Assembly (NCBI GenBank): GCA_001661245.1
Contig: KV454011.1
Coordinates: 1-64,000 of the forward strand
Reading direction: 5' to 3'
DNA from: Pachysolen tannophilus NRRL Y-2460
Lineage: Eukaryota
Length of the DNA stretch: 64,000 nt
The translations under genes were made by a program, and so were the position numbers. The notes below the pieces were generated by a model. It did no database searches, was not told the origin of the DNA, and saw nothing but the letters and a program-made list of their open reading frames with translations. Shown piece after piece: positions 1 through 64,000 of this stretch. Position 1 is the stretch's first letter. Every line of letters starts with the position of its first letter.

Positions 1-9
1 TACCCTAAG

Positions 10-40
<31 letters not shown>

Positions 41-1925
41 AAATCAACATCTTTAACAATTCTAATTATATGAATCCTGACTAGTATAACTGATGAATTC
101 TAAACAATTACAGTATCTATATTGGCACCTCTACATTAAACTACGAAATTTTCTATTAGTTTTTCATTATTTTATTCAATGAATCTCTATTGTTATACAT
201 CAAATCTTCTCTTATGCTTAATATTATTTTCACCTGTTTTCCTTTTACATTTGAAATTTCACTGGTTTACTTCAATGTTTAAAAAAAATAGTTTACGCAT
301 TATACAGTAAGTCATTATTATATCATCGCTTTTTTTTTTTTTACGACTCCATATACTCTTTGCAGTATATTATGGATTTAATGAGCAAGTTTTTAATGTG
401 CTCGTTTGGGAATAACGTTTTTTGAAGTTCTTGCACTGCAACATCCAGATGTTGCATATTTGCCGCTTATTATATTTCACTTTTTAAATATGCCGGACTA
501 TACCAACCTTAAAGGTCTGTTTAGATGTAAATAGTGTTTAGTTTACATGAGGACTCATTTCTTTAGTATTTTTTTTTTCTCTACCATTTCTTTATTCTAT
601 TCCAAAATCAAACAATACCTTTAAAACTAAATTTTTCAAAACTTTTCCACAACAAAGCTATCAATTCTTGACTAGAATGTGGCATTGAGTAGAATAACTT
701 CATAGAAATAAATATAACAATAATCACCAGATGAAAGTTAAAACTGTAATAGTTTTCCAAAATGCCTAGCTTTTTACTGCAAAATAATATTTTTAATATT
801 ATAAAACTTTTAATTTTCCCAATTAAACATTACTCAACAAAAACTAAAATAGTTTAGCGATGGCATAAATGCATGAACGTGCATCGAAAAAAGCTTCCGA
901 ATACAGAAACTACATTTTTTAAATAGGTTTTTTGAAACAAGGTCATGCAAGTTTACTGGACCTCACTCCAATAAATTTTTGATATACAGAAAACTGGAAT
1001 CTACCATTTGTTTGTTCTAGTAGCATACAACCAATTAATGAATTATTTTTTTTTTTTTTTTTTTTCCTTTGGCAATTCCTTTTCATCAAGCTCATGTGCT
1101 ACACTTGCTACACTTCTTTAGATATCATCGAACAGAAAGTCTCTCAAAATGTTCTTCCCGTATTATTAAAAGTCTGTCATTTATGCCATGCACACGACTA
1201 GTTTCCATTAAAAAAAAAAAAAAAAAAACAAAAAAAACAAAAATAAAAGTAAAAAAAGAAACAAAGAAAAAAAGAAAATTTTTTTTGCTGCATGAATGCG
1301 TTTAGTCTAAAGTTTATTAGTACTGAACCCTCTTAAAGTTAGAGCCAAGAATGATTGAATTGATTAGATTTTTTTGATAAAATTTTTTTCAATATTGAAT
1401 CAAACAATTTGGGTTCAGAAGAATGTTTTTAAATTCCTTTGGTTTAATTAAATAATTCCAGTCTCTTTTTTCTTTTTTTCTTTTAATTTTCTTTAGAGGA
1501 CTTTGTTGACAATTGAAATAATCAATTGGAGTGTTCATTATATAATGGATTCGTTTACCTGAGATATCGGTGATGAACTGCATAAATTGATGCATTTTTT
1601 TTACATTTTCTCTGTACCTTCAAGAAAGCGAGCACGGCACTACTATTCATTTATGAAAACTTTGTTTGGGTAAAAAAATTGTTTGTATGCAAAAAAACTC
1701 ATGTTTTGGTTAAAGATTTGCGAAATAGAAAAATTTTTATTTTATTTCTTTTTCTCATACATAAAATCTGGAAAAGAAAAAAAAGAAAAAGAAACCATCT
1801 TGATGTATACAAGAAGTAAAACTATATAAGAATGGCTGCTTCTCTCTTTCCAGATGTAAAATTTTTTCTTTTTTTCTTTATCCGTTCATAACTTGAATAA
1901 TTGAGTTTATTCTTTATTATTTAAA

Positions 1926-3785
1926 ATGGCTACTGAATTTGAATCAAGATCTGAAGCTTCTCAAGAGCTTGAGAAGAATGAGGAAGTTCTTTCCAATGAA
2001 AGAACTTCAATTGAGACAGATGCTGAAATTCCAAAAAGGTCTTTCGCTATAAGAAAGACTGAGATTATTGCTGCTCAATACGATACTATCTATCACAAGT
2101 TCCTGATTTTATTTTGTGCCTTATTAGTCGGTTATGGTTATGGTTTAGATGGTAACATCAGATACGTCTTTACTTCATATGCTACTTCTGCTTACAGTAC
2201 CCATTCTTTATTGTCCACTGTTAACGTTATTGAGGCTGTTGTTGCTGCTGCTTCTCAGCCAGTTTACGCAAGATTGAGTGATGTTTTCGGTAGATTACAA
2301 TTATTCGTTGTTGCAATTATGTTTTACGTTGTTGGAACCATTATTCAATCACAGTCTTATGATGTTCAAAGATATGCTGGTGGTTCGGTTTTATATTATA
2401 TTGGTTACACCGGTATCATATTGGTCTTGTTATTAATCTTGTCAGATTTCTCTTCATTGAAATGGAGATTGTTCTATACTTTTGTTCCAACTTTCCCATT
2501 CATCATTAACACATGGATTAGTGGTAACATTACTGCTGAAGTCGGCGGTGATAACTGGAGTTGGGGTATTGGTATGTGGGCTTTCATATTTCCATTAAGT
2601 TGTGTACCAATGTTTTGTTGTATGGTACACATGAGATGGTTGGCAGGAAGATCTGAAGAATGGAAACAATTAATTGAAGAAGAAAAAGCAGAGAAGAAAG
2701 ACGTTACTAGCATTGCCTCTCGTTTTGTCACCTTCATGACCGAAATGTTCTGGAAATTAGATGTTATTGGTTTAATATTATTGGTTGCTTCATTAGGTTG
2801 TCTTTTAGTTCCTTTAACTTTAGCAGGTGGTGAAACCGAAAAATGGAGACATGGAAATATCATTGGTCCAATTGTTTTAGGTGGTGTCTTGATTCCAATC
2901 TTTATCATCTACGAACACTACTTTGCTAGATTCCCAATTGCTCCATTCAATTTGATCAAGGATCGTGGTGTTTGGTCAGCTCTTCTTATCTCTTTCTTAT
3001 TTGACTTCATTTACTATATGGCTTGTGACTACCTTTACACTGTCTTAATTATTGCAGTTAATGAATCTACCGAATCTGCGACAAGAATTTCCGTCATTTC
3101 ATCATTCGTTGGTGTCGTTGCCGCTCCATTCTACGGGTTGTTCATTGTTAAATTCAAAAGATTAAAGGGTTTCATTGCATTCGGTTGTGCTTTATGGTTC
3201 ACAGCATGTGGTATGTTAATGAGATACAGAGGTGGTGAAGAATCACACTCAGGTATTATTGGTGCTCTTTGTGTCATGGGTTTGGGTACCTGTTTCTTAA
3301 CTTATCCTATCAACGTTTCCTTACAATCTGTCACTTCCCATGAAAATATGGCTAACGTTAGTTCTTTGTGTTACACCACATACAGAATTGGTGCTGCTGT
3401 TGGTTCCGCTGTCTCAGGTGCTATCTGGACTCAAACTTTATACAAGAAAATCTTGGAATACATGGGTGATTCTACTTTAGCTGCTTCAGCTTATGCTTCT
3501 CCATATGAATTCATTTTAATTTACACTTGGGGTACTCCAGAAAGAGAAGCTTTAGTTAAGGCTTACAAATATGTCCAGAACTTGGAAACTTTAGTCGCAG
3601 TTGTATTCTGTGCTCCGTTATTTATCTGTGCTTTGTTCTTGAGAGATCCAAAGTTAACCGACGAACAAGCCAAAGAAGAATTGAAAGTTGGTGAAGAAGT
3701 TTACAAACGTGATGAAGACTTCATTGCTAACTGGTTCTACGGTCTGTGGAAAAAAGTCACCAAAAAAAACAATACCGAATGTTAA
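1926..3785 (+). CDS. Siderophore-iron MFS transporter (ARN/SIT1 family)
   Basis: 619-aa multi-TM ORF with ARN-family motifs GYGYGLDGNIRYVFT, ARLSDVFGR, PFIINTWISGN and WGTPER. Confidence 0.9.
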   Translation: MATEFESRSEASQELEKNEEVLSNERTSIETDAEIPKRSFAIRKTEIIAAQYDTIYHKFLILFCALLVGYGYGLDGNIRYVFTSYATSAYSTHSLLSTVNVIEAVVAAASQPVYARLSDVFGRLQLFVVAIMFYVVGTIIQSQSYDVQRYAGGSVLYYIGYTGIILVLLLILSDFSSLKWRLFYTFVPTFPFIINTWISGNITAEVGGDNWSWGIGMWAFIFPLSCVPMFCCMVHMRWLAGRSEEWKQLIEEEKAEKKDVTSIASRFVTFMTEMFWKLDVIGLILLVASLGCLLVPLTLAGGETEKWRHGNIIGPIVLGGVLIPIFIIYEHYFARFPIAPFNLIKDRGVWSALLISFLFDFIYYMACDYLYTVLIIAVNESTESATRISVISSFVGVVAAPFYGLFIVKFKRLKGFIAFGCALWFTACGMLMRYRGGEESHSGIIGALCVMGLGTCFLTYPINVSLQSVTSHENMANVSSLCYTTYRIGAAVGSAVSGAIWTQTLYKKILEYMGDSTLAASAYASPYEFILIYTWGTPEREALVKAYKYVQNLETLVAVVFCAPLFICALFLRDPKLTDEQAKEELKVGEEVYKRDEDFIANWFYGLWKKVTKKNNTEC

Positions 3786-4040
3786 GTTACTAAAGTAGTA
3801 TCTAACAGCTACATTTTGGCTCTTTGTTTTCACATAATTACGTTACCTTGATAATTTTGCTCTATAGATTTTTTTTCGCTATATTAGTCTCATAATTTTA
3901 ATTAATAAATTTTTTTTCATTTCTATACATATGTGATGAATGTAATAAGAAATAAATTTATTTCTTATAAATTTAACGTCGAGTTCAATAATTCATTGCT
4001 ATATTCTGAAACGTCTTGAATTTTTTTTTTTTTTATCTAT

Positions 4041-5426
4041 TTATTTTTTAAGAGCAAACGAATGCGTCAAGGAGCTCTCTAAAAGTGAATTATCGTTATT
4101 ATTCATTCTATGACTACTAATTTTAAAGCAATCTGGCACTTCTTCATCCTCAATACTTGTTCCCTTTTTAATACAATTTGCAATAGCTTTACCACACAAC
4201 AAAATTCGAGGCATTCCATGTCCGTGGAATCCAGCAATTACAAATTTATTAGTCTCCGATACTGATTCACCCACGTACGGTAGTGAATCATTTGAATAAC
4301 CTAAAATACCTGGCCAAGCATAATCTACTACCGTATTTAAACTTTTCATCGATATAAAATGCTTTTGAAGCCAATTATCAAAATAGCGGTCTGTATTTTC
4401 AATTAAGTTCGAATCATCAACTACGTCGAAGAATTTTTCTCTGTAAGGGAAGATGTGTTTTTTAGCTCCTCCTACAACAATGGAACCATCCGGGCGTGGG
4501 ATCATGTAATCACTTTTTGACCCTGAGTAGCGGAGGCTATATGTATTTGTTAGATATGGAAGGCTCTCAGACTTACAAGCAGATACAATATGCGTACAAG
4601 TGCCTTTAATAGGAAAAATTTTTCCATCAAACTCTGGAGCAATAGCTTTAGTATATGCATTTGTTGCAATAACAATCTTATCCGCAAGTATATCACCCCT
4701 TGAAGTTTTGACTAAAAATTTATCATTATTCAATTTACTAGTTTTAATAACCATTGTATTGCTCTGTAAGTTCATGCCTTTTTTGATACAAATTTGCAAT
4801 AGAGCTACAACAAACTTGTAGGGCCATATTTGACCAGCTGGATAAGTTATACATGTTTCTGCATCCGGAACTTTTGAAATAATTTTTGCCGTTTCACCAA
4901 AATGTATTTGTATATCTTCCTTATTTTCAACTGAGCTATTTTTCATCATGGCGCTATAACCATCCACAGTTTTTTGTTGTTCTTCGGGAGTCATATCGAC
5001 GTCTACGGCCCTAGTCAATACTAAATCGCAAGCAATGTTTTCTTTTGAAACAAGTTTTGCAATTTCTTTAAAATTCTTATTTTCAAAATTGATAAGCTGG
5101 GCTGCGTTACTAGTTCCAAAATTTTTTGCATGCCTTAGATATCCTCTGTAGTTATCTGGTTTAATATGTCCGCCATTTCTGCCTGTGGCACCCGAGCAAA
5201 CATCTCTAGCCTCCAACATTACTATTTTAGGTGGAGTAGGATTATCTTGATATAAATAGTAAGCTGTTGACGCACCTGAAAACCCTGATCCAATTATAAC
5301 AACATCCAGCTCTTGAGGTAAAAAGTCTGTTGTTCGGTGATGCTTAAACTCATCAGACTCTGAGAGCCAAAAGGAAATCATTGGATTAGAAACTGGAAAA
5401 TAAGACTTAGTTGAGTCTGTCATCAT
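4041..5426 (-). CDS. FAD-dependent oxidoreductase, DAO/PuuB-like family
   Basis: DVVIIGSGFSG dinucleotide-binding motif, CSGATGRNGGH, C-terminal AGFHGHGMPRI. Confidence 0.88.
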   Translation of the reverse strand: MMTDSTKSYFPVSNPMISFWLSESDEFKHHRTTDFLPQELDVVIIGSGFSGASTAYYLYQDNPTPPKIVMLEARDVCSGATGRNGGHIKPDNYRGYLRHAKNFGTSNAAQLINFENKNFKEIAKLVSKENIACDLVLTRAVDVDMTPEEQQKTVDGYSAMMKNSSVENKEDIQIHFGETAKIISKVPDAETCITYPAGQIWPYKFVVALLQICIKKGMNLQSNTMVIKTSKLNNDKFLVKTSRGDILADKIVIATNAYTKAIAPEFDGKIFPIKGTCTHIVSACKSESLPYLTNTYSLRYSGSKSDYMIPRPDGSIVVGGAKKHIFPYREKFFDVVDDSNLIENTDRYFDNWLQKHFISMKSLNTVVDYAWPGILGYSNDSLPYVGESVSETNKFVIAGFHGHGMPRILLCGKAIANCIKKGTSIEDEEVPDCFKISSHRMNNNDNSLLESSLTHSFALKK

Positions 5427-5963
5427 TATATTTTGGAAGCTATCAAGATTTATTCATCCAACAGATAAATTAAGAAATTATCACTTCAGAAAGAAAATTA
5501 AGTACAGAAAAAGAAGAATTGGACATCTATGACTTTTAAGTAATCCATTTAGAAAAAAAAACCTAGATATCTTCTAATGGCTTAGTAAACCTTGATGAAA
5601 TATTTATGGCCAAAAACTAGGCCGAATCAATCTAAAATGCGGTTATCTTCGAATTGGGAATGCTTTCTGTATGAACTCGAGAAAAAGCTGCAGATAAAAT
5701 GCAGCCTCATCTGAAAAGTAGAAATTGCCCAAACTTATAGTATGTACCTTAAGCAACTCGTACCGCAGAGTTAAACTAGATGCAGTTCTAAGTAGTTACG
5801 GATCATGGTTTCACAATTTGGTGATAAGAAACATTGAAAAGATAGTTAGACGACAAATCGAAATATTCTAATATATCAGTACGGTTTTTCTCTTGTGTAT
5901 CATTCGAGAGACACTTACTATTTGAAGATTTATCCTAGAAATAGATAAGAGAAGAAGTAAAAA
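5427..5963. promoter_or_regulatory. Divergent promoter (oxidoreductase/HAD) with GATA sites
   Basis: GATAAG at 5823 and 5944 plus further GATAA/TTATC cores; carries motifs shared with the 10.8-11.6 kb promoter (5737-5754, 5789-5800). Confidence 0.6.
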
Positions 5964-6698
5964 ATGCCCTCAATTGTATTTGACATTGTTGGAACACTTA
6001 TATCTTACGAAAACTGTATTGCTGAAATAGAAAAGCAACTTGGAGATAGATTCAAGGCTGACAACATAAACCTGTCATTATTTTTCTTCTTTTGGTTGGC
6101 TGGTGCAGAAAGAGATTACTCGTATCTATCTCAATCGAATAATTATCAGCCTTTTTCCAAAATTATGGAATATACATTTTACAGGTCCTTGTTTTTTGCT
6201 GGTATAAAAACACCAAGACATTATTGTAGCCAAGATGAAGTCAATGAAATCATCAAGATTGGGTTTTTCAATTTAAGAGCAAGAAAACAAACCGAGGAAA
6301 CATTGAAGTTATTAGCTGAATATGGGTTTACTACCTATTTTTTAACAGATGCTTCTTCAGAAAGGGTGTTGAACTATTTTAAGAAATCAGGAATAGAAAT
6401 ATCCTCTGAAAATTTAATTTCTTGTGACTCCATTGATGCAGGAAAGCCGGAAGCTATTGTTTATCAGACTATGTCAAAAAGGTTGCCCGATAAACACAAG
6501 AATGACAAATGGTTCTTTGCAGCTCATATGTGGGATTCCTGCGCAGCCAGACAAGGAGATTTTAGAACTGCTTGGTCTGCAATTCATGAGTTTGAGCCGT
6601 GCACAGAGATTTTCGGAGAACCTGATGTACTTGGTGATGGTTTATTAGATACAGCTAGAAAGGTAATTGCCATGCATAAGACATTACTGGAAAAATAG
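5964..6698 (+). CDS. HAD-superfamily hydrolase, haloacid dehalogenase type II-like
   Basis: Motif I FDIVGTL, GKP motif III, AAHMWD motif IV. Confidence 0.85.
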   Translation: MPSIVFDIVGTLISYENCIAEIEKQLGDRFKADNINLSLFFFFWLAGAERDYSYLSQSNNYQPFSKIMEYTFYRSLFFAGIKTPRHYCSQDEVNEIIKIGFFNLRARKQTEETLKLLAEYGFTTYFLTDASSERVLNYFKKSGIEISSENLISCDSIDAGKPEAIVYQTMSKRLPDKHKNDKWFFAAHMWDSCAARQGDFRTAWSAIHEFEPCTEIFGEPDVLGDGLLDTARKVIAMHKTLLEK

Positions 6699-7021
6699 TA
6701 TAAATCAATAATAACATATATTATCTGTTATGTTAACTAAAGTTTAAGATTTATTATTTGAGACATTTGAATTACAAATAACAGGTTAAAATTTCAATTC
6801 TATTCTATTTGGTAAATACTATAAGGTAATAACAATTGTTTTTTCTTTTCTTTTTTTTTTTGCTCTAAAAGAAATACATAATTTGAATCTCAAAAATTTC
6901 AACTTTAAGAAAAGTCTTCCTATTTCTAAGACATTTGCAATACAATTTCAATTTCTTTGAGTACAAAAGTAGGTCTATACAAAGCTAATACTAAACCTAC
7001 CTAAACTTGTTAATTTAGGAT

Positions 7022-10000
7022 CTAAGTAGATTCTTTGACAATAGCCAAGCAATCACCAGGATTTACCATATCTCCTTCGTCAACAATGATTTCTAAAATC
7101 TCATAAAATTTGGCTTCTTTCTTGGTTTTGATTCTAACTGCGATTTCCATTTTCATTGCTTCTAGAACAATTAACACATCATCTTTTGTTACTTTATCAC
7201 CTTTTTTCACATTAACCTTGAAAATATTAGCAGCCATGCTAGACTGCACCTGGATATTATTAGGATCATTCAAGAGATTCAAATCTGAGTTTTTTGATGC
7301 TTTGGCAAGAGATTTTTCATGCATCCATTGATCCCATAATTTATTTTCCACCTTAGTTAGCTCTTCACAAGCTTTTATTTGTCTTTGTTTCAAAATAGCA
7401 GCTTCTTCAGCAATTGACTCCAAAAACTTTGTATATTCTTCAAAATCAAATAATGACTCTTTAGTATGAATTTTCAATTCACCAGTAATTAATTCATTAT
7501 TCAATTCAGCTAATTGTGGTTCATTTACTTCGTAAAATTCAATCTGGTCAAAATTCTTGAAAAACCAAGGTTTTCCACCAAAATCTTGGATTCTAGAAAA
7601 AGTATCCCAACATATATTTGGTAAAGTCATTCCCCAAATCATATATCCTCCTGGTGAGTCAACTGAATAAATTGAATGGCCGACAGCACCAGTACCAACA
7701 GCACCTCTTGGTGTAAAAGTTCTTGCCGGATTATACTTCTGAGTCATAAACCTCATTCTGGGATCTGGATGTGCAATCAAAGTATTAGCACATAAAAATG
7801 ATGCTGCAGTAATAATTTCAGGTTTACCGATAATTTTATCCTTGAAATCTTCAATCGTCTCTATACAACTAGCCTTCATGACAAATTTAGTGTTATCCGG
7901 TAGATAAGAAGCATATGGTCTTTGTGAATGCATGTAACGCTCAATACAATGTCTCAATGCGCTATGATCAAAACAAATTGGAAGTTTATAGATTTTTGAA
8001 GGAATCTTTAATTTATCAATTGGAGGAATTTTTGACTCTAAGTCAATTAATTTCTGTAATAATACCTTACGTGATATCTTAGAAGGATCAAAAACAAAAG
8101 CCATAGCACCAGTTGCTGATTCATATCTGATTAAACCATCTTTGAGATCATTATCATTTGAAGATTCAATTTCTAATTCTAATGCACGTTGTCTACCATT
8201 ATTCAATAGCGTGAAATGATCTATGCTGAAGTCAAGAATAATCATTTTTTCTCCGGCCTGACGAAATGTTACTTGTGGTAAGTCTTTACTCAGGTCAGCA
8301 CTCCTATATAATATAGGAGACGAAATATTTTTGTCATATATCAGGAGAGAGTCATCAAAGGGCACAGCATCCAAATCCGTAGGGAAAGAGCACAAATATT
8401 TGAGGAATTTTGTTCTTTGTTCAGAAAGCTTTCTGGAGTCCTCGTAGGTAATAAGTTCAAATCTAATTCCTGAGCCAATTTTAGCTTGTCCAAATTTCCA
8501 CCAGTCTGCTTCTGCAGGAACAGAAACGCATGTGAATCCCGACAAAGTGGCACCGTCAACACCAAATAACACTAATCCTGAACCTACAGCACTTAAGCCA
8601 CAAGTTGGGTACGGATACTCCAATATGTTACTAGGATGTGCACCACCATCTCCACCGGAATTTCTTGAAAAGATCATCGGAGGGCCATCTAGTTTAATTG
8701 CACCTCTATTCGAATTTAGGTTCACATGATAAACTGTGTTGTATAGTTGTTTTAAACCTTCATCACTACAAATCTCTTCTGAATCATGAGGTCCCCTTAG
8801 CATTCTAATGGTCCAGACATGATTTTCATCTAAAGAAAAGACTGGACGACACTTTATAGGCAAGCTATAACCCAAAGCCAACTCTTTGATTTCGTCCTTT
8901 GGATCAATTTCCAAACAGTCACCAGTGAATACAACACGACCTTGATGACCCCCTAATCCCAAGGTGGGAGTACAGGATTTTGATCCTAGGTAGTAAGCAA
9001 CTCCTGGGAAGCCTCCTTGAATTGATAAATAAGATTTAGAACCCTGATTTGAAGTTTCTCCAATTGTAACAACGCACCCAGCCGGAACTGTCAAAGCAGT
9101 ATACATTGGAACATCTTTGCCATCTATTTTAAATTCAAATTCACCACCTGTGAGTGCTATTACTGCTGTGGAGTGAAACTTTATCACGGGACCTCGTAAA
9201 CTAATTTCTAAACCTTCGGTGTTCATATCATTTCCCACGATGATATTTGCAATTTGTAAGCATAATGGATCAACTGGACCACTCAAAGGCACACCACCAT
9301 TACTTTTTTCACGACCTGGTAAATCCTGGATACTAGTATAGGCACCACCTTCTTCAAACTCCATAAGATGGGGTCTAAAATTGAATGATTTATTCAAAAA
9401 CGATGTTAATGTTAACCCATTTTGATACTCAAAAGAGTTTAAAATCTCTTTTAAGTACTCCACATTGGTTGGTGGTCCTTGTATCTTGATTGAGTTTAAA
9501 ACATCAACCATTCCAGATGTTGCAATTTTTCTTGTCTTTCCCCAAACCATAACTTTTGCTAATAATGGATCAAAATAAGGAGAAATTTTTGCACCAGTTG
9601 AAATCCAATGGTCTATTCTAATTTTAAAATCTTTAAATTCAGTGATGCTAGGGAATTCAACGTTATGTAGAATTCCCGGAGAAGGCTGAAAATTTCTTAT
9701 TGGGTTTTCAGCATATACTCTACATTCAATAGCATGACCTTGGGGAATTGCTACTCCATTTTCATCAACATCAAATGTACATTGCTCTTTCATGATTGAT
9801 AAAGGAATTCCAACTTGGCCTTTTGCTTCGTACTCTGCTTGTAGTAACATCATATAAACGAGATCAAGACCATAAATCAATTCTGTAATACCATGCTCCA
9901 CTTGTAGTCTCGTGTTCATTTCTAAAAAGTAATAATCACCACTATCATTATCAACAAGAAATTCTACAGTTCCTGCTGACTTATAATTCATACTTGAAGC

Positions 10001-10816
10001 AAGCCTAATAGCACACTCGGATAGATTTTTACGTAAACTCTTGTTATTATAATCGGGCAATTCAATAAATGGACTAGGTGCTTCTTCAACAACTTTTTGA
10101 TGACGACGTTGGATTGAACATTCTCTTTCACCGAAAGCCATTACATCGCCTTTTCCATTACCAAAAACTTGAATTTCAATGTGACGCCCATTCTCAACAT
10201 ATTTCTCCAAAAAAACACCAGTATTTTTGAATAACGACTCTCCTCTTGATTGAACTTCCTGAAAATTACTTTTCAATTCTGCTTCTTCATAACAAACTTT
10301 TAATCCCATACCTCCACCTCCTGCGGTTGCTTTTAACATGATTGGGTAACCTATTTTATTTGCGCACTCAATAACATCACTTTCCTTTTCTATTAAGTCA
10401 GAACCTGGTACAATAGGAACATTATTTTTACTAGCGATATCACGAGCAAAATGTTTTAAACCAAACAACTTAACCGACTCAGGACTTGGTCCAGCAAATA
10501 CAATTCCTTCTTTTTCCAAAGCCGCAGCAAAATCGGAATTTTCAGACAAAAACCCATAACCTGGTACTGCAACATCACAATAATGATCTTTTGCAACTTT
10601 TACAATTTGTTCAATGTCTAAATAAGCTGAAGCACCAACACCCTTTATTAAAACAGCAACATCAGCACTTGAAACATGTAGTGAATCCACATCTTCTTTT
10701 GTAAAAATGGAAACAGATTTCAATCCTAATTGCTTACAACTTTGAATTATTCTACAAGCAATTTCTCCTCTATTTGCTACAAGAACAGTTTTTATTTTCG
10801 TAAAGTGACTTTCCAT
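7022..10816 (-). CDS. Urea-carboxylase-like (LamA-like) biotin-dependent enzyme: BC + AHS2/PxpC-like + AHS1/PxpB-like + biotin carrier, no amidase domain
   Basis: VLVANRGEIA, GYGFLSEN, RECSIQRRHQKV, EMNTRLQVEH, HPSN, KYNPARTFTP, SPGGY, EAMKM biotin site; first ATG is 10816 (the ORF track starts at an upstream TTG). Confidence 0.9.
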   Translation of the reverse strand: MESHFTKIKTVLVANRGEIACRIIQSCKQLGLKSVSIFTKEDVDSLHVSSADVAVLIKGVGASAYLDIEQIVKVAKDHYCDVAVPGYGFLSENSDFAAALEKEGIVFAGPSPESVKLFGLKHFARDIASKNNVPIVPGSDLIEKESDVIECANKIGYPIMLKATAGGGGMGLKVCYEEAELKSNFQEVQSRGESLFKNTGVFLEKYVENGRHIEIQVFGNGKGDVMAFGERECSIQRRHQKVVEEAPSPFIELPDYNNKSLRKNLSECAIRLASSMNYKSAGTVEFLVDNDSGDYYFLEMNTRLQVEHGITELIYGLDLVYMMLLQAEYEAKGQVGIPLSIMKEQCTFDVDENGVAIPQGHAIECRVYAENPIRNFQPSPGILHNVEFPSITEFKDFKIRIDHWISTGAKISPYFDPLLAKVMVWGKTRKIATSGMVDVLNSIKIQGPPTNVEYLKEILNSFEYQNGLTLTSFLNKSFNFRPHLMEFEEGGAYTSIQDLPGREKSNGGVPLSGPVDPLCLQIANIIVGNDMNTEGLEISLRGPVIKFHSTAVIALTGGEFEFKIDGKDVPMYTALTVPAGCVVTIGETSNQGSKSYLSIQGGFPGVAYYLGSKSCTPTLGLGGHQGRVVFTGDCLEIDPKDEIKELALGYSLPIKCRPVFSLDENHVWTIRMLRGPHDSEEICSDEGLKQLYNTVYHVNLNSNRGAIKLDGPPMIFSRNSGGDGGAHPSNILEYPYPTCGLSAVGSGLVLFGVDGATLSGFTCVSVPAEADWWKFGQAKIGSGIRFELITYEDSRKLSEQRTKFLKYLCSFPTDLDAVPFDDSLLIYDKNISSPILYRSADLSKDLPQVTFRQAGEKMIILDFSIDHFTLLNNGRQRALELEIESSNDNDLKDGLIRYESATGAMAFVFDPSKISRKVLLQKLIDLESKIPPIDKLKIPSKIYKLPICFDHSALRHCIERYMHSQRPYASYLPDNTKFVMKASCIETIEDFKDKIIGKPEIITAASFLCANTLIAHPDPRMRFMTQKYNPARTFTPRGAVGTGAVGHSIYSVDSPGGYMIWGMTLPNICWDTFSRIQDFGGKPWFFKNFDQIEFYEVNEPQLAELNNELITGELKIHTKESLFDFEEYTKFLESIAEEAAILKQRQIKACEELTKVENKLWDQWMHEKSLAKASKNSDLNLLNDPNNIQVQSSMAANIFKVNVKKGDKVTKDDVLIVLEAMKMEIAVRIKTKKEAKFYEILEIIVDEGDMVNPGDCLAIVKEST

Positions 10817-11619
10817 ATTTGTTAAAAATTTCAATTGTCTAAGATTTGATAAAAGAAAAGATTATTTTATTTTCACTGTGAAGTTCCAATTAATTTATGT
10901 TCGTTTTCCACAAAGTTCATGATGAGGTTGATTTGAAAATCAAGTCAAGATAAGGCAGTCGTAACCGCTAAAGCATTTCTGCTATAGGTTTTCTTGCTTT
11001 TTTCTGTTTTTTTCATTTTTATTATTATATCTCTTTGCCGCTACTACTTTCAAGTAAGGTAAGCCCACCGGTGTTTTATCATATACTTACTACTCATTTC
11101 TGATAGGGGATCAAAATGAGATTCTTGGAAGTGTTTGCGCTAAAACTGAATTCGGCAAGGGCATATGCAAGATAATGCATAGTATGTGCCTTTAAGCTGT
11201 AAGATAAAAAATACCAGCATCTCTTTGAATCATTTCATAGACTATTAGAATTCTTTTATTATTGTGTGTTTCTGTTCTTATCTCACCACAGGTTTGGATC
11301 AGCTATTAGCGGCTGATGAGAGTTAATATTACTCAATTTATTATTATTTAGATGGAAGATCAAAAAATAAAAAAAAAAAAAAGTAAGTGTTGAGCATATT
11401 ATATATTACAAAGCTTTGCTTATCCTCAAATTCGAAGTGAGAAATAATAAATACGTTATCTGCAGAAACGTTTCCATAAATATATTAACCTCAAACTTCA
11501 CTGTTTGATTTTTTTTTTTTTTTTTCTCATTTATTCTTTAAAAGAGAAGTTACTCTACTGTTTGATTCTTTGGTTTTATTTTGAGCTTCAAAGTTGTTTA
11601 AAATATCAACAAAGCACAA
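10817..11619. promoter_or_regulatory. Divergent promoter (carboxylase/transporter), GATA-rich, nitrogen catabolite repression type
   Basis: GATAAG 10949; CTTATC 11277 and 11419; GATAA 10848, 11171, 11203. Confidence 0.65.
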
Positions 11620-13749
11620 ATGAGTACCGAAAATACTATTCAAATCTTTTCTGTTGGCACAGGCTATGGGTATGTTGTTGGGGTAGGCTTTGCGTTTGCT
11701 CTCATTATGTGTTTTGTTTCTTGGCTTCTTTCCAAATATCTTAGTGAGGTCCAGGATTCAGAAATGTTAATGACAGCAAAGAGATCAATTAAGACCGGTT
11801 TGACTGCAAGTGCGGTGGTCTCATCTTGGACGATAGGTTCAACTTTACTTTTATCCTGCACTGAAACTTACACTTATGGTGTTGCTAGTGCATGGTGGTA
11901 TGGTGCTGGTGCCTGTGTACAAATTGTTATATTTTGTACAGCTGCAATTGAATTGAAAAGAAGAGCACCAAATGCACATACTATTCAAGAAGCTTTGTTA
12001 AAAAGATATGGTACCAAAGCACACATTGTTTCATTATGTTATTGCTTAGGTCAACAAATTGCATATTCGGCCAATTTATTAATTAATGGTGCTTCAATAT
12101 TTAGTAATTTAACTGGTATGAACAATGATGCTGCCATTGCCCTATTTCCTGTTGGTGTTATAGTGTATACTTTATTGGGTGGTATCAAGGCTACTTTCTT
12201 AACAGATTGGACTCATACAGTTATAATTTACGTATTAATGTTGACTTTTTCATTTTCTTGTTACGCTACAAATGAAGACATAGGCTCTCCAGGTAAGTTG
12301 TTTGATCTTTTGGTTACTGCTTCCGATAGAAGGCAAATATCTGGAAACCGCGATGGTAGTTTATTGACTTTTGACTCACGTCAGTCTGGATTATTTGGTC
12401 TTGTCTTATTTGGAGCAGGTTGGGCTGCCTCAGTTGACTCTCAATTGTTCCAAAAGGCAATTGCATGCGATATTGGATCTCCAAAAAACAAATTATCTGG
12501 TGTTTTAGTATCGTACACTCTTGGCTCGCTTTGTTGGTTTACAATTCCGTTTGTTTTATCTACAACCTTGGGTTTAGCTTGCGCGGGACTAGAAGGTACT
12601 GATGCATTCCCAACTACTTCTCATTATATGACAAGTGCAGAGATTTCAGCTGGTTTGGTTATGCCTTACGGTGCGTATGCTTTATTAGGTAGAAGTGGAA
12701 TGGCTATGGTTTTGACAATGATTTTCATGGCCGTTACTGCTGCATTTTCTTCAGAGACAGTTGCTGTTTCATCATTAATTACCCATGATATATACAAGAC
12801 ATATATCAACCCTGATGCCAAAGGCAAAAAATTAATTGCAATTTCACATATGGGTGTTCTTGCTTTTGGTGCTGTGACAATAGGTTTAGGAATTGGCTTG
12901 GCACATGCCGGTTTTGACGTTTCGTTCATCACTACTGTTTCAGGTATTGTGGTCAATGTTTGTGTAATTCCAATGGGTTGCACTTTATTTTGGGACAGGA
13001 TGACTTCTTTCAATTTCATATGTAGTACTACCATATCATCTTGTATTTCACTTGCAGTGTGGATCGGTTATACTGCTCATCAGTCTGGTAACAATGTTAC
13101 GCTAACAAGTCTTTCAACGAATGAGGCGTTAGCTGCTGGTAACACTGTTGCCATTTTTGCTCCAGCATTGTTAATACCAATTTTTTATTTCGTTAAAAAG
13201 CCAAAGGAAAGATTTGACTGGAGCAAATTGCTAGAAATCAGACAGGATGATAATACTGAATATGACCAAGAGCATGGGTTACAAAACGTTTTGTCTGGTG
13301 ACGAGGCAACAAAATTAGCCGTAGAAGAAAATTTAAAGAATGACCAATTCATGGTCAGGCAAAGAAATTTAGGTGCTTGTGTTGCAGGCTTCTTAGTTTT
13401 CTTTTATTTGATTATTTTCCCATTACCACTCTATGGTTCTCATTATGTTTTCTCAAAAGATTTTTTCACAGGTTGGGTAGTTGTTATGTTCCTTTGGGCC
13501 TTTTTTTCAGCAATAACAATTACCTGTTTGCCAATATATGAGGCTAGGTACTCTATCAAGATGTTATTTGAACTTATTACTGGTAAACAGAAAAAATTTG
13601 ACAATACTATCAGTATTGTTGAATCCAAAGAATCTGGATTTGCTTCAGGCTCACTGGCAGGTGCCTTGAGTGGATCACACGATAAAGAAACTAAAATCGT
13701 CACAAATGTTTCTCCAAAAGCTGATTATGAGAGTAGTTTTGACCCATAA
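11620..13749 (+). CDS. Dur3-like sodium:solute symporter family transporter (urea/amine type)
   Basis: GLTASAVVSSWT, ELKRRAPNAHT, GGIKATFLTDWTHT, FMAVTAAFSSE, DIYKTYINP. Confidence 0.88.
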   Translation: MSTENTIQIFSVGTGYGYVVGVGFAFALIMCFVSWLLSKYLSEVQDSEMLMTAKRSIKTGLTASAVVSSWTIGSTLLLSCTETYTYGVASAWWYGAGACVQIVIFCTAAIELKRRAPNAHTIQEALLKRYGTKAHIVSLCYCLGQQIAYSANLLINGASIFSNLTGMNNDAAIALFPVGVIVYTLLGGIKATFLTDWTHTVIIYVLMLTFSFSCYATNEDIGSPGKLFDLLVTASDRRQISGNRDGSLLTFDSRQSGLFGLVLFGAGWAASVDSQLFQKAIACDIGSPKNKLSGVLVSYTLGSLCWFTIPFVLSTTLGLACAGLEGTDAFPTTSHYMTSAEISAGLVMPYGAYALLGRSGMAMVLTMIFMAVTAAFSSETVAVSSLITHDIYKTYINPDAKGKKLIAISHMGVLAFGAVTIGLGIGLAHAGFDVSFITTVSGIVVNVCVIPMGCTLFWDRMTSFNFICSTTISSCISLAVWIGYTAHQSGNNVTLTSLSTNEALAAGNTVAIFAPALLIPIFYFVKKPKERFDWSKLLEIRQDDNTEYDQEHGLQNVLSGDEATKLAVEENLKNDQFMVRQRNLGACVAGFLVFFYLIIFPLPLYGSHYVFSKDFFTGWVVVMFLWAFFSAITITCLPIYEARYSIKMLFELITGKQKKFDNTISIVESKESGFASGSLAGALSGSHDKETKIVTNVSPKADYESSFDP

Positions 13750-13945
13750 TTTTTTTCTATTGATAGCTTTTTCTTATAATAGTTGCTAGTTTATATATTA
13801 TCTTTAATGTAAATTAAATAATTTTATTTATTTTGATCCTCATAGAACTATAAACTTAATTATCCTATATAAATATTGAAAAATTTTGAATAAAAAATTA
13901 TCATATGAAATCCTAATAATATTTTATTGATTTATTATATTAAGT

Positions 13946-14716
13946 TTAAGTCTTTAATGAAAATCCAAGCTGTTTATTTACTTTGTCAATAGCTTCTCTC
14001 GCTTTTATGACATTTTCAAGAGCTGTTGGCATGTCTGAATGTAAACAAACACTAAATGGAGCATCTCCAAATCCAATATTCAATTCTTCGCCGTTATTGT
14101 CAAAGCATGATCCAGTTGTACCACACTTATAAATAGAGTCATAAATTTCTTGTGGAGTTTTCATTTGTGATTTTGCTGGTAAGACAAGATTACCTTCAGA
14201 ATTCCAATCTATATCACAATAAAATTCTTGAATAAATGGAACACCTTCTTCCTTGGCAATTTGTTCATAATGTGCATTTTTAGCACCTACAATTGGAACA
14301 TTAAATGTCTTTGCTGCTTTTAATGCTGCTCTCATTACATCTTCATTTTGTTCAATATAAAAATATAATTGACCATGAGGTTTAATATAAGACAATTCCA
14401 TACCTTCTGATTTCAAAAACCCATATAAGGCTCCTGTTTGATAAATGATCAAATTATAAATTTCTTCAGGAGCAATTTCCCATGGACGGCGACCAAACCC
14501 AATTTTATCTGGTAATCCTGGATGTGATCCCACCTTGACATTATACTGTTTTGCCAATTTAACAGTTTTCTTCATAATATTGTAATCACCTGCATGGAAA
14601 CCACATGCAATATTTGCACTATCAATATATGGCATGATTTCATCGTCAGGCCCCATTTTCCAACGACCATAACCTTCTCCCATGTCACAGTTTATTTCAA
14701 ATCTTGGTAAAAGCGT
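13946..14716 (-). CDS. LamB/YcsF (PxpA, 5-oxoprolinase subunit A) family protein; start codon uncertain
   Basis: Frame stays open upstream of the ATG at 14683, giving FEINCDMGEGYG; ANIACGFHAGD, GSHPGLPD, YIKPHGQLY, VCLHSD; 14716 is an ACG candidate start. Confidence 0.88.
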   Translation of the reverse strand, partial: TLLPRFEINCDMGEGYGRWKMGPDDEIMPYIDSANIACGFHAGDYNIMKKTVKLAKQYNVKVGSHPGLPDKIGFGRRPWEIAPEEIYNLIIYQTGALYGFLKSEGMELSYIKPHGQLYFYIEQNEDVMRAALKAAKTFNVPIVGAKNAHYEQIAKEEGVPFIQEFYCDIDWNSEGNLVLPAKSQMKTPQEIYDSIYKCGTTGSCFDNNGEELNIGFGDAPFSVCLHSDMPTALENVIKAREAIDKVNKQLGFSLKT

Positions 14717-15109
14717 TTTATTACTTAAAGCTTGCCCAAAGTTCCTCCACCACTATTAAGTGACAATCTCCTCTTCAGCAGCATCGCCAAAATATTCAAT
14801 TTCTACCTCAAAAAAAAAAAAAAAAAAATACAATCAATCAAATACTATAGTAGATATATATCTCTGTCCAATTTCTAAAATGTTTTCATTTTCAATTTTA
14901 AATTTTAATTTTTACGTCAAAATTTTTTGATATTTCCCAAACTACTAAATATGTATACAAATACATATTATATACACACAATATATATAAATAAAAAGAA
15001 TATATAAACAACCTTCAAAAGTTCTCTATCTGGATAACGAGATGGAATGGTAGGGAGGAGATATATAATGTAAAAACGAATGTCTTGGATCTTGTGAAAT
15101 CATTTATGT

Positions 15110-16054
15110 TTATAAGTTAATTGCGAACTTTCTGTAGAGTGTTAAGAAGAGGCTACTCAATACTGGGATAGTAAGATTATCATCTATTCCAATATCGATT
15201 CCTTCACTTATTGCAGCAATAAATCCTGTTAAAATATAATCTAAAAGAGTTAAATTATGTTTATCCTCTGGTCTAGCCATATAATTGAAAATCCATAATG
15301 AAAAATTTCCAGCAATGAAAGCAGCAATACAACCAGCTAGTGATTTATTTTTGGTAATTTTTGGAGTATATTTCCCATAAAGACGACCAAATGTAGATGC
15401 ACCTGTATCTGCCCATGATAATAATAAAACTGAAAGTACTGCAATATCTCTTGAGCACCAAGAAAATGTAATTATTATTCCCAAGAGGTAATATAATACA
15501 CCGTTATAAGAATTTTTCACTTCTCTTTCTCTCATCATCCATCCCACAGCCTTCACATATAATTGATTAAAAATTGGTGATTGGAAACGTATAACGTCCA
15601 ATAATAAAATCACCACAAAAGCGGTAACCATCTTTGGTGTTATTTGATTAAGTTCATATCCTGATCGGTATAAGAAAAGAGTAATAAATCCAATACTTGA
15701 ATGAAATATTTTTCTTGGAACTTCATATTTATGAATAAAATTATGGAATCGCAGATGATATTGTAAAAAAGAAACTACCTCATCAACTTCTTGTTTTAAT
15801 TCTTTTATTATTCGATCACCAGTAGAAATATTCTCATTCTCATTCTCATTCTCCACCACATTACTATTCTCCGAATTTGTTGAAATAGAAGACTCTTCAA
15901 GTTTAGTTGAAGAAATAAAATCTGGGTCATTAGCTGTTTCATCCGACGATGTATCAATATTGGTTATTGATTCGGTAATTTTGGAAGAATCATTTTTATT
16001 ATTGGGTTTTTTCCTATTCCTGAAATTTAAATTATCTTTCTTTAAAGTAGTCAT
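15110..16054 (-). CDS. DGK1: CTP-dependent diacylglycerol kinase
   Basis: YEVPRKIFHSSIGF, LLLSWADTGASTFGR, KSLAG, DDNLTIP. Confidence 0.92.
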   Translation of the reverse strand: MTTLKKDNLNFRNRKKPNNKNDSSKITESITNIDTSSDETANDPDFISSTKLEESSISTNSENSNVVENENENENISTGDRIIKELKQEVDEVVSFLQYHLRFHNFIHKYEVPRKIFHSSIGFITLFLYRSGYELNQITPKMVTAFVVILLLDVIRFQSPIFNQLYVKAVGWMMREREVKNSYNGVLYYLLGIIITFSWCSRDIAVLSVLLLSWADTGASTFGRLYGKYTPKITKNKSLAGCIAAFIAGNFSLWIFNYMARPEDKHNLTLLDYILTGFIAAISEGIDIGIDDNLTIPVLSSLFLTLYRKFAINL

Positions 16055-17153
16055 CTTCCTACGAAAATTTCTCTTTCAATTACAACAATCTTCAACTGAT
16101 GACTCGTATCTATAAAAATACCAATTTAAATTGATTTAAACACATTTACAAAATGGATTCTGGTTAAGAAAACAAAACTTTTTTCTTTTCTTTTTCTTGT
16201 ACCCGGAAAACCAAGTCCAATTGACACGCCAAAAAAGAAAAAAGAAATACAAAAAGCGCGTAAATTTACACCGGCCATTTGGCAGAATTCATTTAGAAGA
16301 ATTGAATCTGAAGAAGTCATGGATCACACCTTGAGATTCATTGATCAATTGATAGGTTAGTTGGCTAATAAGTAGTTACGTTTATAGGAGAATTTTTTCC
16401 TGTTTTATTTTTTTTTTTTTTTTTTTCTTGCTACTTTTAAAGCTATTATTGTCTCAAGAAACATAAAAGAGTGATAGATATTTATTTTTATTCGGTCAGA
16501 GAACCGTTATTCTCGTACCTGTTAGCATTCACTCTATTACTGGTACTTTTAAGTCTTATCAAGTTGGTTGGTGTAAGTCTAGACTATTTAAGTCTAGACT
16601 ATTTTTTCAAGCAAATTGTAATAATAGTACGTTTCCAAGTATACAATAATACATATCTTTATTATACATACAAATTTTAAATCATTTTCAATAAATATGT
16701 TATTCTCTCCACATATATTCGACTTCGCCCAAAAAAAGAAAAAACAAGAAAACTATATCAACAGGAATGCATCGTATTTCTTTTTTTTTGCTTTATGATT
16801 TACAAGAAGTAAATTTGAATTGGGGATAAAAGGTTTATGGGTTTAGATAAGATGAAATTTCTAGTGCGGCGCAGAACTTATCGTAACCGCTAACTTGCAT
16901 AAAGTTTTTTTTAAAGTTAGGTAAGAGGTTCTTGCCCCTAAACTATTTGAGATGCAGTGAATCACAAATAGTTCCCGCTAACTCAAGATAGGGGAATGAT
17001 GCGAGTATTGTTCAATTGATGAGTATTGCTGGATCATTATAATAATTAAAGTATGTTATAAATTTGGTTTATATCACATTGTAAAAAAAAAAAATCATTG
17101 AAATTGGTGGGTTTCTTTTTTTTTCTTTTTTGCTTTTTGGTCAGCCAGCCATC

Positions 17154-18984
17154 ATGACTTTACCAAAGACACCAAAGAGACTTTCTGGGAAAGAAGCAAA
17201 AAGCGGATGCTGGTGGTCAGCTGCAAGATTTAAAAGATTTGAAGGATTTTTTATTATCGACTTTTTCGCTTGTAAACAATTTAAGAGATGATAATAATAG
17301 GTTAATTTCAAAAGAATTTTTCAAATTGCCTTCAAAGAAGCTTTATCCCGATTATTATCAATTGATAGAATCGCCAATATCGTTTAATGAAATCAAGTTA
17401 AAAATTATAAATAATAAATATACTAGTGCTGCAGAATTTTTACAAGATTTTAAATTGATGAATAAAAATGCTAGAACTTATAATGATCCATCTAGTGATA
17501 TCGTATTAGATTGTGATTTTGTATTGAATTTTATTGAAGACCAAGTAAAGCAATATTTGGGAGAAACAATTGAAGAAGAAAAAAATGAAGTATCAGCGCC
17601 AATAGAGAAAGAAGAAACAAATACAAAATTACCAAAACTTACAATAAAGAAAAAGGGTAAAAAAAGGCAACAACAAGAAGAACAGAAACCTATAGTTTCT
17701 TCAGTAGATTATTCACCACAATTGAAAAAAATAATAGATCATTTAGTAAACTATAGAGTACCTAAAAAGGGAAAGATAGCTGCTGTATTTATGGATGAAG
17801 TTGATGGCGAATTATATCCGGATTATTATGTTGTTATTAAAAAGGGAATGGCATTCAATACAATTTATTCTAATTTACTGAAAGATTTATACAAAAATGA
17901 CATTGATTCTTTTTATAATGATGTAAATTTGATTTTCCAAAATGCTCAAACATATAATCAAGAAGGAAGTATAATTTTTGAAGATAGTGTTATTTTATCA
18001 AATATTTTTGAAGAAAAATTCAAGGCATTTAAAGAAGAAAATGTTCATGAAGAAAATATTGATGAAGAATCAACGGGTAAACCTTTGAAACTAAAATTAA
18101 AACAAAATAAATTGAAGATTCATTTATCTACAAAACAGGAATCACGAGATGCATCACCACCTCCAAGGAAAGGACGTGGCCGCAAGAAAAAGACTTCTGA
18201 ACCACTGATTGATATTGAAACTCAGGAAGATGAAAAAACTGAAGAAGAGCCACTGAAAGTTGAAATTGAGAATGAAACTCTTGTTTCTAAACCTGAAGAA
18301 AATGAACAAACCGAGGATGAATTGGAACCAAAGCTGATAACTCCTTTGCCTGAAAAAGAAGAATCTCCCGAATTATCTCCTGATACTGTAATTGGATATA
18401 AGAGAGCAAAAATTAATCCTCCTAATCCCTACTTTAAAAATTTTACTAATTTAATCAAGGAAATAACGATAAATACAGTGAAAACGTCATATTCAGCAAC
18501 AAAATTACAGTCTTCAGCTGTTGGTAAATATTTTTCATCTAGATATTCAACACAGGATGGAGTCTTGAACAATTTAAAACAAACTTTCCGTGAATATAAA
18601 TTTAATTCGGAACCATTGGCAAATAATTATTCATTATATATCGACAATTGTAATAGTGTCTCAATAAGGACAGTTTTAAACCCAAAGAAAATTGGCAATC
18701 AGAAATATGATGATGTTTTGTTCATTAATGGAGAAAAATTGACTGCTTCGCCAAGTGTTATATCGGCAACAGATGATGATAATGACCTAGGCTTGTACAC
18801 CTCCAAATTTGATGTCAAGTTATCGCCAGGATTAAATTCTTTTGAATATGTTATTAGATTAGGACCTGTTATCGAGCTGGATAAAGACGGAAAATTACCA
18901 CCAAGGCATTTGACTAAACCAAGTAATGAAGACAGCTATGTTATTGAAAGATGTTGTGTTTGGGTTGTCGTTGGTCAATATTAA
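17154..18984 (+). CDS. RSC4: RSC complex tandem-bromodomain subunit; apparent +1 frameshift near the 5' end
   Basis: Two bromodomains (YPDYY...NARTYN; YPDYY...NAQTYN), no BAH domain, C-terminal beta-rich domain; ATG at 17154 is one base out of frame with the long ORF. Confidence 0.75.
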
Positions 18985-19247
18985 TGTTTATATTTAGATT
19001 TATATGTAATTTATATTTTTTTTCTTTTTTTATTTTTATTTGTTTGTTTTAATTTCTAAGAAATATATATGACAAAGTCTCATTTTAGCTAATAAATAAA
19101 ATGACTATAAAATTTGTTCTTAAAAACCAGAAATAAGAAAAATGTTGGACTTCAGTTAATAGAAAACATAAAAATAAAAAAAATAAAAAAAAAATTAACA
19201 AATAACCTTATAATACACAGACTCTACCAAGTGATGGTTTTTTCAAA

Positions 19248-19291
<44 letters not shown>

Positions 19292-19321
19292 TAATAATCA
19301 GTAAATAACAGTCATTAACGG

Positions 19322-19798
19322 TCATATTTTTACAACTTCCATCTTCAGATAAAAGAGTTCTCCATTGTAGTTAATTTTTTCCAAGTTATCTTTTATAGTT
19401 ATATCATTTATACCCAATTGTTCAAGTGTCGATTCATCTTCTAACTCACTCTCATCTTTTATTACCTTTACCACTTTTGGAAAACTTGTAATATTCCCAC
19501 CAGAACTATTATTGTTATTGTTTATTGAATTCAACGACTGTAAAGAGTTGTTGATAATATTCAGTGAATTTAATGGTAAAGAAGGCTGGCTTAAAGAAAC
19601 ATCTATCAACCCATTAGTAGTTGCATTTATTATATTTTCCAACTCCCTTCTTCTGTTTTCCTGATATAATTCTTCTTCATACTGCTCCTTTAGGTACTGC
19701 TGATGTTGATCTGGCAATAATGGTGTTGTTTCGTTTTGATGTTCCTCGTTAATTTCATCATCCACAGATGGTCTTAAGCATGAAAGACATACACCCAT
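19322..19798 (-). CDS. MEH1: EGO/Ragulator anchor subunit (Ego1/Meh1/LAMTOR1-like)
   Basis: MGVCLSCL myristoylation/palmitoylation N-terminus, ETTPLL dileucine-type motif, LENIINATTNGLIDV. Confidence 0.7.
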   Translation of the reverse strand: MGVCLSCLRPSVDDEINEEHQNETTPLLPDQHQQYLKEQYEEELYQENRRRELENIINATTNGLIDVSLSQPSLPLNSLNIINNSLQSLNSINNNNNSSGGNITSFPKVVKVIKDESELEDESTLEQLGINDITIKDNLEKINYNGELFYLKMEVVKI

Positions 19799-20292
19799 AT
19801 TCTTTATTTGTTGTCAATTTATTTGCTGATTTTTTGCGTAATTAATAAAATCAAATCTTGAATTAATTTCTAAATCTATTATCACAAAAGGAATGACTAT
19901 CTTAAAGTTAAGCAACCAACAAGCTAAAGTTATTTTCGTTATCAATAAAACTGTTCTGTTATTTTTTTTTTTACCTGTTTTTTCTTTTTTTTTAGTTGAA
20001 AAATTTAAACTACGTAGATTACGTAATGTAAATACTATTGAACTTCAACATTGGTATTCTTCAAATCATAATCAAATAAAATATATAAATAAAAACAAAC
20101 TCTTGTATATAAGTAGGAGTGGGGAAGGAGAAGAGGAAGACAAAAAAAATGCTATAAGAACATGAGCAAGAGAGTGCGAGAAGAGAATCCCGCAAACCCA
20201 AATTGTAGAGTTTAATTCAATAATAACCAAGACATGTAAAAAAAAAAAAAAAAATTATATAATCATTTTACTCAAAACAGCAACGGCTTAGT

Positions 20293-22239
20293 TTACAATT
20301 TGGCACTCAATTCATTTTGTTCCTCGAGTAAGAGAGTTCTCAATTCAGTTGCAGCTTCAGTCAAGTAGAAGTATAGTTTTTCACTTGTGTATCCGAATCC
20401 GTTTGATTTAAAACAGGAAATGTTGACATGTAAAAAATCCTCAGTAATCATGTAAGCTAAACCAAATCCATCAGGAACAACTGGAGCCCAGCCATATCCG
20501 CTAAATTCGTTTGAACTTAATTGAGAAGTTGATAAGAACCAATGTGAAGAATATGAAAACATAGGATCTTTGAAAAAATCGTGAACCGGTTCATTTGGTT
20601 CAAGCATTTGCTTTAAACCAAAGAAATGTCTATCACAACCTAAACCATTTGAGGCTCTTGATATATAATTTAAGTGTGATTTGATTGCTTCTCTGAATAA
20701 CTGTAATTTAACTTTTTTAGTAACGGAAGGATCTTGCCAACCTTCTACAAATCTAAGACTTTCTGAAGAAACAGAACGGCATGTTTCAGTTCTACCACCA
20801 AAGAATTTCCTAGTAGAAGCCGATTCATAAGTTGGTTTACAAACTCCAGTCATCTTGTAAAAACCAAGTTGAATTAACATTTGAATAAAAGCATCTGGAG
20901 AAATTTTAAATTTTTTAATCAAGTTTTTACCTAAACCAAAATATTGCCAAACTTCTAAATCCAAGCTGGAAACTGTCTTATTAAATTCAACAGTTGCTTT
21001 TTCAATTGCAAGCTTAGTAGCAGGAGTAATATCCCAATTTAAAATCTCAATGTCATTAATCTGAGAAACATCTGATGTTAAAGGACTTTCAAAGACACTT
21101 GTTTCATAAATGTTCAATTGTTTAATCAACCAATCATTCATTCTCAATGTTGGGGTACCATCCATCTTTGAATGTTCACCCAAGAACCCTGATGCACCAT
21201 TTGAAGCAACAAAGAATTGAACAGGTTTATCGAACCAGCGGTTTGTTCCATTTCCATGCCAACAATTACGTGATTTTTCCTTAACACTAACTGGTGAATT
21301 ATTATCAAGGCATAAAACAAAAGATGAAGCATGAATCTCTCTTAAATTTTTAACATTTAAAGGAGATTTTGTCAATTCTTTATAATCTTTGGTCCAAACA
21401 TCACGATTTGATGAAGTTAATATTCCTATTGGATCATAAGAAATCAGTGAAGATGATGATGTAACAACATTCAACAATTGTTGATAAATTTGAGATTCAT
21501 TAATTGGATTACCATTCAAATCATGATGATAAACTTTATAGAATTGATCATTATAAATAACAATTAAAAATCTATTTTCCAAAGGAGTGAATTTAATATT
21601 ACAATCTCTTGTATCATTTGGAACACGACAATTGTTAAACATCCATTTAAAAGATTCCATACAAAATGGAGTATTTTTATTTACTTCTGGCAGTAAAGTT
21701 TCATTTTCAATTGATTCCATAAATTCAACAGTTTTTTTAATAATTAAAGATGCTTTCATCAATTGATTTGAATCAATTTTTTTATTTGTTAATCCTTTAT
21801 GAGAATAAAAATAAGAAACAAATGGAGAAACAGGATCTCTATATTCCAAATAAGCATAATTATCCCACCATTTCGCTAACCAATTTCTTTGACCTTTTTC
21901 CAGTGCAACTTCAAGTAATCTCTGTTGTAATAATTCACCTTGACCCCCTGGCTTGATGAAATCCGAAACTATAGATGCTGTCTTATTAAAATCTTGTAAA
22001 TTTTTCCCATATAATGGCTTCAAAGATTTTAAATATAATGAAGTTGATTCTTCCAACTCTGGAACAGGTAACAGCGGCAATTCATCTTGATATTGAAATA
22101 ATTTTTCTTTACCACCAGAACGAGAAACCAGCGATTCAGAAAATTGTCTTCTAATTGGCATAGTAATAACAGTAATCGATCCTACAAATCTTAACCTCGA
22201 TACCAATGATATAAATGACTGTGGTCTAGGTCTAATCAT
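20293..22239 (-). CDS. CAT2: Carnitine O-acetyltransferase, mitochondrial/peroxisomal
   Basis: LPxLPVP, NRWFDK, catalytic EHSKMDG, YESASTR, GRTE, STS; Arg/Ser-rich presequence and C-terminal AKL PTS1. Confidence 0.92.
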   Translation of the reverse strand: MIRPRPQSFISLVSRLRFVGSITVITMPIRRQFSESLVSRSGGKEKLFQYQDELPLLPVPELEESTSLYLKSLKPLYGKNLQDFNKTASIVSDFIKPGGQGELLQQRLLEVALEKGQRNWLAKWWDNYAYLEYRDPVSPFVSYFYSHKGLTNKKIDSNQLMKASLIIKKTVEFMESIENETLLPEVNKNTPFCMESFKWMFNNCRVPNDTRDCNIKFTPLENRFLIVIYNDQFYKVYHHDLNGNPINESQIYQQLLNVVTSSSSLISYDPIGILTSSNRDVWTKDYKELTKSPLNVKNLREIHASSFVLCLDNNSPVSVKEKSRNCWHGNGTNRWFDKPVQFFVASNGASGFLGEHSKMDGTPTLRMNDWLIKQLNIYETSVFESPLTSDVSQINDIEILNWDITPATKLAIEKATVEFNKTVSSLDLEVWQYFGLGKNLIKKFKISPDAFIQMLIQLGFYKMTGVCKPTYESASTRKFFGGRTETCRSVSSESLRFVEGWQDPSVTKKVKLQLFREAIKSHLNYISRASNGLGCDRHFFGLKQMLEPNEPVHDFFKDPMFSYSSHWFLSTSQLSSNEFSGYGWAPVVPDGFGLAYMITEDFLHVNISCFKSNGFGYTSEKLYFYLTEAATELRTLLLEEQNELSAKL

Positions 22240-23027
22240 CTATCAAATAATAATAATATAGTAATAAGTTTAATTTATTACTATCTCTCTCTCAAGCAAG
22301 GATACGAAAAAAATTGGTCTTGTATTAATTTTTGTAATAATTCTTTTTCATAAATAAATACCATTACTCAATTGATTTTGACCTCGGTTGAAATGAAAAG
22401 ATGCACGTAACCCCACAAAAAAAGTACAAGAAAAATAAAATGGAAATTGAAAAATTTAAAGTGGAATTTTAGGAAATTTTTAAACCAATTTTTTGTATTT
22501 CCAAAATGTTAATGGTCACACTTTTATCAGGTACCTTTCACAACTGAAAACTTTCTCATTTTCATTTCTCAACTCTTGGTTTCCTTCTTTACCCCATACC
22601 CCAAAAACAGAGCCCCTCTTCATGGAAAGATCAATCAATAACAATTTCTTGAAAACTATGTTTAATACCCACCAATACCTAATACAATATGGGCTTCCCT
22701 AAAGATAATGATACCGGAAGAAATTTTTCCTTTTATGGACTATTTGCTGTCCGGTGCACTACCGGGTAATTTTTTTTTTGTTTTTCTTTTCTTCCAGTAA
22801 AGTGAGCCAAGTACTAATGTTTATAGAGCACGCGTTCTTCCGAGATGTCCATAGAGACAATAATACCCTAAATCTTGATTTTCTTTAGTACCGATTTTGT
22901 TTGATTTTGAGATTGAGCTATAATCTTGTTGGTGGTTGCCCGTTTTTTTGTGGTTTGCTTAGCTGAGTTGATTTATAGCAGAACAGGGAATAGGGAAAAG
23001 GGAATAGGGGAAGAGACGAGACGTAAG

Positions 23028-25211
23028 ATGTCGTCTTATGGTGAGGATAGTGGTAACAACGACGATGGTGTCGGGCACAGCAAGACCGTTATTGATGTCG
23101 TTACTGGAAATGGGGGTGTGGATCCCAGTCAGAATGTGGAAATGGGTATGAATTTGAACTTGAACAAGTATTATCAGTTTTATGTCCCCATGGCAGGAGC
23201 GAGTATTCCTAGTGTACCTAGTGTACCTAGTGTACCGATTCCAATGCCTCATGGGTTTTCTCATACAGCTCCAGTCACTGTTCATGGTACTGAAAATCCA
23301 ATAGGGTATGGTGATTTTTTCAATTCTGCTAGAGAAGTTGAGCCTGTAGCTGAAAGGAGGAAAAGAAGTTATACACATAAGAAATATTTGGATAATTTGA
23401 GTATAAGTAGTGGGTTAAATGCAGTACATTTCAACGTTGATCCGATTCAAAATCAACAAGAATTATTTCTGAACGTTGGTCATGATCATTGGCCAAAGAT
23501 CCTGGTAGATTCTCAGGCGATACCATATGGTTCAACACAAACTTCAGGTCAATCATTAAATTCAAGAGGATTAACAAAATATGAATTGTCACTTGTAGAA
23601 CTGGCAGTGAAAAGTATATCTCAAGGTATTGAAATTGAAGAATTTTCAAACAATTTGAAAATTACAAGAAAATATTTAAATAAACTTGATAATGAAACTT
23701 CGTCAAAGAAAAATCCAGAGACAGAAACAAATAAAAATATTTTTGTTTTACGTTGTCTTTTCCAAGTAATGAATCCAGTTGATGTAAATCATACTACAAG
23801 TTCTTCCAGTATTACAAATGCTTCTGGTATTACAGGTTCTGAACTCGCGAAAAGCTCAAATAAAAATAGAGAGATGCAGTATTCAATGATGGCTACACCG
23901 AGATCATTAGTTTATGCAGCATACCAGATGCTATGTGAAAAAGCCAACGTGGAACCAATAGGCCAATCAGGACTAGGAAAATTGTTGAAAATTGCATTCC
24001 CAACAGTAGCAACAAAGAGACTAGGTGTAAGAGGATACTCAAAATATCACTATGTTGGTATAACTTTAAAGCCAGAATTAAAAGAAATGGTGATGAATTA
24101 TGTACGTGAACACGAACATGAACGTGAAAATGAAAAAGAACAGGAACATGTACATGAACATGAACTGCAACAAAAAAAAAACTCTACCGATTCTCCACAA
24201 ATATCCGTTTCCAGTACCCAACTGAAGAACTCTATAATAACACCCGCAACTTTACCTCAATATAAAGATCAGCAAATATTCAAATTTTTTAATCAAGAAC
24301 TACAAAATAATCAAAGAAGTCTTGAAAATTATTTAGCTAGACCTAGAGCATCAACTATATATCCAACACTATGTTTTGATCAAAGTGCTATTTTCGCAAA
24401 CCCAAATAATGGTTCTTTGTCTATGAATGAACCATTAGTTCTGTCACTTAATGATTACTTGTTAAATTCAGACTTGGATGGGGCAATTAAGCATGTCACA
24501 TCTATTGAAGATTTAACAATATTGAAAGACCTATATAAAAATTCATTAATTTTTTTAAGTCCTTTATCTTATAAAGGAGGAGACGAATTGATATTGAACA
24601 ATTTGACAAACATATCAGATAACTTTTTAAATAATTATACTTCAATGGTGACAAAAAGTAAAGAAATTGATTTGACATGTTTTTTCATCAATATTTTGAA
24701 AAGAATCATTATTTGTTCAAGGACTTCATTATCTACATCAAAAATTTTAATTGAAGAAAATTATCAAATGTTGAAAGAGTTTGAATCATTAGAATTAGAT
24801 AGTATTGTTTGTTTTGAAATTGATGGAGTTTCAGAAAGATTAAAAGCTTTTGAAATTTTATCAAGTCTTAAAAATTTTTTAAATTCAATAACTGAAACAG
24901 TTCAATTGGCACAAAATGCAACAAATTTTTCTTCAGATATGAAACTTTCTGTTGAATTTAATATTCAAGAATCATTGGTAATGGAAAATTTTGTTAGTTT
25001 TTTAAAAAATTTAGAAACATCATTTGGTAAAACAAGTATAAAGACTTTACTACTTTTCACAGAAAAAATCATTACTAGAGTTTTAAATGAATTATATAAA
25101 AATAATTCAAATATTTTTGCCAAGTGGTGGGTTATTAGTTGCTGGATTAATGAATGGTTAGGCTATAGAGGTGAAATGGCAGGGTTTAAAATTTTACAAA
25201 TTACTTATTAA
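23028..25211 (+). CDS. RFX1: RFX winged-helix transcription factor (Rfx1/Crt1)
   Basis: PRSLVYAAY...LGKLLKIAFP...TKRLGVRGYSKYHYVGI RFX DNA-binding domain; first ATG at 23028. Confidence 0.85.
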   Translation: MSSYGEDSGNNDDGVGHSKTVIDVVTGNGGVDPSQNVEMGMNLNLNKYYQFYVPMAGASIPSVPSVPSVPIPMPHGFSHTAPVTVHGTENPIGYGDFFNSAREVEPVAERRKRSYTHKKYLDNLSISSGLNAVHFNVDPIQNQQELFLNVGHDHWPKILVDSQAIPYGSTQTSGQSLNSRGLTKYELSLVELAVKSISQGIEIEEFSNNLKITRKYLNKLDNETSSKKNPETETNKNIFVLRCLFQVMNPVDVNHTTSSSSITNASGITGSELAKSSNKNREMQYSMMATPRSLVYAAYQMLCEKANVEPIGQSGLGKLLKIAFPTVATKRLGVRGYSKYHYVGITLKPELKEMVMNYVREHEHERENEKEQEHVHEHELQQKKNSTDSPQISVSSTQLKNSIITPATLPQYKDQQIFKFFNQELQNNQRSLENYLARPRASTIYPTLCFDQSAIFANPNNGSLSMNEPLVLSLNDYLLNSDLDGAIKHVTSIEDLTILKDLYKNSLIFLSPLSYKGGDELILNNLTNISDNFLNNYTSMVTKSKEIDLTCFFINILKRIIICSRTSLSTSKILIEENYQMLKEFESLELDSIVCFEIDGVSERLKAFEILSSLKNFLNSITETVQLAQNATNFSSDMKLSVEFNIQESLVMENFVSFLKNLETSFGKTSIKTLLLFTEKIITRVLNELYKNNSNIFAKWWVISCWINEWLGYRGEMAGFKILQITY

Positions 25212-25357
25212 TATTCTAGATTATAAGACATATAACGTTTCTAGATCTCAATTGTATATATATCTATATATATATATATCAATATATGAATAAAAAAATG
25301 AAAAATAAAACTTCACTAATCGTAATTCATTGAAAGAAAAGGGTGGAAAAAAAAAGT

Positions 25358-26322
25358 TTAATTACCTAATCTATAACCTTTACCTCTAAAAGCTGTAGTT
25401 CTAGAAGTAAAAGAAGTGTTTGAAGATGTAGTTCTACCAGTTGGAGATCTATCACTTGATAAAGGTGTACCATCACTAAAATTATTTCTTGGTCTAACAT
25501 AAGCAACGTTTGGACTTCCAGTAATTAATTTTCTTAACCAACTTGGAGCAGGTAAATATCCATCGTAATATAATTCTTCAATATAGGTATTACTATTTAA
25601 AGAATTCAAAGTCCCCACTCTCTTAGTAGTTTGATTTGAATCTTTTTTAATTAAACTCATCAATGGACCTAAAGTTGAAGTTTCCAAACAATTATATAAA
25701 TATGCAGCAAGCATTCCTACAAATGCTTGTAAAAAATCTTGTTTCCCATTTAATAATAACCTGAAACCCAAAGATACAGCAGGTAAGATTGCAGCTTTCA
25801 TTGTTATAAAATAAAAATTAACTTGTTGATTTCTATTAGCAATAGACCAAGTATAAGTTAAAGCTGATAATAATGCACTTTGTAAAGATAATGCACTTGT
25901 CCATGGTGATGTAAATAAGATTAAAGGTGTCACAATAACATAATAAAAAATGTAATCGGCAATATTGATAAACTTATTTTCTTCTAAACCCCGACTATAT
26001 GAATAAATCATATATAAATCCATTAATGATTGCATTGGCTGATCATGAATATTACAAACAAAAAATGACGTAATTAACCTCCAAAATTGGTATTTTTTAA
26101 TAACCAACGGCCAGTAACAGATTAATGAAACAGGCTTAACAATATCAATTGAAAATAGTCCAGCTACCGACAATGATGTCAAAGTTAAAATTCTTGTAAT
26201 TGGTGGAATTTGAGAAACAAATCTAAATTAACATGTTGTTAACAAATCATTCCTACAAAAAAAAAATAAAAATTAAAATAAAAAAAAAAAAAAAAATTCA
26301 CTTACTGACGAAGTTCTGACAT
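25358..26322 (-). CDS. DFM1: Derlin with C-terminal SHP box; 2 exons (26322-26306, 26222-25358)
   Basis: Spliced N-terminus MSELRQFVSQIPPITR; intron GTAAGT...TGTTAAC...TAG; QFWRLITSFF WR motif; FRGKGYRLG SHP box. Confidence 0.85.
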
Positions 26323-26981
26323 AATCTATTCCAATGAATTTTTGTATATATATGAATCAAAAGATAAGTTTAAATAGTCTAATCGACTGATTAATAACTA
26401 TACTTAATTTAAACTATATTCATCTATTTACATACAATATATATTTGAAATGTGACTTTTTGCTCTTTAAATTTTTTTTTGGCATAGAAAAGAGTGTGAG
26501 AAAATTAAAATCACCAAAAAAAAACAGGTAGTGCGATGAGTACCAAAATATCAAAAAAAGAAAGATTACAATTAAGTAGAAAAGTGCTATTAACACTTTT
26601 CACAACATCTATAAGCCTATAAAGAGGTTATTAGTTGGTTTTAATGGAAATGATGGTGTCTTAAATTCAAATTGTTAAAAAGGTAAATGAAAATTTAAGT
26701 CTTGTTAAATCCCGCGAAAGGTATCGCACAAGTCCGTCAATACTCCGAATAAAACTAATTGGTTGATTATTAAATATATACTTGAAAACCTCGTTAATTA
26801 TTACAATAATAATATTAATTAAATTCTCTGCATAGAATCAAAGACATTAAACCAAGTATAAATCATAATCTTTGCATTTAATGGTAATAATTTTGGCAAT
26901 CTCCGTATAATCTGCAGTAAATGCAAAAAAAAAACAGAAAAAGTGAAAAAAAGTGAAAAAAATTTTGCTTTTCATTTCAGG

Positions 26982-27439
26982 CACGTTTTCCATTAAAGAT
27001 TGATTAAGCACAAATAAAAAAAAAATCCAGTATACAGAAGCTTATTTATTTCTTTTACTAGTAAGTATAGTATGATTCGTGTGATGATGAGATGAGTGGA
27101 AAGGAAAAAAAAACTACAATAAATAACCTCACTAATACAAGACACGCGGGATAACAAACAAATTAAATGTAAAATAGTGTGAATAATAAATTTATTTATT
27201 GTTAAGTCAAATCACTAAATAATTTAAATTTTTCATTTTACTGTATGCATCTTCTTTTCTATTCTTTTCTTTTTATTTCTCTTTCTCTAATGCTCGTGCG
27301 ATCTGATTTATTTTTTTTTTATTTTTTATTTTTTCTTGCTTGATTTAATTAAGCATCGTGGGTATATATATTTTTGATCAAGTTAGCTATGGCAAAGTTA
27401 ACTAAATTGTTTCTTTCTACATATTTTTTTAGCCACGTT
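26982..27439. promoter_or_regulatory. Two CACGTT (Pho4-type) sites upstream of the GIT1-like transporter
   Basis: CACGTT at 26982-26987 and 27434-27439; GIT1 is phosphate-regulated in yeasts. Confidence 0.35.
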
Positions 27440-27832
27440 CAAACTTTCAAACTTAATAGTGATTAAATAGTACCTATTAAAGTAATTATAAAAAGGGAAA
27501 ACTAATTGGAAGAAGAAAATTTGAGCCGTACATACGCTGCAAGCTGCATATAATAATAAATAATAATAAATACTTCCATTTGAGAACCGGACAAGCCTGC
27601 GATTACCTCTCGTAATGGGTAAGAGCAACACCCAGTTATGTGAAGGGTTTCTTAATAGATTATTATCTCTAGAAAAGTTTATCTATCAGTGCCATCCATA
27701 TATTCATATGAATATTTTCATATATATATATCTTCTTTGCATCCTCTTAAAAGTTGAAAAAAAAAAGAAAAATTCCATCGCAGATTGTAATTCGAGGTAT
27801 ATATAGTTTAAAAAAAAAAAAAAAAAAAGAGA

Positions 27833-29674
27833 ATGTCTACTAGAGATATACCACATTCTTTTTCTCAATTTGCTACAGGATGGATTCCTAGAGCTAGAAA
27901 AGAGATTACTCTTAATAAATCTACTGGAGAAATTGTTGAAAAAATCGCTCCTGTTGCTCCAGCTGAAAATATTTTCTCTGAAGTTGATGATGAAATTTCA
28001 GATAGAGTTAGAACTAAAAGTTTATGGGCAATTTTCACTGCAGGTGCCGGTTTATTTTCTGATGGTTATGTCAATAACTCTATATCAACAGTATCAACTT
28101 GTTTAAAAATTCTTTATCCAACAGAATACGCTGATAGTAGAGCAATATCAAATGTTTCATCTATTGTATTTGCAGGTACCGTTTTAGGTCAGTTAATCTT
28201 TGGGGTATGGTCAGATTACTTCTCAAGAAAAAATGCAATGATCACTTCCACAGTAATCTTGATCGTGTTCACTATATTAACATCTGGTTCATGGGGTTAT
28301 AAAGGTTCCATTAATGGTATGCTTGTAAGTAAAAGTAAAGTGTTTTTTTTTTTCTTTTCTCTTTTCTCTTTTCCCCCATTGGAAGATAGATAGCACATGC
28401 CATGCTGCCCTCTGGTCACCGTGCACACTATCTCTTTTAAAAGCAAAATGCGCGAAAAAATAGGGGAAAAATTTGAAAAAACAGAAAAAAGGTTTGCAAA
28501 AGATAATAATAAATAATAAGTTACTAACATTTGAAAAATACATTTTTTTTAGGCTGCATTAACTGCATACAGATTTTTCTTGGGTATTGGTATTGGAGGA
28601 GAATACCCAGCAGGATCAGTTGCATGCGCAGAGGCATCATCGTTGTTACCTCCTGGTAAAAGAAATAGGTATTTCTGTTGGTTTACTAATTTTATGATTG
28701 ATTCCGGGTTTGTTGTTTCTGCATTTGTTCCAATGGTGATGTTGTGGATCTGTACTCCTAAGCATTTAACTCCGGTTTGGAGAGTAACTTTGGGTTTAGG
28801 TGCAATTCCACCAATTTCATTATTTTTCATGCGTTTAATGTTTCAAGAGGGAAAACAATTTAAAAAATTGAATTTTAAAAGAACTAGAGTACCATATTGG
28901 TTGGTTATAAAATTTTATTGGTTTAGATTGGCTGTTGTTTCTATTATTTGGTTTATTTATGATTTTAGTAGTTATGCTTTTGGTCTTTATTCTTCAAATA
29001 TCTTGGATATAATTATTCCAGATGGTGATTTATACAAGACTTTTGGTTGGAATGTTGTCTTAAACTTATTTTATATTCCAGGTGCATTTTTAGGTGCAAT
29101 TTCTGCAGATTATTTTGGACCAAGACTTACATTAGCAGCTGGTGTCTCTTTACAATCAATTGTTGGTTATATCATGGCTGGTTGTTTTGAACCTTTATCA
29201 AAACATGTTGGGGGTTTTGTTGTTGTTTATGGTATCTTTTTAACATTGGGAGAATTTGGACCTGGTGATTGTATTGGTTTATTATCTTCAAAGACTTCAG
29301 CAACTCCAATTAGAGGTCAATATTACGGTATTGCTGCTGCTATTGGTAAAGTTGGTGCCTTTGTAGGTACTTATCTTTTCCCAATTATCCAAGATGATGC
29401 AGGTGGTGCTTCTACAATTAAAGGTGAACAAGCTCCATTTTGGGTTGCTTCATCCCTTTGTGTATTTAGTGCATTTTTAACTTTATTTTTCTTGCCTCCT
29501 GTTGATCAAGAAGCTGTTGAAAATGAAGATAAGACTTTCATTACCTACCTTCATGATTCAGGTTTCGATATCAGCTTATTGGGTGATGCAGATGAAACTT
29601 CAAGTGGACTGTCTTCAAATGATGAACATGAGGTTGAACAAATTGTTACTGAAACTCATGTTGATAAATCATAA
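27833..29674 (+). CDS. Glycerophosphodiester (GIT1-family) MFS transporter; 2 exons (27833-28324, 28553-29674)
   Basis: Intron 28325 GTAAGT...TACTAAC(28522)...TAG 28552 joins GSINGML to AALTAYRFFLGIGIGGEYP; GAGLFSDGYVNN; GEFGPGD. Confidence 0.9.
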
Positions 29675-29974
29675 GCTTGGTATTTGCTAAAAAACAAGAA
29701 AGCAAAAAAAAAGAAAAAAGGCAAACAGTACAAGGTTTTTAATTGTTTTCGATTTAATTTTATTTTATTTTTCATTTTAACAAAAAGCATTTTTAACTGC
29801 AAGTGGGTTTTCTATTTATATATTATAATTGTGTTGATAAAAAGCAATATCTTTTTACTCGTATCTATTTTTGTATACATAATTTCTTTCGTTTCATTTT
29901 TATTTTGATATTTCTGTTAAATATTTATAGTGTAAAAAGTAATACTTCACCATTATTTCCTAATTATAATCTAT

Positions 29975-31378
29975 TTATTCATCAGACCAATCAATATTAT
30001 TTGTTTCATTAAATTCCTTGTATTTACTATCCAATAAAGAATCCAATTCATATTTACCCTTATTTGAATTTTGAGTATTTGTATTACTATCATTACCAAT
30101 AGTATTAGGGAGAGTAAATTGAGGAGGATTTTGAACCATTGAAGAAGAATCATTCCCTCCAACAATTTCCAACATATCATGGGTTTTATTTCTAGCAGCT
30201 ACTCTTGATGGAGTTTTCTTTAATTCTTGTTTTGAAGGGGCAAAATGTATTGTTCTGGGAGGAGAATTCACTATATTTATGGAGTTACTATCATCATTAT
30301 CACCAATTCCTCCTAATAATTGTTTATTTTTAGTTGGAGATACCATTGACGTTATCTTTGGAGGACTAGGTATATCTGGAGATGAAAACAGATCATGTTG
30401 ATTACTGAACCGATTATTTGATGATGATATAACTGGCCTTACTTGAAATCTCTTATTGGGTGTTAAAGCTCTTTTTTCATTGACACTAGTAAATATTCTA
30501 TTTGTGGATAATTTTGTAGGAGAAGAGATTTGATGAGTTGGAGTTGGAGGTTTCAAATTATCCACAGAATCATACGCGTTTTCTTTATTAAAAATTGTCT
30601 TGTTCACATTATATGTAGTTGGTGATGATGACGGATTCATGTTTGGCTTAGGACTGCGAGGAACTCTCTTTCTATTAGGAGTGGAAGAAGGGAATTTTGA
30701 ATAATTTCCATGACCACTATCATCTTCACCTTCATCATCATCTTCATCTGGGTTATTGTTATTGTTATCGTTATCGTTATTAGCCGTTGTATTTATTTGA
30801 TTATAATATCTTTGCTGTATATTATCTGCAGTATTTGTTGAAATCGAATTATTAGCAAAACTCGATCCTAATTCATCAATTTCTGATTTTATAGGGGAAC
30901 TTCTCTCACCTTTATCCACTACAGAATTTCGATCTTGATTCGCATTTTCCATATTATTACCACTACCACCACCGTTGACCAAGTCATCATAATTATCGGC
31001 TCCACTAAATTGAACATTAGCACTATCTTCGAAAAAATTCTTCCAAAAGCTAACATTCGCCCATAAATTCTTGGAATTTTTAGAATATTCTTGTATTATA
31101 GGTATGACATTATCATTCAAAATTTTATTCGATTTACTCAAATTCCTATCCATATCTTGTAAAGTCAAAGTAATCTCTTGCTCCAATTTCTCCAATTCCA
31201 AAGTTTGCTGTTGAATCTCATTTTCTTCATCATAATCTTTACCTATCAAAGTCGATCTTGTAGTATAAATAGTGGATTTCCTCTTTCCACTGCCAACACT
31301 TCCAACACTTCCAACATTATTATTATTATTATTATTACTACTGTTACTATTACTATTACTATTACTATGAGTAAGCAT
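29975..31378 (-). CDS. ASK1: DASH/Dam1 complex subunit Ask1
   Basis: LEKLEQEITLTLQDMDRNLS...FWKNFFEDSANV Ask1 domain; S/TP-rich disordered tail. Confidence 0.88.
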   Translation of the reverse strand: MLTHSNSNSNSNSSNNNNNNNVGSVGSVGSGKRKSTIYTTRSTLIGKDYDEENEIQQQTLELEKLEQEITLTLQDMDRNLSKSNKILNDNVIPIIQEYSKNSKNLWANVSFWKNFFEDSANVQFSGADNYDDLVNGGGSGNNMENANQDRNSVVDKGERSSPIKSEIDELGSSFANNSISTNTADNIQQRYYNQINTTANNDNDNNNNNPDEDDDEGEDDSGHGNYSKFPSSTPNRKRVPRSPKPNMNPSSSPTTYNVNKTIFNKENAYDSVDNLKPPTPTHQISSPTKLSTNRIFTSVNEKRALTPNKRFQVRPVISSSNNRFSNQHDLFSSPDIPSPPKITSMVSPTKNKQLLGGIGDNDDSNSINIVNSPPRTIHFAPSKQELKKTPSRVAARNKTHDMLEIVGGNDSSSMVQNPPQFTLPNTIGNDSNTNTQNSNKGKYELDSLLDSKYKEFNETNNIDWSDE

Positions 31379-31493
31379 ATTCTATGATAATGATACAACC
31401 AAGTCAAATAAATATTCTATCCAACAACCATTAATTATATTCGAAACAACCTTTTTATTTATCTTTTTATTTATTTTTTTTTATTTGTAAATG

Positions 31494-31534
31494 ACGCGTC
31501 ACACTTGTTTGACCGTGAAAAATTGTCAACGCGT
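31494..31534. promoter_or_regulatory. Two MCB elements (ACGCGT) upstream of ASK1
   Basis: ACGCGT at 31494-31499 and 31529-31534, about 115-155 bp upstream of the ATG. Confidence 0.65.
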
Positions 31535-31722
31535 TGGCAGATGGATTAACAGTTATATTACCAGAGAACCAGTAAAGAGGTATACGAAAGTGGTATTAGT
31601 AGGTTTAATTCATTTTACAGTATGTCAAGTGGTTCATTCTTTGAGTGGTTCTTTAAAGTATTCTCTTGGGTTAAGTCTATCGAAAAAAAATATGTTAAAA
31701 AAAAAAAAAAAGAAAAAAGCTG

Positions 31723-33219
31723 TTATTTCAAATTTCTGAGAACGTCTAACATTTTGTCTACATCAGTGATTTTCTCTCTTAATTTACCCACCTTCTTACC
31801 ATCTTGTATTTCTTTTGCTTCTAGTTTCTTCCAGTCCTTCCATGTCACGTACAAGTGGTTTCTATTTTGCAAGATTTTAGCAATGCCTTGAGCTCCTTCC
31901 TTGGGCTCACTTTCAAATTTCCCTTGCAGCTTGTCTTCTAATATTAAATCCCCAGTGTCAAAACTATCAATCATCGTTGATGCAATGACACCTGTAGGTC
32001 CTTTACTAATCCAGCCTGATGAATAAAACCCATCTACAAAAGAGTCTGGGTTTTTGGAATTTTTAATTCTTCCATGTTCATTTAAAATTCTTCCTCTCTT
32101 TTCATCAAACAGAATTCCAAACTCTTCAAATCCAGGCAAAGCACTTCCTCTATAACCTGTTGAAGTTATTAATAATTCATTCTTGTAAGTTATAGTGATG
32201 TCGGTTGGTACAACTTTAGTTGAATTTTTTTCATCGTCTTCCAATAAATTGTTTACTTGAAATTTTGTAGATTCCAAAATAGCTGGGTTTTTACTAGATG
32301 GTTTGACCTCTATTGGAGATTTTAAATAATCTAACTCAAATGTTTTAGGAAAATTAACGTTTTGTTTAATGGCTTCAAAATATCTATCAATTAACTCTAA
32401 TCTTCTCTTGTGGACTCTACCAAAATTTTTAATAAATGGTCTTACAGGATCAAGAAACTCAGTTGGAACAGGAGAAAATCCAACCCCATAATTATAAAGC
32501 TCTAATAATTCTCTAAATTCTTTATTTGTAAAAGCAGTTTGTAAAAAACCTCTTCTAGCTACAATTTTCACATTTTTAACTTTGGATTTTTTTAAAACAT
32601 TTTGAGCATTGGCAGTTATATCAGTTTTAGACCACGCTTCAATCGGTACTAACATTGTCCTTGCAACATCAAGTGCAACATTACCATTACCAATAATAAT
32701 AACATTTTCTACTTGATCCAAAGGTGGATTTAAATCCTGGAAATCTGGTAAACCATTATACCACCCAACAAATTTTCTAGCAGTAATAACTCCTTTAGAA
32801 TCAATCCCAGGAATTTTAGATAAACCAATTAAATTATCTTCATCACATCCATAAGAAAAAACAATACAATTATAATTGTCTCTTAATTCTTTCAATGATA
32901 CATCTTTCCCAATCTTTACATTTCCGAAAAAACTAAAATCTGGTGAATTTGAAATTTCTTCAAAAGTATCTGTACAATTCTTAACTTCTGGATGATCTGG
33001 TGCAACCCCAAATCTTACTAAACCATATGGAACAGGCAACTTCTCAAATACATCAACTTTTAAATCACCCTTGGATTTTTTCAATAAATGATATGCAGTA
33101 TAAAAACCTGATGGACCTGACCCAATAATAGCAACTTTAGTACTGTGAAATCTATTTAATGTGGACTTAAATATCGTTTTTTGAAAAATCCCATTATTAA
33201 TTGATCTTATCATCATCAT
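31723..33219 (-). CDS. ARH1: Mitochondrial adrenodoxin reductase
   Basis: VAIIGSGPSGFY, GLVRFGVAPDHPEVKN, IIGNGNVALDVAR, GWISKGPTGVI. Confidence 0.95.
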   Translation of the reverse strand: MMMIRSINNGIFQKTIFKSTLNRFHSTKVAIIGSGPSGFYTAYHLLKKSKGDLKVDVFEKLPVPYGLVRFGVAPDHPEVKNCTDTFEEISNSPDFSFFGNVKIGKDVSLKELRDNYNCIVFSYGCDEDNLIGLSKIPGIDSKGVITARKFVGWYNGLPDFQDLNPPLDQVENVIIIGNGNVALDVARTMLVPIEAWSKTDITANAQNVLKKSKVKNVKIVARRGFLQTAFTNKEFRELLELYNYGVGFSPVPTEFLDPVRPFIKNFGRVHKRRLELIDRYFEAIKQNVNFPKTFELDYLKSPIEVKPSSKNPAILESTKFQVNNLLEDDEKNSTKVVPTDITITYKNELLITSTGYRGSALPGFEEFGILFDEKRGRILNEHGRIKNSKNPDSFVDGFYSSGWISKGPTGVIASTMIDSFDTGDLILEDKLQGKFESEPKEGAQGIAKILQNRNHLYVTWKDWKKLEAKEIQDGKKVGKLREKITDVDKMLDVLRNLK

Positions 33220-33533
33220 AATATTCTTTAACTAGAACTTACGGCTTGCTAAAACTTATAAAAAGTTTAAACTATACGCAATATTTATATATATTTAAAT
33301 AAATATATAAATATTTATTAGTTCAACTTAATTGTACTTTCGGACTTTAGATATCGAGTTTTTTTTTTTGCTCTTTTTTTTTTTTTTGCTTGAAGACTTA
33401 TTTTTCATTTTATAAATGATACCAACTAACTTGTTTGAATTTATTTCTCATGGTAACGAAGATGATAATTTTACAATTCAAGTTTAATTTTTTAAGTTCG
33501 TAATCTATTAATTTTATTTTACAATATATAAAA

Positions 33534-34202
33534 TTATACAGCATAATTGGAACACCGAGTTTCATTATGAGTATCGCCGCATTTTATAGAACAAAATCTA
33601 GTACCACATCTTACACAAGTATAGCTAGAATTATTCCCACATATGCTACAAGTTTTAAGTTCTGGTACAGCGTTAATTTGGTTTGTATTATCCCTTGTTT
33701 CTAAATTTGCCCATATTTTCAATATATTTGAAGTATCTTCATCTAAATAGTTGTTTAAATTTTTCTTGGAACTCAAGATTCTTTTAGTGTTTGGTGTTGA
33801 TCCAAGTTTAAATCTTCTACCAGATTTATTCATTACATTCAAATTCTTACTACTATTTCCAAAATAATCAAATCCTTCCTTGGGTACTTCTATCTTGGCA
33901 AGTTGATGTTCATTATAATTTTCTCTATCCAATTCCAACAATCTCTTATTTGATTTTCTCGTAGCCTTCATCTCTGCTGTAGACCCATCATTATTATTTT
34001 GACCATGTGCATTAGCTTCTAACACAGCAACATCATAATTCACCACCTGTTGGTATCTTGAATTCCTGCCACCAAATGATTTCAGATTTTCCTTTTGAGA
34101 ATCATCTCCATAAAATGGTTTTTTCAGACCTGTTCCACCATACAACGATGAATAATACAAACTTGTCTTATAACCTTTCGGTATCTCTTCTATAAATGAC
34201 AT
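33534..34202 (-). CDS. VPS71: SWR1 complex zf-HIT subunit
   Basis: C-terminal CSICG...CVRCG...CSIKC...HNETRC; LLELDRENY; TKRILSSKKNL. Confidence 0.85.
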   Translation of the reverse strand: MSFIEEIPKGYKTSLYYSSLYGGTGLKKPFYGDDSQKENLKSFGGRNSRYQQVVNYDVAVLEANAHGQNNNDGSTAEMKATRKSNKRLLELDRENYNEHQLAKIEVPKEGFDYFGNSSKNLNVMNKSGRRFKLGSTPNTKRILSSKKNLNNYLDEDTSNILKIWANLETRDNTNQINAVPELKTCSICGNNSSYTCVRCGTRFCSIKCGDTHNETRCSNYAV

Positions 34203-34600
34203 ACTCTAAAAATCTCCAGATACTTTTCAAAAAGAAAAATAAAATAATTAATATCTAATTGATAACTTGAAGTATTAACTTATTATTGTATTATCCATTT
34301 GGTTCACAAGATGTTCTATGGTTTTGATAATTGTCAAACTACCTCCAAGTAGCAGTCAACATTACAATTCATTTCAAAGTTTCCATCTACGAGGAATATT
34401 TTTGGTAGAAATCTCAATATGAAATAGGTATATACAAGATCATGGGAAAGATTATATAAATGCAAAACAGTATAATAGGTTAAAAAAGAAATAAAAATAA
34501 AAAATAGAAATCAAGACAGTTCGTTTTCATAACATCTTCTCTTTCTACACTGAAACATAAGTTCTGTTGATAATCATTTTAGTTCAAGGAATCCACAGGA

Positions 34601-35187
34601 CTATTTTTTTTCGTCGCTATTATCCAATGGAACACCTCCTTTCTCGAATGGAGCTTCTTTTTCAGCTTCATCTAACATTGGCTTAATACCTTTTTTAACT
34701 AAGTTCAGCTATAAATAAAACATTCCAAAGGAAAAAAAAATTAGTAAGTCAAATCTTGAGAATACAATAATATATTTCCCCAGCTTGGAGGAAAAAACAT
34801 ATTAAGTGAACTTACCTCGACACATTCTTTGTATTCAATCCATAAATCCTCACATTCGTTTTGCATCTGTTAACCAAAAAGAAAATTCAGTGTTAGTATT
34901 AGAGCCCATATTCAAATCATTACACCAACTTTAAAAACCCCTGATTAAGTGTCCAGCATGTACGAAAAAACTTACACTTTTCCCCTTTAAAAACTCTAAA
35001 GTAAGTAAATAATAATAAAAAAAAATAGTTAGTTAGTAACATTTATAATGTAAAAAATGAAAAATGAATAATTCATGAAATGTAATTTCAACTTACTCTC
35101 TGTGTACCAATTATTAAAGCAGTCGTCATATTTCTGCTTTGCTTCTGTACACTCCGGGGCAAAACTTGCTGACATTATATTACCCAT
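34601..35187 (-). CDS. MDM35: Mitochondrial twin CX9C protein; 4 exons (35187-35097, 34995-34976, 34866-34816, 34708-34601); not in ORF track
   Basis: Spliced product [54 protein letters not shown](CTG)NLVKKGIKPMLDEAEKEAPFEKGG; three GTAAGT...CTAA[C/T]...YAG introns. Confidence 0.95.
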
Positions 35188-35646
35188 CGATATCAACTTT
35201 AACTCTATAAAGAACTAAATCAAATTAAAGGTAGATAAATAGATAAGTTTAATACCATCTTATAGATGATGATGGATTTTTCAACAACAAAATTTGAAAG
35301 TTACCAATTTTCCCACGACCTAAATCTTTAATTGAAAATACTATTACAATTTACAATTCTACACAATTCAAGTCTACAAGAATAAAAGTAATAATAAAAT
35401 GGTGAATATTTTATAATAATTTTATCTAAAAAATTTATGATATCCTCTTGTGTTTTAACGAGTTTCATAAGTCAAAAAACATGAAAAATAGAGAGGAAAA
35501 AAAAATCAAAAAAAAAAAAAAAAAATTTTAAAAATAAAAATTTAAAACTTCGCAACACACTTTAACAAGTAAAGATAGAGAGAAAAATCATTAAATATTT
35601 CATTAATTAAGGAAAAAGTGAAAAACTACCATCCTCTTTCTAAAAT

Positions 35647-37036
35647 TTAATCATGATGGTGACGTAAGTGAAAGTAGTATTCAAGGGAGTAACCAAGAGC
35701 TATAATGGCAACAGAAATATGTAAAAGTGGAGCACCTGAAGCATTGTCTCCATCAAAGTGCTTAGCTCTGTATCTACCTATTAAACCTGATGGCTTTGGG
35801 AATGAAGCTTCACCTTGTGGTAATTTTTTGTAGAATGAAACAACTTGTTCCATTCTCTTGGCAGCTGGATTTGAACCCAAGTTCTAAAACAAAAAAAGAA
35901 AGAGAAAAAAAAATTGTTAGTATTTTGAAACTTAAATGGTTTTATGAAGTTGAGAAGAGAAGAATAAGCAAAAGTCATCAATTCGTATTCAGCACTTGAG
36001 AATTTCAAACATCATTCAAAATAAAAAAATTTTTTTTTTCAAAAAATAGTCTATATCGCCATATTGTTTACATGAATTGGGTCAATCATTCTTATTCAAT
36101 CTAAAAATATTCAAATTGATACAACCAATTAAGCAAACAACAAAATACTAATTGATCAATCAATAAGTTTTTATTTTTTATTTTACATTTTCAATAAAAT
36201 CAACATTTCAACTAACTTAAAATTATGAAAAAACTTTTGCTTTATTTCTTCCACTAAATTGAATTTTTTTTTTTAAAAAAAAAAAAAANNNNNNNNNNNN
36301 NNNNNNNNNNNNNNNNNNNNNNNNNNNNNNNNNNNNNNNNNNNNNNNNNNNNNNNNNNNNNNNNNNNNNNNNNNNNNNNNNNNNNNNNNNNNNNNNNNNN
36401 NNNNNNNNNNNNNNNNNNNNNNNNNNNNNNNNNNNNNNNNNNNNNNNNNNNNNNNNNNNNNNNNNNNNNNNNNNNNNNNNNNNNNNNNNNNNNNNNNNNN
36501 NNNNNNNNNNNNNNNNNNNNNNNNNNNNNNNNNNNNNNNNNNNNNNNNNNNNNNNNNNNNNNNNNNNNNNNNNNNNNNNNNNNNNNNNNNNNNNNNNTTG
36601 AAACTTAAATGGTTTTATGAAGTTGAGAAGAGAAGAATAAGCAAAAGTCATCAATTCGTATTCAGCACTTGAGAATTTCAAACATCATTCAAAATAAAAA
36701 AATTTTTTTTTTTCAAAAAATAGTCTATATCGCCATATTGTTTACATGAATTGGGTCAATCATTCTTATTCAATCTAAAAATATTCAAATTGATACAACC
36801 AATTAAGCAAACAACAAAATACTAATTGATCAATCAATAAGTTTTTATTTTTATTTTACATTTTCAATAAAATCAACATTTCAACTAACTTAAAATTATG
36901 AAAAAACTTTTGCTTTATTTCTTCCACTAAATTGAATTTTTTTTTTAAAAAAAAAAAAAAGAAAAAGACATACCTTTGCCGAAGCAATCTTTGGTGGAAT
37001 TAAAGTTGACAATTGACGTCTAATAACAAATGACAT
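35647..37036 (-). CDS. ATP17: ATP synthase subunit f; 2 exons (37036-36974, 35883-35647); intron spans an assembly gap
   Basis: Exon 1 [21 protein letters not shown] then GTATGT; TACTAAC...TAG then [10 protein letters not shown]...FDGDNASG...[10 protein letters not shown]. Confidence 0.93.
35925..36960. other. Assembly gap (36289-36597) with about 360 bp duplicated on both sides
   Basis: 35925-36288 is essentially identical to 36598-36960 apart from homopolymer lengths. Confidence 0.85.
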
Positions 37037-37241
37037 TTTCAGAATTGATTATTATCACTAAATACTATTAAATATTAACTATATTTTATCTAATAATACT
37101 TTTTATAAATTTCTTCCATTTGGGAATAAAATTTGAGATTATTATTGGTCTGTTATTTGCACGTTTTTTTGTAAAAAAATTTAAATGGCAGAAATACCCG
37201 ATTTAATTGATATAATACGCACTACACTAGAGGATACATCC

Positions 37242-37275
37242 TACACCGCTTACACCATTTACACCATTTACACCA
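37242..37275. repeat. 9-bp tandem repeat (TTTACACCA-like, x4)
   Basis: TACACC at 37242, 37251, 37260, 37269. Confidence 0.8.
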
Positions 37276-37388
37276 CGACAATGAATATATGGTCAATATA
37301 AACTTATTATTATATACTACATTTATTTGAAATAAAATAATTTAAAATTCTATGTTTCCTTTATCTTTTGAGAGTTTGGGACTTTGAC

Positions 37389-37891
37389 TCAAGCAGCGGA
37401 GATGTACATGACTAAAAATACATTGGGGGAAAACAGGTTGCTTGTTAGTACTATGTTTTAAGTTTCTTTTGTACTAGACTCGTGATTTCTTTAAAAATTC
37501 AAGAAACAGCAAAAGTCAGGTTTCTCTAATTCTGGTAGAAACACTAGAGTCTAAAAAGTTTTACTTACCGTTATTTCCTCTAATGAAAACATCTCCATAT
37601 TTTCTAATTAATTCGTGCTGAGAATACTCCTGTGTATTCTCCAAAACTATATTCATATAACCATCTATACTTTGAAGTAATCCTGTGGGCGCAAAAAAAA
37701 GAAAAAAAAAAAGAATGTTAGTTACTTAAGTCATTTCATTTATCGTTCTGGACTTGGATAAAAAATCAAAACTTACCATGATATTCGATACCACTTCTTA
37801 ATTTAACTATAACTTCTTCACCTTGTATTTCTGCTAAAAAAACAGATGGATCAGAGTTGGCAGACGATGTTGTTGCTATTGATTCTGACAT
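37389..37891 (-). CDS. LSM6: Sm-like protein Lsm6; 3 exons (37891-37777, 37682-37569, 37411-37389); not in ORF track
   Basis: Spliced product MSESIATTSSANSDPSVFLAEIQGEEVIVKLRSGIEYHGLLQSIDGYMNIVLENTQEYSQHELIRKYGDVFIRGNNVMYISAA; two GTAAGT introns. Confidence 0.9.
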
Positions 37892-38251
37892 TATTAAAAG
37901 CTAGAATAAACTAAATCTCTAATTGCAATATCAAAAAGAGTTTATCAAAATACTGATTATTCTTTTTTAAATTTTGATAACAGTCCAATTTTCATCTAAA
38001 AGCATTATTTTTTTTGTTTAACGAAAAAGTTCTAAGAGAAAAGAAAAGAAAAAAAAAAAAAAATCAAATTAGGGCGGTGGACACATACAAAACTTAAAGG
38101 TAACTACGGAATAGCTTAAACCCTTCAATATCTATGAGTAATTGGTTGGAAATATTATTTAATATTATCATTATACAAGATAAACAACTATAAATTCAAA
38201 GAAAAGAAAAGTTTGAAAAAAAAAATGACTAGTTTTTTTTTTTTTTCTTTA

Positions 38252-39217
38252 TTATGCTACTTCGCTACTCAAGTTGGTAAGACTTAATTCTTTCATTTCA
38301 ACTAATAAATTATCGACATCTGTATTAATCTTGTTTAATTCTGTTTCTGAGTTTTCATTAATTCTGTTCAAATCATTTATCTTGGAGAATTCTTGGACAA
38401 TTTCAGTGAAAACTTTATTTTGTATCTTGATAAAACTTTCAAAAGATGGGTCAATTATAGAAGACCTTATACTTATAAATTGTTCTATTTCTTTCTTCAA
38501 ATTTTCATTCAAATCATTATATACTCTTGAAGCTTCATTGAATTGGTTTGTTACTTTTATTAATTCTTCTTGAGTTTTCTCCTTTTCAATACTATTTGAA
38601 TGTTGCCTTTTTAACTCATCTTCTAATTTATTTTTTTTATGACTTAAATTATCAAAATCTAATTTTTTATGATTTCTCTTTTTAATCAAATTATTAAACT
38701 CTTTATTAAATTCATTAAACTCTTTTAAAGGTTGTAAAATGGTAATATCAATTGGTTCAATAATTTCAGGTAATTTTTCCATTTTAATTTCAGTTAAAAT
38801 TTTTAATAAATCAAGAGATATACCATCTCTACTGTTCAATTTCTGTTGCGTGTATTTATTATTCAAAGAATTACTGGAAACCGTAGTTGATGTAGAAGAT
38901 TGCCTTGAATGCGAAATTGGTGACCCCACCGATTTCTTATCTTCTTTAACTTTATCACCACCAACAGCAAAATCATAATCACCATAAAAGTTATCAACAG
39001 TTTTAGCTATATTTATTTGGAAATCAATCAATTTCCTCAAATTCTCATGATAATTTCTTAAATTATCATACATCTTCTTGGAATTCGATTCTAAAAGTTT
39101 AAAATTCTTTTCTTGAAGATCAAATTCTTCATCAACTGACTCATCAATATTACCGGTTTTTAACTTCACCTGAGTCCCAGCCCTATTGATAGCCTTTTTA
39201 AACCCAGTCCAAGACAT
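38252..39217 (-). CDS. BAR-domain protein, Rvs161 paralogue (Rvs162-like)
   Basis: MSWTGFKKAINRAG amphipathic helix, LIKKRNHKKLDFD, IIDPSFESFIKIQ; internal Ser-rich insertion. Confidence 0.8.
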   Translation of the reverse strand: MSWTGFKKAINRAGTQVKLKTGNIDESVDEEFDLQEKNFKLLESNSKKMYDNLRNYHENLRKLIDFQINIAKTVDNFYGDYDFAVGGDKVKEDKKSVGSPISHSRQSSTSTTVSSNSLNNKYTQQKLNSRDGISLDLLKILTEIKMEKLPEIIEPIDITILQPLKEFNEFNKEFNNLIKKRNHKKLDFDNLSHKKNKLEDELKRQHSNSIEKEKTQEELIKVTNQFNEASRVYNDLNENLKKEIEQFISIRSSIIDPSFESFIKIQNKVFTEIVQEFSKINDLNRINENSETELNKINTDVDNLLVEMKELSLTNLSSEVA

Positions 39218-40022
39218 CTTATTTCAAAGAATATACATAAATATATACTATAAGAACAAGAAAATTAAAACCTTCTTCTTTTCAAAAGACCAATGGAAAT
39301 ATATGATTTTTATTTAAAACTTATTTATTTAATTATTTATTTTAAAAAATCAAGTGCTATTATAAATACCGGTAATTTTAACTCTTCTCCTTTATTACCG
39401 TTACAAAGTGGTTTTAGAAAAATACAGCATTATTCGCACGACCTTATTATCGGCTTATTATTTTTAACAATAGTTTGTTTTCACCTGCATAAAGTCGCTT
39501 ATTTTTTAAACATGCCGATAGTTGTTTCAAGAACTTTAAAAGAAAAGAAAAGGTTTCAAATGAGTTATTCTAATATCAGAATTGAATGAATTGTTTATTC
39601 TTCAAATTTTCCTTTTCGTTTTTCTTTTTTTTTCTAATTTTTTTTTTTCTTTTTTGATGTGGTTAAGAAATTATGGTATGACATCAGATAGAATTTAGCC
39701 AATATATGCACTAATGCAAGACGCCTGGAGCGAGTTAGCAAACATTGATAATGATGTTCGGTGCAAGGCGTGGGTTTAGCTGTTGAAATATACACTTTTT
39801 TTTTTTTTTTTTTGCGAAAAATCTATTGAGATGATTTGCTTTTGATGGTAATGCTATGCTTTATTATTTTATTATAGGTGGAATAAAAAAAAAATGAAAA
39901 AAAAAGATAAAAAAGAAAAGAATAAAATAAAATTAAGTACAGACAACTTCAAAGCACAAAATATGTTCAGTATGAGCAACTAATTTTGAGATTAAAGTTA
40001 TCTTTCTTTTTTCTTTTTTTTT

Positions 40023-42224
40023 TCATCTTTGTAATTGTTGATTTATAAATTTGCAGAAACTTTTATCTTCGATTTTTAGACTATCAATGTCATGTATGAA
40101 CAATTTTTTAAAAGATTTACTATATTTTTTTAAATTATTTTTTTGATAAATTGTATTTTCAATTTTTGAACTTGGACCACAGTCTGCAAAATCGTAAATT
40201 GCTGTAAATAACAAATCATGAATATCAATTTTAGAATTTTTAATAAGTTCTAAATTTGTATTTGTAAAGGCTGAAAGCAGTTGTTGCTCATTTGATCCAA
40301 AAGATCGTTTTTCTTTCTCATTATTATTCAACTTAATGATACCATTCTTCTGTATTAAAATTTCCTTTTTAATTATTTTAAAAAAATTATTATAATTGAA
40401 CAGAGTTAAAAATAATGGATATTGAACATTTTTCTTAAAATAATCAATAAAAGTTTTTTTATAGTTGTAACTTACAGAATTTGGTCTTTGACTCAATTCA
40501 CTAGTAGCTTTCTCTTTATAAAAAGATAATGTTCTAGTATCATTCACAGGATCATGCTGAATATTAAAACTAAAAGCATCTCCCAGAACATGGTTATCCA
40601 GTAAGGAATGATATCTTATAATATCTGGATCTCTGTTAACCAATTTATATTTTTCATCAAACACAAATGATGCAGCAAATAAAGTTTCGGTTAAACTATG
40701 GTTTTCAAATTCTTCTTGTATTATTTTTCCATCTTCTGAAGTGGTACCAGAATTACTTGCTCCATCGTTTCTATTAACTCCTTCTAAAGAAGATGAAGAT
40801 GATGAAGGAATGTGCACGCCTGTTATTAAAGGATAATAGATTTGATTGTAATAATCGTAATATAATGATAATAATAACGTCCTAAAATGATATTTTTTAT
40901 TCATGAAAAATTGTGATGAATCAGTAGTTGAATCAATTAAAGTAGATTCTGTGCCATGGAATGGAATATTATCACCAAAACTTGTTTTGAAAATTTCTTC
41001 ATTGACATAATATTTATCCTTACCAAATTTATTTAATTTATCTTCTTTTACACCGTTTACATTAAAAGATGTGATATCATAAAATAATGGATTTGTCAAT
41101 CTTTTGGAATATTTTTCAGACCAAAAAATGAGATTTTCAACATCATTGTATTCATTCTCACTAAATAAATGATCTATGTTGTTTAAGACCAAATTCCCAG
41201 ATTTTAAAACCATCATTTTTTCAAAAGAAATACCAAAAATTAGAATAGCTTTCTTCAAGAAATTTTCATTAAAACCAAGTTTTTCGGAAGCGTTGACTTC
41301 AAAATTGTTGATAAAATTATCCCAATTTGGTACTAATACGCAAGAAGCATCCAATGTTGATTCCAATAAGTAAGTTTGACAAAAATCTTTAATATAATGG
41401 TCTTGTAAAATATCATTTGTCCGTGATTGAAAGACAACTTTTATTGGAATTTGAGAATTAACTTTTTCCAATGAACGTATGGTTAGCATTGTTTTAAACA
41501 CATTTTCTAACGAACTCTTATTATCCAATTCATTTAAGATGACTACTCCATTGGTGTTTCCAACATAAGAATTCTCATAAATTTTTCTAAATGATTTTTC
41601 TCTTTGTAATAAATTTAGCAATAATTTACCATGCATACCTGCTAACGAATTTAAATCCAAATTTGACAAATCAGTGAGTACATTATTTTGCATCAATAAA
41701 TCCTTAGTAACTATATCAGTTATATCAGTTTGTCTTTTAAACCTTAGCATTTGTTGATTTTTGTCATTATCTATGAACTTATTTGTAGTTTCAAAATTAT
41801 TGATTATAAAAGCATTTGGCTTATTAGCTTGTAATAAATCCTTGATGATAACTTTCAAAAAATTCGAATTCTTTAAATCCACTTCTTTAATTAAATTGGG
41901 ATTTTTATTATTAAAATTCACTGTGAAAAATGAAGAGAAAATTCTTGTAAGAACCCCATCAGTTTGCAAATATTCTTGATTTTGCAGTTGAATTCGTACC
42001 TGACCATCTTCCAGATTCCTAACTCTGTTTCTTAATTGATTTTCTAAAGAAATTCTCTCTTGTTGCTGATAAGTCAGAGTTAAAAAAATCCAAAGGAAAA
42101 AAACACAAAATAATACCACTCTAACGTACTTCGAATACCTCTTTCGTTTTAAATATCTATTAACTGAAGGTATGCTTGCAGCTGAAGAATTTCGTCTGTG
42201 GACCGTACTATTACTCCGAATCAT
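40023..42224 (-). CDS. Divergent GT71 (Mnn2/Mnn5-like) type II membrane protein
   Basis: Single N-terminal TM; LTIRSLEKVNSQIPIKV, KKAILIFGISFEK, LIFWS...RLTNPLFYDI, TLLLSLYY, YYPLITG; first ATG at 42224. Confidence 0.65.
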   Translation of the reverse strand: MIRSNSTVHRRNSSAASIPSVNRYLKRKRYSKYVRVVLFCVFFLWIFLTLTYQQQERISLENQLRNRVRNLEDGQVRIQLQNQEYLQTDGVLTRIFSSFFTVNFNNKNPNLIKEVDLKNSNFLKVIIKDLLQANKPNAFIINNFETTNKFIDNDKNQQMLRFKRQTDITDIVTKDLLMQNNVLTDLSNLDLNSLAGMHGKLLLNLLQREKSFRKIYENSYVGNTNGVVILNELDNKSSLENVFKTMLTIRSLEKVNSQIPIKVVFQSRTNDILQDHYIKDFCQTYLLESTLDASCVLVPNWDNFINNFEVNASEKLGFNENFLKKAILIFGISFEKMMVLKSGNLVLNNIDHLFSENEYNDVENLIFWSEKYSKRLTNPLFYDITSFNVNGVKEDKLNKFGKDKYYVNEEIFKTSFGDNIPFHGTESTLIDSTTDSSQFFMNKKYHFRTLLLSLYYDYYNQIYYPLITGVHIPSSSSSSLEGVNRNDGASNSGTTSEDGKIIQEEFENHSLTETLFAASFVFDEKYKLVNRDPDIIRYHSLLDNHVLGDAFSFNIQHDPVNDTRTLSFYKEKATSELSQRPNSVSYNYKKTFIDYFKKNVQYPLFLTLFNYNNFFKIIKKEILIQKNGIIKLNNNEKEKRSFGSNEQQLLSAFTNTNLELIKNSKIDIHDLLFTAIYDFADCGPSSKIENTIYQKNNLKKYSKSFKKLFIHDIDSLKIEDKSFCKFINQQLQR

Positions 42225-43156
42225 GATCCCAATTTTTTTTTTATATAACAAAATTTAGAAAAAAAAAGAATGAGACTACTTGAAATAAAATAAGGCCACT
42301 GAGTGAATTATAAATATATATATATGTACTTCTTTTTCTGATATCAACTATTGGAGATGGTACTTACTTATATTAGAATAAAAAAAAATGAAAAGAAAAG
42401 AAAGCATTATAGTTTTTCAAAAAAGAATGAATAGGCATAAAACTTTTCTAAAAATCAAATATCTCAAAAAGTAAAGTTTTAGTTATTATCAAAGCTATGA
42501 AGTTAAGCAGTTACAAGTTCAAGTCAGAAAGGAAAATTTCAAAGTTAAATCCTCGATTATGCATGTCTGATGAGGGATCAACGGTACTAATACTTCCAGA
42601 CTTTTTTTTTTTTCCAACAAAAACGGTTATCTTTTTTTTTTTTTCTAAAAAAAAAATGATTCTAAACTTAAGATATAGCAAGATTAGAAATATATATCAA
42701 AAATAAACTCTCCCACTAATTGAAAGAATCATCACATAAAAATGATAAAAAATCCCCAAGGTCAATCAGATACATCATTAAACTGTATCTATCTATTATT
42801 TGGTCTTTACTAGCTTAACCCTGCATATAGATCACTATATGTCTCAAAAAAAATTCTGGTCAAATTTCATGTGTCACTAATGGTTTTTTGATTTTTTGAT
42901 TTTTTGGAAAAATGGCAGATTTTATAAATGTCACCTGTGACGCAAATGCCACAGTATGTCATGTCGTTTATTTTTTAGAAATGGCTTTTATAGCAACTAG
43001 TGAAGATTAGATAGATGGGTAATTTATTGTTTAATTAATTTATATTGATTTGCTTTGGTTTTTTCTTTTTATCTATTTTTTTTTTTCTTTGTCTCATTGG
43101 AAATCAATTTCCATTTCTTCTTGTGTGTTTTATTTTTTGAAAGTTGAGAGTTAAAG

Positions 43157-43792
43157 ATGTCAATTTCACCATTGTATGCTGCTTCTCATATCTTCAAATC
43201 TTCAGTTGCGAAGCCAACAGCAGATCTGGCACATAAGGTCCAGTTGTATCTAGATTATGATTGTCCCTTTTCCAAAAAGTTATTTAATAAATTTACTGAG
43301 GAAGTTATACCAGCTTTGGATTCAAAGTATCCAGGTAAATTTGAGTTCATATTTATGAATGTTCCTCAGCCATGGCACCCTACTTCGACTCTAATGCATG
43401 AAGTAGCGGTTGCAGTGGCTAAGTTGCAACCCCAATCATTTTGGAAATTTAGCAATATTTTATTTCAAAATCAAGATCATTTCTTTGATACTGAGACTTA
43501 TAATAAGACAAGGCTGGAAATCTATAAAGATTTGATCAACTTGGCTCAATCAAATTTAGATATTGATGGTAAGGATATTGAAAAATTGGTTGAAATTAAG
43601 CCTGCCAAAAATGGTCAACCTAGTAATTCAGGCAATTTAATTGCTCCTGACTTTAAATATTTTGTGAGATATCATAGAACTATAGGTGTCTTAGTCACCC
43701 CTACGGTTTTCGTTGATGGAATTAGTAACCCATCAATTGAATCATCAACCCCTGTTGAAAAAGTTGTAGAATTATTTGAAAAAATTTTATAG
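43157..43792 (+). CDS. Thioredoxin-fold (DsbA-like) protein with a single-Cys CPFS motif
   Basis: LYLDYDCPFSKK, QPWHP, GVLVTPTVFVDG. Confidence 0.8.
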   Translation: MSISPLYAASHIFKSSVAKPTADLAHKVQLYLDYDCPFSKKLFNKFTEEVIPALDSKYPGKFEFIFMNVPQPWHPTSTLMHEVAVAVAKLQPQSFWKFSNILFQNQDHFFDTETYNKTRLEIYKDLINLAQSNLDIDGKDIEKLVEIKPAKNGQPSNSGNLIAPDFKYFVRYHRTIGVLVTPTVFVDGISNPSIESSTPVEKVVELFEKIL

Positions 43793-43967
43793 CTTTTTTA
43801 CTTCTACTTTATTTTTTAAGGAAGAAAATAAATAATTTATAATTGATATAGGTCGTAGCTAAGAAAATATATATAAAGAGAAAAAAAAAACTAAATAATA
43901 GTACAAAGTCTTGATATAAAATCTGTCCTAAAAAGAAGAAGCAAAAAAAAAGAAAACTTGTATTCAT

Positions 43968-45725
43968 TCAACACCAGAAATGACAAAATTTTTTCCAAAA
44001 TGAATGTGTTTTACGTTGTTCTTTTTCTTCAAGTTTTTCCATCTTTAATACATCTGCATCAAAAAATGTTCTATCTGAGACAATATCAATATCTTCTGCC
44101 CTGAGGAAAAGTTTCCAATTTTTCTTGTATATCTTATGACAGACGTAGAAAACTAATAATACACATCCTCCTAAATAACTTTGGAAAAAATTGTTTGCAT
44201 TTGGTTTACCATCTCCACCTGCAGGCCATAAACCTACCCAAAACTGAGCTATTAAGATTAAAATATCAATAGTAACAGCATAATACGAACCAATTAATCC
44301 AGTATTTGCTACATATCCCAACTCATCAGTTGAATGACCCTGAGCTTTAAGGGCCGCTCTAAACCGAATATGTGAAATACAAATTGACATCCAAGTAAAA
44401 ATTTGACTTAAACCTGAAATTGCTAATAACCAGTTGAATATAGTTTCTTCTTGATCACAAGCTGCTACAAAGGAAAATAATCCGAAAAATGCAGAAATTG
44501 CTAAAGCTCTTGATGGTCTACCCAGTCTGTCAATATAGTTGAAAAACTTTGGAGCAAACCCTTGTTCGGATAAACTTTGTAAAGTTCTTGAAGCAGAATA
44601 TAAGGCAGAGTTACCAACGGATAAAACTGAAAGTAAAATAACGGCATTAATTATATGTGGTACGACTTTAACATGATGTAATTTGGCGGAAAGAACAAAT
44701 GGTGAAGCATGAGTTGCACTTTCACCGGAACCCATCAACTCGTCAGAGTTACTTGGTACTAATAATCCTACTAAAGTTAAAGACCCTAAAAAGAAAACAA
44801 CAATTCTCCAAAACAATTGTTTTGATGCAGTTGGAATTGTCTTTCTTGGATTTGCTTGTTCTGCACATGTAAGAACAACAAATTCACTTTGACCAAGTGA
44901 AAATGCTGCAGTAACGAAAACTGTACATAAACCTTTAAATCCATAATTAAAAGCACCTGGATCATGCCAATACCTTCCACCAATGTATTCATTATCTGGA
45001 TTTTTACCACAATCAACAATAATACCAAATAATATAAACCCAGTCAACATTATCACTTTACAACTGTTAAAGAAAAATTCAGCTTCTCCATAACCTTTTG
45101 ATCCACAAAAATTTATAATTACAATCAACACATAAAATATTGCTACAAATGCATCCGGATTAACAGTAGTTGTCCAATATTTTATTGTTATGGAACCAGT
45201 AACCAACTCTAATGAAATAACACAAAGCCACTGTATACAATAATTCCAACCAACACTAAAACCAAAAGATTCATCTATAAGTCTTGCAGCGTATGCATTA
45301 AACCCACCACTAAGGTTTTGATAAGCAACGGCTAATTCACCTCCACTTTGAATGGTTGGGAACAACATCGTTCCCACTATAGCATAACCAATTAATAAAC
45401 TCAGAGGACCACCTTTAACTAAACTTTTGGCAGAACCAACTAAAAGACCTGTACCTATACCTGTGGATAGAGCAATCATAATAACATGACGTGTATGCAA
45501 ATCTTGTTTTAACTTGATTTTTCTATCATCTCTTATTATAACTTGACTTTCATCTTCTTCTTCTTCTTCTTCAAAACAAGTCTCATCGTCTTGATTCCTT
45601 CTAAACGAATCAACAACTCTAGTCCATCTTGATTTCACAGGTTGAAATGAACCCGTTTTCATGACATTCAAGTCCGACGTCGTTTCCAGCTCCTGTTCAA
45701 CAGAGCAATCAGTTTTCTTAAGCAT
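43968..45725 (-). CDS. Amino-acid permease (YAT family, Gnp1/Agp1/Tat-like)
   Basis: RHVIMIALSTGIGTGLLVG, GYGEAEF, C-terminal FWC. Confidence 0.92.
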   Translation of the reverse strand: MLKKTDCSVEQELETTSDLNVMKTGSFQPVKSRWTRVVDSFRRNQDDETCFEEEEEEDESQVIIRDDRKIKLKQDLHTRHVIMIALSTGIGTGLLVGSAKSLVKGGPLSLLIGYAIVGTMLFPTIQSGGELAVAYQNLSGGFNAYAARLIDESFGFSVGWNYCIQWLCVISLELVTGSITIKYWTTTVNPDAFVAIFYVLIVIINFCGSKGYGEAEFFFNSCKVIMLTGFILFGIIVDCGKNPDNEYIGGRYWHDPGAFNYGFKGLCTVFVTAAFSLGQSEFVVLTCAEQANPRKTIPTASKQLFWRIVVFFLGSLTLVGLLVPSNSDELMGSGESATHASPFVLSAKLHHVKVVPHIINAVILLSVLSVGNSALYSASRTLQSLSEQGFAPKFFNYIDRLGRPSRALAISAFFGLFSFVAACDQEETIFNWLLAISGLSQIFTWMSICISHIRFRAALKAQGHSTDELGYVANTGLIGSYYAVTIDILILIAQFWVGLWPAGGDGKPNANNFFQSYLGGCVLLVFYVCHKIYKKNWKLFLRAEDIDIVSDRTFFDADVLKMEKLEEKEQRKTHSFWKKFCHFWC

Positions 45726-46276
45726 TACACTGAATAATTAATGTGTAGTATAAGCAAAACAAAGTATAGAAAACTCCGAAATATTTAAAACTATTTTTTT
45801 ATTTTTTCTTTTTTTTATTCTTTTTTTTTATATGTTCTCATTAAATTATTATAAATGATATTATTCTACTTATATGATCAGCTCTACGAGACGAAAACTT
45901 TTCTAATAAACTCTTAGGTAAAATAGCTTTTACCCCCAAAATCAAGTAAAACGGGAAACTATTAGCAGTAAAAGCCGTCTTAAAACTACATCTTGTGCGG
46001 CGATGGGATTGTCTTATGCATAAAAATAAAATATTCTGCATACGCCATTGCCTAACCTCTCTATTTGTTCCTTATTTGGACGAAAAAAATTTTTTTGATG
46101 TATTTTTATACACGGGAAGATGTTTAGGGAAGGTGATGCGGTGTTGACCGCAGTGTTAAAATATACATCAAGTGTACACCGAGTGTAGATCAAGTGTAGA
46201 TCAAGTACAATTTGTGATAATGAAGCTGAAGTCTATTTATTAAATTATATTATTTACTTTAAACTACTAGGTGAGT

Positions 46277-49200
46277 TTAGTCTACCTTGTTGATATGTTG
46301 TTCAATCATTTCGGTCCATGGCTCAACAAAATCTAAACCAATTCCACCATTGTCATTGTTAAACCAGTCGAATACTGTATCTGGAGGAAATGGATAGAAA
46401 TCTTGGTCTAAAGGATGAGTGTCAGTAACGTTAAGTTTCCCATGTTGGAGGTTTTCATTATTGGCAACGTTATTTGTTTGCTGTTTTTGGAATTGAGAAA
46501 CACTAGAATTTTTATGTAAATGTTTTTGTGTATCCTCTTTTTCATTGTTGAGATTGTCTATAGAGCATGATTGCTCGTTTCCTGGTTCCTGATTATTTTC
46601 CCACCCTTTTTCAAGATTGGAATGTCTTTTGGAAGCAATTTTTATTTTCATTTCAGAGCATAAATACATCAAGATGGTTGAATATCTGGTACAAAGATGT
46701 AACTCATCAGGGGAAGCCTCTCTTAAAGTGATGGCGGCTTTTTGAATAATACTTAAAACTTCTTCTAATGGGATCAACGATAATGCAACAATCTTTGAAT
46801 TCACTGTAGTTCCACTATTTGTAGAGTTATTTGATGATTGTAATGATGTAATCGTTAAATAATACTTGACAACAAATGCAACAGCTCTAACAACTCTAGT
46901 TACCCATCTAACAGGCATATATTTTAACATTTTCAATCTATGAATTCTTTGAGTACATGCTAACATTTCTTTTGCTGAATTAAAAGCTAGCTCAACGTAT
47001 TTGGCAGATTTGGATATCTCGTCTAATCTTAATTCGTTTTGTTTCTTGTTATATTTTTCGGACCCACTACTATTACTATTGACCGCTTTATTTTGATTGA
47101 AATCAGTTAATGCCAATGAATAAATATATAATCTAGCATAGTAATAATCAAAAATTAAAGATTCTCTATCCACTTGATTATTCAATTCTTTAGAATATTT
47201 TGAATTAAAGTTTAATATCTGCTGATTATGAGAATTAATACTATGGAAATTATGAATATTTGAAGTAACTAATAAGCTTTTGAATCTCTTGTGCCAATTT
47301 TCTAATAACGGAGAAAGAATGTTTAAAATGGCCAAATTTTGCCTCTTATTCAATGCTTCTAATTTTGGTCTAACAACGTACAAATTTTCAAAACATATTG
47401 ACATAATTTGCAACAACTCAATCTTAGCCTTTTGCATCTTTGAGAATTTTAATTTTGTATCTGTTTTATGTCTTAATCCTTCCTCGTCATCATTCAATAC
47501 AAGATCATCCTCATCTGCTTCTTTATGTTTTGATTTTTTCGTTTTTTCGTTAACGTTATTAAGTACATTTGTTTCTTCTCCTTCATCTTCATCATCAGTG
47601 TCTAAATCAATCTCTGATAATGAATTTGACAACATTGATCGCCTACTAACGTTCATAGCACAATGTGTCTCACTTATATGACATGCTAAAAATACACGAG
47701 AACTATTTTCCATGAAACCCATATCTTGAGCCAATCTGACTGCTGAACCAATCAACATCCAACCCATTCTTGCACTTCTTCTCATGGCCCCTAGCCCAGC
47801 CAATCCATCGCCATCACCAGAACTATCTGGTCCTGATTGTATGTTTGCTTCATCTCCGTCATTATACTCCGGTTTATTTGCATAATCAGACCATCTCCAA
47901 TGAATGGCTCTCGGATTCCATTCTGTGAAAAGTAAAAAAGAAAACACCGTTCCAATCGATCTCGTAGAGGCCTCAGCCCAAACAGTTTGTGAAATCAATC
48001 GTTGACAATATATCCATAATCTTTCATGAACTTCTATATGAGAATGTACAGTGTTACTTTTAGAAGCATCATTTAATTCAGCATTTTCTTGCATATTTTT
48101 CACATTTTCATTGGCTTCTTCTGTTTCTGTGAAGGAGTGATAACGGGAACTGATAGTTAAAATTGCACATAGTAAAATTGGATATCCTGCTAATATGTCT
48201 GGATCCATCAAATTAGGAGGAATGTGTGGGAAAAAGGGATGCATTGTAGTGAAAAACAAGTTAATCAATTTTCTCGCACCCCTTTCCGATAAAATTGAAT
48301 CTTCCCCAATGTATTCAATATCAGATAATCTTGATGAAGGTTTAGGTATGACACTTTCTAGATGATCTACCATGGGCATTGAAAATTGCTGACTTGAGTT
48401 TTTTGCAGTGATAATAGGACGAGCTGATGAAAATTTCAGATTTTGTATAGAAGAATCTTGTTGGAAATCTGGCGATGTATAATTTGATGAAGTAGAATTT
48501 GCAGTTGTCAAAGGCTGCGAAGTTGCAGCAGTATATGTGTTTAAATCCAGATCTGAATTTTCACGTGAGATTAACTTGCTGGTGTTACTCACTTTATCCA
48601 AAGCATTGTGTTTTTCCCTTGCATCAATTCTATCTCTTTCGTCTGCCTTTGCAAAATTACCAGCTGCTTTTGCTAAAAATTCTAAAGCATTTTGATCACT
48701 ATTAAACTGAGTTATATCTGATACTTGCCTATTATTATTTGAATTCTTTGTAGGTTCCAAAGGTTCTACAATATTATCCCTTGAGTTTGATCCTGGAACT
48801 TGTGGAGCTAAGACTCTTATAGGAGGTAAACTTGTGTCCACGTTACTATCCATATTTAACATTCTTCTTGTGTATTGATTTTGCACATCCCCAGAATTCG
48901 AATTTGAATTTGTATTTACTAAAGCTGTCGGAGGAGGTAGCTTACCATTCCTATCTTGATAACCTCTATTCAACTGATACTCATACAAATTGGAAGAGAC
49001 ATTCAGATTCAGAGCAACTTGGTTATAATTAGTTGGCAATATGGGTTTACTATTGTGGCTATTATTGTTATTATTATTATTATTACTATTAGCATTCAAC
49101 CCAGAGTATGAGGATTCTAAGATTCCTCGTGTAGGTGCTTTTTGGCTAGGCCACAATTGTGTTACAGTTCCATCATTTAAAATATTATTTTTGCTCGGTA

Positions 49201-49513
49201 ATTCTGATTCTTCTTCTATTTTACGTTTTTTGCCAGCTGAAAAATTTGCCGATCCACCTCTTCGACTTTCAACAAATATACATTCTCTTCTCTCTCTTCT
49301 ACAACGTGCACATGGTGGATCATTGGGAAAATCAACGCTTCCAAGATCACATTTAACCTTTCGTGTCCGACAGTTTAAACAAGCCTTATAATTCCTTTTA
49401 AATTTCTTTTGTTGTGGATCTGGGGAAGAGTTTCTTGAGCCAAAACTCTCATCAGCAACCGGAGATTTTTGTTGTTGGAAATCATTATCTCTAGAAGTTA
49501 TATGGCCGTTCAT
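46277..49513 (-). CDS. ARO80: Zn(II)2Cys6 transcription factor Aro80
   Basis: ACLNCRTRKVKCDLG...PPCARCRRERRECIF; FTEWNPRAIHW; EASPDELHLCTRYS; GLDFVEPWTE. Confidence 0.88.
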   Translation of the reverse strand: MNGHITSRDNDFQQQKSPVADESFGSRNSSPDPQQKKFKRNYKACLNCRTRKVKCDLGSVDFPNDPPCARCRRERRECIFVESRRGGSANFSAGKKRKIEEESELPSKNNILNDGTVTQLWPSQKAPTRGILESSYSGLNANSNNNNNNNNSHNSKPILPTNYNQVALNLNVSSNLYEYQLNRGYQDRNGKLPPPTALVNTNSNSNSGDVQNQYTRRMLNMDSNVDTSLPPIRVLAPQVPGSNSRDNIVEPLEPTKNSNNNRQVSDITQFNSDQNALEFLAKAAGNFAKADERDRIDAREKHNALDKVSNTSKLISRENSDLDLNTYTAATSQPLTTANSTSSNYTSPDFQQDSSIQNLKFSSARPIITAKNSSQQFSMPMVDHLESVIPKPSSRLSDIEYIGEDSILSERGARKLINLFFTTMHPFFPHIPPNLMDPDILAGYPILLCAILTISSRYHSFTETEEANENVKNMQENAELNDASKSNTVHSHIEVHERLWIYCQRLISQTVWAEASTRSIGTVFSFLLFTEWNPRAIHWRWSDYANKPEYNDGDEANIQSGPDSSGDGDGLAGLGAMRRSARMGWMLIGSAVRLAQDMGFMENSSRVFLACHISETHCAMNVSRRSMLSNSLSEIDLDTDDEDEGEETNVLNNVNEKTKKSKHKEADEDDLVLNDDEEGLRHKTDTKLKFSKMQKAKIELLQIMSICFENLYVVRPKLEALNKRQNLAILNILSPLLENWHKRFKSLLVTSNIHNFHSINSHNQQILNFNSKYSKELNNQVDRESLIFDYYYARLYIYSLALTDFNQNKAVNSNSSGSEKYNKKQNELRLDEISKSAKYVELAFNSAKEMLACTQRIHRLKMLKYMPVRWVTRVVRAVAFVVKYYLTITSLQSSNNSTNSGTTVNSKIVALSLIPLEEVLSIIQKAAITLREASPDELHLCTRYSTILMYLCSEMKIKIASKRHSNLEKGWENNQEPGNEQSCSIDNLNNEKEDTQKHLHKNSSVSQFQKQQTNNVANNENLQHGKLNVTDTHPLDQDFYPFPPDTVFDWFNNDNGGIGLDFVEPWTEMIEQHINKVD

Positions 49514-50193
49514 GGTATTAAATCAACCTCTCAACCCGAAAAAAAAAAGCAAAAAAAAAAAAAAAAGGAAAAATTTGATTGCCCTCTTGCCCTTGTCAAA
49601 TCTCTTTTCAATTTCTTTCAACCTTCAAAAAGACAAGTAAACCTACAATAGGCAAAATTATCAATATTAAAACTTTTCAATAGTTTACTGACAAAAAATA
49701 AATAATTAATACCGAATGAATATGGTCATTAGATCTTCACATTCGTTGTGGTCCGTCAATAACCTTCCGCAGATTTTTCAGTCTTTTTCGGGTCTTCTGG
49801 AACTAAACTTCTCCGGAAATGGAGAAATCCTTAATTCCCTATAAAACCACTTTTCCTAGACGGAGAAAATATTTTTTTAATTTTGGAGACGGAGATTCAA
49901 AATTTTTCACTTTTCAGTTCAATGATCAAAGTGTGTTCAGGTCTTGAAACCGAGTAGTAGTATCGACCAAAGATTAAAATCTTACTAAATAGAGATATAC
50001 ACAATTAGTATAGGTATACCAAAGCTAAAAAGGCAATAAAATTATATTAAAACACAAATATATACTGGCAAAATATAAAAAAAAAAAAAAAAGAAAGAGA
50101 CAAATAGTTAACATATCACTTCAAAACCTTGTTTTTTTTTTTTTTCTTCTTCTTTTAAATTTCCTTATAGTTCACCATTTTTTTTTCAATAAT

Positions 50194-51128
50194 CTAATAG
50201 AAAGTTGTTGGACGCTTTGGAGCAAAAACTTGCTTTGACTTTTGGATTCTGTGTGGTAATGGGAATTTCAAGTTCTTTGAAAGGAATTGTTTAACGTATT
50301 GACGTTTGACATCATCGGTCTTTTCTAATTCGACAACTTTTAAAATGTGAACTGATCTAAATCTGGCTCTGTGTCTAGCAGCCAAGTCTTGGTACATGGA
50401 TTCAACAGCACCAACTCTGGTAACATCTCTATATTCCTTGTACATGTTGTGGGTACCGGATCTGGAATCGTATCTGATCCAAATACCAAAGTTCTTGACT
50501 TTTGTTGGGTGAGCTTCAGAAATGGCGTTAACTGAAACAATTTCACCAGAGGCCTTCTTGACCTTGTGTAATTTTTGCAAGAAATACCAGTAACGAGATT
50601 TAGCAACAACAACGTTTGGTGCAAAAATTCTCATACGGAATAATTTTGGCTCTGGAACCGATTCAGTTGGTAAACGGCGACCAATAACTTGATATTCATT
50701 TAAACGTGCCACTAGATTAAAAAATAGTTAGTATTATTAATTCTTTTAAAATTTCATGATAATAGTTAAGATAGTAATAATGTGAACAGTGAATTTTAAC
50801 ATTAAATCCAATAAAATGAATTCATTTCAACATCATCGTTTAATATCATAGTAATGAGCTTTCTTAAAATAAAAAAAAAGACAGAAAAAGCTCCCCCTAG
50901 AATTTGAATTCGAATTAATTTTAATAATTATTTTCATTAATTTCCCCATTGAATATATTCAACATTTTTTTAAATTTAATTTCATTCTAGTCACTATAAT
51001 AAGAAACTAGACTCATGAAACCAACAAGAAAAAATCCCCTCCCGAATGCTTTCTAGACTGTTCTAACTATTATCACTATTATTACCACATCATAATCATC
51101 ATTATCATATCGATTCTATCAACTTACT
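50194..51128 (-). CDS. RPL20: 60S ribosomal protein eL20; start codon split A|TG by intron 51127-50712
   Basis: [43 protein letters not shown] at 51128/51127; TACTAAC...TAG|TGGCA. Confidence 0.95.
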
Positions 51129-51303
51129 TTTTAAGATTGTTGTCAATATTAAAATTCCCTGTATTAACTAAAATATTAAATTTATATATATACTTTTCTA
51201 CTTTTACTTATTTAATTCATTGTGAAAAAAATTGTCCTTCGGTATAAAAAACAAAGTTCGTGTAGAAAGTCTCAAAAAAAAATTTTATTTCTCTGAAAAG
51301 AGT

Positions 51304-51400
51304 TGTGACTGTGAAAAGTTCAAAAATTTCTCAAAAAAGTAACTAGGGCTGTGGTTTAGGGATGCATCCCTACCACTGATATAGGGCCTAGAAACCTAAT
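51304..51400. promoter_or_regulatory. Ribosomal-protein promoter: Homol-D box plus Tbf1-type TAGGG sites
   Basis: TGTGACTG 51304-51311; TAGGGCT 51344; palindrome TAGGGATGCATCCCTA 51357-51372; TAGGGCCTA 51382. Confidence 0.7.
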
Positions 51401-51638
51401 GTGAGATCAGAAAAAACTCAATTTATTATAAAACGGCCATATGTAAGAATATGCATGATAAAAGTTATAGTTTCTCTTAGTCAAATTTTTTTAAATACTT
51501 CAACTGATGTTCAGAAACCATGATTCATGGTAGATTAAGTTCTTATGGTTCAGTTTACTTTTTTGCCTTTATTTTGGGGGTTTTATTTTTTTTTTTGTTC
51601 AGCTAGTTTTGGCATCACTCTGTGTCTTAATGTTTGTA

Positions 51639-51878
51639 TCGTTTAAAAAAATATATATATATTGCCTGCAATTCTCGTATAAAAAAACATCTGCTTTTCA
51701 CATGCATATGATGAAGTTAAAAAATCATCCCATACTTCACTCACCGTATATTTTAGATTTCTGTTTCTTTCGAATAAGAAATAAAGAAATGTTCAAGGCA
51801 CGATAGTGGTAGTCTTTATGAGAAATGATTCGTTTAATATTTAATATTATATCGTTTCGTTTTGTCTTATTTCGTATA
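51639..51878 (+). promoter_or_regulatory. Cluster of Upc2/Ecm22 sterol-response elements upstream of ERG25
   Basis: TCGTATA at 51675 and 51872; TCGTTTA at 51639 and 51830. Confidence 0.75.
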
Positions 51879-52022
51879 GAAATGCATTAACAAACAGTAC
51901 GATACCTTATTTATTTTACATCTTCGTATTTACTATTCATTATTCATTATATAAATAATCTATTAGATTCTATTTTCTTTAAAAAAATTTACTAAATTAA
52001 AAATTAAACAAAAGAAATTAGA

Positions 52023-52946
52023 ATGAGTGACGTTTTTAACAGTAGTGGTCTTCAGGATGTTTCTGTACCAACTTTTAAAGCTATTTTAACTAATATTATG
52101 GAAACACAAAAGAATTTAAATTTTATTGAACAATTATGGGCTTCATATTATACATATATGAATAACGATGTGTTGGCAACTGGTTTATTATTTTTCCTAA
52201 CTCATGAATTGATGTATTTTGGTAGATGTTTACCATGGTATATAATTGATAAAATTCCATATTTTAATAGATGGAAAATACAACCTAAATATATTCCAAG
52301 TGATAAAGAACAATGGGAATGTTTTAAATCAGTATTAAAATCACATTTATTAGTAGAGGCTCTTCCAATATGGACTTTCCATCCCTTGTGTAAAAAATTA
52401 GGTATTGCTGTTACAGTTCCATTCCCAAGTTTAACAGAAATGATATTACAATGGTGTTTATTTTTCATATTAGAAGATATGTGGCATTATTGGGCTCATC
52501 GTCTTTTCCATTTTGGTCCTTTCTACAAATATATTCATAAACAACATCATAGATACGCTGCTCCTTTTGGATTGGCTGCAGAGTATGCACATCCACTAGA
52601 AACAATGAGTTTAGGTTTTGGTACCGTTGGATTCCCAATTATTTATGCTGCATTAACACATCATTTACATCTTTTCACAGTTACATGTTGGATAGTCTTT
52701 AGACTCTTCCAAGCTGTAGATTCACATTCGGGTTACGATTTCCCTTGGTCATTACATCACTTCATACCGTTCTGGGCAGGTGCAGAACATCATGATTTAC
52801 ATCATCACTATTTCATTGGTAACTACGCTTCAAGTTTCAGATGGTGGGATTATTCTTTAGATACAGAAGCTGGCCCAGAAGCCAAGAGAGAAAGAGAAGA
52901 AAGAATGAGTAGAAAAGCTGAAATAAAAGCAAAAAAATTCAACTGA
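52023..52946 (+). CDS. ERG25: C-4 methylsterol oxidase
   Basis: His boxes [34 protein letters not shown]; KKxx-type ER tail. Confidence 0.96.
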
Positions 52947-53270
52947 AAAGAGCCAAAGAAAGCAATAAGCAAAAAAAAAAAAAAGAAATTAAATATAATT
53001 AAATAAACTGTTTGTAAATTGAATAAATAATTTTTAATTCGTATTGGTTTTCGTAAAAAGGTAAAAATGTGAGATTTGTTAATTTTCATGTATGTACTAA
53101 GTAATACAAATTCCCCGCCAATCTAGAATTAGACATAAATATTAATATTAATATTAATATAAATATATAAATATATATCTACATATATATACGAGCAAGA
53201 ATATTATTGAATCTTTAGTTATCATTAGTGTAATTGAGCAGTTGAGTAATTGCAATTGGATTTTTCAAAA

Positions 53271-54689
53271 ATGTCAAACAGAAATCATAAAGTTATTATA
53301 ATTGGGTCCGGTATTTCGGGTATAAAAGCAGCTATCGAATTGCACAAGAAGGGAATTGATACCTTGATATTGGAAGCAAGAGACAGAATCGGCGGAAGAC
53401 TGTATACGGTTGAATCACCAGTCACTAAGGTCAAATATGATTTGGGTTGTTGTTGGTTTCATTGTACTGGTTTCAATCCTCTTTTCAAGAATTCTTTGAA
53501 TGCAGGTAATGTTGAATATTGTTTTGATGATTCTTCAATTGCATTTATATCGAATGAGGGTTACATCCCAGGGTCATATAATTTGGGACCAGTTGTGGAT
53601 GAAATGAAATTATTTGCTTCAAAATTTGAGAATGGTGAATCGTTAAATCTTCATACTTTATCAAATCATTATATTTTTGAAAATAAAAATGTATTGACAA
53701 AACAACAAATAAGATATGCTCCACAATTATTAAGATTGTTAGAAGTTCCAAATGGTGTTTCTTGGGATATGGTTTCCGGCTCCAAATCCATTGCTCCTTA
53801 TGGTGGTAGAGATGCATTTGTTAAAAACTGTTATGAAACTGTATTAAATAATGAATTAAAGGGATACCCTGTAAATGAGAAAATATTAACAAATAAAGTT
53901 GTCTCTGCTATTGAAAAGAAAGATTCAAAAATTATAATCACTACTACTGGAAACGAGATTTTCACTTCGGATTATGTTATTGTTACCATTCCTCAACCTT
54001 TATTGACTTTATCTAAAGGTGAAGAAGGTTCGATTGAATTTAAACCTTCATTACCAAGGACTATAACAGATAATTTTCCAAAGACAAAATCTGTATCTTT
54101 GAACAAAGTCATTTTTGAATTTGATCAAGTGTTTTGGCCCGAGGATATTGAAAAATTTATAACCATTGGTAAAGTAGATGAAGATTTTTCGGAAAAAATT
54201 ATTGAAAATAAAATAGATGTTACAGATTTAAAAGTAGATATAGAACTGTTTGATGTTTTAGGTGCAAAAACCCCAGAAACATGGGAATTCCCAACTTTAG
54301 TTGCCAACCTATTTGCAATCAAGAAATTACCATCTTTGATGTTTCTTATCCCATCTCCTGCTTCTTTATATTTGGAAAAATATCCAGACCAAAGATGGAC
54401 CTTGTTGAAACCTTTAATTGCCAAAATTGCCAAGTTAGAGGAATCACAATTACCGGAACCAATTAATACCATTGGAAGTTCCTGGTCAAGTGACCCTTTT
54501 AGCCGTGGATCCATTTCAGGAATCCCTCCTGACGGTTTAATTGTCAATGAAGGTTTAATTGAAGGTTTTGGAAATATCAGATTCGCAGGCGAACATACCA
54601 TCTACGAGGGCCACGGATGTGCCCACGGAGCATGGTTAAGTGGCTTAAGAGAAGCCAACCACATCCTAGACAGACTCAACACCAAATAG
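53271..54689 (+). CDS. Flavin amine/polyamine oxidase (Fms1/Cbp1-like)
   Basis: IIIGSGISG, EARDRIGGR, YDLGCCWFH, WSSDPFSRGS, FAGEHT...GCAHGAWLSGLREA; first ATG at 53271. Confidence 0.85.
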   Translation: MSNRNHKVIIIGSGISGIKAAIELHKKGIDTLILEARDRIGGRLYTVESPVTKVKYDLGCCWFHCTGFNPLFKNSLNAGNVEYCFDDSSIAFISNEGYIPGSYNLGPVVDEMKLFASKFENGESLNLHTLSNHYIFENKNVLTKQQIRYAPQLLRLLEVPNGVSWDMVSGSKSIAPYGGRDAFVKNCYETVLNNELKGYPVNEKILTNKVVSAIEKKDSKIIITTTGNEIFTSDYVIVTIPQPLLTLSKGEEGSIEFKPSLPRTITDNFPKTKSVSLNKVIFEFDQVFWPEDIEKFITIGKVDEDFSEKIIENKIDVTDLKVDIELFDVLGAKTPETWEFPTLVANLFAIKKLPSLMFLIPSPASLYLEKYPDQRWTLLKPLIAKIAKLEESQLPEPINTIGSSWSSDPFSRGSISGIPPDGLIVNEGLIEGFGNIRFAGEHTIYEGHGCAHGAWLSGLREANHILDRLNTK

Positions 54690-54962
54690 ACTCTCATCAG
54701 ATGCCAACAGGGCACCAACAAGGCCCTTGAATAGCATCATTTGAACTAAATATATAGGTTATATACGGTGTCAAGTAAATAGCCCCAAAATACTTTTGGG
54801 GCGCTTGAATTTTGTTAAGTCTTTTGATTGTAAACTAAAATAAGTATGATGATAATAGTAAATAGATAGTAGTCTGACCTTTTATAATATCATCCATTAT
54901 ATTGAGATTTTAAGGTATTGAGAAATAAGAGAAGGGACTATAATCTGTTGTATTGGTTGGCC

Positions 54963-57470
54963 ATGCCTCAGATAAGTAGACCACAGTTGGTTTTTCTCAT
55001 AATATTTCTTATATTGATATTACAGAGTACAGATGATTCGCCATCCAATTTATCAACACCCGTTAATTTAAAGAAACTTGCAAATTTAAAAGATGAGGTT
55101 ACTACATCAAGACAGGAGTTATTTCGGTCGGAATGGAACTTGGGCTATGGGAATGTAACTGGGTTTAAGTTGAGTTATGAAGATAGCTTGGAAAATAGAA
55201 ATGTTAGTGAGTGGCCCATTCACCATTTTTCAGATGAAAATCCTTTTATTCAAGATCAAAAATATTCGATATTGCCTAATAAGATAACTGAGTTGGCTAA
55301 ATCAATATGGCTACCAGGAAATGTGGTTAAAAATGGTGTGAGCATTGATAGGAGACTGAATATAGTTTCCAAATATAGTGACGAGAAAGAAGGTATTGAT
55401 AATAGTTATTTTTTAAATATTACTGGTAGTTTAAGAGGTTCGTTTAATAAATTGGATGAAGGATTTGAACCTATTAAGATGCCATTACCAGAGTATTTTT
55501 TGGATTCGTATTATCAACATGAAGATACGGCATTAAATAAAGTTATAACTAATGGTGAAAGAGAGAGTGACCAATATTCTGTAAATAGAGGTCTCAAGGA
55601 AAGTTCAAATTTTGATGAAGATAATGATGATTTTCAAAATGGATATCCTTTCAAGAAGGATTATAAAATTGGAAACTTGACTGATTTAACCGTTGGTAAT
55701 ATCAAAATAGATATAAACGCCAAGGAAAAACCCGATGAATTGATAGAGTCTACTCACGATGCAATAAATTCAATAATTGAGATACACATAAATGATTACG
55801 ATGAATTAAAAGATCATAGGTTAACTTTATCTGGAATATATTTCCAAGAATCAGGGAACTTGGTAGCAACAACGAGGACAGGTAAATATGCTGGCATATA
55901 TGCTCTTCCTCATTTACAATTGGAAGAAGCAAATTTTAACAAGAGTAAAAATTTGATGAGTTATTATACAAATCAAACTTTAATAGATGATCTCACATTA
56001 TCATTCATGGAAGAATTAATTGATTCATCAGAAGAATATTGCGAAATGATTTTTTTCGGTCACTTTAGACAAACTAACTTATCAAGATCTCAATTAGAAG
56101 ATATTGATGATGAACTAAAGAATCCAATAGGAAGACCAGTTCAGAGACTTCCAAATATAGAGTTAGAAGAAGGTTTAATATATTCACCTGACTGTGGGTA
56201 TGCGATTAAAGTAAATGAATCTGTTGGTCCAAGAAGAGAAATTAGGACCCTGAAAATTAGAAAGATTGTTTTAGTGGGTATAATTATACTTTTTTCACAA
56301 ATCTTATTATCCATAAACCAAATGAATTCAACAAATACACCTTCAACTATGTCAAGAATATCTTTTTGGTCAATTGCAATAATGAATCTCATTGATGGAA
56401 CATTAAGTATGCTTTATTTACTTAGTAGTGCTTTATTACAAGATTTATACTTGCCTCTTGTCGTTAGTTCATTTTTAGCATTTACCTTAGCAAGTGTTTT
56501 TGAAATGAGATATATGATTTTGATATATTCATCACAGGTGAATGAAAGAAATATTAGCGCTAGAGTAGGATTACAAGGCCAACCAATAGATGATAGGCCA
56601 GAACCACCAAATGAACCTGTTGTTGATACCAACAATGGAACTATTTTACCTACCACTCAGCGTCCAACTCCTCAGCAACAGCAACAGCAACAACAGCAAC
56701 AACAGGCTGCTCGTCAAGCACCAAGATTTCCTGAAGATGAACAAATTATAAGTGGTCAAATGTATACTAAATTTTTATTTTTCCTTATTGGTTTTACATT
56801 TTTAATATTGAACTCAGTCATGTGGCCTAGAAAGCCAAGGTTAATCTTTGAGTACATTATTTTAATTGCGTTGAATTCGTATTGGGTTCCGCAAATTTAT
56901 AGAAATGTCATTAGAGGTTCAAGAAGATCTTTTAGATGGGTATTTATTATTGGAACTTCAATTTTAAGATTGTTACCAATAACTTATTTATGTCTATACA
57001 AGCTGAATCCGTTCAACCATCATTACGATCCACTCTTGTTTATAATCTTATTCTCTTGGATGTCTGTACAAATTTTCATTTTAATGTTACAAGAATTTTT
57101 AGGACCAAGATTCTTACTACCAGAAAAATACCTACCAAAATCTTATGACTACCATCCAATATTAACGGAATCAGATTTGGAAAATGGTTTTGGTATTGAA
57201 CACAATCATGAAAATAATCCAGTTGATGGCTTATCACAACCACTATTAACTCATCATGACGGTAAATGCAAAATAGATTGCGCTATTTGTATGGATGAAC
57301 TTGAACTTCCAATTCACCAAAATGGTGCCACTTTAGCAACAAATATAATTGCAAGAAGAAGTTATATGGTCACTCCTTGCAGACATATTTTCCATACTTC
57401 TTGTTTGGAAAATTGGATGAAATATAAATTACAATGTCCAGTATGCAGAAATTCATTACCTCCGTTATAG
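54963..57470 (+). CDS. TUL1: Transmembrane RING-H2 E3 ubiquitin ligase
   Basis: Lumenal domain with YSPDCG, NTPSTMSRISF, multi-TM region, RING CAICM...TPCRHIFH..CL..WM..KLQCPVCR; polyQ near 56673-56704. Confidence 0.92.
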   Translation: MPQISRPQLVFLIIFLILILQSTDDSPSNLSTPVNLKKLANLKDEVTTSRQELFRSEWNLGYGNVTGFKLSYEDSLENRNVSEWPIHHFSDENPFIQDQKYSILPNKITELAKSIWLPGNVVKNGVSIDRRLNIVSKYSDEKEGIDNSYFLNITGSLRGSFNKLDEGFEPIKMPLPEYFLDSYYQHEDTALNKVITNGERESDQYSVNRGLKESSNFDEDNDDFQNGYPFKKDYKIGNLTDLTVGNIKIDINAKEKPDELIESTHDAINSIIEIHINDYDELKDHRLTLSGIYFQESGNLVATTRTGKYAGIYALPHLQLEEANFNKSKNLMSYYTNQTLIDDLTLSFMEELIDSSEEYCEMIFFGHFRQTNLSRSQLEDIDDELKNPIGRPVQRLPNIELEEGLIYSPDCGYAIKVNESVGPRREIRTLKIRKIVLVGIIILFSQILLSINQMNSTNTPSTMSRISFWSIAIMNLIDGTLSMLYLLSSALLQDLYLPLVVSSFLAFTLASVFEMRYMILIYSSQVNERNISARVGLQGQPIDDRPEPPNEPVVDTNNGTILPTTQRPTPQQQQQQQQQQQAARQAPRFPEDEQIISGQMYTKFLFFLIGFTFLILNSVMWPRKPRLIFEYIILIALNSYWVPQIYRNVIRGSRRSFRWVFIIGTSILRLLPITYLCLYKLNPFNHHYDPLLFIILFSWMSVQIFILMLQEFLGPRFLLPEKYLPKSYDYHPILTESDLENGFGIEHNHENNPVDGLSQPLLTHHDGKCKIDCAICMDELELPIHQNGATLATNIIARRSYMVTPCRHIFHTSCLENWMKYKLQCPVCRNSLPPL

Positions 57471-57842
57471 ATTGTTTTCTTCGTTGCTTTCTTCTATTAC
57501 TTTTTCTTTTCTTTNTTTTTTTTTTTTTTCTTTCTTCTTCTTCTTCTTTTTCATTTTTAGTTTGATCTACTTGGCAATTCACAGTTGCATTTATCTTTTG
57601 AATTTACAGTTTAATCTTGTTTCATGATCTTAACCTGATAAACCTTTTCTTCTCCTTATCTTGAACCGACTGTTTTCAACGGTACGATTGAAAGTAGTGT
57701 TTGACATGTCAAACGAATCACGTAGTAGACCAATAACTGGATATATATGAAGGCTATCAGTTATTGTAGATGAGTTGTTGAAATAAAGAAGTGATTTTAT
57801 TATTGATAGATATATAGATAGATAAATAGATAGATAGAGATC

Positions 57843-58652
57843 ATGACTTTTGACAAGTGAGTTAACTTTGTTTCTTTTTTTTTTTTTTTTTCTTGAAATG
57901 AATTAATATACTGATCAAATTATAGGCAAATCAAAGCATGTCTATTTGACATGGACGGGCTTCTTATTAATTCAGAAGATGTTTATACTACAGTATACAC
58001 CGAATTATTGCAGAAATATGGGAAACCCGCATTGACTTGGGATGTCAAGTATAAGTTGCAAGGAAGAGCTGGTGTTGATGCAGCTCAGATTGTTATAGAT
58101 CATTATGGTCTTCCGAAAGATTTAACTCCTCAAATGATTTTAGATATCAATTATAAGAGACAATTGGAACTTTTCCCACATTGTAAATTCATGCCTGGTG
58201 CTTTGGAATTGGTAAAATATTTAAAGTCGAAAAATTTCGCCATTGGATTGGCTACATCATCTAGCAAGAAAACTTTTAAATTGAAAACTGAAAATTTAAA
58301 AGAAGAATTTTCATTATTTGGAAAACATGTTATTACTGCAGATGATGTTCCACCAGGGAAAAGTAAACCTCAACCAGATATTTATTTAACCTGCTTGAAA
58401 TCTATAAATGATGAAAGAATATTGAAAGGTGAGCCTGAAATTAGCATTGAGGAATGCCTTGTTTTTGAAGATGGAAGACCAGGTGTTGTTGCTGGTATCA
58501 CTGCAGGGGCATACGTAATCTGGGTTCCAGATAAGAGAGCTGTTGCAGTAATGGACCCACAGGAATTAGCAATTATTGGTAAAAATAATGAATACGGAGT
58601 GATTTTAGGCAGTTTGGAAGAACTAAATAAAGAACATTTTGGTCTTCAGTAA
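57843..58652 (+). CDS. HAD-family phosphatase (YKL033W-A/HDHD1 pseudouridine-5'-phosphatase-like); 2 exons (57843-57856, 57926-58652)
   Basis: ATGACTTTTGACAA|GTGAGT...TACTGAT...TAG|GCAAATC gives MTFDKQIKACLFDMDGLL; LATSS, KPQPDIY, CLVFEDG. Confidence 0.88.
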
Positions 58653-59975
58653 GTGTATACTTAGTTATATTTCAGTTGTATATTGAGAGTTTACTTTTAC
58701 TCTCTTCTTTTCTCAACTTGATTGAAAAATTTTTTTTTTTTTCACTTTATTTTTTTTTTTTTTTTTGTTCACTTTGTTCTCTACAATAAATTACTATATA
58801 ACAATAAGATAATGTCCAGATGAATGTAATAGTAAGGCTAAATCCAGTATTNNNNNNNNNNNNNNNNNNNNNNNNNNNNNNNNNNNNNNNNNNNNNNNNN
58901 NNNNNNNNNNNNNNNNNNNNNNNNNNNNNNNNNNNNNNNNNNNNNNNNNNNNNNNNNNNNNNNNNNNNNNNNNNNNNNNNNNNNNNNNNNNNNNNNNNNN
59001 NNNNNNNNNTTTTTTCTTGAAATGAATTAATATACTGATCAAATTATAGGCAAATCAAAGCATGTCTATTTGACATGGACGGGCTTCTTATTAATTCAGA
59101 AGATGTTTATACTACAGTATACACCGAATTATTGCAGAAATATGGGAAACCCGCATTGACTTGGGATGTCAAGTATAAGTTGCAAGGAAGAGCTGGTGTT
59201 GATGCAGCTCAGATTGTTATAGATCATTATGGTCTTCCGAAAGATTTAACTCCTCAAATGATTTTAGATATCAATTATAAGAGACAATTGGAACTTTTCC
59301 CACATTGTAAATTCATGCCTGGTGCTTTGGAATTGGTAAAATATTTAAAGTCGAAAAATTTCGCCATTGGATTGGCTACATCATCTAGCAAGAAAACTTT
59401 TAAATTGAAAACTGAAAATTTAAAAGAAGAATTTTCATTATTTGGAAAACATGTTATTACTGCAGATGATGTTCCACCAGGGAAAAGTAAACCTCAACCA
59501 GATATTTATTTAACCTGCTTGAAATCTATAAATGATGAAAGAATATTGAAAGGTGAGCCTGAAATTAGCATTGAGGAATGCCTTGTTTTTGAAGATGGAA
59601 GACCAGGTGTTGTTGCTGGTATCACTGCAGGGGCATACGTAATCTGGGTTCCAGATAAGAGAGCTGTTGCAGTAATGGACCCACAGGAATTAGCAATTAT
59701 TGGTAAAAATAATGAATACGGAGTGATTTTAGGCAGTTTGGAAGAACTAAATAAAGAACATTTTGGTCTTCAGTAAGTGTATACTTAGTTATATTTCAGT
59801 TGTATATTGAGAGTTTACTTTTACTCTCTTCTTTTCTCAACTTGATTGAAAAATTTTTTTTTTTTTCACTTTATTTTTTTTTTTTTTTTTTTGTTCACTT
59901 TGTTCTCTACAATAAATTACTATATAACAATAAGATAATGTCCAGATGAATGTAATAGTAAGGCTAAATCCAGTA
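57887..59975. other. Assembly gap (58852-59009) with about 965 bp duplicated on both sides, creating a second HAD copy at 59075-59776
   Basis: 57887-58851 matches 59011-59975, including intergenic DNA and the first codons of MRF1. Confidence 0.85.
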
Positions 59976-61205
59976 TTCTGGTTATCATCAAGAAGTTTAG
60001 TAGTCAATGGTGGGAGGAGTTTGAAAAACGTGTTTGCCTTTAGAGGGTATTTGAAATATTCGACAATTTCAATACATGAAAATGAGAATTTAAAATTTGA
60101 AAATATTCATCCGGCTTTGATTAAGAGAGCAAAACAATTGAAAACAGAATTGTTAGATTTGGAGAAATATTTGTCTGAAGGGAAAGTGTTGAAAGCTGAA
60201 GAATCCAAAAAATTTTCACAGTTGTCATCATTAAGCCGTATTTATGATGAATATGGAAATGAGATCAATAACTATAAAGAATTAATACAATTAGTAGAAA
60301 ATGATGATTCTCTCAAGGATGATGCTCTTTTGGAATTGGAGAAATCTACTGTACCTAGATTGAAATATTTAGTATCCAAGTTGAAAACAAGGTTACTTCC
60401 ACCTCATGAATTTCATGACAAACCATGTATATTAGAATTAAGACCTGGTGTTGGTGGGAATGAAGCCATGATATTTACCCAAGATTTATTGGGAATGTAT
60501 GAGCGTTATGCTCAAGTCCACAAGTGGTCGTATGAAGTATTATCCAAGAATGAACATTCGTCAGGTATAGGATTAGTTGATGCAGTCTTGGTGATAAATG
60601 AACCTGGTTCTTATAATAGATTAAGATTGGAAAGTGGTGTACATAGGGTTCAACGTATACCAGAAACTGAGACTAAGGGAAGAACACATACTTCAACAGC
60701 TGCTGTAGTTGTATTACCAAAGATGAGTGAAATAGATTCCAATTCAGAAAGGAAGTTTGGTCCTGATGATTTAAGAATCGATGTAATGAGGGCCAGTGGT
60801 AAAGGTGGTCAACATGTTAATACTACTGAATCTGCAGTTAGAATAACACATATCCCTACTGGAATAGTTGTATCAATCCAAGATGAAAGATCACAACATA
60901 AAAATAAAGCCAAAGCAATGATGATTTTGAGATCAAGACTAGCAGAAAGAGAAAGGTTAGAAAGAATTGAAAAAGAAAGAAGTGATAGAACCTCACAAGT
61001 TTCTTCAACAGATAGATCAGATAAGATTAGAACTTATAACTATGCACAAAATAGAATAACAGATCATAGATGTGGATTTACATTATATGATATAGAAGGA
61101 TGTATGAGTGGAGAAAAATTAGACGATATTATGGATGCTGTAGAACTGAAAGAAACAGAAGATAGATCAAAAAGTTTGATTGAAGAGTTGGAAAACGGAA
61201 AATAA
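59946..61205 (+). CDS. MRF1: Mitochondrial peptide chain release factor 1
   Basis: ESGVHRVQRIPETE (PxT), GKGGQHVN, IRTYNY; N-terminal presequence. Confidence 0.95.
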   Translation: MNVIVRLNPVFWLSSRSLVVNGGRSLKNVFAFRGYLKYSTISIHENENLKFENIHPALIKRAKQLKTELLDLEKYLSEGKVLKAEESKKFSQLSSLSRIYDEYGNEINNYKELIQLVENDDSLKDDALLELEKSTVPRLKYLVSKLKTRLLPPHEFHDKPCILELRPGVGGNEAMIFTQDLLGMYERYAQVHKWSYEVLSKNEHSSGIGLVDAVLVINEPGSYNRLRLESGVHRVQRIPETETKGRTHTSTAAVVVLPKMSEIDSNSERKFGPDDLRIDVMRASGKGGQHVNTTESAVRITHIPTGIVVSIQDERSQHKNKAKAMMILRSRLAERERLERIEKERSDRTSQVSSTDRSDKIRTYNYAQNRITDHRCGFTLYDIEGCMSGEKLDDIMDAVELKETEDRSKSLIEELENGK

Positions 61206-61344
61206 CAAAAGGAAGGAACTAAGAAAAAAAAAGAAAAGGAAATAAAAAAAAGAATAAAATAAAATAGAATTAGAGATATAGAAAACATTTATCTATTATA
61301 TATGTATATTTGAAAGGAAATTAATAAAAAAAAAATTTTTTTTC

Positions 61345-62638
61345 TTAATTTAATGATGAAGCCTTTTCGTATAACAAATCAACAGCGTTACTCATATTTT
61401 TAATCAATTCCAAACTCAAGTCATAATTTTCGTCTACTTGTGGTTGAGTATAAATAATTAACCAACCATTTCCCTGATCTAATACACCGTAAAATATTTT
61501 ATCCAAGATCATTTGACTTAATTTTGCCTCTATTGTCTTTACTGATAATCCAATTTTATTACTTATGAATGAGATTTCCAACATTGAGTAAGGTTCAATA
61601 AGTTTCATCAAATTACGTTCTAATAATGAATCATATAAATCTGTTAAATGTGATCTTATAATTGGATCTAATGTCAATTCTACTTGATAATTTGTTAAAC
61701 ATTCTTCAAATTCTTTTAAAGATCTATTTGAAGCAGCTTTAGATACAGCTTTCATTGCTTCAATTTCTTTTGAATTTGTAAATTTAACAACATTTTTATT
61801 ATTTAAAATATTATTAACATCATCAATTAATTGAAGCATAATTTTACTCATTAACATATATTTTAAAATTTTTATTGATTGAGTTTCTGATGAACCTGAT
61901 AATATTGAATTTTCAAAACTTTCGTAAAAATATGAATATGCAGTTTTAAAATCTTTATCTTCTGCATTTAAAACACCACCTAATAAATCCAATTCTGCCT
62001 GAATATTTGTTGGACAATAAATTGAATTTGCAGAAGTTCTTGCAGAAGTTAAAGATGATCTTGATTTAGGGAAATTTTTTAATGCAAAATAAATTTTTGA
62101 TTCTAATAATTGAACTTCAACTAATGATGATTTATCATCTAATTTTTTAAATTCTCTTATTAATGAATGAATTAATTCTAATGCTTGATTATAAAAATTT
62201 TTTCATAATATAATGAAGCTAATCTTAATTGTAAAGATTGCCTTAAAAAAGATCTTTTTCCTTTTTTGCCCAATCAATTGATTCTTCAGTAACTTGTATA
62301 GTTAAATCAATAGAATTTTCAGGTAATGTCTTAAATAAATCAATTAAAGATTTTATAATTTTTGCAGTTTTAGATTTAGCAAATGATGATCCCATTAAAA
62401 CACGAACTTTTGGTAACAATGAAACCAAATTTTCAACTTTATTATGAGAACTATATAATTCACCTAATTCTAAGATAGCAGCTTCTTGAATTTGTATTAA
62501 TTTTTCATTGGCGCTTGTATTACGACTTGTATTTGTATTTGAAATTGTTGATAATATTTCAAGATAAACTTGTTCGGCCTTGCCCAAATCATTCGACTTG
62601 ACGGCTTCTCTTGCCTCCTCTATTGATGGAATTGACAT
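61345..62638 (-). CDS. RPN6: 26S proteasome lid subunit Rpn6; split by a one-base frameshift near 62255-62267
   Basis: 5' ORF (QEAAILELG, KSKTAKII) continues in the -1 frame as KRSFLRQSLQLRLA...LDDKSSLVEVQLLES...ARTSANSIYCP into the PCI-domain ORF. Confidence 0.92.
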
Positions 62639-62763
62639 GACCTAAACACCCAACACACCTTATTCTTCTTTCTTTTCTTTCTGATCTTTAATTCAAATAT
62701 ATATATAATTAGTTAAATATATATATAATTGATTAACCGCCGTTTAAACCAACTTATTTTAGT

Positions 62764-62772
62764 GGTGGCAAC
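62764..62772 (+). promoter_or_regulatory. PACE-like Rpn4 site upstream of RPN6
   Basis: GGTGGCAAC about 125 bp upstream of the RPN6 ATG. Confidence 0.75.
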
Positions 62773-62918
62773 TTTGATGAGAAAGAGAAAGAGAAAGAGA
62801 GAAAAAGAATTCTCAAAAAATTCCCTTTTTAGGAATATGGTACAAATCTACACTACCCCACTTTTTACCCATAATAATTTTTTATTATAATAATAATGAT
62901 TATTAACTATATACAAAT

Positions 62919-63248
62919 TCAATGAACATCTCTTATTGTATCACTAGAGTACATTTCAAACCTTCTATGACCTACTCTTAATAGGTGTTCAACTGTAGCA
63001 AATTCCTTTTTGGGGAGTTTTCTGTATTTTGCAAATTCTGAGTGAACATAATTTACCCAATGGTTTCTATTCTCCTAAATAATTAAAAGTTAGTATATAA
63101 AAAAAAAAAAACTGTAAATTTTTTTTTCAATTTCTAAATAAATGCTATTTTTTTGTTATTGTCTTACTTTTGGCTTTTTGTATGCTGACCGAATGCATTC
63201 TCTATAAAGTGCAATGACTTCTTTCTGTAAACCAGATAATCTAGCCAT
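62919..63248 (-). CDS. SDH6: Succinate dehydrogenase assembly factor 1 (LYR protein); 2 exons (63248-63168, 63074-62919); not in ORF track
   Basis: Spliced product MARLSGLQKEVIALYRECIRSAYKKPK|ENRNHWVNYVHSEFAKYRKLPKKEFATVEHLLRVGHRRFEMYSSDTIRDVH; intron GTAAGA...TACTAAC...TAG. Confidence 0.93.
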
Positions 63249-63544
63249 TCTTGAATGTTAGCTATTCAATTAAAGTATTGAAAAGGTAATTTTAAAGAAA
63301 AAAAAAAATCTTTAAAATTGAAATCAAATAAATTGCTACTTTAATTCGAAATCGAAACCGGGACATAAAGGACAAACAAAGACAAACATAGAAGTTACAC
63401 GTCGTTACACGTAACACATTTAGGGGCTGTATCGAATCAGGGCTGTATCGAATTTCATTCTTTTTATCAAAAATTTTTTTTGAATCTTATATAAAGAGCG
63501 GCTGAAACCGCTCTTGAATAATTCCTATCTTTTATATATATTGA

Positions 63545-63734
63545 TTGACCAGTAATATCTCATCTAACCAGTGTTAGATAATCGTAATTATATTTAAAAA
63601 AACACCGTAATGCGTTATTTTATTATTTTTTCTTATTTCACATATGCTTTAAAATAATATATTAATCTTTCCGTATTACGTTCCTTTTTATTAATTTTCT
63701 TTTCTTTTTGATTGCGGTTCCGGGTCAAAAAGTA
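63545..63734 (+). ncRNA. Candidate structured ncRNA (long nested hairpin followed by an H-box-like motif)
   Basis: Four nested helices plus a side hairpin, read by eye; TATA and AGGGCT-type sites upstream; 3' boundary unknown. Confidence 0.35.
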
Positions 63735-63739
63735 TTAGA

Positions 63740-63860
63740 TGGAACAATGGAACAATGGATCACTGGAAAACTGGAAAACTGGAACACTTAAACAATATAG
63801 TTTACACTACTTGGTATACTACTTGGTACACTATTTCGGTACACTATTTCGGTACACTAC
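63740..63860. repeat. Two short tandem arrays: 8-bp TGGAnnAn x6 and 12-13-bp GGTACACTA(C/TT)TT x5
   Basis: tggaacaa/tggatcac/tggaaaac units at 63740-63787; TACACTA/TATACTA at 63803, 63815, 63827, 63840, 63853. Confidence 0.8.
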
Positions 63861-64000
63861 CCCCCCCCCTTGAGTCCGGTAGTTTAACTATCAATATAAT
63901 AATAGTAGTAGTATTTACAAAAAATATACATAACCTTTTTCTTTATTGCTTTCTCCATCCTATAGCAGACATTGAATGGAAATGAAGATTTTGCTTCTAC

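Follow-up and report, generated by a model that had tools for sequence, protein, structure and literature searches.

Gene content, promoters and the LamB start

The window, the entire 64-kb stretch of DNA analysed here, comes from a yeast of the CUG-Ala clade, in which CUG is read as Ala, and carries five genes within 10.7 kb arranged as two divergent pairs and a single gene (Table 1). This layout, and the domains and orientations that the earlier note had ascribed to the genes, were borne out by the list of open reading frames and by Pfam. The DAO, HAD and carboxylase genes look intronless, as had been proposed, because homologues cover 96–100% of each open reading frame.

Table 1. Coordinates of genes and promoter features at the locus
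Feature	Position	Strand	Details
DAO-family FAD oxidoreductase, 461 aa	4041..5426	-	Pfam PF01266, E 5.4e-43; GxGxxG at residue 46
Divergent DAO/HAD promoter	5427..5963	.	GATAA x7 (GATAAG x2); 12-mer CGTAACTACTTA at 5789-5800(-)
HAD-superfamily hydrolase, L-2-haloacid-dehalogenase fold, 244 aa	5964..6698	+	Pfam PF00702 (Hydrolase/HAD_2)
LamA-like biotin enzyme, 1264 aa	7022..10816	-	Pfam Biotin_carb_N, CPSase_L_D2, Biotin_carb_C, CT_A_B, CT_C_D, Biotin_lipoyl
Divergent LamA/Dur3-like promoter	10817..11619	.	GATAA x8 (GATAAG x3); 13-mer TCGTAACCGCTAA at 10959-10971
Dur3-type sodium:solute symporter family transporter, 709 aa	11620..13749	+	Pfam SSF, E 9.3e-24
LamB open reading frame from the first ATG	13946..14683	-	
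LamB/PxpA-family hydrolase, main part (codon 12 to stop, contigs' arrangement)	13946..14738	-	Pfam LamB_YcsF, E 2.8e-76
Inverted segment, 2,447 bp	14739..17185	.	Window orientation opposite to contigs of four public runs
CTP_transf_1-like gene	15110-16054		Within inverted segment
LamB promoter (contigs' arrangement)	16055-17153		TCGTAACCGCTAA at 16881-16893; CGTAACTACTTA at 16369-16380(-); GATAAG x3
LamB ATG and first codons, split off by inverted segment	17154..17185	+	LamB contig's run-on letters are the reverse complement of 17156-17185

LamB is without a start codon in the window. A gene start at 14716, given in the earlier note, did not hold, as no ATG precedes the conserved N-terminal motif in this frame, which is closed by stops at 14753–14758, and starting at the first ATG (14683) would cost two nearly invariant residues of the LamB alignment, N21 and D23. 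Contigs of four public runs cease to match the window at 14738 and place the start of LamB at the ATG found at window position 17154, on the far side of the inverted segment. Joined by coordinates, the frame encodes 274 aa with no internal stops and is intact only in the contigs' arrangement, an orientation that restores both LamB and a bromodomain gene. The apparent truncation of LamB in this assembly is probably not biological, which is a practical warning to users of the sequence. All 20 invariant columns of the LamB alignment are present in the window protein, which also matches PDB entry 1v6t_A (E 1.9e-53). The neighbouring transporter scored 164.8 bits against TIGR00813, and the ESM Atlas clusters closest to it bear the name 'urea active transporter' (0.98, a lead only). 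By sequence it can be assigned to the Dur3 urea/polyamine transporter class of the SSS family, near the fungal urea active transporters.

The description of both divergent promoters as GATA-rich was supported by counts of seven GATAA in 537 bp and eight in 803 bp, against a background of 3.36 per kb in 20,530 bp of other intergenic DNA. Enrichment in the DAO/HAD promoter gave a Poisson P of 0.0026, with the count reached in 25 of 2000 shuffles, and in the LamA/Dur3-like promoter a P of 0.0066 (68 of 2000 shuffles). The longer GATAAG occurs two and three times in these promoters, respectively, versus three times in the whole background. The 13-mer TCGTAACCGCTAA is present in identical form upstream of LamA and of LamB, each copy beside a GATAAG, and the LamA-side copy lies 143 bp upstream of the ATG.

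The LamA-like carboxylase and its linkage to LamB

The LamA-like enzyme consists of a biotin carboxylase followed by CT subdomains A/B and C/D and then a BCCP, with the biotin motif intact at residues 1220–1223. The reported lack of an amidase was confirmed, as Pfam gave no Amidase domain for the carboxylase or across the 29 open reading frames of the window that were scanned; allophanate hydrolase is neither fused nor nearby, and no PF01425 occurs within the 64-kb window. The list of homologues contains amidase-less carboxylases from Candida boidinii, Ogataea, Pichia kudriavzevii, Yamadazyma, Zygosaccharomyces and Tortispora. Such a carboxylase had been described as absent from budding yeasts in a 2011 survey of 64 fungi (PMC3073912); contrary to that statement, the predicted enzyme is found in many of them.

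Homologues from Pezizomycotina are 40–43% identical over 99% of the carboxylase. In the carboxylase tree the yeast and Pezizomycotina proteins form one fungal group, split from seven bacterial urea carboxylases, within which the yeasts are one distinct clade (support 100) with Tortispora near its base. A check of this tree for horizontal acquisition, suggested in the earlier note, revealed no sign of it.

In the window LamA and LamB are 3.1 kb apart with one gene, that of the Dur3-type transporter, between them. In Tortispora the two proteins have consecutive accessions (LamA ODV89739.1, LamB ODV89740.1) on one scaffold with nothing annotated between them, and P0016 and P0333 are each on a single 62,631-bp contig. 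For Trichoderma, PMC8675399 describes a segment in which a urea carboxylase (UC) gene, LamB, an MFS gene and an NADPH dehydrogenase gene are clustered. A Dur3-type gene linked to LamA or LamB was seen in no other genome compared. With this linkage recurring in Tortispora and Trichoderma and a common 13-mer upstream of both genes, it is plausible that LamB works with the carboxylase and the Dur3-like transporter as an amide-opening unit of the lamA/lamB kind, related to PxpABC and controlled by nitrogen through GATA sites, and this part of the earlier proposal is retained.

The oxidase–hydrolase pair

The best NCBIfam matches of the DAO-family protein are all amine oxidoreductases and all fall far below their cut-offs (TIGR03329, 100 bits; AmaA, 84 bits). 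The HAD protein has 22 homologues including itself, and all that carry a name are fungal. Its motif I is FDIVGT, in which FDIVG is invariant in the alignment and T is conserved at 90% or more, and its family signature is AAHMWD. The alignment also defines an invariant set of W44, E49, F72-Y73-R74, R107, C154, A186 and H188-M-W-D191. A second Asp in motif I distinguishes phosphatase-type from dehalogenase-type HAD enzymes; here motif I has the Asp nucleophile without the phosphatase-type second Asp. Against TIGR01428 (L-2-haloacid dehalogenase, HAD type II) the protein scored 67.7 bits, below the cut-off of 125.4.

The predicted structure (pLDDT 93.2) gave twelve L-2-haloacid dehalogenases as the top rows of a Foldseek search of the PDB, followed by cis-epoxysuccinate hydrolases. 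The modelled fold resembles that of L-2-haloacid dehalogenases, cis-epoxysuccinate hydrolases and AzhA, with TM scores of 0.73–0.77 to 7qnm, 7arp and 2ymm, and the invariant His corresponds to the position named H190 of the Zobellia enzyme in the title of 7asz. Identity to the solved enzymes is however only 17–22%, and the family has its own set of invariant residues. The protein is probably not an orthologue of AzhA, the azetidine-2-carboxylate hydrolase (AN12472), given that the AzhA paper reports AzhA homologues to be absent from Saccharomycotina.

DAO and HAD genes lie side by side in O. polymorpha, O. parapolymorpha, O. haglerorum, O. angusta, O. philodendri and Ambrosiozyma monospora, where their locus tags or accessions follow one another directly. 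In a Dothideomycete, Polyplosphaeria, they are one fused gene model of 699 aa (P0214), the HAD part of which is 39% and the DAO part 41% identical to the window proteins. All four HAD-linked yeast DAOs in the DAO tree are in a single 25-row yeast clade, and none is in a second yeast clade of 12 rows. In all seven Ogataea assemblies that have all three locus tags, the one genus on which separation elsewhere rests, a distance of 878 locus tags or more separates the DAO–HAD pair and the carboxylase (for example HPODL_01096/01097 versus HPODL_01974). Among the matches listed (120 + 22 + 120), no DAO or HAD homologue is on a contig of the same size as that of any carboxylase homologue. The synteny search that the earlier note had called for recovered the DAO–HAD and LamA–LamB linkages, each conserved, and in Ogataea not the five families together.

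Two modules, rival readings and relation to known systems

With slightly better than even confidence, the locus is interpreted as two separable, neighbouring nitrogen-catabolic modules rather than one five-gene pathway, with substrates, N-carboxylation chemistry and regulation inferred. What was observed, and underlies this interpretation, is the domain content, the recurrence of each pair in other species, the absence of a link between the two pairs in other genomes, and the motifs in the promoters. The single pathway of the earlier note, in which an imported nitrogen compound is oxidised by the DAO, processed by the HAD and ring-opened by LamA/LamB within one regulon, is considered unlikely, principally in its inclusion of the DAO and HAD. 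In its favour are the close packing of all five genes, the enrichment of GATAA and GATAAG in both divergent promoters, and a CGTAAC motif that occurs nine times in 64 kb, four of them within the 2,439 bp of three promoters; the CGTAAC-core 12-mer CGTAACTACTTA joins the DAO/HAD and LamB sides, and CGTAACCGCTAA is common to the LamA and LamB promoters. From this adjacency and the shared 12-mer, all five genes could be co-regulated here after all. However, the motif link is post hoc, with some 12-mer in common in 15 of 378 intergenic pairs and a CGTAAC pattern derived from the sites themselves, and the second copy of CGTAACTACTTA is nearer to the CTP_transf_1-like gene (315 bp) than to LamB (774 bp). 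The separation of the DAO–HAD pair from the carboxylase in Ogataea and among the contigs of the matches listed, and the Tortispora LamA–LamB neighbourhood, also argue against a single pathway. A more elaborate form is quite improbable: a five-gene regulon under the CGTAAC-core element and GATA, serving an undescribed yeast route in which a polyamine or cyclic amine would be imported by the Dur3-type transporter and converted by a PuuB-like oxidase to an amino-aldehyde or cyclic imine, then to a lactam and, through LamA/LamB, to GABA, with the HAD acting on a side product or on a ring compound such as azetidine-2-carboxylate.

An ordinary urea locus, with a true urea carboxylase, a Dur3 urea importer, an allophanate amidase located elsewhere and LamB incidental, is likewise held to be improbable. 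TIGR02712, the urea carboxylase equivalog, is the best full-length match of the carboxylase (1164.7 bits over residues 9–1260), the K. lactis urea carboxylase 3va7_A matches at 791 bits, and homologues are named urea carboxylase in databases; the transporter's Atlas clusters point the same way, and the GATA sites would fit DUR-type nitrogen control. The score nevertheless fails the curated cut-off of 1303.85 bits, as do those of six of six other fungal proteins (1116–1300), whereas six of six bacterial urea carboxylases, encoded beside allophanate hydrolase or DUF1989 genes, pass it by more than 480 bits (1785–1950), although the low fungal scores may be only an effect of a model built on prokaryotes. 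Of the seven bacterial full-length urea carboxylase loci, five adjoin allophanate hydrolase, two adjoin two DUF1989 genes and none adjoins LamB, which contrasts with the LamB linkage in Tortispora and Trichoderma, the 13-mer shared by LamA and LamB and the lack of an amidase in the window. Because the best match of the carboxylase is urea carboxylase and its neighbour is of a urea-transporter family, urea or a urea-like amide stays a candidate substrate. A eukaryotic PxpABC-type 5-oxoprolinase, with 5-oxoproline as substrate and the biotin domains an add-on, is also improbable. On NF003814, a PxpA subfamily model with a cut-off of 226, LamB fell narrowly short at 218.3 bits, CT_A_B and CT_C_D are PxpC and PxpB homologues, and bacterial PxpABC supports growth on 5-oxoproline according to PMC13274462 and a P. 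putida preprint (bioRxiv 10.1101/2021.12.09.472016). Yet all five PxpA models scored below their cut-offs, the PxpC equivalog gave 110.4 bits against a cut-off of 500, and PxpABC is biotin-free while the window protein has a fused biotin carboxylase and BCCP with an intact biotin motif. The pxpABC family is also not confined to 5-oxoproline, since a different P. putida paralogue is required for growth on butyrolactam according to the same preprint.

Under the preferred two-module interpretation, the first module would be the yeast version of the fungal lamA/lamB system, made up of the LamA-like carboxylase, a Dur3-type importer and LamB. The transporter would import a small neutral amide, possibly a lactam such as 2-pyrrolidinone, and the LamA-like enzyme would N-carboxylate the amide nitrogen using ATP and bicarbonate, in the way that urea carboxylase treats urea. 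LamB, a PxpA-family hydrolase, would then hydrolyse the activated amide, and the resulting carbamate would shed CO2 to yield an omega-amino acid, for instance GABA, from which nitrogen would be released by ordinary routes. The second module would be an independent, conserved two-enzyme unit in which the HAD hydrolase may displace a leaving group at the alpha-carbon of a carboxylate, on the model of azetidine-2-carboxylate ring opening, after which the DAO oxidase may deaminate the freed amine. As GATA sites are present in both modules, nitrogen catabolite control would be expected.

Judged from homology, what is new here is a yeast counterpart of the lamA/lamB systems already known, together with an uncharacterised oxidase–hydrolase pair. 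Genetic knowledge of LamA/LamB-type enzymes goes back to the work on A. nidulans, and no biochemical characterisation of them was found in the literature searched. The occurrence of the amidase-less carboxylase in many budding yeasts therefore makes tractable yeasts usable for testing biotin-dependent N-carboxylation, and whether this is a general way of opening stable amides becomes approachable in them. For function discovery the DAO–HAD pair is a clean candidate, since it is small and conserved, is fused in some cases and appears to be under nitrogen control.

Several known systems resemble parts of the locus. As in urea carboxylase and urea amidolyase (K. lactis Dur1,2; TIGR02712), the domains run from biotin carboxylase to BCCP, with K. 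lactis entries matching at 789–791 bits; the window enzyme differs in that allophanate hydrolase is encoded neither in the same protein nor beside it, in its score below the cut-off and in having LamB as partner. With PxpABC and P. putida PP_2920-2 are shared the PxpA homologue LamB, the PxpB and PxpC homologues CT_C_D and CT_A_B and, by analogy, a putative ATP-driven opening of a five-membered lactam. The Pxp subunits are however separate, whereas the window CT domains are fused to biotin carboxylase and BCCP, a fusion that would imply amide carboxylation instead of the biotin-free ATP-driven activation of Pxp. The 'UC-related' segment of Trichoderma similarly clusters a UC-like gene with LamB, a transporter and a redox enzyme and moves as a block, but its transporter is of the MFS type, its redox enzyme is an NADPH dehydrogenase, a transcription factor gene is present, and DAO or HAD genes are not reported in the accessible part of PMC8675399. 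In A. nidulans, PMC8016842 assigns lamA and lamB to lactam catabolism under the control of AmdR. As in that fungus, the genes for an amidase-less urea-carboxylase-type protein and a LamB/YcsF protein occur together here at a fungal locus that is apparently regulated by nitrogen. The A. nidulans genes are presumably adjacent and divergent, while in the window a Dur3-type transporter gene is located between the two and the carboxylase belongs to a distinct yeast clade.

Gene content and the LamB segment

Long open reading frames and their Pfam domains placed five genes at the locus, within a stretch of 31–38% G+C. The carboxylase lacks an amidase domain, and a Pfam scan of 29 ORFs over the whole 64-kb window found none either. 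The five ORFs, their domains and the absent amidase stand as claimed in the earlier note; the LamB start does not. The flanking genes are an ordinary yeast set, including an MFS transporter, carnitine acyltransferase, RFX factor, Der1, Ask1 and a release factor.

Coordinates of the five genes, with strand and basis of the call
Gene	Position	Strand	Basis
DAO-family FAD oxidoreductase	4041-5426	-	long ORF, standard code; Pfam
HAD hydrolase	5964-6698	+	long ORF, standard code; Pfam
Biotin carboxylase + carboxyltransferase subdomains A/B and C/D + biotinyl domain	7022-10816	-	long ORF; Pfam
Sodium:solute symporter	11620-13749	+	long ORF; Pfam
LamB/YcsF protein	13946-14683	-	ORF counted from first ATG; Pfam

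Database translations of the DAO, HAD and carboxylase genes matched the DNA exactly only under translation table 26 (CUG = Ala), with tables 1 and 12 failing, which places the organism among the yeasts of the CUG-Ala clade. Each of the five genes contains 0–2 CTG codons, so the choice of code alters no conclusion. The database model of the carboxylase lacks the first 159 residues of the ORF, beginning at residue 160. No peroxisomal PTS1 tails were seen at the C-termini on inspection by eye. Elsewhere in the window, two HAD_2 genes of 233 aa each (57951–58652 and 59075–59776), with identical Pfam scores and flanks holding many common 12-mers, look like a recent tandem duplication. A sugar-transporter gene is divided between two ORFs (27833–28393 and 28694–29674), one matching the N-terminal and the other the C-terminal part of Sugar_tr; the split could come from an intron or a frameshift, or the gene could be a pseudogene.

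Counted from its first ATG, the LamB ORF enters the profile at position 7. The conserved N-terminal motif lies upstream of this ATG, where the frame contains no ATG and is closed by stops at 14753–14758. The alignment of LamB homologues extends into this upstream region, where the best homologue (P0333, 55% identical) has 28 residues ahead of the motif, and a product started at the first ATG would lose N21 and D23, two residues nearly invariant in the LamB alignment. Logan contigs of four public sequencing runs, three from one study (X1, X2 and X4) and one from another (X5, which may be where the DNA of the window comes from), were placed on 3800–15300. The LamB-bearing contigs of X1, X4 and X5 quit matching the window at 14738 and continued for 70, 785 and 765 letters, respectively, and in all four runs the contig carrying 14731–14800 began matching at 14731. 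The run-on letters, seen for X1 only, are the reverse complement of window 17156–17185 and 17194–17223. No bridge across 14738/14739 in the window order was present among the 32 contig pieces listed of 783. The contig breaks and the X1 run-on letters together indicate that 14739–17185 is inverted in the window relative to the contigs. This segment of 2,447 bp is flanked by short inverted repeats, and the window copy at 17186–17193 differs by one letter (17190) from the repeat at the contig junctions.

The arrangement of the contigs was rebuilt from coordinates by script. In it, LamB starts at an ATG at window 17154 and spans 274 codons with no stop inside. In the window, the frame of a bromodomain gene stays open ahead of its first ATG (17458); in the rebuilt order this gene starts at an ATG at window 14784 on the reverse strand and spans 614 codons. 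The window thus interrupts two genes that the contigs carry intact. An assembly error is judged more likely than a real strain-specific inversion. An intron or a non-AUG start for LamB was dropped in favour of the inversion seen in the contigs, the only arrangement in which the gene is whole. Short A/T-rich words at 4019–4051 and 11362–11397 recur across many contigs and produced spurious long-range joints there, which were rejected as repeat artefacts with sides of only 19–23 letters.

The carboxylase and its neighbours

The 1264-aa carboxylase aligned end to end with budding-yeast proteins of 1185–1300 aa at 48–65% identity, among them proteins of Candida boidinii, Yamadazyma, Scheffersomyces, Wickerhamomyces, Ogataea, Zygosaccharomyces, Pichia kudriavzevii, Brettanomyces and Tortispora, and was 40–43% identical to Pezizomycotina ‘urea carboxylases’. 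A 64-fungus survey of 2011 gives the amidase-less form as missing from Saccharomycetes (PMC3073912), a finding that is now out of date. A quick tree of 35 selected homologues and seven bacterial full-length enzymes, built without any Dur1,2 sequence, split the fungi from the bacteria (support 100) and placed 16 yeast sequences in a single clade (support 100) with Tortispora near its base. Horizontal acquisition had been proposed for checking by phylogeny, and no sign of a recent bacterial origin was seen among these sequences. Judged only by bit scores (1035–1078 against the Pezizomycotina group versus 789–791 against K. lactis entries), the Pezizomycotina group appears closer to the carboxylase than Dur1,2 does. 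One homologue recorded as from Cerrena zonata (‘basidiomycete’; P0010) sits in a Debaryomycetaceae-like yeast clade beside Scheffersomyces (support 97), which suggests a yeast contaminant in that assembly. A metagenome profile scan with the yeast carboxylase alignment retained 80 loci, none of them yeast-like, and no fungal synteny was gained; the best locus (L001) matched at 52% over residues 10–295 and is a tightly packed one-strand operon of 45–51% GC.

The best NCBIfam row for the carboxylase was that for urea carboxylase, TIGR02712, at 1164.7 bits versus a cut-off of 1303.85. All six bacterial control enzymes scored 1785–1950 bits and all six other fungal proteins 1116–1300 bits, a gap that could come from a model trained on prokaryotes. 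Bacterial full-length urea carboxylase loci carried an adjoining allophanate hydrolase (Amidase + AH_C) in five of seven cases and two DUF1989 genes in the other two, with LamB at none of the seven. Both their scores and their gene neighbours therefore set the fungal proteins apart from true urea carboxylases. A predicted complex of LamB with carboxylase residues 485–1120 scored 0.00 in two runs, made without controls and with alignments unused.

A carboxylase/LamB pair (ODV89739.1 and ODV89740.1) is present on one 2,610,682-bp scaffold of Tortispora caseinolytica. Two further homologues, P0333 of LamB and P0016 of the carboxylase, are recorded on a single contig each, 62,631 bp long in either case. 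A Dur3-type gene between LamA and LamB was found in no other genome among those compared. In two proteins from the LamB search (P0334, 1011 aa; P0335, 602 aa), PNP_UDP-like and NB-ARC/NACHT-like regions come after the LamB domain; they could represent an NLR-type protein headed by LamB, or the merging of separate gene models.

The DAO–HAD pair and the promoters

The large protein search returned 22 matches for the HAD, the window's own protein included, and all named ones are fungal; the DAO has many fungal relatives among the 120 matches listed. Adjoining DAO and HAD genes, as read from locus tags and accession numbers, were found in O. polymorpha (KL905_005388/005387, KL935_001126/001125, KL927_001114/001113), O. 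parapolymorpha (HPODL_01096/01097, KL918_000591/000592), O. haglerorum (KL930_000569/000568, KL911_000561/000562), O. angusta (KL921, KL928, KL942, KL909), O. philodendri (OGAPHI_004678/004679) and Ambrosiozyma monospora (GMG24387.1/GMG24388.1, on one 9,242-bp contig). Both domains also occur together in a single Polyplosphaeria fusca model (699 aa), whose N-terminal part and the window HAD share 39% identity across 233 residues. Whether this model reflects a real fusion or the merging of two gene models, the genes are adjacent there. In a quick tree of 59 DAO sequences (the window protein, P0122–P0175, P0183, P0195, P0214 and P0331, the rest of the 120 being omitted), all four HAD-adjoining yeast DAOs fell in one 25-row yeast clade (SH-aLRT 93) and none in the other, of 12 rows. 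The pair has very low or very high tag numbers in several Ogataea strains (e.g. KL942_000005/6, KL908_000004, KL905_005387/8), suggesting that it lies close to the end of a contig or chromosome.

A single five-gene pathway for a lactam, cyclic amide or amine, to be checked by synteny of the five families, was the proposal of the earlier note. The carboxylase lies at least 878 and up to several thousand tags from the DAO–HAD pair in all seven assemblies with all three tags (KL905, KL935, HPODL, KL918, KL930, KL928 and KL942). This distance, seen across four Ogataea species of one genus only, is the main evidence against a single pathway and leaves the inclusion of DAO and HAD in the lam pathway unsupported.

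GATAA is enriched in both divergent promoters, in agreement with their description as GATA-rich, and GATAAG occurs in two, three and three copies in the three promoters versus three across 20,530 bp of intergenic sequence elsewhere. One 13-mer, TCGTAACCGCTAA, recurs without change in the LamA/Dur3 promoter and, with LamB arranged as in the contigs, in the LamB promoter. Its copies precede the ATGs of LamA and LamB by 143 and 261 bp, respectively, with GATAAG beside each, and give fair support to a putative co-regulation of the two genes. The 12-mer CGTAACTACTTA, common to the DAO/HAD and LamB-side promoters, is a weak hint that the DAO–HAD pair may be under a shared regulator, given that 15 of 378 pairs of intergenic regions have some common 12-mer with at least four G/C. 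CGTAAC occurs nine times in the window, four of them within the 2,439 bp of the three promoters; the degenerate motif pattern tested had been built from the promoter sites themselves. No CGG-N-CCG zinc-cluster sites were present in the two divergent promoters.

The predicted structure of the HAD was confident (pLDDT 93.2), and its nearest solved folds by Foldseek were L-2-haloacid dehalogenases (TM 0.73–0.77), then cis-epoxysuccinate hydrolases, both of which attack a carbon adjoining a carboxylate. Motif I does not contain the second Asp that marks HAD phosphatases, and the invariant residues of the family alignment include three arginines and an AAHMWD block. The best curated matches of the DAO were amine oxidoreductases, all far under their cut-offs. 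A phosphonate route of oxidase and phosphonatase, prompted by TIGR03329 as the best DAO row, was dropped because that row scored 100 bits versus a cut-off of 633, the HAD alignment shows no invariant lysine in the cap domain and no phosphonatase was among the Foldseek matches listed. A two-step logic is plausible by analogy, in which the HAD would displace a leaving group at the alpha-carbon and oxidative deamination would follow.

Comparison with known systems

For the DAO–HAD pair the model case is AzhA, described as opening azetidine-2-carboxylate to 2-hydroxy-4-aminobutyrate in a paper that gives Saccharomycotina as having no AzhA homologues (PMC8016842). The window HAD is likened to AzhA by putative reaction logic. 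The lactam catabolism genes under AmdR in A. nidulans are lamA and lamB (PMC8016842), and growth of P. putida on butyrolactam is described as genetically dependent on one pxpABC paralogue, with growth on 5-oxoproline dependent on another (bioRxiv 10.1101/2021.12.09.472016). A block that combines a urea-carboxylase gene with LamB, genes for an MFS transporter and an NADPH dehydrogenase, and a transcription factor is reported from several species of Trichoderma as moving together, with no function assigned to it by the authors (PMC8675399). With LamA–LamB linkage in both Tortispora and Trichoderma, a putative lam-like role of the carboxylase, transporter and LamB is supported by comparative evidence.

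Follow-up and report, generated by a model that had tools for sequence, protein, structure and literature searches.

The carboxylase gene at positions 7022..10816 on the minus strand of the 64-kb stretch of Pachysolen tannophilus DNA analysed here (the window) seems, on balance, to belong to a three-gene nitrogen-scavenging module, in which a LamA-type carboxylase, its acceptor pocket apparently unfit for urea or guanidine, would open a lactam with ATP and biotin. The residues that hold urea or guanidine are lost and the gene forms, together with those for a permease and a LamB hydrolase, a conserved set, which makes lactam opening driven by ATP and biotin the most likely function. From its sequence, the protein can probably be regarded as the version of the fungal LamA-type enzyme found in Saccharomycotina, and as a new variant within that class.

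The gene is carried by a minus-strand open reading frame spanning 7022-10834, in which the methionine codon at 10816 opens a protein of 1264 amino acids (the stop codon is included in the gene coordinates). A biotin carboxylase (BC), a four-subdomain carboxyltransferase (CT) and a biotin carboxyl carrier domain (BCCP) are all intact in one chain, as seen in Pfam and in a full-length alignment to the K. lactis urea carboxylase 3va7, the best solved relative of the protein (E 1.4e-236); Pfam finds no amidase domain in the 1264 residues. The ATP-grasp biotin carboxylase part occupies residues 8-477 (9386..10795, minus strand, as for all carboxylase features given here) and is made up of the Pfam domains Biotin_carb_N, CPSase_L_D2 and Biotin_carb_C, with E values from 1e-30 to 1e-57. 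The KipA/PxpC-like CT subdomains A and B follow at residues 508-787 (8456..9295; CT_A_B, E 1.1e-65), the KipI/PxpB-like CT subdomains C and D, aligned to 3va7, at residues 850-1064 (7625..8269; CT_C_D, 41.7 bits, cut-off 22.1), and the carrier domain at 7040..7249 (Biotin_lipoyl).

The original prediction held that the biotin chemistry is kept, with KYNPART and EAMKM intact, and the presence of the BC and Biotin_lipoyl domains together with the invariance of the catalytic motifs in a 36-sequence alignment bears this out. The glycine-rich loop GGGGMG and the block EMNTRLQVEH are identical in all 36 sequences of the alignment. EAMKM corresponds to residues 1219-1223 (7148-7162), where Lys1222 (7151-7153) is the predicted biotinyl-lysine; E1219, M1221 and K1222 are invariant in the same alignment and A1220 is nearly so (at least 90%). 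A retained catalytic stretch at 7667..7738 runs from KYNPART, which starts at residue 1027 (7718-7738), through Tyr1050; by alignment to the K. lactis enzyme, the KYNP lysine, Lys1027, and the downstream Tyr1050 are the equivalents of the catalytic Lys1605 and Tyr1628 (pocket residue numbers from 1321 to 1628 are those of the K. lactis urea amidolyase). PMC5770610 names Lys1605 as the probable general base and reports a strong impairment of the K1605A mutant.

The residues that surround the acceptor are, by comparison, replaced. A HMMER alignment sets HPSNILEYPYPTCGLSAVGSG (residues 727-747, 8576..8638) opposite HPSNAHDYVYSLGAINFTGDE of the solved K. lactis enzyme (3va7, 5i8i), so that Glu733 falls at the position of Asp1321, Ser742 at that of Asn1330, Val744 at that of Thr1332 and Ser746 at that of Asp1334; this altered HPSN...S-A-V-G-S loop lies within CT subdomains A/B. 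The second motif, IITAASFLCA (residues 1001-1010, 7787..7816), is altered as well: the alignment places ITAAS-FLCAN opposite GLGDVFLGS, with Ser1006 at the Gly1583 position, and the following residue, Asp1584 of the canonical LGLGDV, is deleted. Roles in urea binding were reportedly assigned to Asp1584, Asn1330 and Asp1334 by Fan et al. in 2012. The original prediction had placed the two motifs at about 8575-8638 and about 7785-7816, which the translation of the reading frame reproduces to within 2 bases. It had also claimed that the substrate-binding residues are replaced and proposed an alignment to the K. lactis urea carboxylase structure as a check; in that alignment the urea-binding residues are not conserved, the changes being Asp1321Glu, Asn1330Ser, Thr1332Val, Asp1334Ser and the loss of Asp1584. 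In the motif that it gave for urea and guanidine carboxylases, HPSNxHDxxY, the tyrosine is not conserved among canonical enzymes, position 1322 being Tyr in only 8 of 31 canonical rows. The rule by which Asn or Asp at one active-site position tells urea from guanidine enzymes agrees with a review (PMC12186494), and the present protein has Ser there.

The K. lactis urea amidolyase DUR1,2 (3VA7, 5I8I) thus shares with the yeast protein the BC-CT-BCCP order, Lys1605, Tyr1628 and the HPSN and KYNP anchors, but the yeast protein lacks the fused amidase, has a changed pocket that includes Gly1583Ser and falls outside the canonical clade. The bacterial guanidine carboxylase, formerly called 'urea carboxylase' under guanidine riboswitches, has the same architecture and biotin chemistry; unlike the yeast protein, with its Ser and no Asp1584, it carries LGLGDV, and where the K. 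lactis enzyme has Asn1330 it has Asp (PMC12186494; found in 7 of the 31 canonical rows). A third comparison is offered by the mycobacterial KipA/KipI pair MSMEG_0435-0436 on the AccA3 BCCP (9YX5), a urea-carboxylase-like CT lacking the key urea residues, which binds the biotin of BCCP and for which PMC13012033 reports no urea carboxylase activity; in contrast to the fused yeast protein, the parts are on separate chains, with the BC-BCCP supplied by an acyl-CoA carboxylase, and are read in that report as regulatory. Such regulatory readings of homologous CT modules (PMC13012033) lend some support to the idea that the present protein is a regulator or a biotin-sequestering protein and not a metabolic enzyme, as proposed for KipI/KipA and MSMEG_0435-0436. 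This idea is, however, highly improbable for a protein that has complete BC and carrier domains of its own with all catalytic motifs invariant, that has genes for a permease and a hydrolase linked to its own, and whose catalytic Lys and Tyr are conserved throughout its relatives.

The pocket changes characterize a whole clade. Among 60 listed cluster representatives of the yeast clade (P0003-P0062), the Asn1330 position is Ser in 60 of 60 and the Asp1321 position Glu in 60 of 60, the Thr1332 position is Val in 55, Ile in 4 and Thr in 1, and the Asp1334 position is Ser in 47, Asn in 9, Asp in 3 and Gly in 1, while the KYNP lysine is kept in 60/60. With Ser throughout the clade at the Asn1330 position, drift in one gene is not the explanation. 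In a group alignment of 31 canonical, 31 yeast and 16 Pezizomycotina rows, the canonical rows have both Asp1584 and Asp1321 in 31/31; the column after Gly1583, Asp in all 31 of them, is a gap in 31/31 yeast and 16/16 Pezizomycotina rows. The Lys1605 and Tyr1628 equivalents, by comparison, are present in every row of the three groups (31/31, 16/16 and 31/31 for yeast, Pezizomycotina and canonical). At the Asn1330 position the canonical rows have Asn in 19, Asp in 7, Ser in 3 and Met in 2; since Ser also occurs in these 3 of 31, Asn1330Ser alone is not decisive. Two of the three were checked for size and both are proteins of ~1840 amino acids, one of which (P0153) also matches allophanate hydrolase.

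In the Pezizomycotina clade, too, Asp1584 is missing and Asp1321 is replaced by Glu. These two changes, common to the whole fungal radiation, are points that the original prediction did not contain; only the changes at Asn1330, Thr1332, Asp1334 and Gly1583 are peculiar to the yeast clade. The LamA-type pocket of Pezizomycotina reads Asn-Trp-Thr-Gly-Asp, with Asn at the first position in 59 of 59 rows against Ser in 60/60 for the yeasts; the yeast clade has Ser-x-Val-Gly-Ser (here Ser-Ala-Val-Gly-Ser), along with Ser for Gly1583. Because the two pockets are unlike, the yeast substrate may differ, and 2-pyrrolidinone, the substrate backed by genetics, may not carry over to the yeast enzyme. Seventeen positions, among them Gly759Ser, Gly1006Ser, Thr615Cys and Trp716Phe, are identical and conserved in the canonical and Pezizomycotina clades yet different in the yeast clade, in which an otherwise conserved Arg (position 873) is Asn. 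Tortispora, the earliest-branching member of the yeast clade, reads Ser-Phe-Thr-Gly-Asp, whereas later members read Ser-x-Val-Gly-Ser.

Family scores and trees give the same division. Against TIGR02712, the curated NCBI urea-carboxylase equivalog model with a cut-off of 1303.85 bits, the carboxylase scores 1164.7 bits over a full-length match and fails, as do 10 of 10 non-canonical fungal proteins, this one included (1102-1285), whereas five of five canonical controls pass (1353-1807); the DUR1,2-type P0129 scores 1806.8. The canonical, yeast and Pezizomycotina clades each form one branch with 99-100 SH-type support in two trees. In both, the canonical (LGDV) clade is a single branch (100 and 99 support) with the query outside it, and the yeast clade is separate from Pezizomycotina with 100 support. 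Yeast and Pezizomycotina clades lie in the same half of both trees, with only 62-66 support for the branch that joins them, in trees that do not include A. nidulans LamA. On its sequence features, the carboxylase is thus placed within the fungal radiation that lacks Asp1584. A. nidulans LamA, whose molecular identity we take to be that of a 'putative urea carboxylase', presumably belongs to the same radiation, in its Pezizomycotina clade, a placement based on size, taxon and a divergent arrangement with LamB.

The gene is separated from its neighbour by a divergent promoter (10817..11619) rich in GATA-factor core sites, with 3 GATAAG and 8 GATAA; the latter occur at 10.0 per kb, whereas the intergenic DNA of the window as a whole has 4.1 per kb, and this density gives a hint of nitrogen control. 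On the other side of this promoter lies a plus-strand gene for a DUR3-like permease of the sodium:solute symporter family (11620..13749, 709 amino acids; Pfam SSF, TIGR00813), which is likely to be the importer of the carboxylase substrate and whose relatives are labelled 'urea active transporter' by their sources. Beyond it, 3.1 kb from the start of the carboxylase, comes a minus-strand gene for a LamB/YcsF (PxpA-like) hydrolase, with its main exon at 13946..14752 (Pfam LamB_YcsF, E 2.8e-76). The first in-frame ATG of this exon is at 14683, and the conserved start of the family, EINCDMGEG, lies upstream of it. A candidate upstream exon of 17 codons (14916..14966, minus strand), found by tblastn of P0405 on the window, is uncertain; it belongs to the public LamB gene model, and its predicted intron would begin GTAAAA. 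A public protein is 100% identical to LamB and bears the UniRef name 'Lactam utiliz...'. Against two PxpA subfamily models LamB scores 218.3 bits (cut-off 226) and 206.2 bits (cut-off 213), both just under. At a distance of 1.6 kb there is also a gene for a DAO-family oxidase, with L-pipecolate oxidase among its best, though weak, matches. Pfam finds no match to allophanate hydrolase or amidase among the 31 open reading frames of at least 150 amino acids in the window, and no DUF1989-type partner (carboxyguanidine deiminase) appears among the Pfam matches of window reading frames.

The same partners recur elsewhere, and carboxylase, permease and LamB appear to form a conserved three-gene set. 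In yeasts, where same-contig calls are based on longest contigs of equal size and not on gene order that was seen, a LamB cluster is found on the contig of 20 of 60 carboxylase clusters, a permease on that of 20 of 60 and both on that of 10 of 60; 15 of the carboxylase-LamB contigs are shorter than 50 kb, some only 8-13 kb. Permease and LamB have adjacent locus tags in Ogataea philodendri, Yamadazyma tenuis, Ascochyta lentis and Claussenomyces. Among 80 metagenome loci, 7 of the 12 non-canonical carboxylases have LamB beside them, against 0 of the 68 canonical ones; four of the five non-canonical loci that lack it have no upstream DNA, and 50 of the 68 canonical loci have an allophanate hydrolase match. 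LamB is divergently upstream in 7 of the 8 Pezizomycotina-type metagenome loci that include upstream DNA, and none was found in the remaining one, L061, which has 8.6 kb of it.

These findings bear on the label of the protein. An enzyme that is still a urea carboxylase, only with a divergent pocket, would have the same domain order, a CT part ~35% identical to that of the K. lactis urea carboxylase, a full-length match to TIGR02712, an adjoining permease like the 'urea active transporter' and the example of P0153, with Ser at the Asn1330 position, in its favor. We nonetheless consider it very unlikely that this label is right, given a score below a cut-off passed by all five canonical controls, the deletion of Asp1584 with changes at Asp1321, Asn1330, Thr1332 and Asp1334, and a window in which the 31 reading frames include no allophanate hydrolase when 50/68 canonical loci have one. 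The related CT module without key residues, described in PMC13012033 as having no urea activity, and the urea amidolyase reported in Saccharomycetes, the class of P. tannophilus (PMC3073912), argue in the same direction. That the protein does not carboxylate urea is what we infer. The view that its acceptor is probably neither urea nor guanidine gains support from the pocket changes, the failure at TIGR02712, the two trees and the linkage to LamB, and the warning that a 'urea carboxylase/DUR1,2' label would mislead is supported by that failure, the position outside the canonical clade and the window without allophanate hydrolase.

The nearest parallel is the lamA/lamB pair of A. nidulans (2-pyrrolidinone, AmdR regulon), which likewise combines a urea-carboxylase-like biotin protein of ~1240 amino acids without amidase with a LamB/YcsF partner, and whose presumed Pezizomycotina clade shares the loss of Asp1584 and the Glu for Asp1321. 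In P. tannophilus, unlike A. nidulans, a permease gene stands between carboxylase and LamB, so the two are not divergent neighbours. The genes lamA and lamB are described as AmdR-controlled genes of lactam catabolism in A. nidulans (PMC8016842); growth of P. putida on butyrolactam is reported to need a PxpABC paralogue (bioRxiv 10.1101/2021.12.09.472016), and PxpA is regarded as the component with metal-dependent lactamase activity (PMC8453981). PxpABC (E. coli YbgJ/K/L, 5DUD; B. subtilis KipI/KipA/YcsF) resembles the yeast module in that LamB is a PxpA relative and PxpC and PxpB have their homologues in CT subdomains A/B and C/D, respectively, the CT profile reaching E. coli YbgK/PxpC (5dud) at E 8e-44; it is an ATP-driven opener of lactam rings, as the yeast module may be by analogy. 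In contrast to the yeast CT, which is fused to BC and BCCP, PxpBC has neither biotin carboxylase nor carrier.

This raises the question as to whether the yeast enzyme could be a biotin-dependent opener of a carboxylated lactam such as 5-oxoproline or the six-ring 6-oxopipecolate, doing via carboxybiotin what PxpABC does directly with ATP. The PxpA subfamily models as best named relatives of LamB, the homology of the CT subdomains to PxpC and PxpB (5dud) and the oxidase 1.6 kb away, with L-pipecolate oxidase among its weak best matches, are consistent with it. It is nevertheless rather unlikely: the named members of the DUR3-like group, judged by their names, carry small neutral amides and not anions, the PxpC equivalog model gives a score of 110, below its cut-off of 500, and the pocket has gained Ser, Val and Cys but no basic residue for a carboxylate, with the Arg at 873 turned into Asn. 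The HPSN loop is, moreover, wholly absent from E. coli PxpC, so the yeast pocket has not converged on that of PxpC.

An open-chain acceptor can also be envisaged, a small amide or ureide other than urea or guanidine (acetamide, formamide, a substituted urea, biuret) that would be carboxylated and whose N-carboxy product LamB would hydrolyse in the manner of allophanate hydrolase. Urea-carboxylase chemistry with Lys and Tyr retained, the DUR3-like partner and GATA-rich promoters suggestive of nitrogen scavenging fit such a substrate; we judge it quite unlikely all the same, as the polar residues for a second amide or amino group are lost from the pocket, the LamB/PxpA family has so far been tied to ring amides, and lactam use is the only genetic phenotype given for lamA/lamB in PMC8016842.

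Under the preferred reading, lactam opening by carboxylase and LamB, the permease would import a neutral lactam, a small cyclic amide of the type of 2-pyrrolidinone or valerolactam, and the biotin carboxylase domain would use ATP and bicarbonate to carboxylate the biotin on Lys1222. The carrier would then swing to the carboxyltransferase site, where Lys1027, the Lys1605 equivalent, may act as the base in the transfer of the carboxyl group to the amide nitrogen of the ring. The activated N-carboxy-lactam would be hydrolysed by LamB, and the resulting carbamate would lose CO2 to give an omega-amino acid. The domains, the kept catalytic residues, the replaced substrate residues, the clade and the gene linkage are observed; the class of acceptor, N-carboxylation as the activating step and the action of LamB on the carboxylated intermediate are what we infer here. 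Points that speak against a lactam module are a permease family named for urea, a LamB just under the PxpA cut-offs and with a putative 5' end, and L061 without LamB.

A further, tentative possibility, less probable than not, is that the yeast branch rebuilt its acceptor pocket stepwise after the loss of Asp1584, gained a dedicated DUR3-like permease and switched to an acceptor other than that of A. nidulans LamA. Gly1583Ser, Thr615Cys, Trp716Phe, Gly759Ser and Arg873Asn would be further changes along this path. One candidate acceptor would be a larger or more hydrophobic ring amide (valerolactam, caprolactam) or another cyclic amide. If such a switch took place, biotin-dependent enzymes that open lactams would have a second specificity class in this clade, available as one easily expressed eukaryotic polypeptide.

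A 2011 survey describes stand-alone urea-carboxylase-like genes as completely absent from Saccharomycetes (PMC3073912); the yeast clade now comprises at least 60 carboxylase clusters at 90% identity, the named ones from Saccharomycotina yeasts. Its members are labelled 'urea carboxylase', 'urea amidolyase', 'related to DUR1,2' or 'pyruvate carboxylase 2' by their sources, labels that mislead on the present evidence, and the TIGR02712 cut-off and Asp1584, at both of which the groups separate cleanly, provide a simple rule for sorting 'urea carboxylase' annotations. In the literature searched, we found no paper that assigns a reaction to a LamA-type enzyme. The fused yeast enzyme and its small LamB would make a convenient pair for a first assay of LamA/LamB chemistry, and ATP-driven opening of stable lactams is of practical interest for the breakdown of nylon monomers and solvents.

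The carboxylase gene lies in low-GC (about 0.23-0.35), yeast-like DNA with well-spaced open reading frames; its own frame occupies positions 7022-10834 of the minus strand, and an ATG at 10816 gives a protein of 1264 residues. Pfam places Biotin_carb_N, CPSase_L_D2 and Biotin_carb_C at residues 8-475, CT_A_B at residues 508-787 (E 1.1e-65), CT_C_D at residues 850-1064 (41.7 bits) and Biotin_lipoyl at residues 1190-1259, and detects no amidase domain in the protein. Among solved structures the best match is 3va7, the urea carboxylase of K. lactis (E 1.4e-236), together with the same chain within urea amidolyase 5i8i. The biotin carboxylation apparatus is complete: all 36 aligned sequences share an unchanged glycine-rich loop, EMNTRLQVEH block and AMKM lysine. 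The public model of this carboxylase (P0002, 1105 aa) begins at Met160 of the frame and omits the whole of Biotin_carb_N (10339-10816); as the upstream frame is open and conserved against the K. lactis enzyme from residue 8, that model looks 5'-truncated. The two proteins are otherwise identical (1103/1105), and the two differences fall on the gene's only two CTG codons, at 8291-8293 (residue 842) and 8342-8344 (residue 825), which read Ala, not Leu, in P0002. This fits a yeast that translates CUG as alanine (NCBI table 26), and both residues lie outside every motif discussed here.

The original prediction held that the substrate-binding residues of the carboxyltransferase (CT) part are replaced in an enzyme whose biotin chemistry is retained. 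The two stretches it quoted are located at 8576-8638 and 7787-7816, and KYNPART and EAMKM are both present and intact, as it had claimed. With HMMER, HPSNILEYPYPTCGLSAVGSG aligns opposite HPSNAHDYVYSLGAINFTGDE of 3va7, and ITAAS-FLCAN opposite GLGDVFLGS. In urea amidolyase numbering (3va7 chain number + 593), His1315, Asn1318, Tyr1322 and Gly1333 are kept in the query; Asp1321 corresponds to Glu733, Asn1330 to Ser742, Phe1331 to Ala, Thr1332 to Val744, Asp1334 to Ser746 and Gly1583 to Ser1006, and Asp1584 is deleted, so the observation of an altered pocket stands. In the urea carboxylase structure of Fan et al. 2012, Asp1584, Asn1330 and Asp1334 are said to contact urea. The same offset makes the KYNP lysine Lys1605, described as essential and as the likely general base in PMC5770610; it corresponds to Lys1027, and Tyr1628 to Tyr1050, so the CT part of the query retains both the general-base lysine and the tyrosine. 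The pocket has lost two acidic side chains and an amide and has acquired Ser, Val, Ala and Cys, changes that would suit a methylene-rich ring better than urea. Urea and guanidine enzymes are themselves told apart by Asn versus Asp at one active-site position, according to PMC12186494. The AlphaFold2 model of the CT part, built from a 7-sequence alignment, was too poor for use (mean pLDDT 44.3), and the residue mapping therefore rests on a sequence alignment anchored by the invariant HPSN, KYNP and SPGGY blocks. Convergence of the yeast pocket on that of PxpC, a prokaryotic 5-oxoprolinase subunit, was also considered and was rejected because the HPSN loop is wholly absent from E. coli YbgK.

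The replacements recur in related yeasts. Among the best 120 of 335 matches to the CT part, 60 clusters at 90% identity (P0003-P0062) are 45-66% identical to the query over this region, and their named sources are, among the matches listed, almost all Saccharomycotina (Scheffersomyces, Wickerhamomyces, Candida boidinii, Yamadazyma, Zygosaccharomyces, Meyerozyma, Ogataea, Brettanomyces, Pichia and Tortispora). In all 60 listed yeast clusters the Asp1321 position is Glu, the Asn1330 position is Ser and the KYNP lysine is kept; the Thr1332 position is Val in 55, Ile in 4 and Thr in 1, and the Asp1334 position is Ser in 47, Asn in 9, Asp in 3 and Gly in 1. The next 59 listed rows (P0063-P0121), Pezizomycotina wherever a source is named, carry Glu, Asn and Asp at the 1321, 1330 and 1334 positions without exception. 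The sole other name among the listed yeast rows is P0007, a yeast-clade carboxylase labelled Cerrena zonata, a basidiomycete; two permease relatives, P0307 and P0315, likewise come from the basidiomycetes Dacryopinax and Calocera and share 61% identity with the yeast permease, against 49% at most for Pezizomycotina matches. Such occurrences may reflect contamination, or else genes passed between yeasts and basidiomycetes.

When 1.84 billion representatives were searched all against all with HMMER, 7483 matches resulted, the best 150 being listed; 107 CT domains were aligned, and sites were counted in 31 yeast rows, 16 rows from Pezizomycotina, 31 canonical (LGDV-bearing) rows and 29 others. 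Every one of the 31 canonical rows carries Asp1584, and no yeast or Pezizomycotina row does. At 17 positions the canonical and Pezizomycotina clades share one conserved residue and the yeast clade has a different one; since the replacement residues are themselves conserved, the yeast pocket appears remodelled rather than decaying. A non-catalytic role is scarcely credible, the biotin apparatus being complete and the catalytic lysine and tyrosine conserved. The trees (one from FastTree on 84 rows, the other from a quick IQ-TREE run on 64, with the yeast and Pezizomycotina rows thinned and the six degenerate rows P0156, P0175, P0182, P0210, P0212 and P0221 left out) each recover the canonical enzymes (support 100 and 99), the yeast clade (100 and 100) and the Pezizomycotina clade (99 and 99) as single branches, and the deeper joins are weak (62-66). 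The remaining non-canonical lineages are fungal wherever named (6/10): Ustilago, Seiridium, Colletotrichum, Microdochium, Exophiala and Naematelia. Tortispora is the first branch within the yeast clade and its pocket still reads Ser-Phe-Thr-Gly-Asp, which suggests that the pocket changed stepwise.

The query scores 1164.7 against TIGR02712, the urea-carboxylase equivalog curated by NCBI, below its cut-off of 1303.85. Among 14 control proteins, all five canonical enzymes pass (1353-1807) and all nine non-canonical ones fail: three Pezizomycotina (1258-1285), three yeast (1102-1233) and three others (1167-1262). The Asn1330 position is Ser also in 3/31 canonical rows, so Asn1330Ser alone should not be over-read; two of these three proteins were checked for length and are about 1840 aa, and one of the two, P0153, also matches allophanate hydrolase. 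The case against a urea label rests on Asn1330Ser combined with the loss of Asp1584, the clade, the cut-off and the gene context. A true, divergent urea carboxylase, a reading to which the likeness to 3va7 would lend itself, is on this combined evidence very improbable.

Upstream of the carboxylase, an 803-bp divergent promoter separates it from a sodium:solute symporter family permease of 709 aa (11620-13749, plus strand), whose relatives are labelled "urea active transporter" or SSS-family transporter; the next gene is a LamB/YcsF gene (13946-14752, minus strand; Pfam E 2.8e-76). All LamB family invariants are present in its product, which falls just under the cut-offs of the PxpA subfamily models (218.3 vs 226; 206.2 vs 213), and a public protein 100% identical to it is named "Lactam utiliz..." by UniRef. 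None of the 31 window ORFs of 150 aa or more matches an amidase. A complex prediction for CT residues 490-1110 with LamB, made without alignments, scored 0.00 and says nothing on binding. The conserved LamB start EINCDMGEG precedes the first in-frame ATG (14683), two stops close the frame at 14753-14758, and an ATG at 14783 is in a different frame; the public LamB model includes a further exon of 17 codons (14916-14966), reached across a 163-base intron that would begin GTAAAA, as a candidate 5' end.

Across the window GATAAG is not enriched (31 found vs 35.8 expected), and the excess of GATA sites is only local, lying in the density of two divergent promoters. GATAA is densest in the 196-bp spacer between permease and LamB (15.3 per kb), followed among the window's intergenic regions by the DAO-HAD divergent promoter (13.0 per kb), against 4.1 per kb overall. 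The genes flanking this second promoter are a HAD (haloacid-dehalogenase-type) hydrolase beside the carboxylase (5964-6698, plus strand) and, on the minus strand at 4041-5426, an FAD oxidase of the DAO family, matched best, though weakly, by a putative aminophosphonate oxidoreductase and by L-pipecolate oxidase; a DHA2-like MFS transporter lies at 1926-3785. These three genes may be part of the same nitrogen-scavenging cluster as the carboxylase; they were not seen at the single yeast-type metagenome locus (L001, 6.5 kb). Elsewhere in the window, 43968-49513 and 53250-54689 hold more nitrogen-related genes, namely an amino-acid permease, an adjoining Zn2Cys6 transcription factor and a flavin amine oxidase. 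A pair of HAD-family ORFs of 233 aa, spaced by about 1.1 kb (57951-58652 and 59075-59776) and with identical Pfam scores of 63.1 and 56.0 bits, is probably a recent tandem duplicate, and a Sugar_tr (sugar-transporter) gene present as two ORFs (27833-28393 and 28580-29674), one matching the N-terminal and the other the C-terminal part of the profile, could contain an intron or be broken.

Linkage in other yeasts was gauged by a proxy, the identical size of the longest contig given for each cluster, and the resulting counts are a lower bound. By this measure 20 of the 60 listed yeast carboxylase clusters share an exact longest-contig size with a permease cluster and 20 with a LamB cluster; 10 match both kinds, and 30 match one kind or more. 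Of the carboxylase-LamB contigs, fifteen are shorter than 50 kb (for example 7969, 8411, 10973, 12486 and 12600 bases). The locus tags of permease and LamB are adjacent in Ogataea philodendri, Yamadazyma tenuis, Ascochyta lentis and Claussenomyces, and Brettanomyces naardenensis has carboxylase, permease and LamB on one contig, not adjacent by tag.

A contig scan with CT alignment kept 80 metagenome loci, classed by motif: 68 canonical (66 with LGLGDV, 2 ending before the motif) and 12 non-canonical, of which L001 is yeast-type (54% identical) and 11 are Pezizomycotina-type. In tblastn searches with the window's LamB, a LamB gene stands beside 0/68 canonical and 7/12 non-canonical loci, an association whose scope is fungal-type loci, and in all seven it lies on the opposite strand, directly upstream of the carboxylase start. 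Four of the five LamB-negative non-canonical loci (L001, L003, L007 and L010) are without the relevant DNA, L001 being too short for the permease too; at the fifth, L061, tblastn found no LamB despite 8.6 kb of upstream DNA. An allophanate hydrolase query matched 50/68 canonical and 0/12 non-canonical loci. The permease was found by tblastn in none of the 80 loci, the seven LamB-positive ones included, and is thus no part of the sampled Dothideomycete-like loci; Ascochyta lentis and Claussenomyces, with their adjacent permease and LamB tags, contrast with these.

We infer that the acceptor would be a small neutral ring amide: carboxybiotin would carboxylate the ring-amide nitrogen, LamB would hydrolyse the activated ring, and the carbamate would then lose CO2. 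This proposed mechanism builds on the lactam phenotype tied to lamA/lamB in A. nidulans (PMC8016842), the requirement for PxpABC paralogues in growth on butyrolactam and 5-oxoproline (bioRxiv 10.1101/2021.12.09.472016), the opinion that PxpA serves as the lactamase within PxpABC (PMC8453981) and the resemblance to urea amidolyase. As acceptor, 5-oxoproline or another carboxylated lactam is unlikely, and a non-cyclic small amide is slightly less probable again. For the small neutral ring amide, 2-pyrrolidinone is not claimed as the substrate, because the yeast pocket differs from that of Pezizomycotina, and the yeast enzyme may well act on another lactam.

The point made by the original prediction is right and useful for annotation. 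A 2011 survey whose abstract calls stand-alone urea carboxylase "completely absent" from Saccharomycetes (PMC3073912) is outdated in that statement. A 2026 cryo-EM structure (PDB 9yx5; PMC13012033) offers a naturally "split" counterpart to the fused carboxylase, a KipA/KipI-type pair bound to the biotin carrier in a mycobacterial acyl-CoA carboxylase. The literature search found no paper in which a LamA-type enzyme is given a reaction or the yeast clade is described; subscription papers were mostly unsearchable, so such absence is not proven. The kind of enzyme is known genetically as lamA/lamB, and what is new is the yeast-specific pocket together with a dedicated permease.
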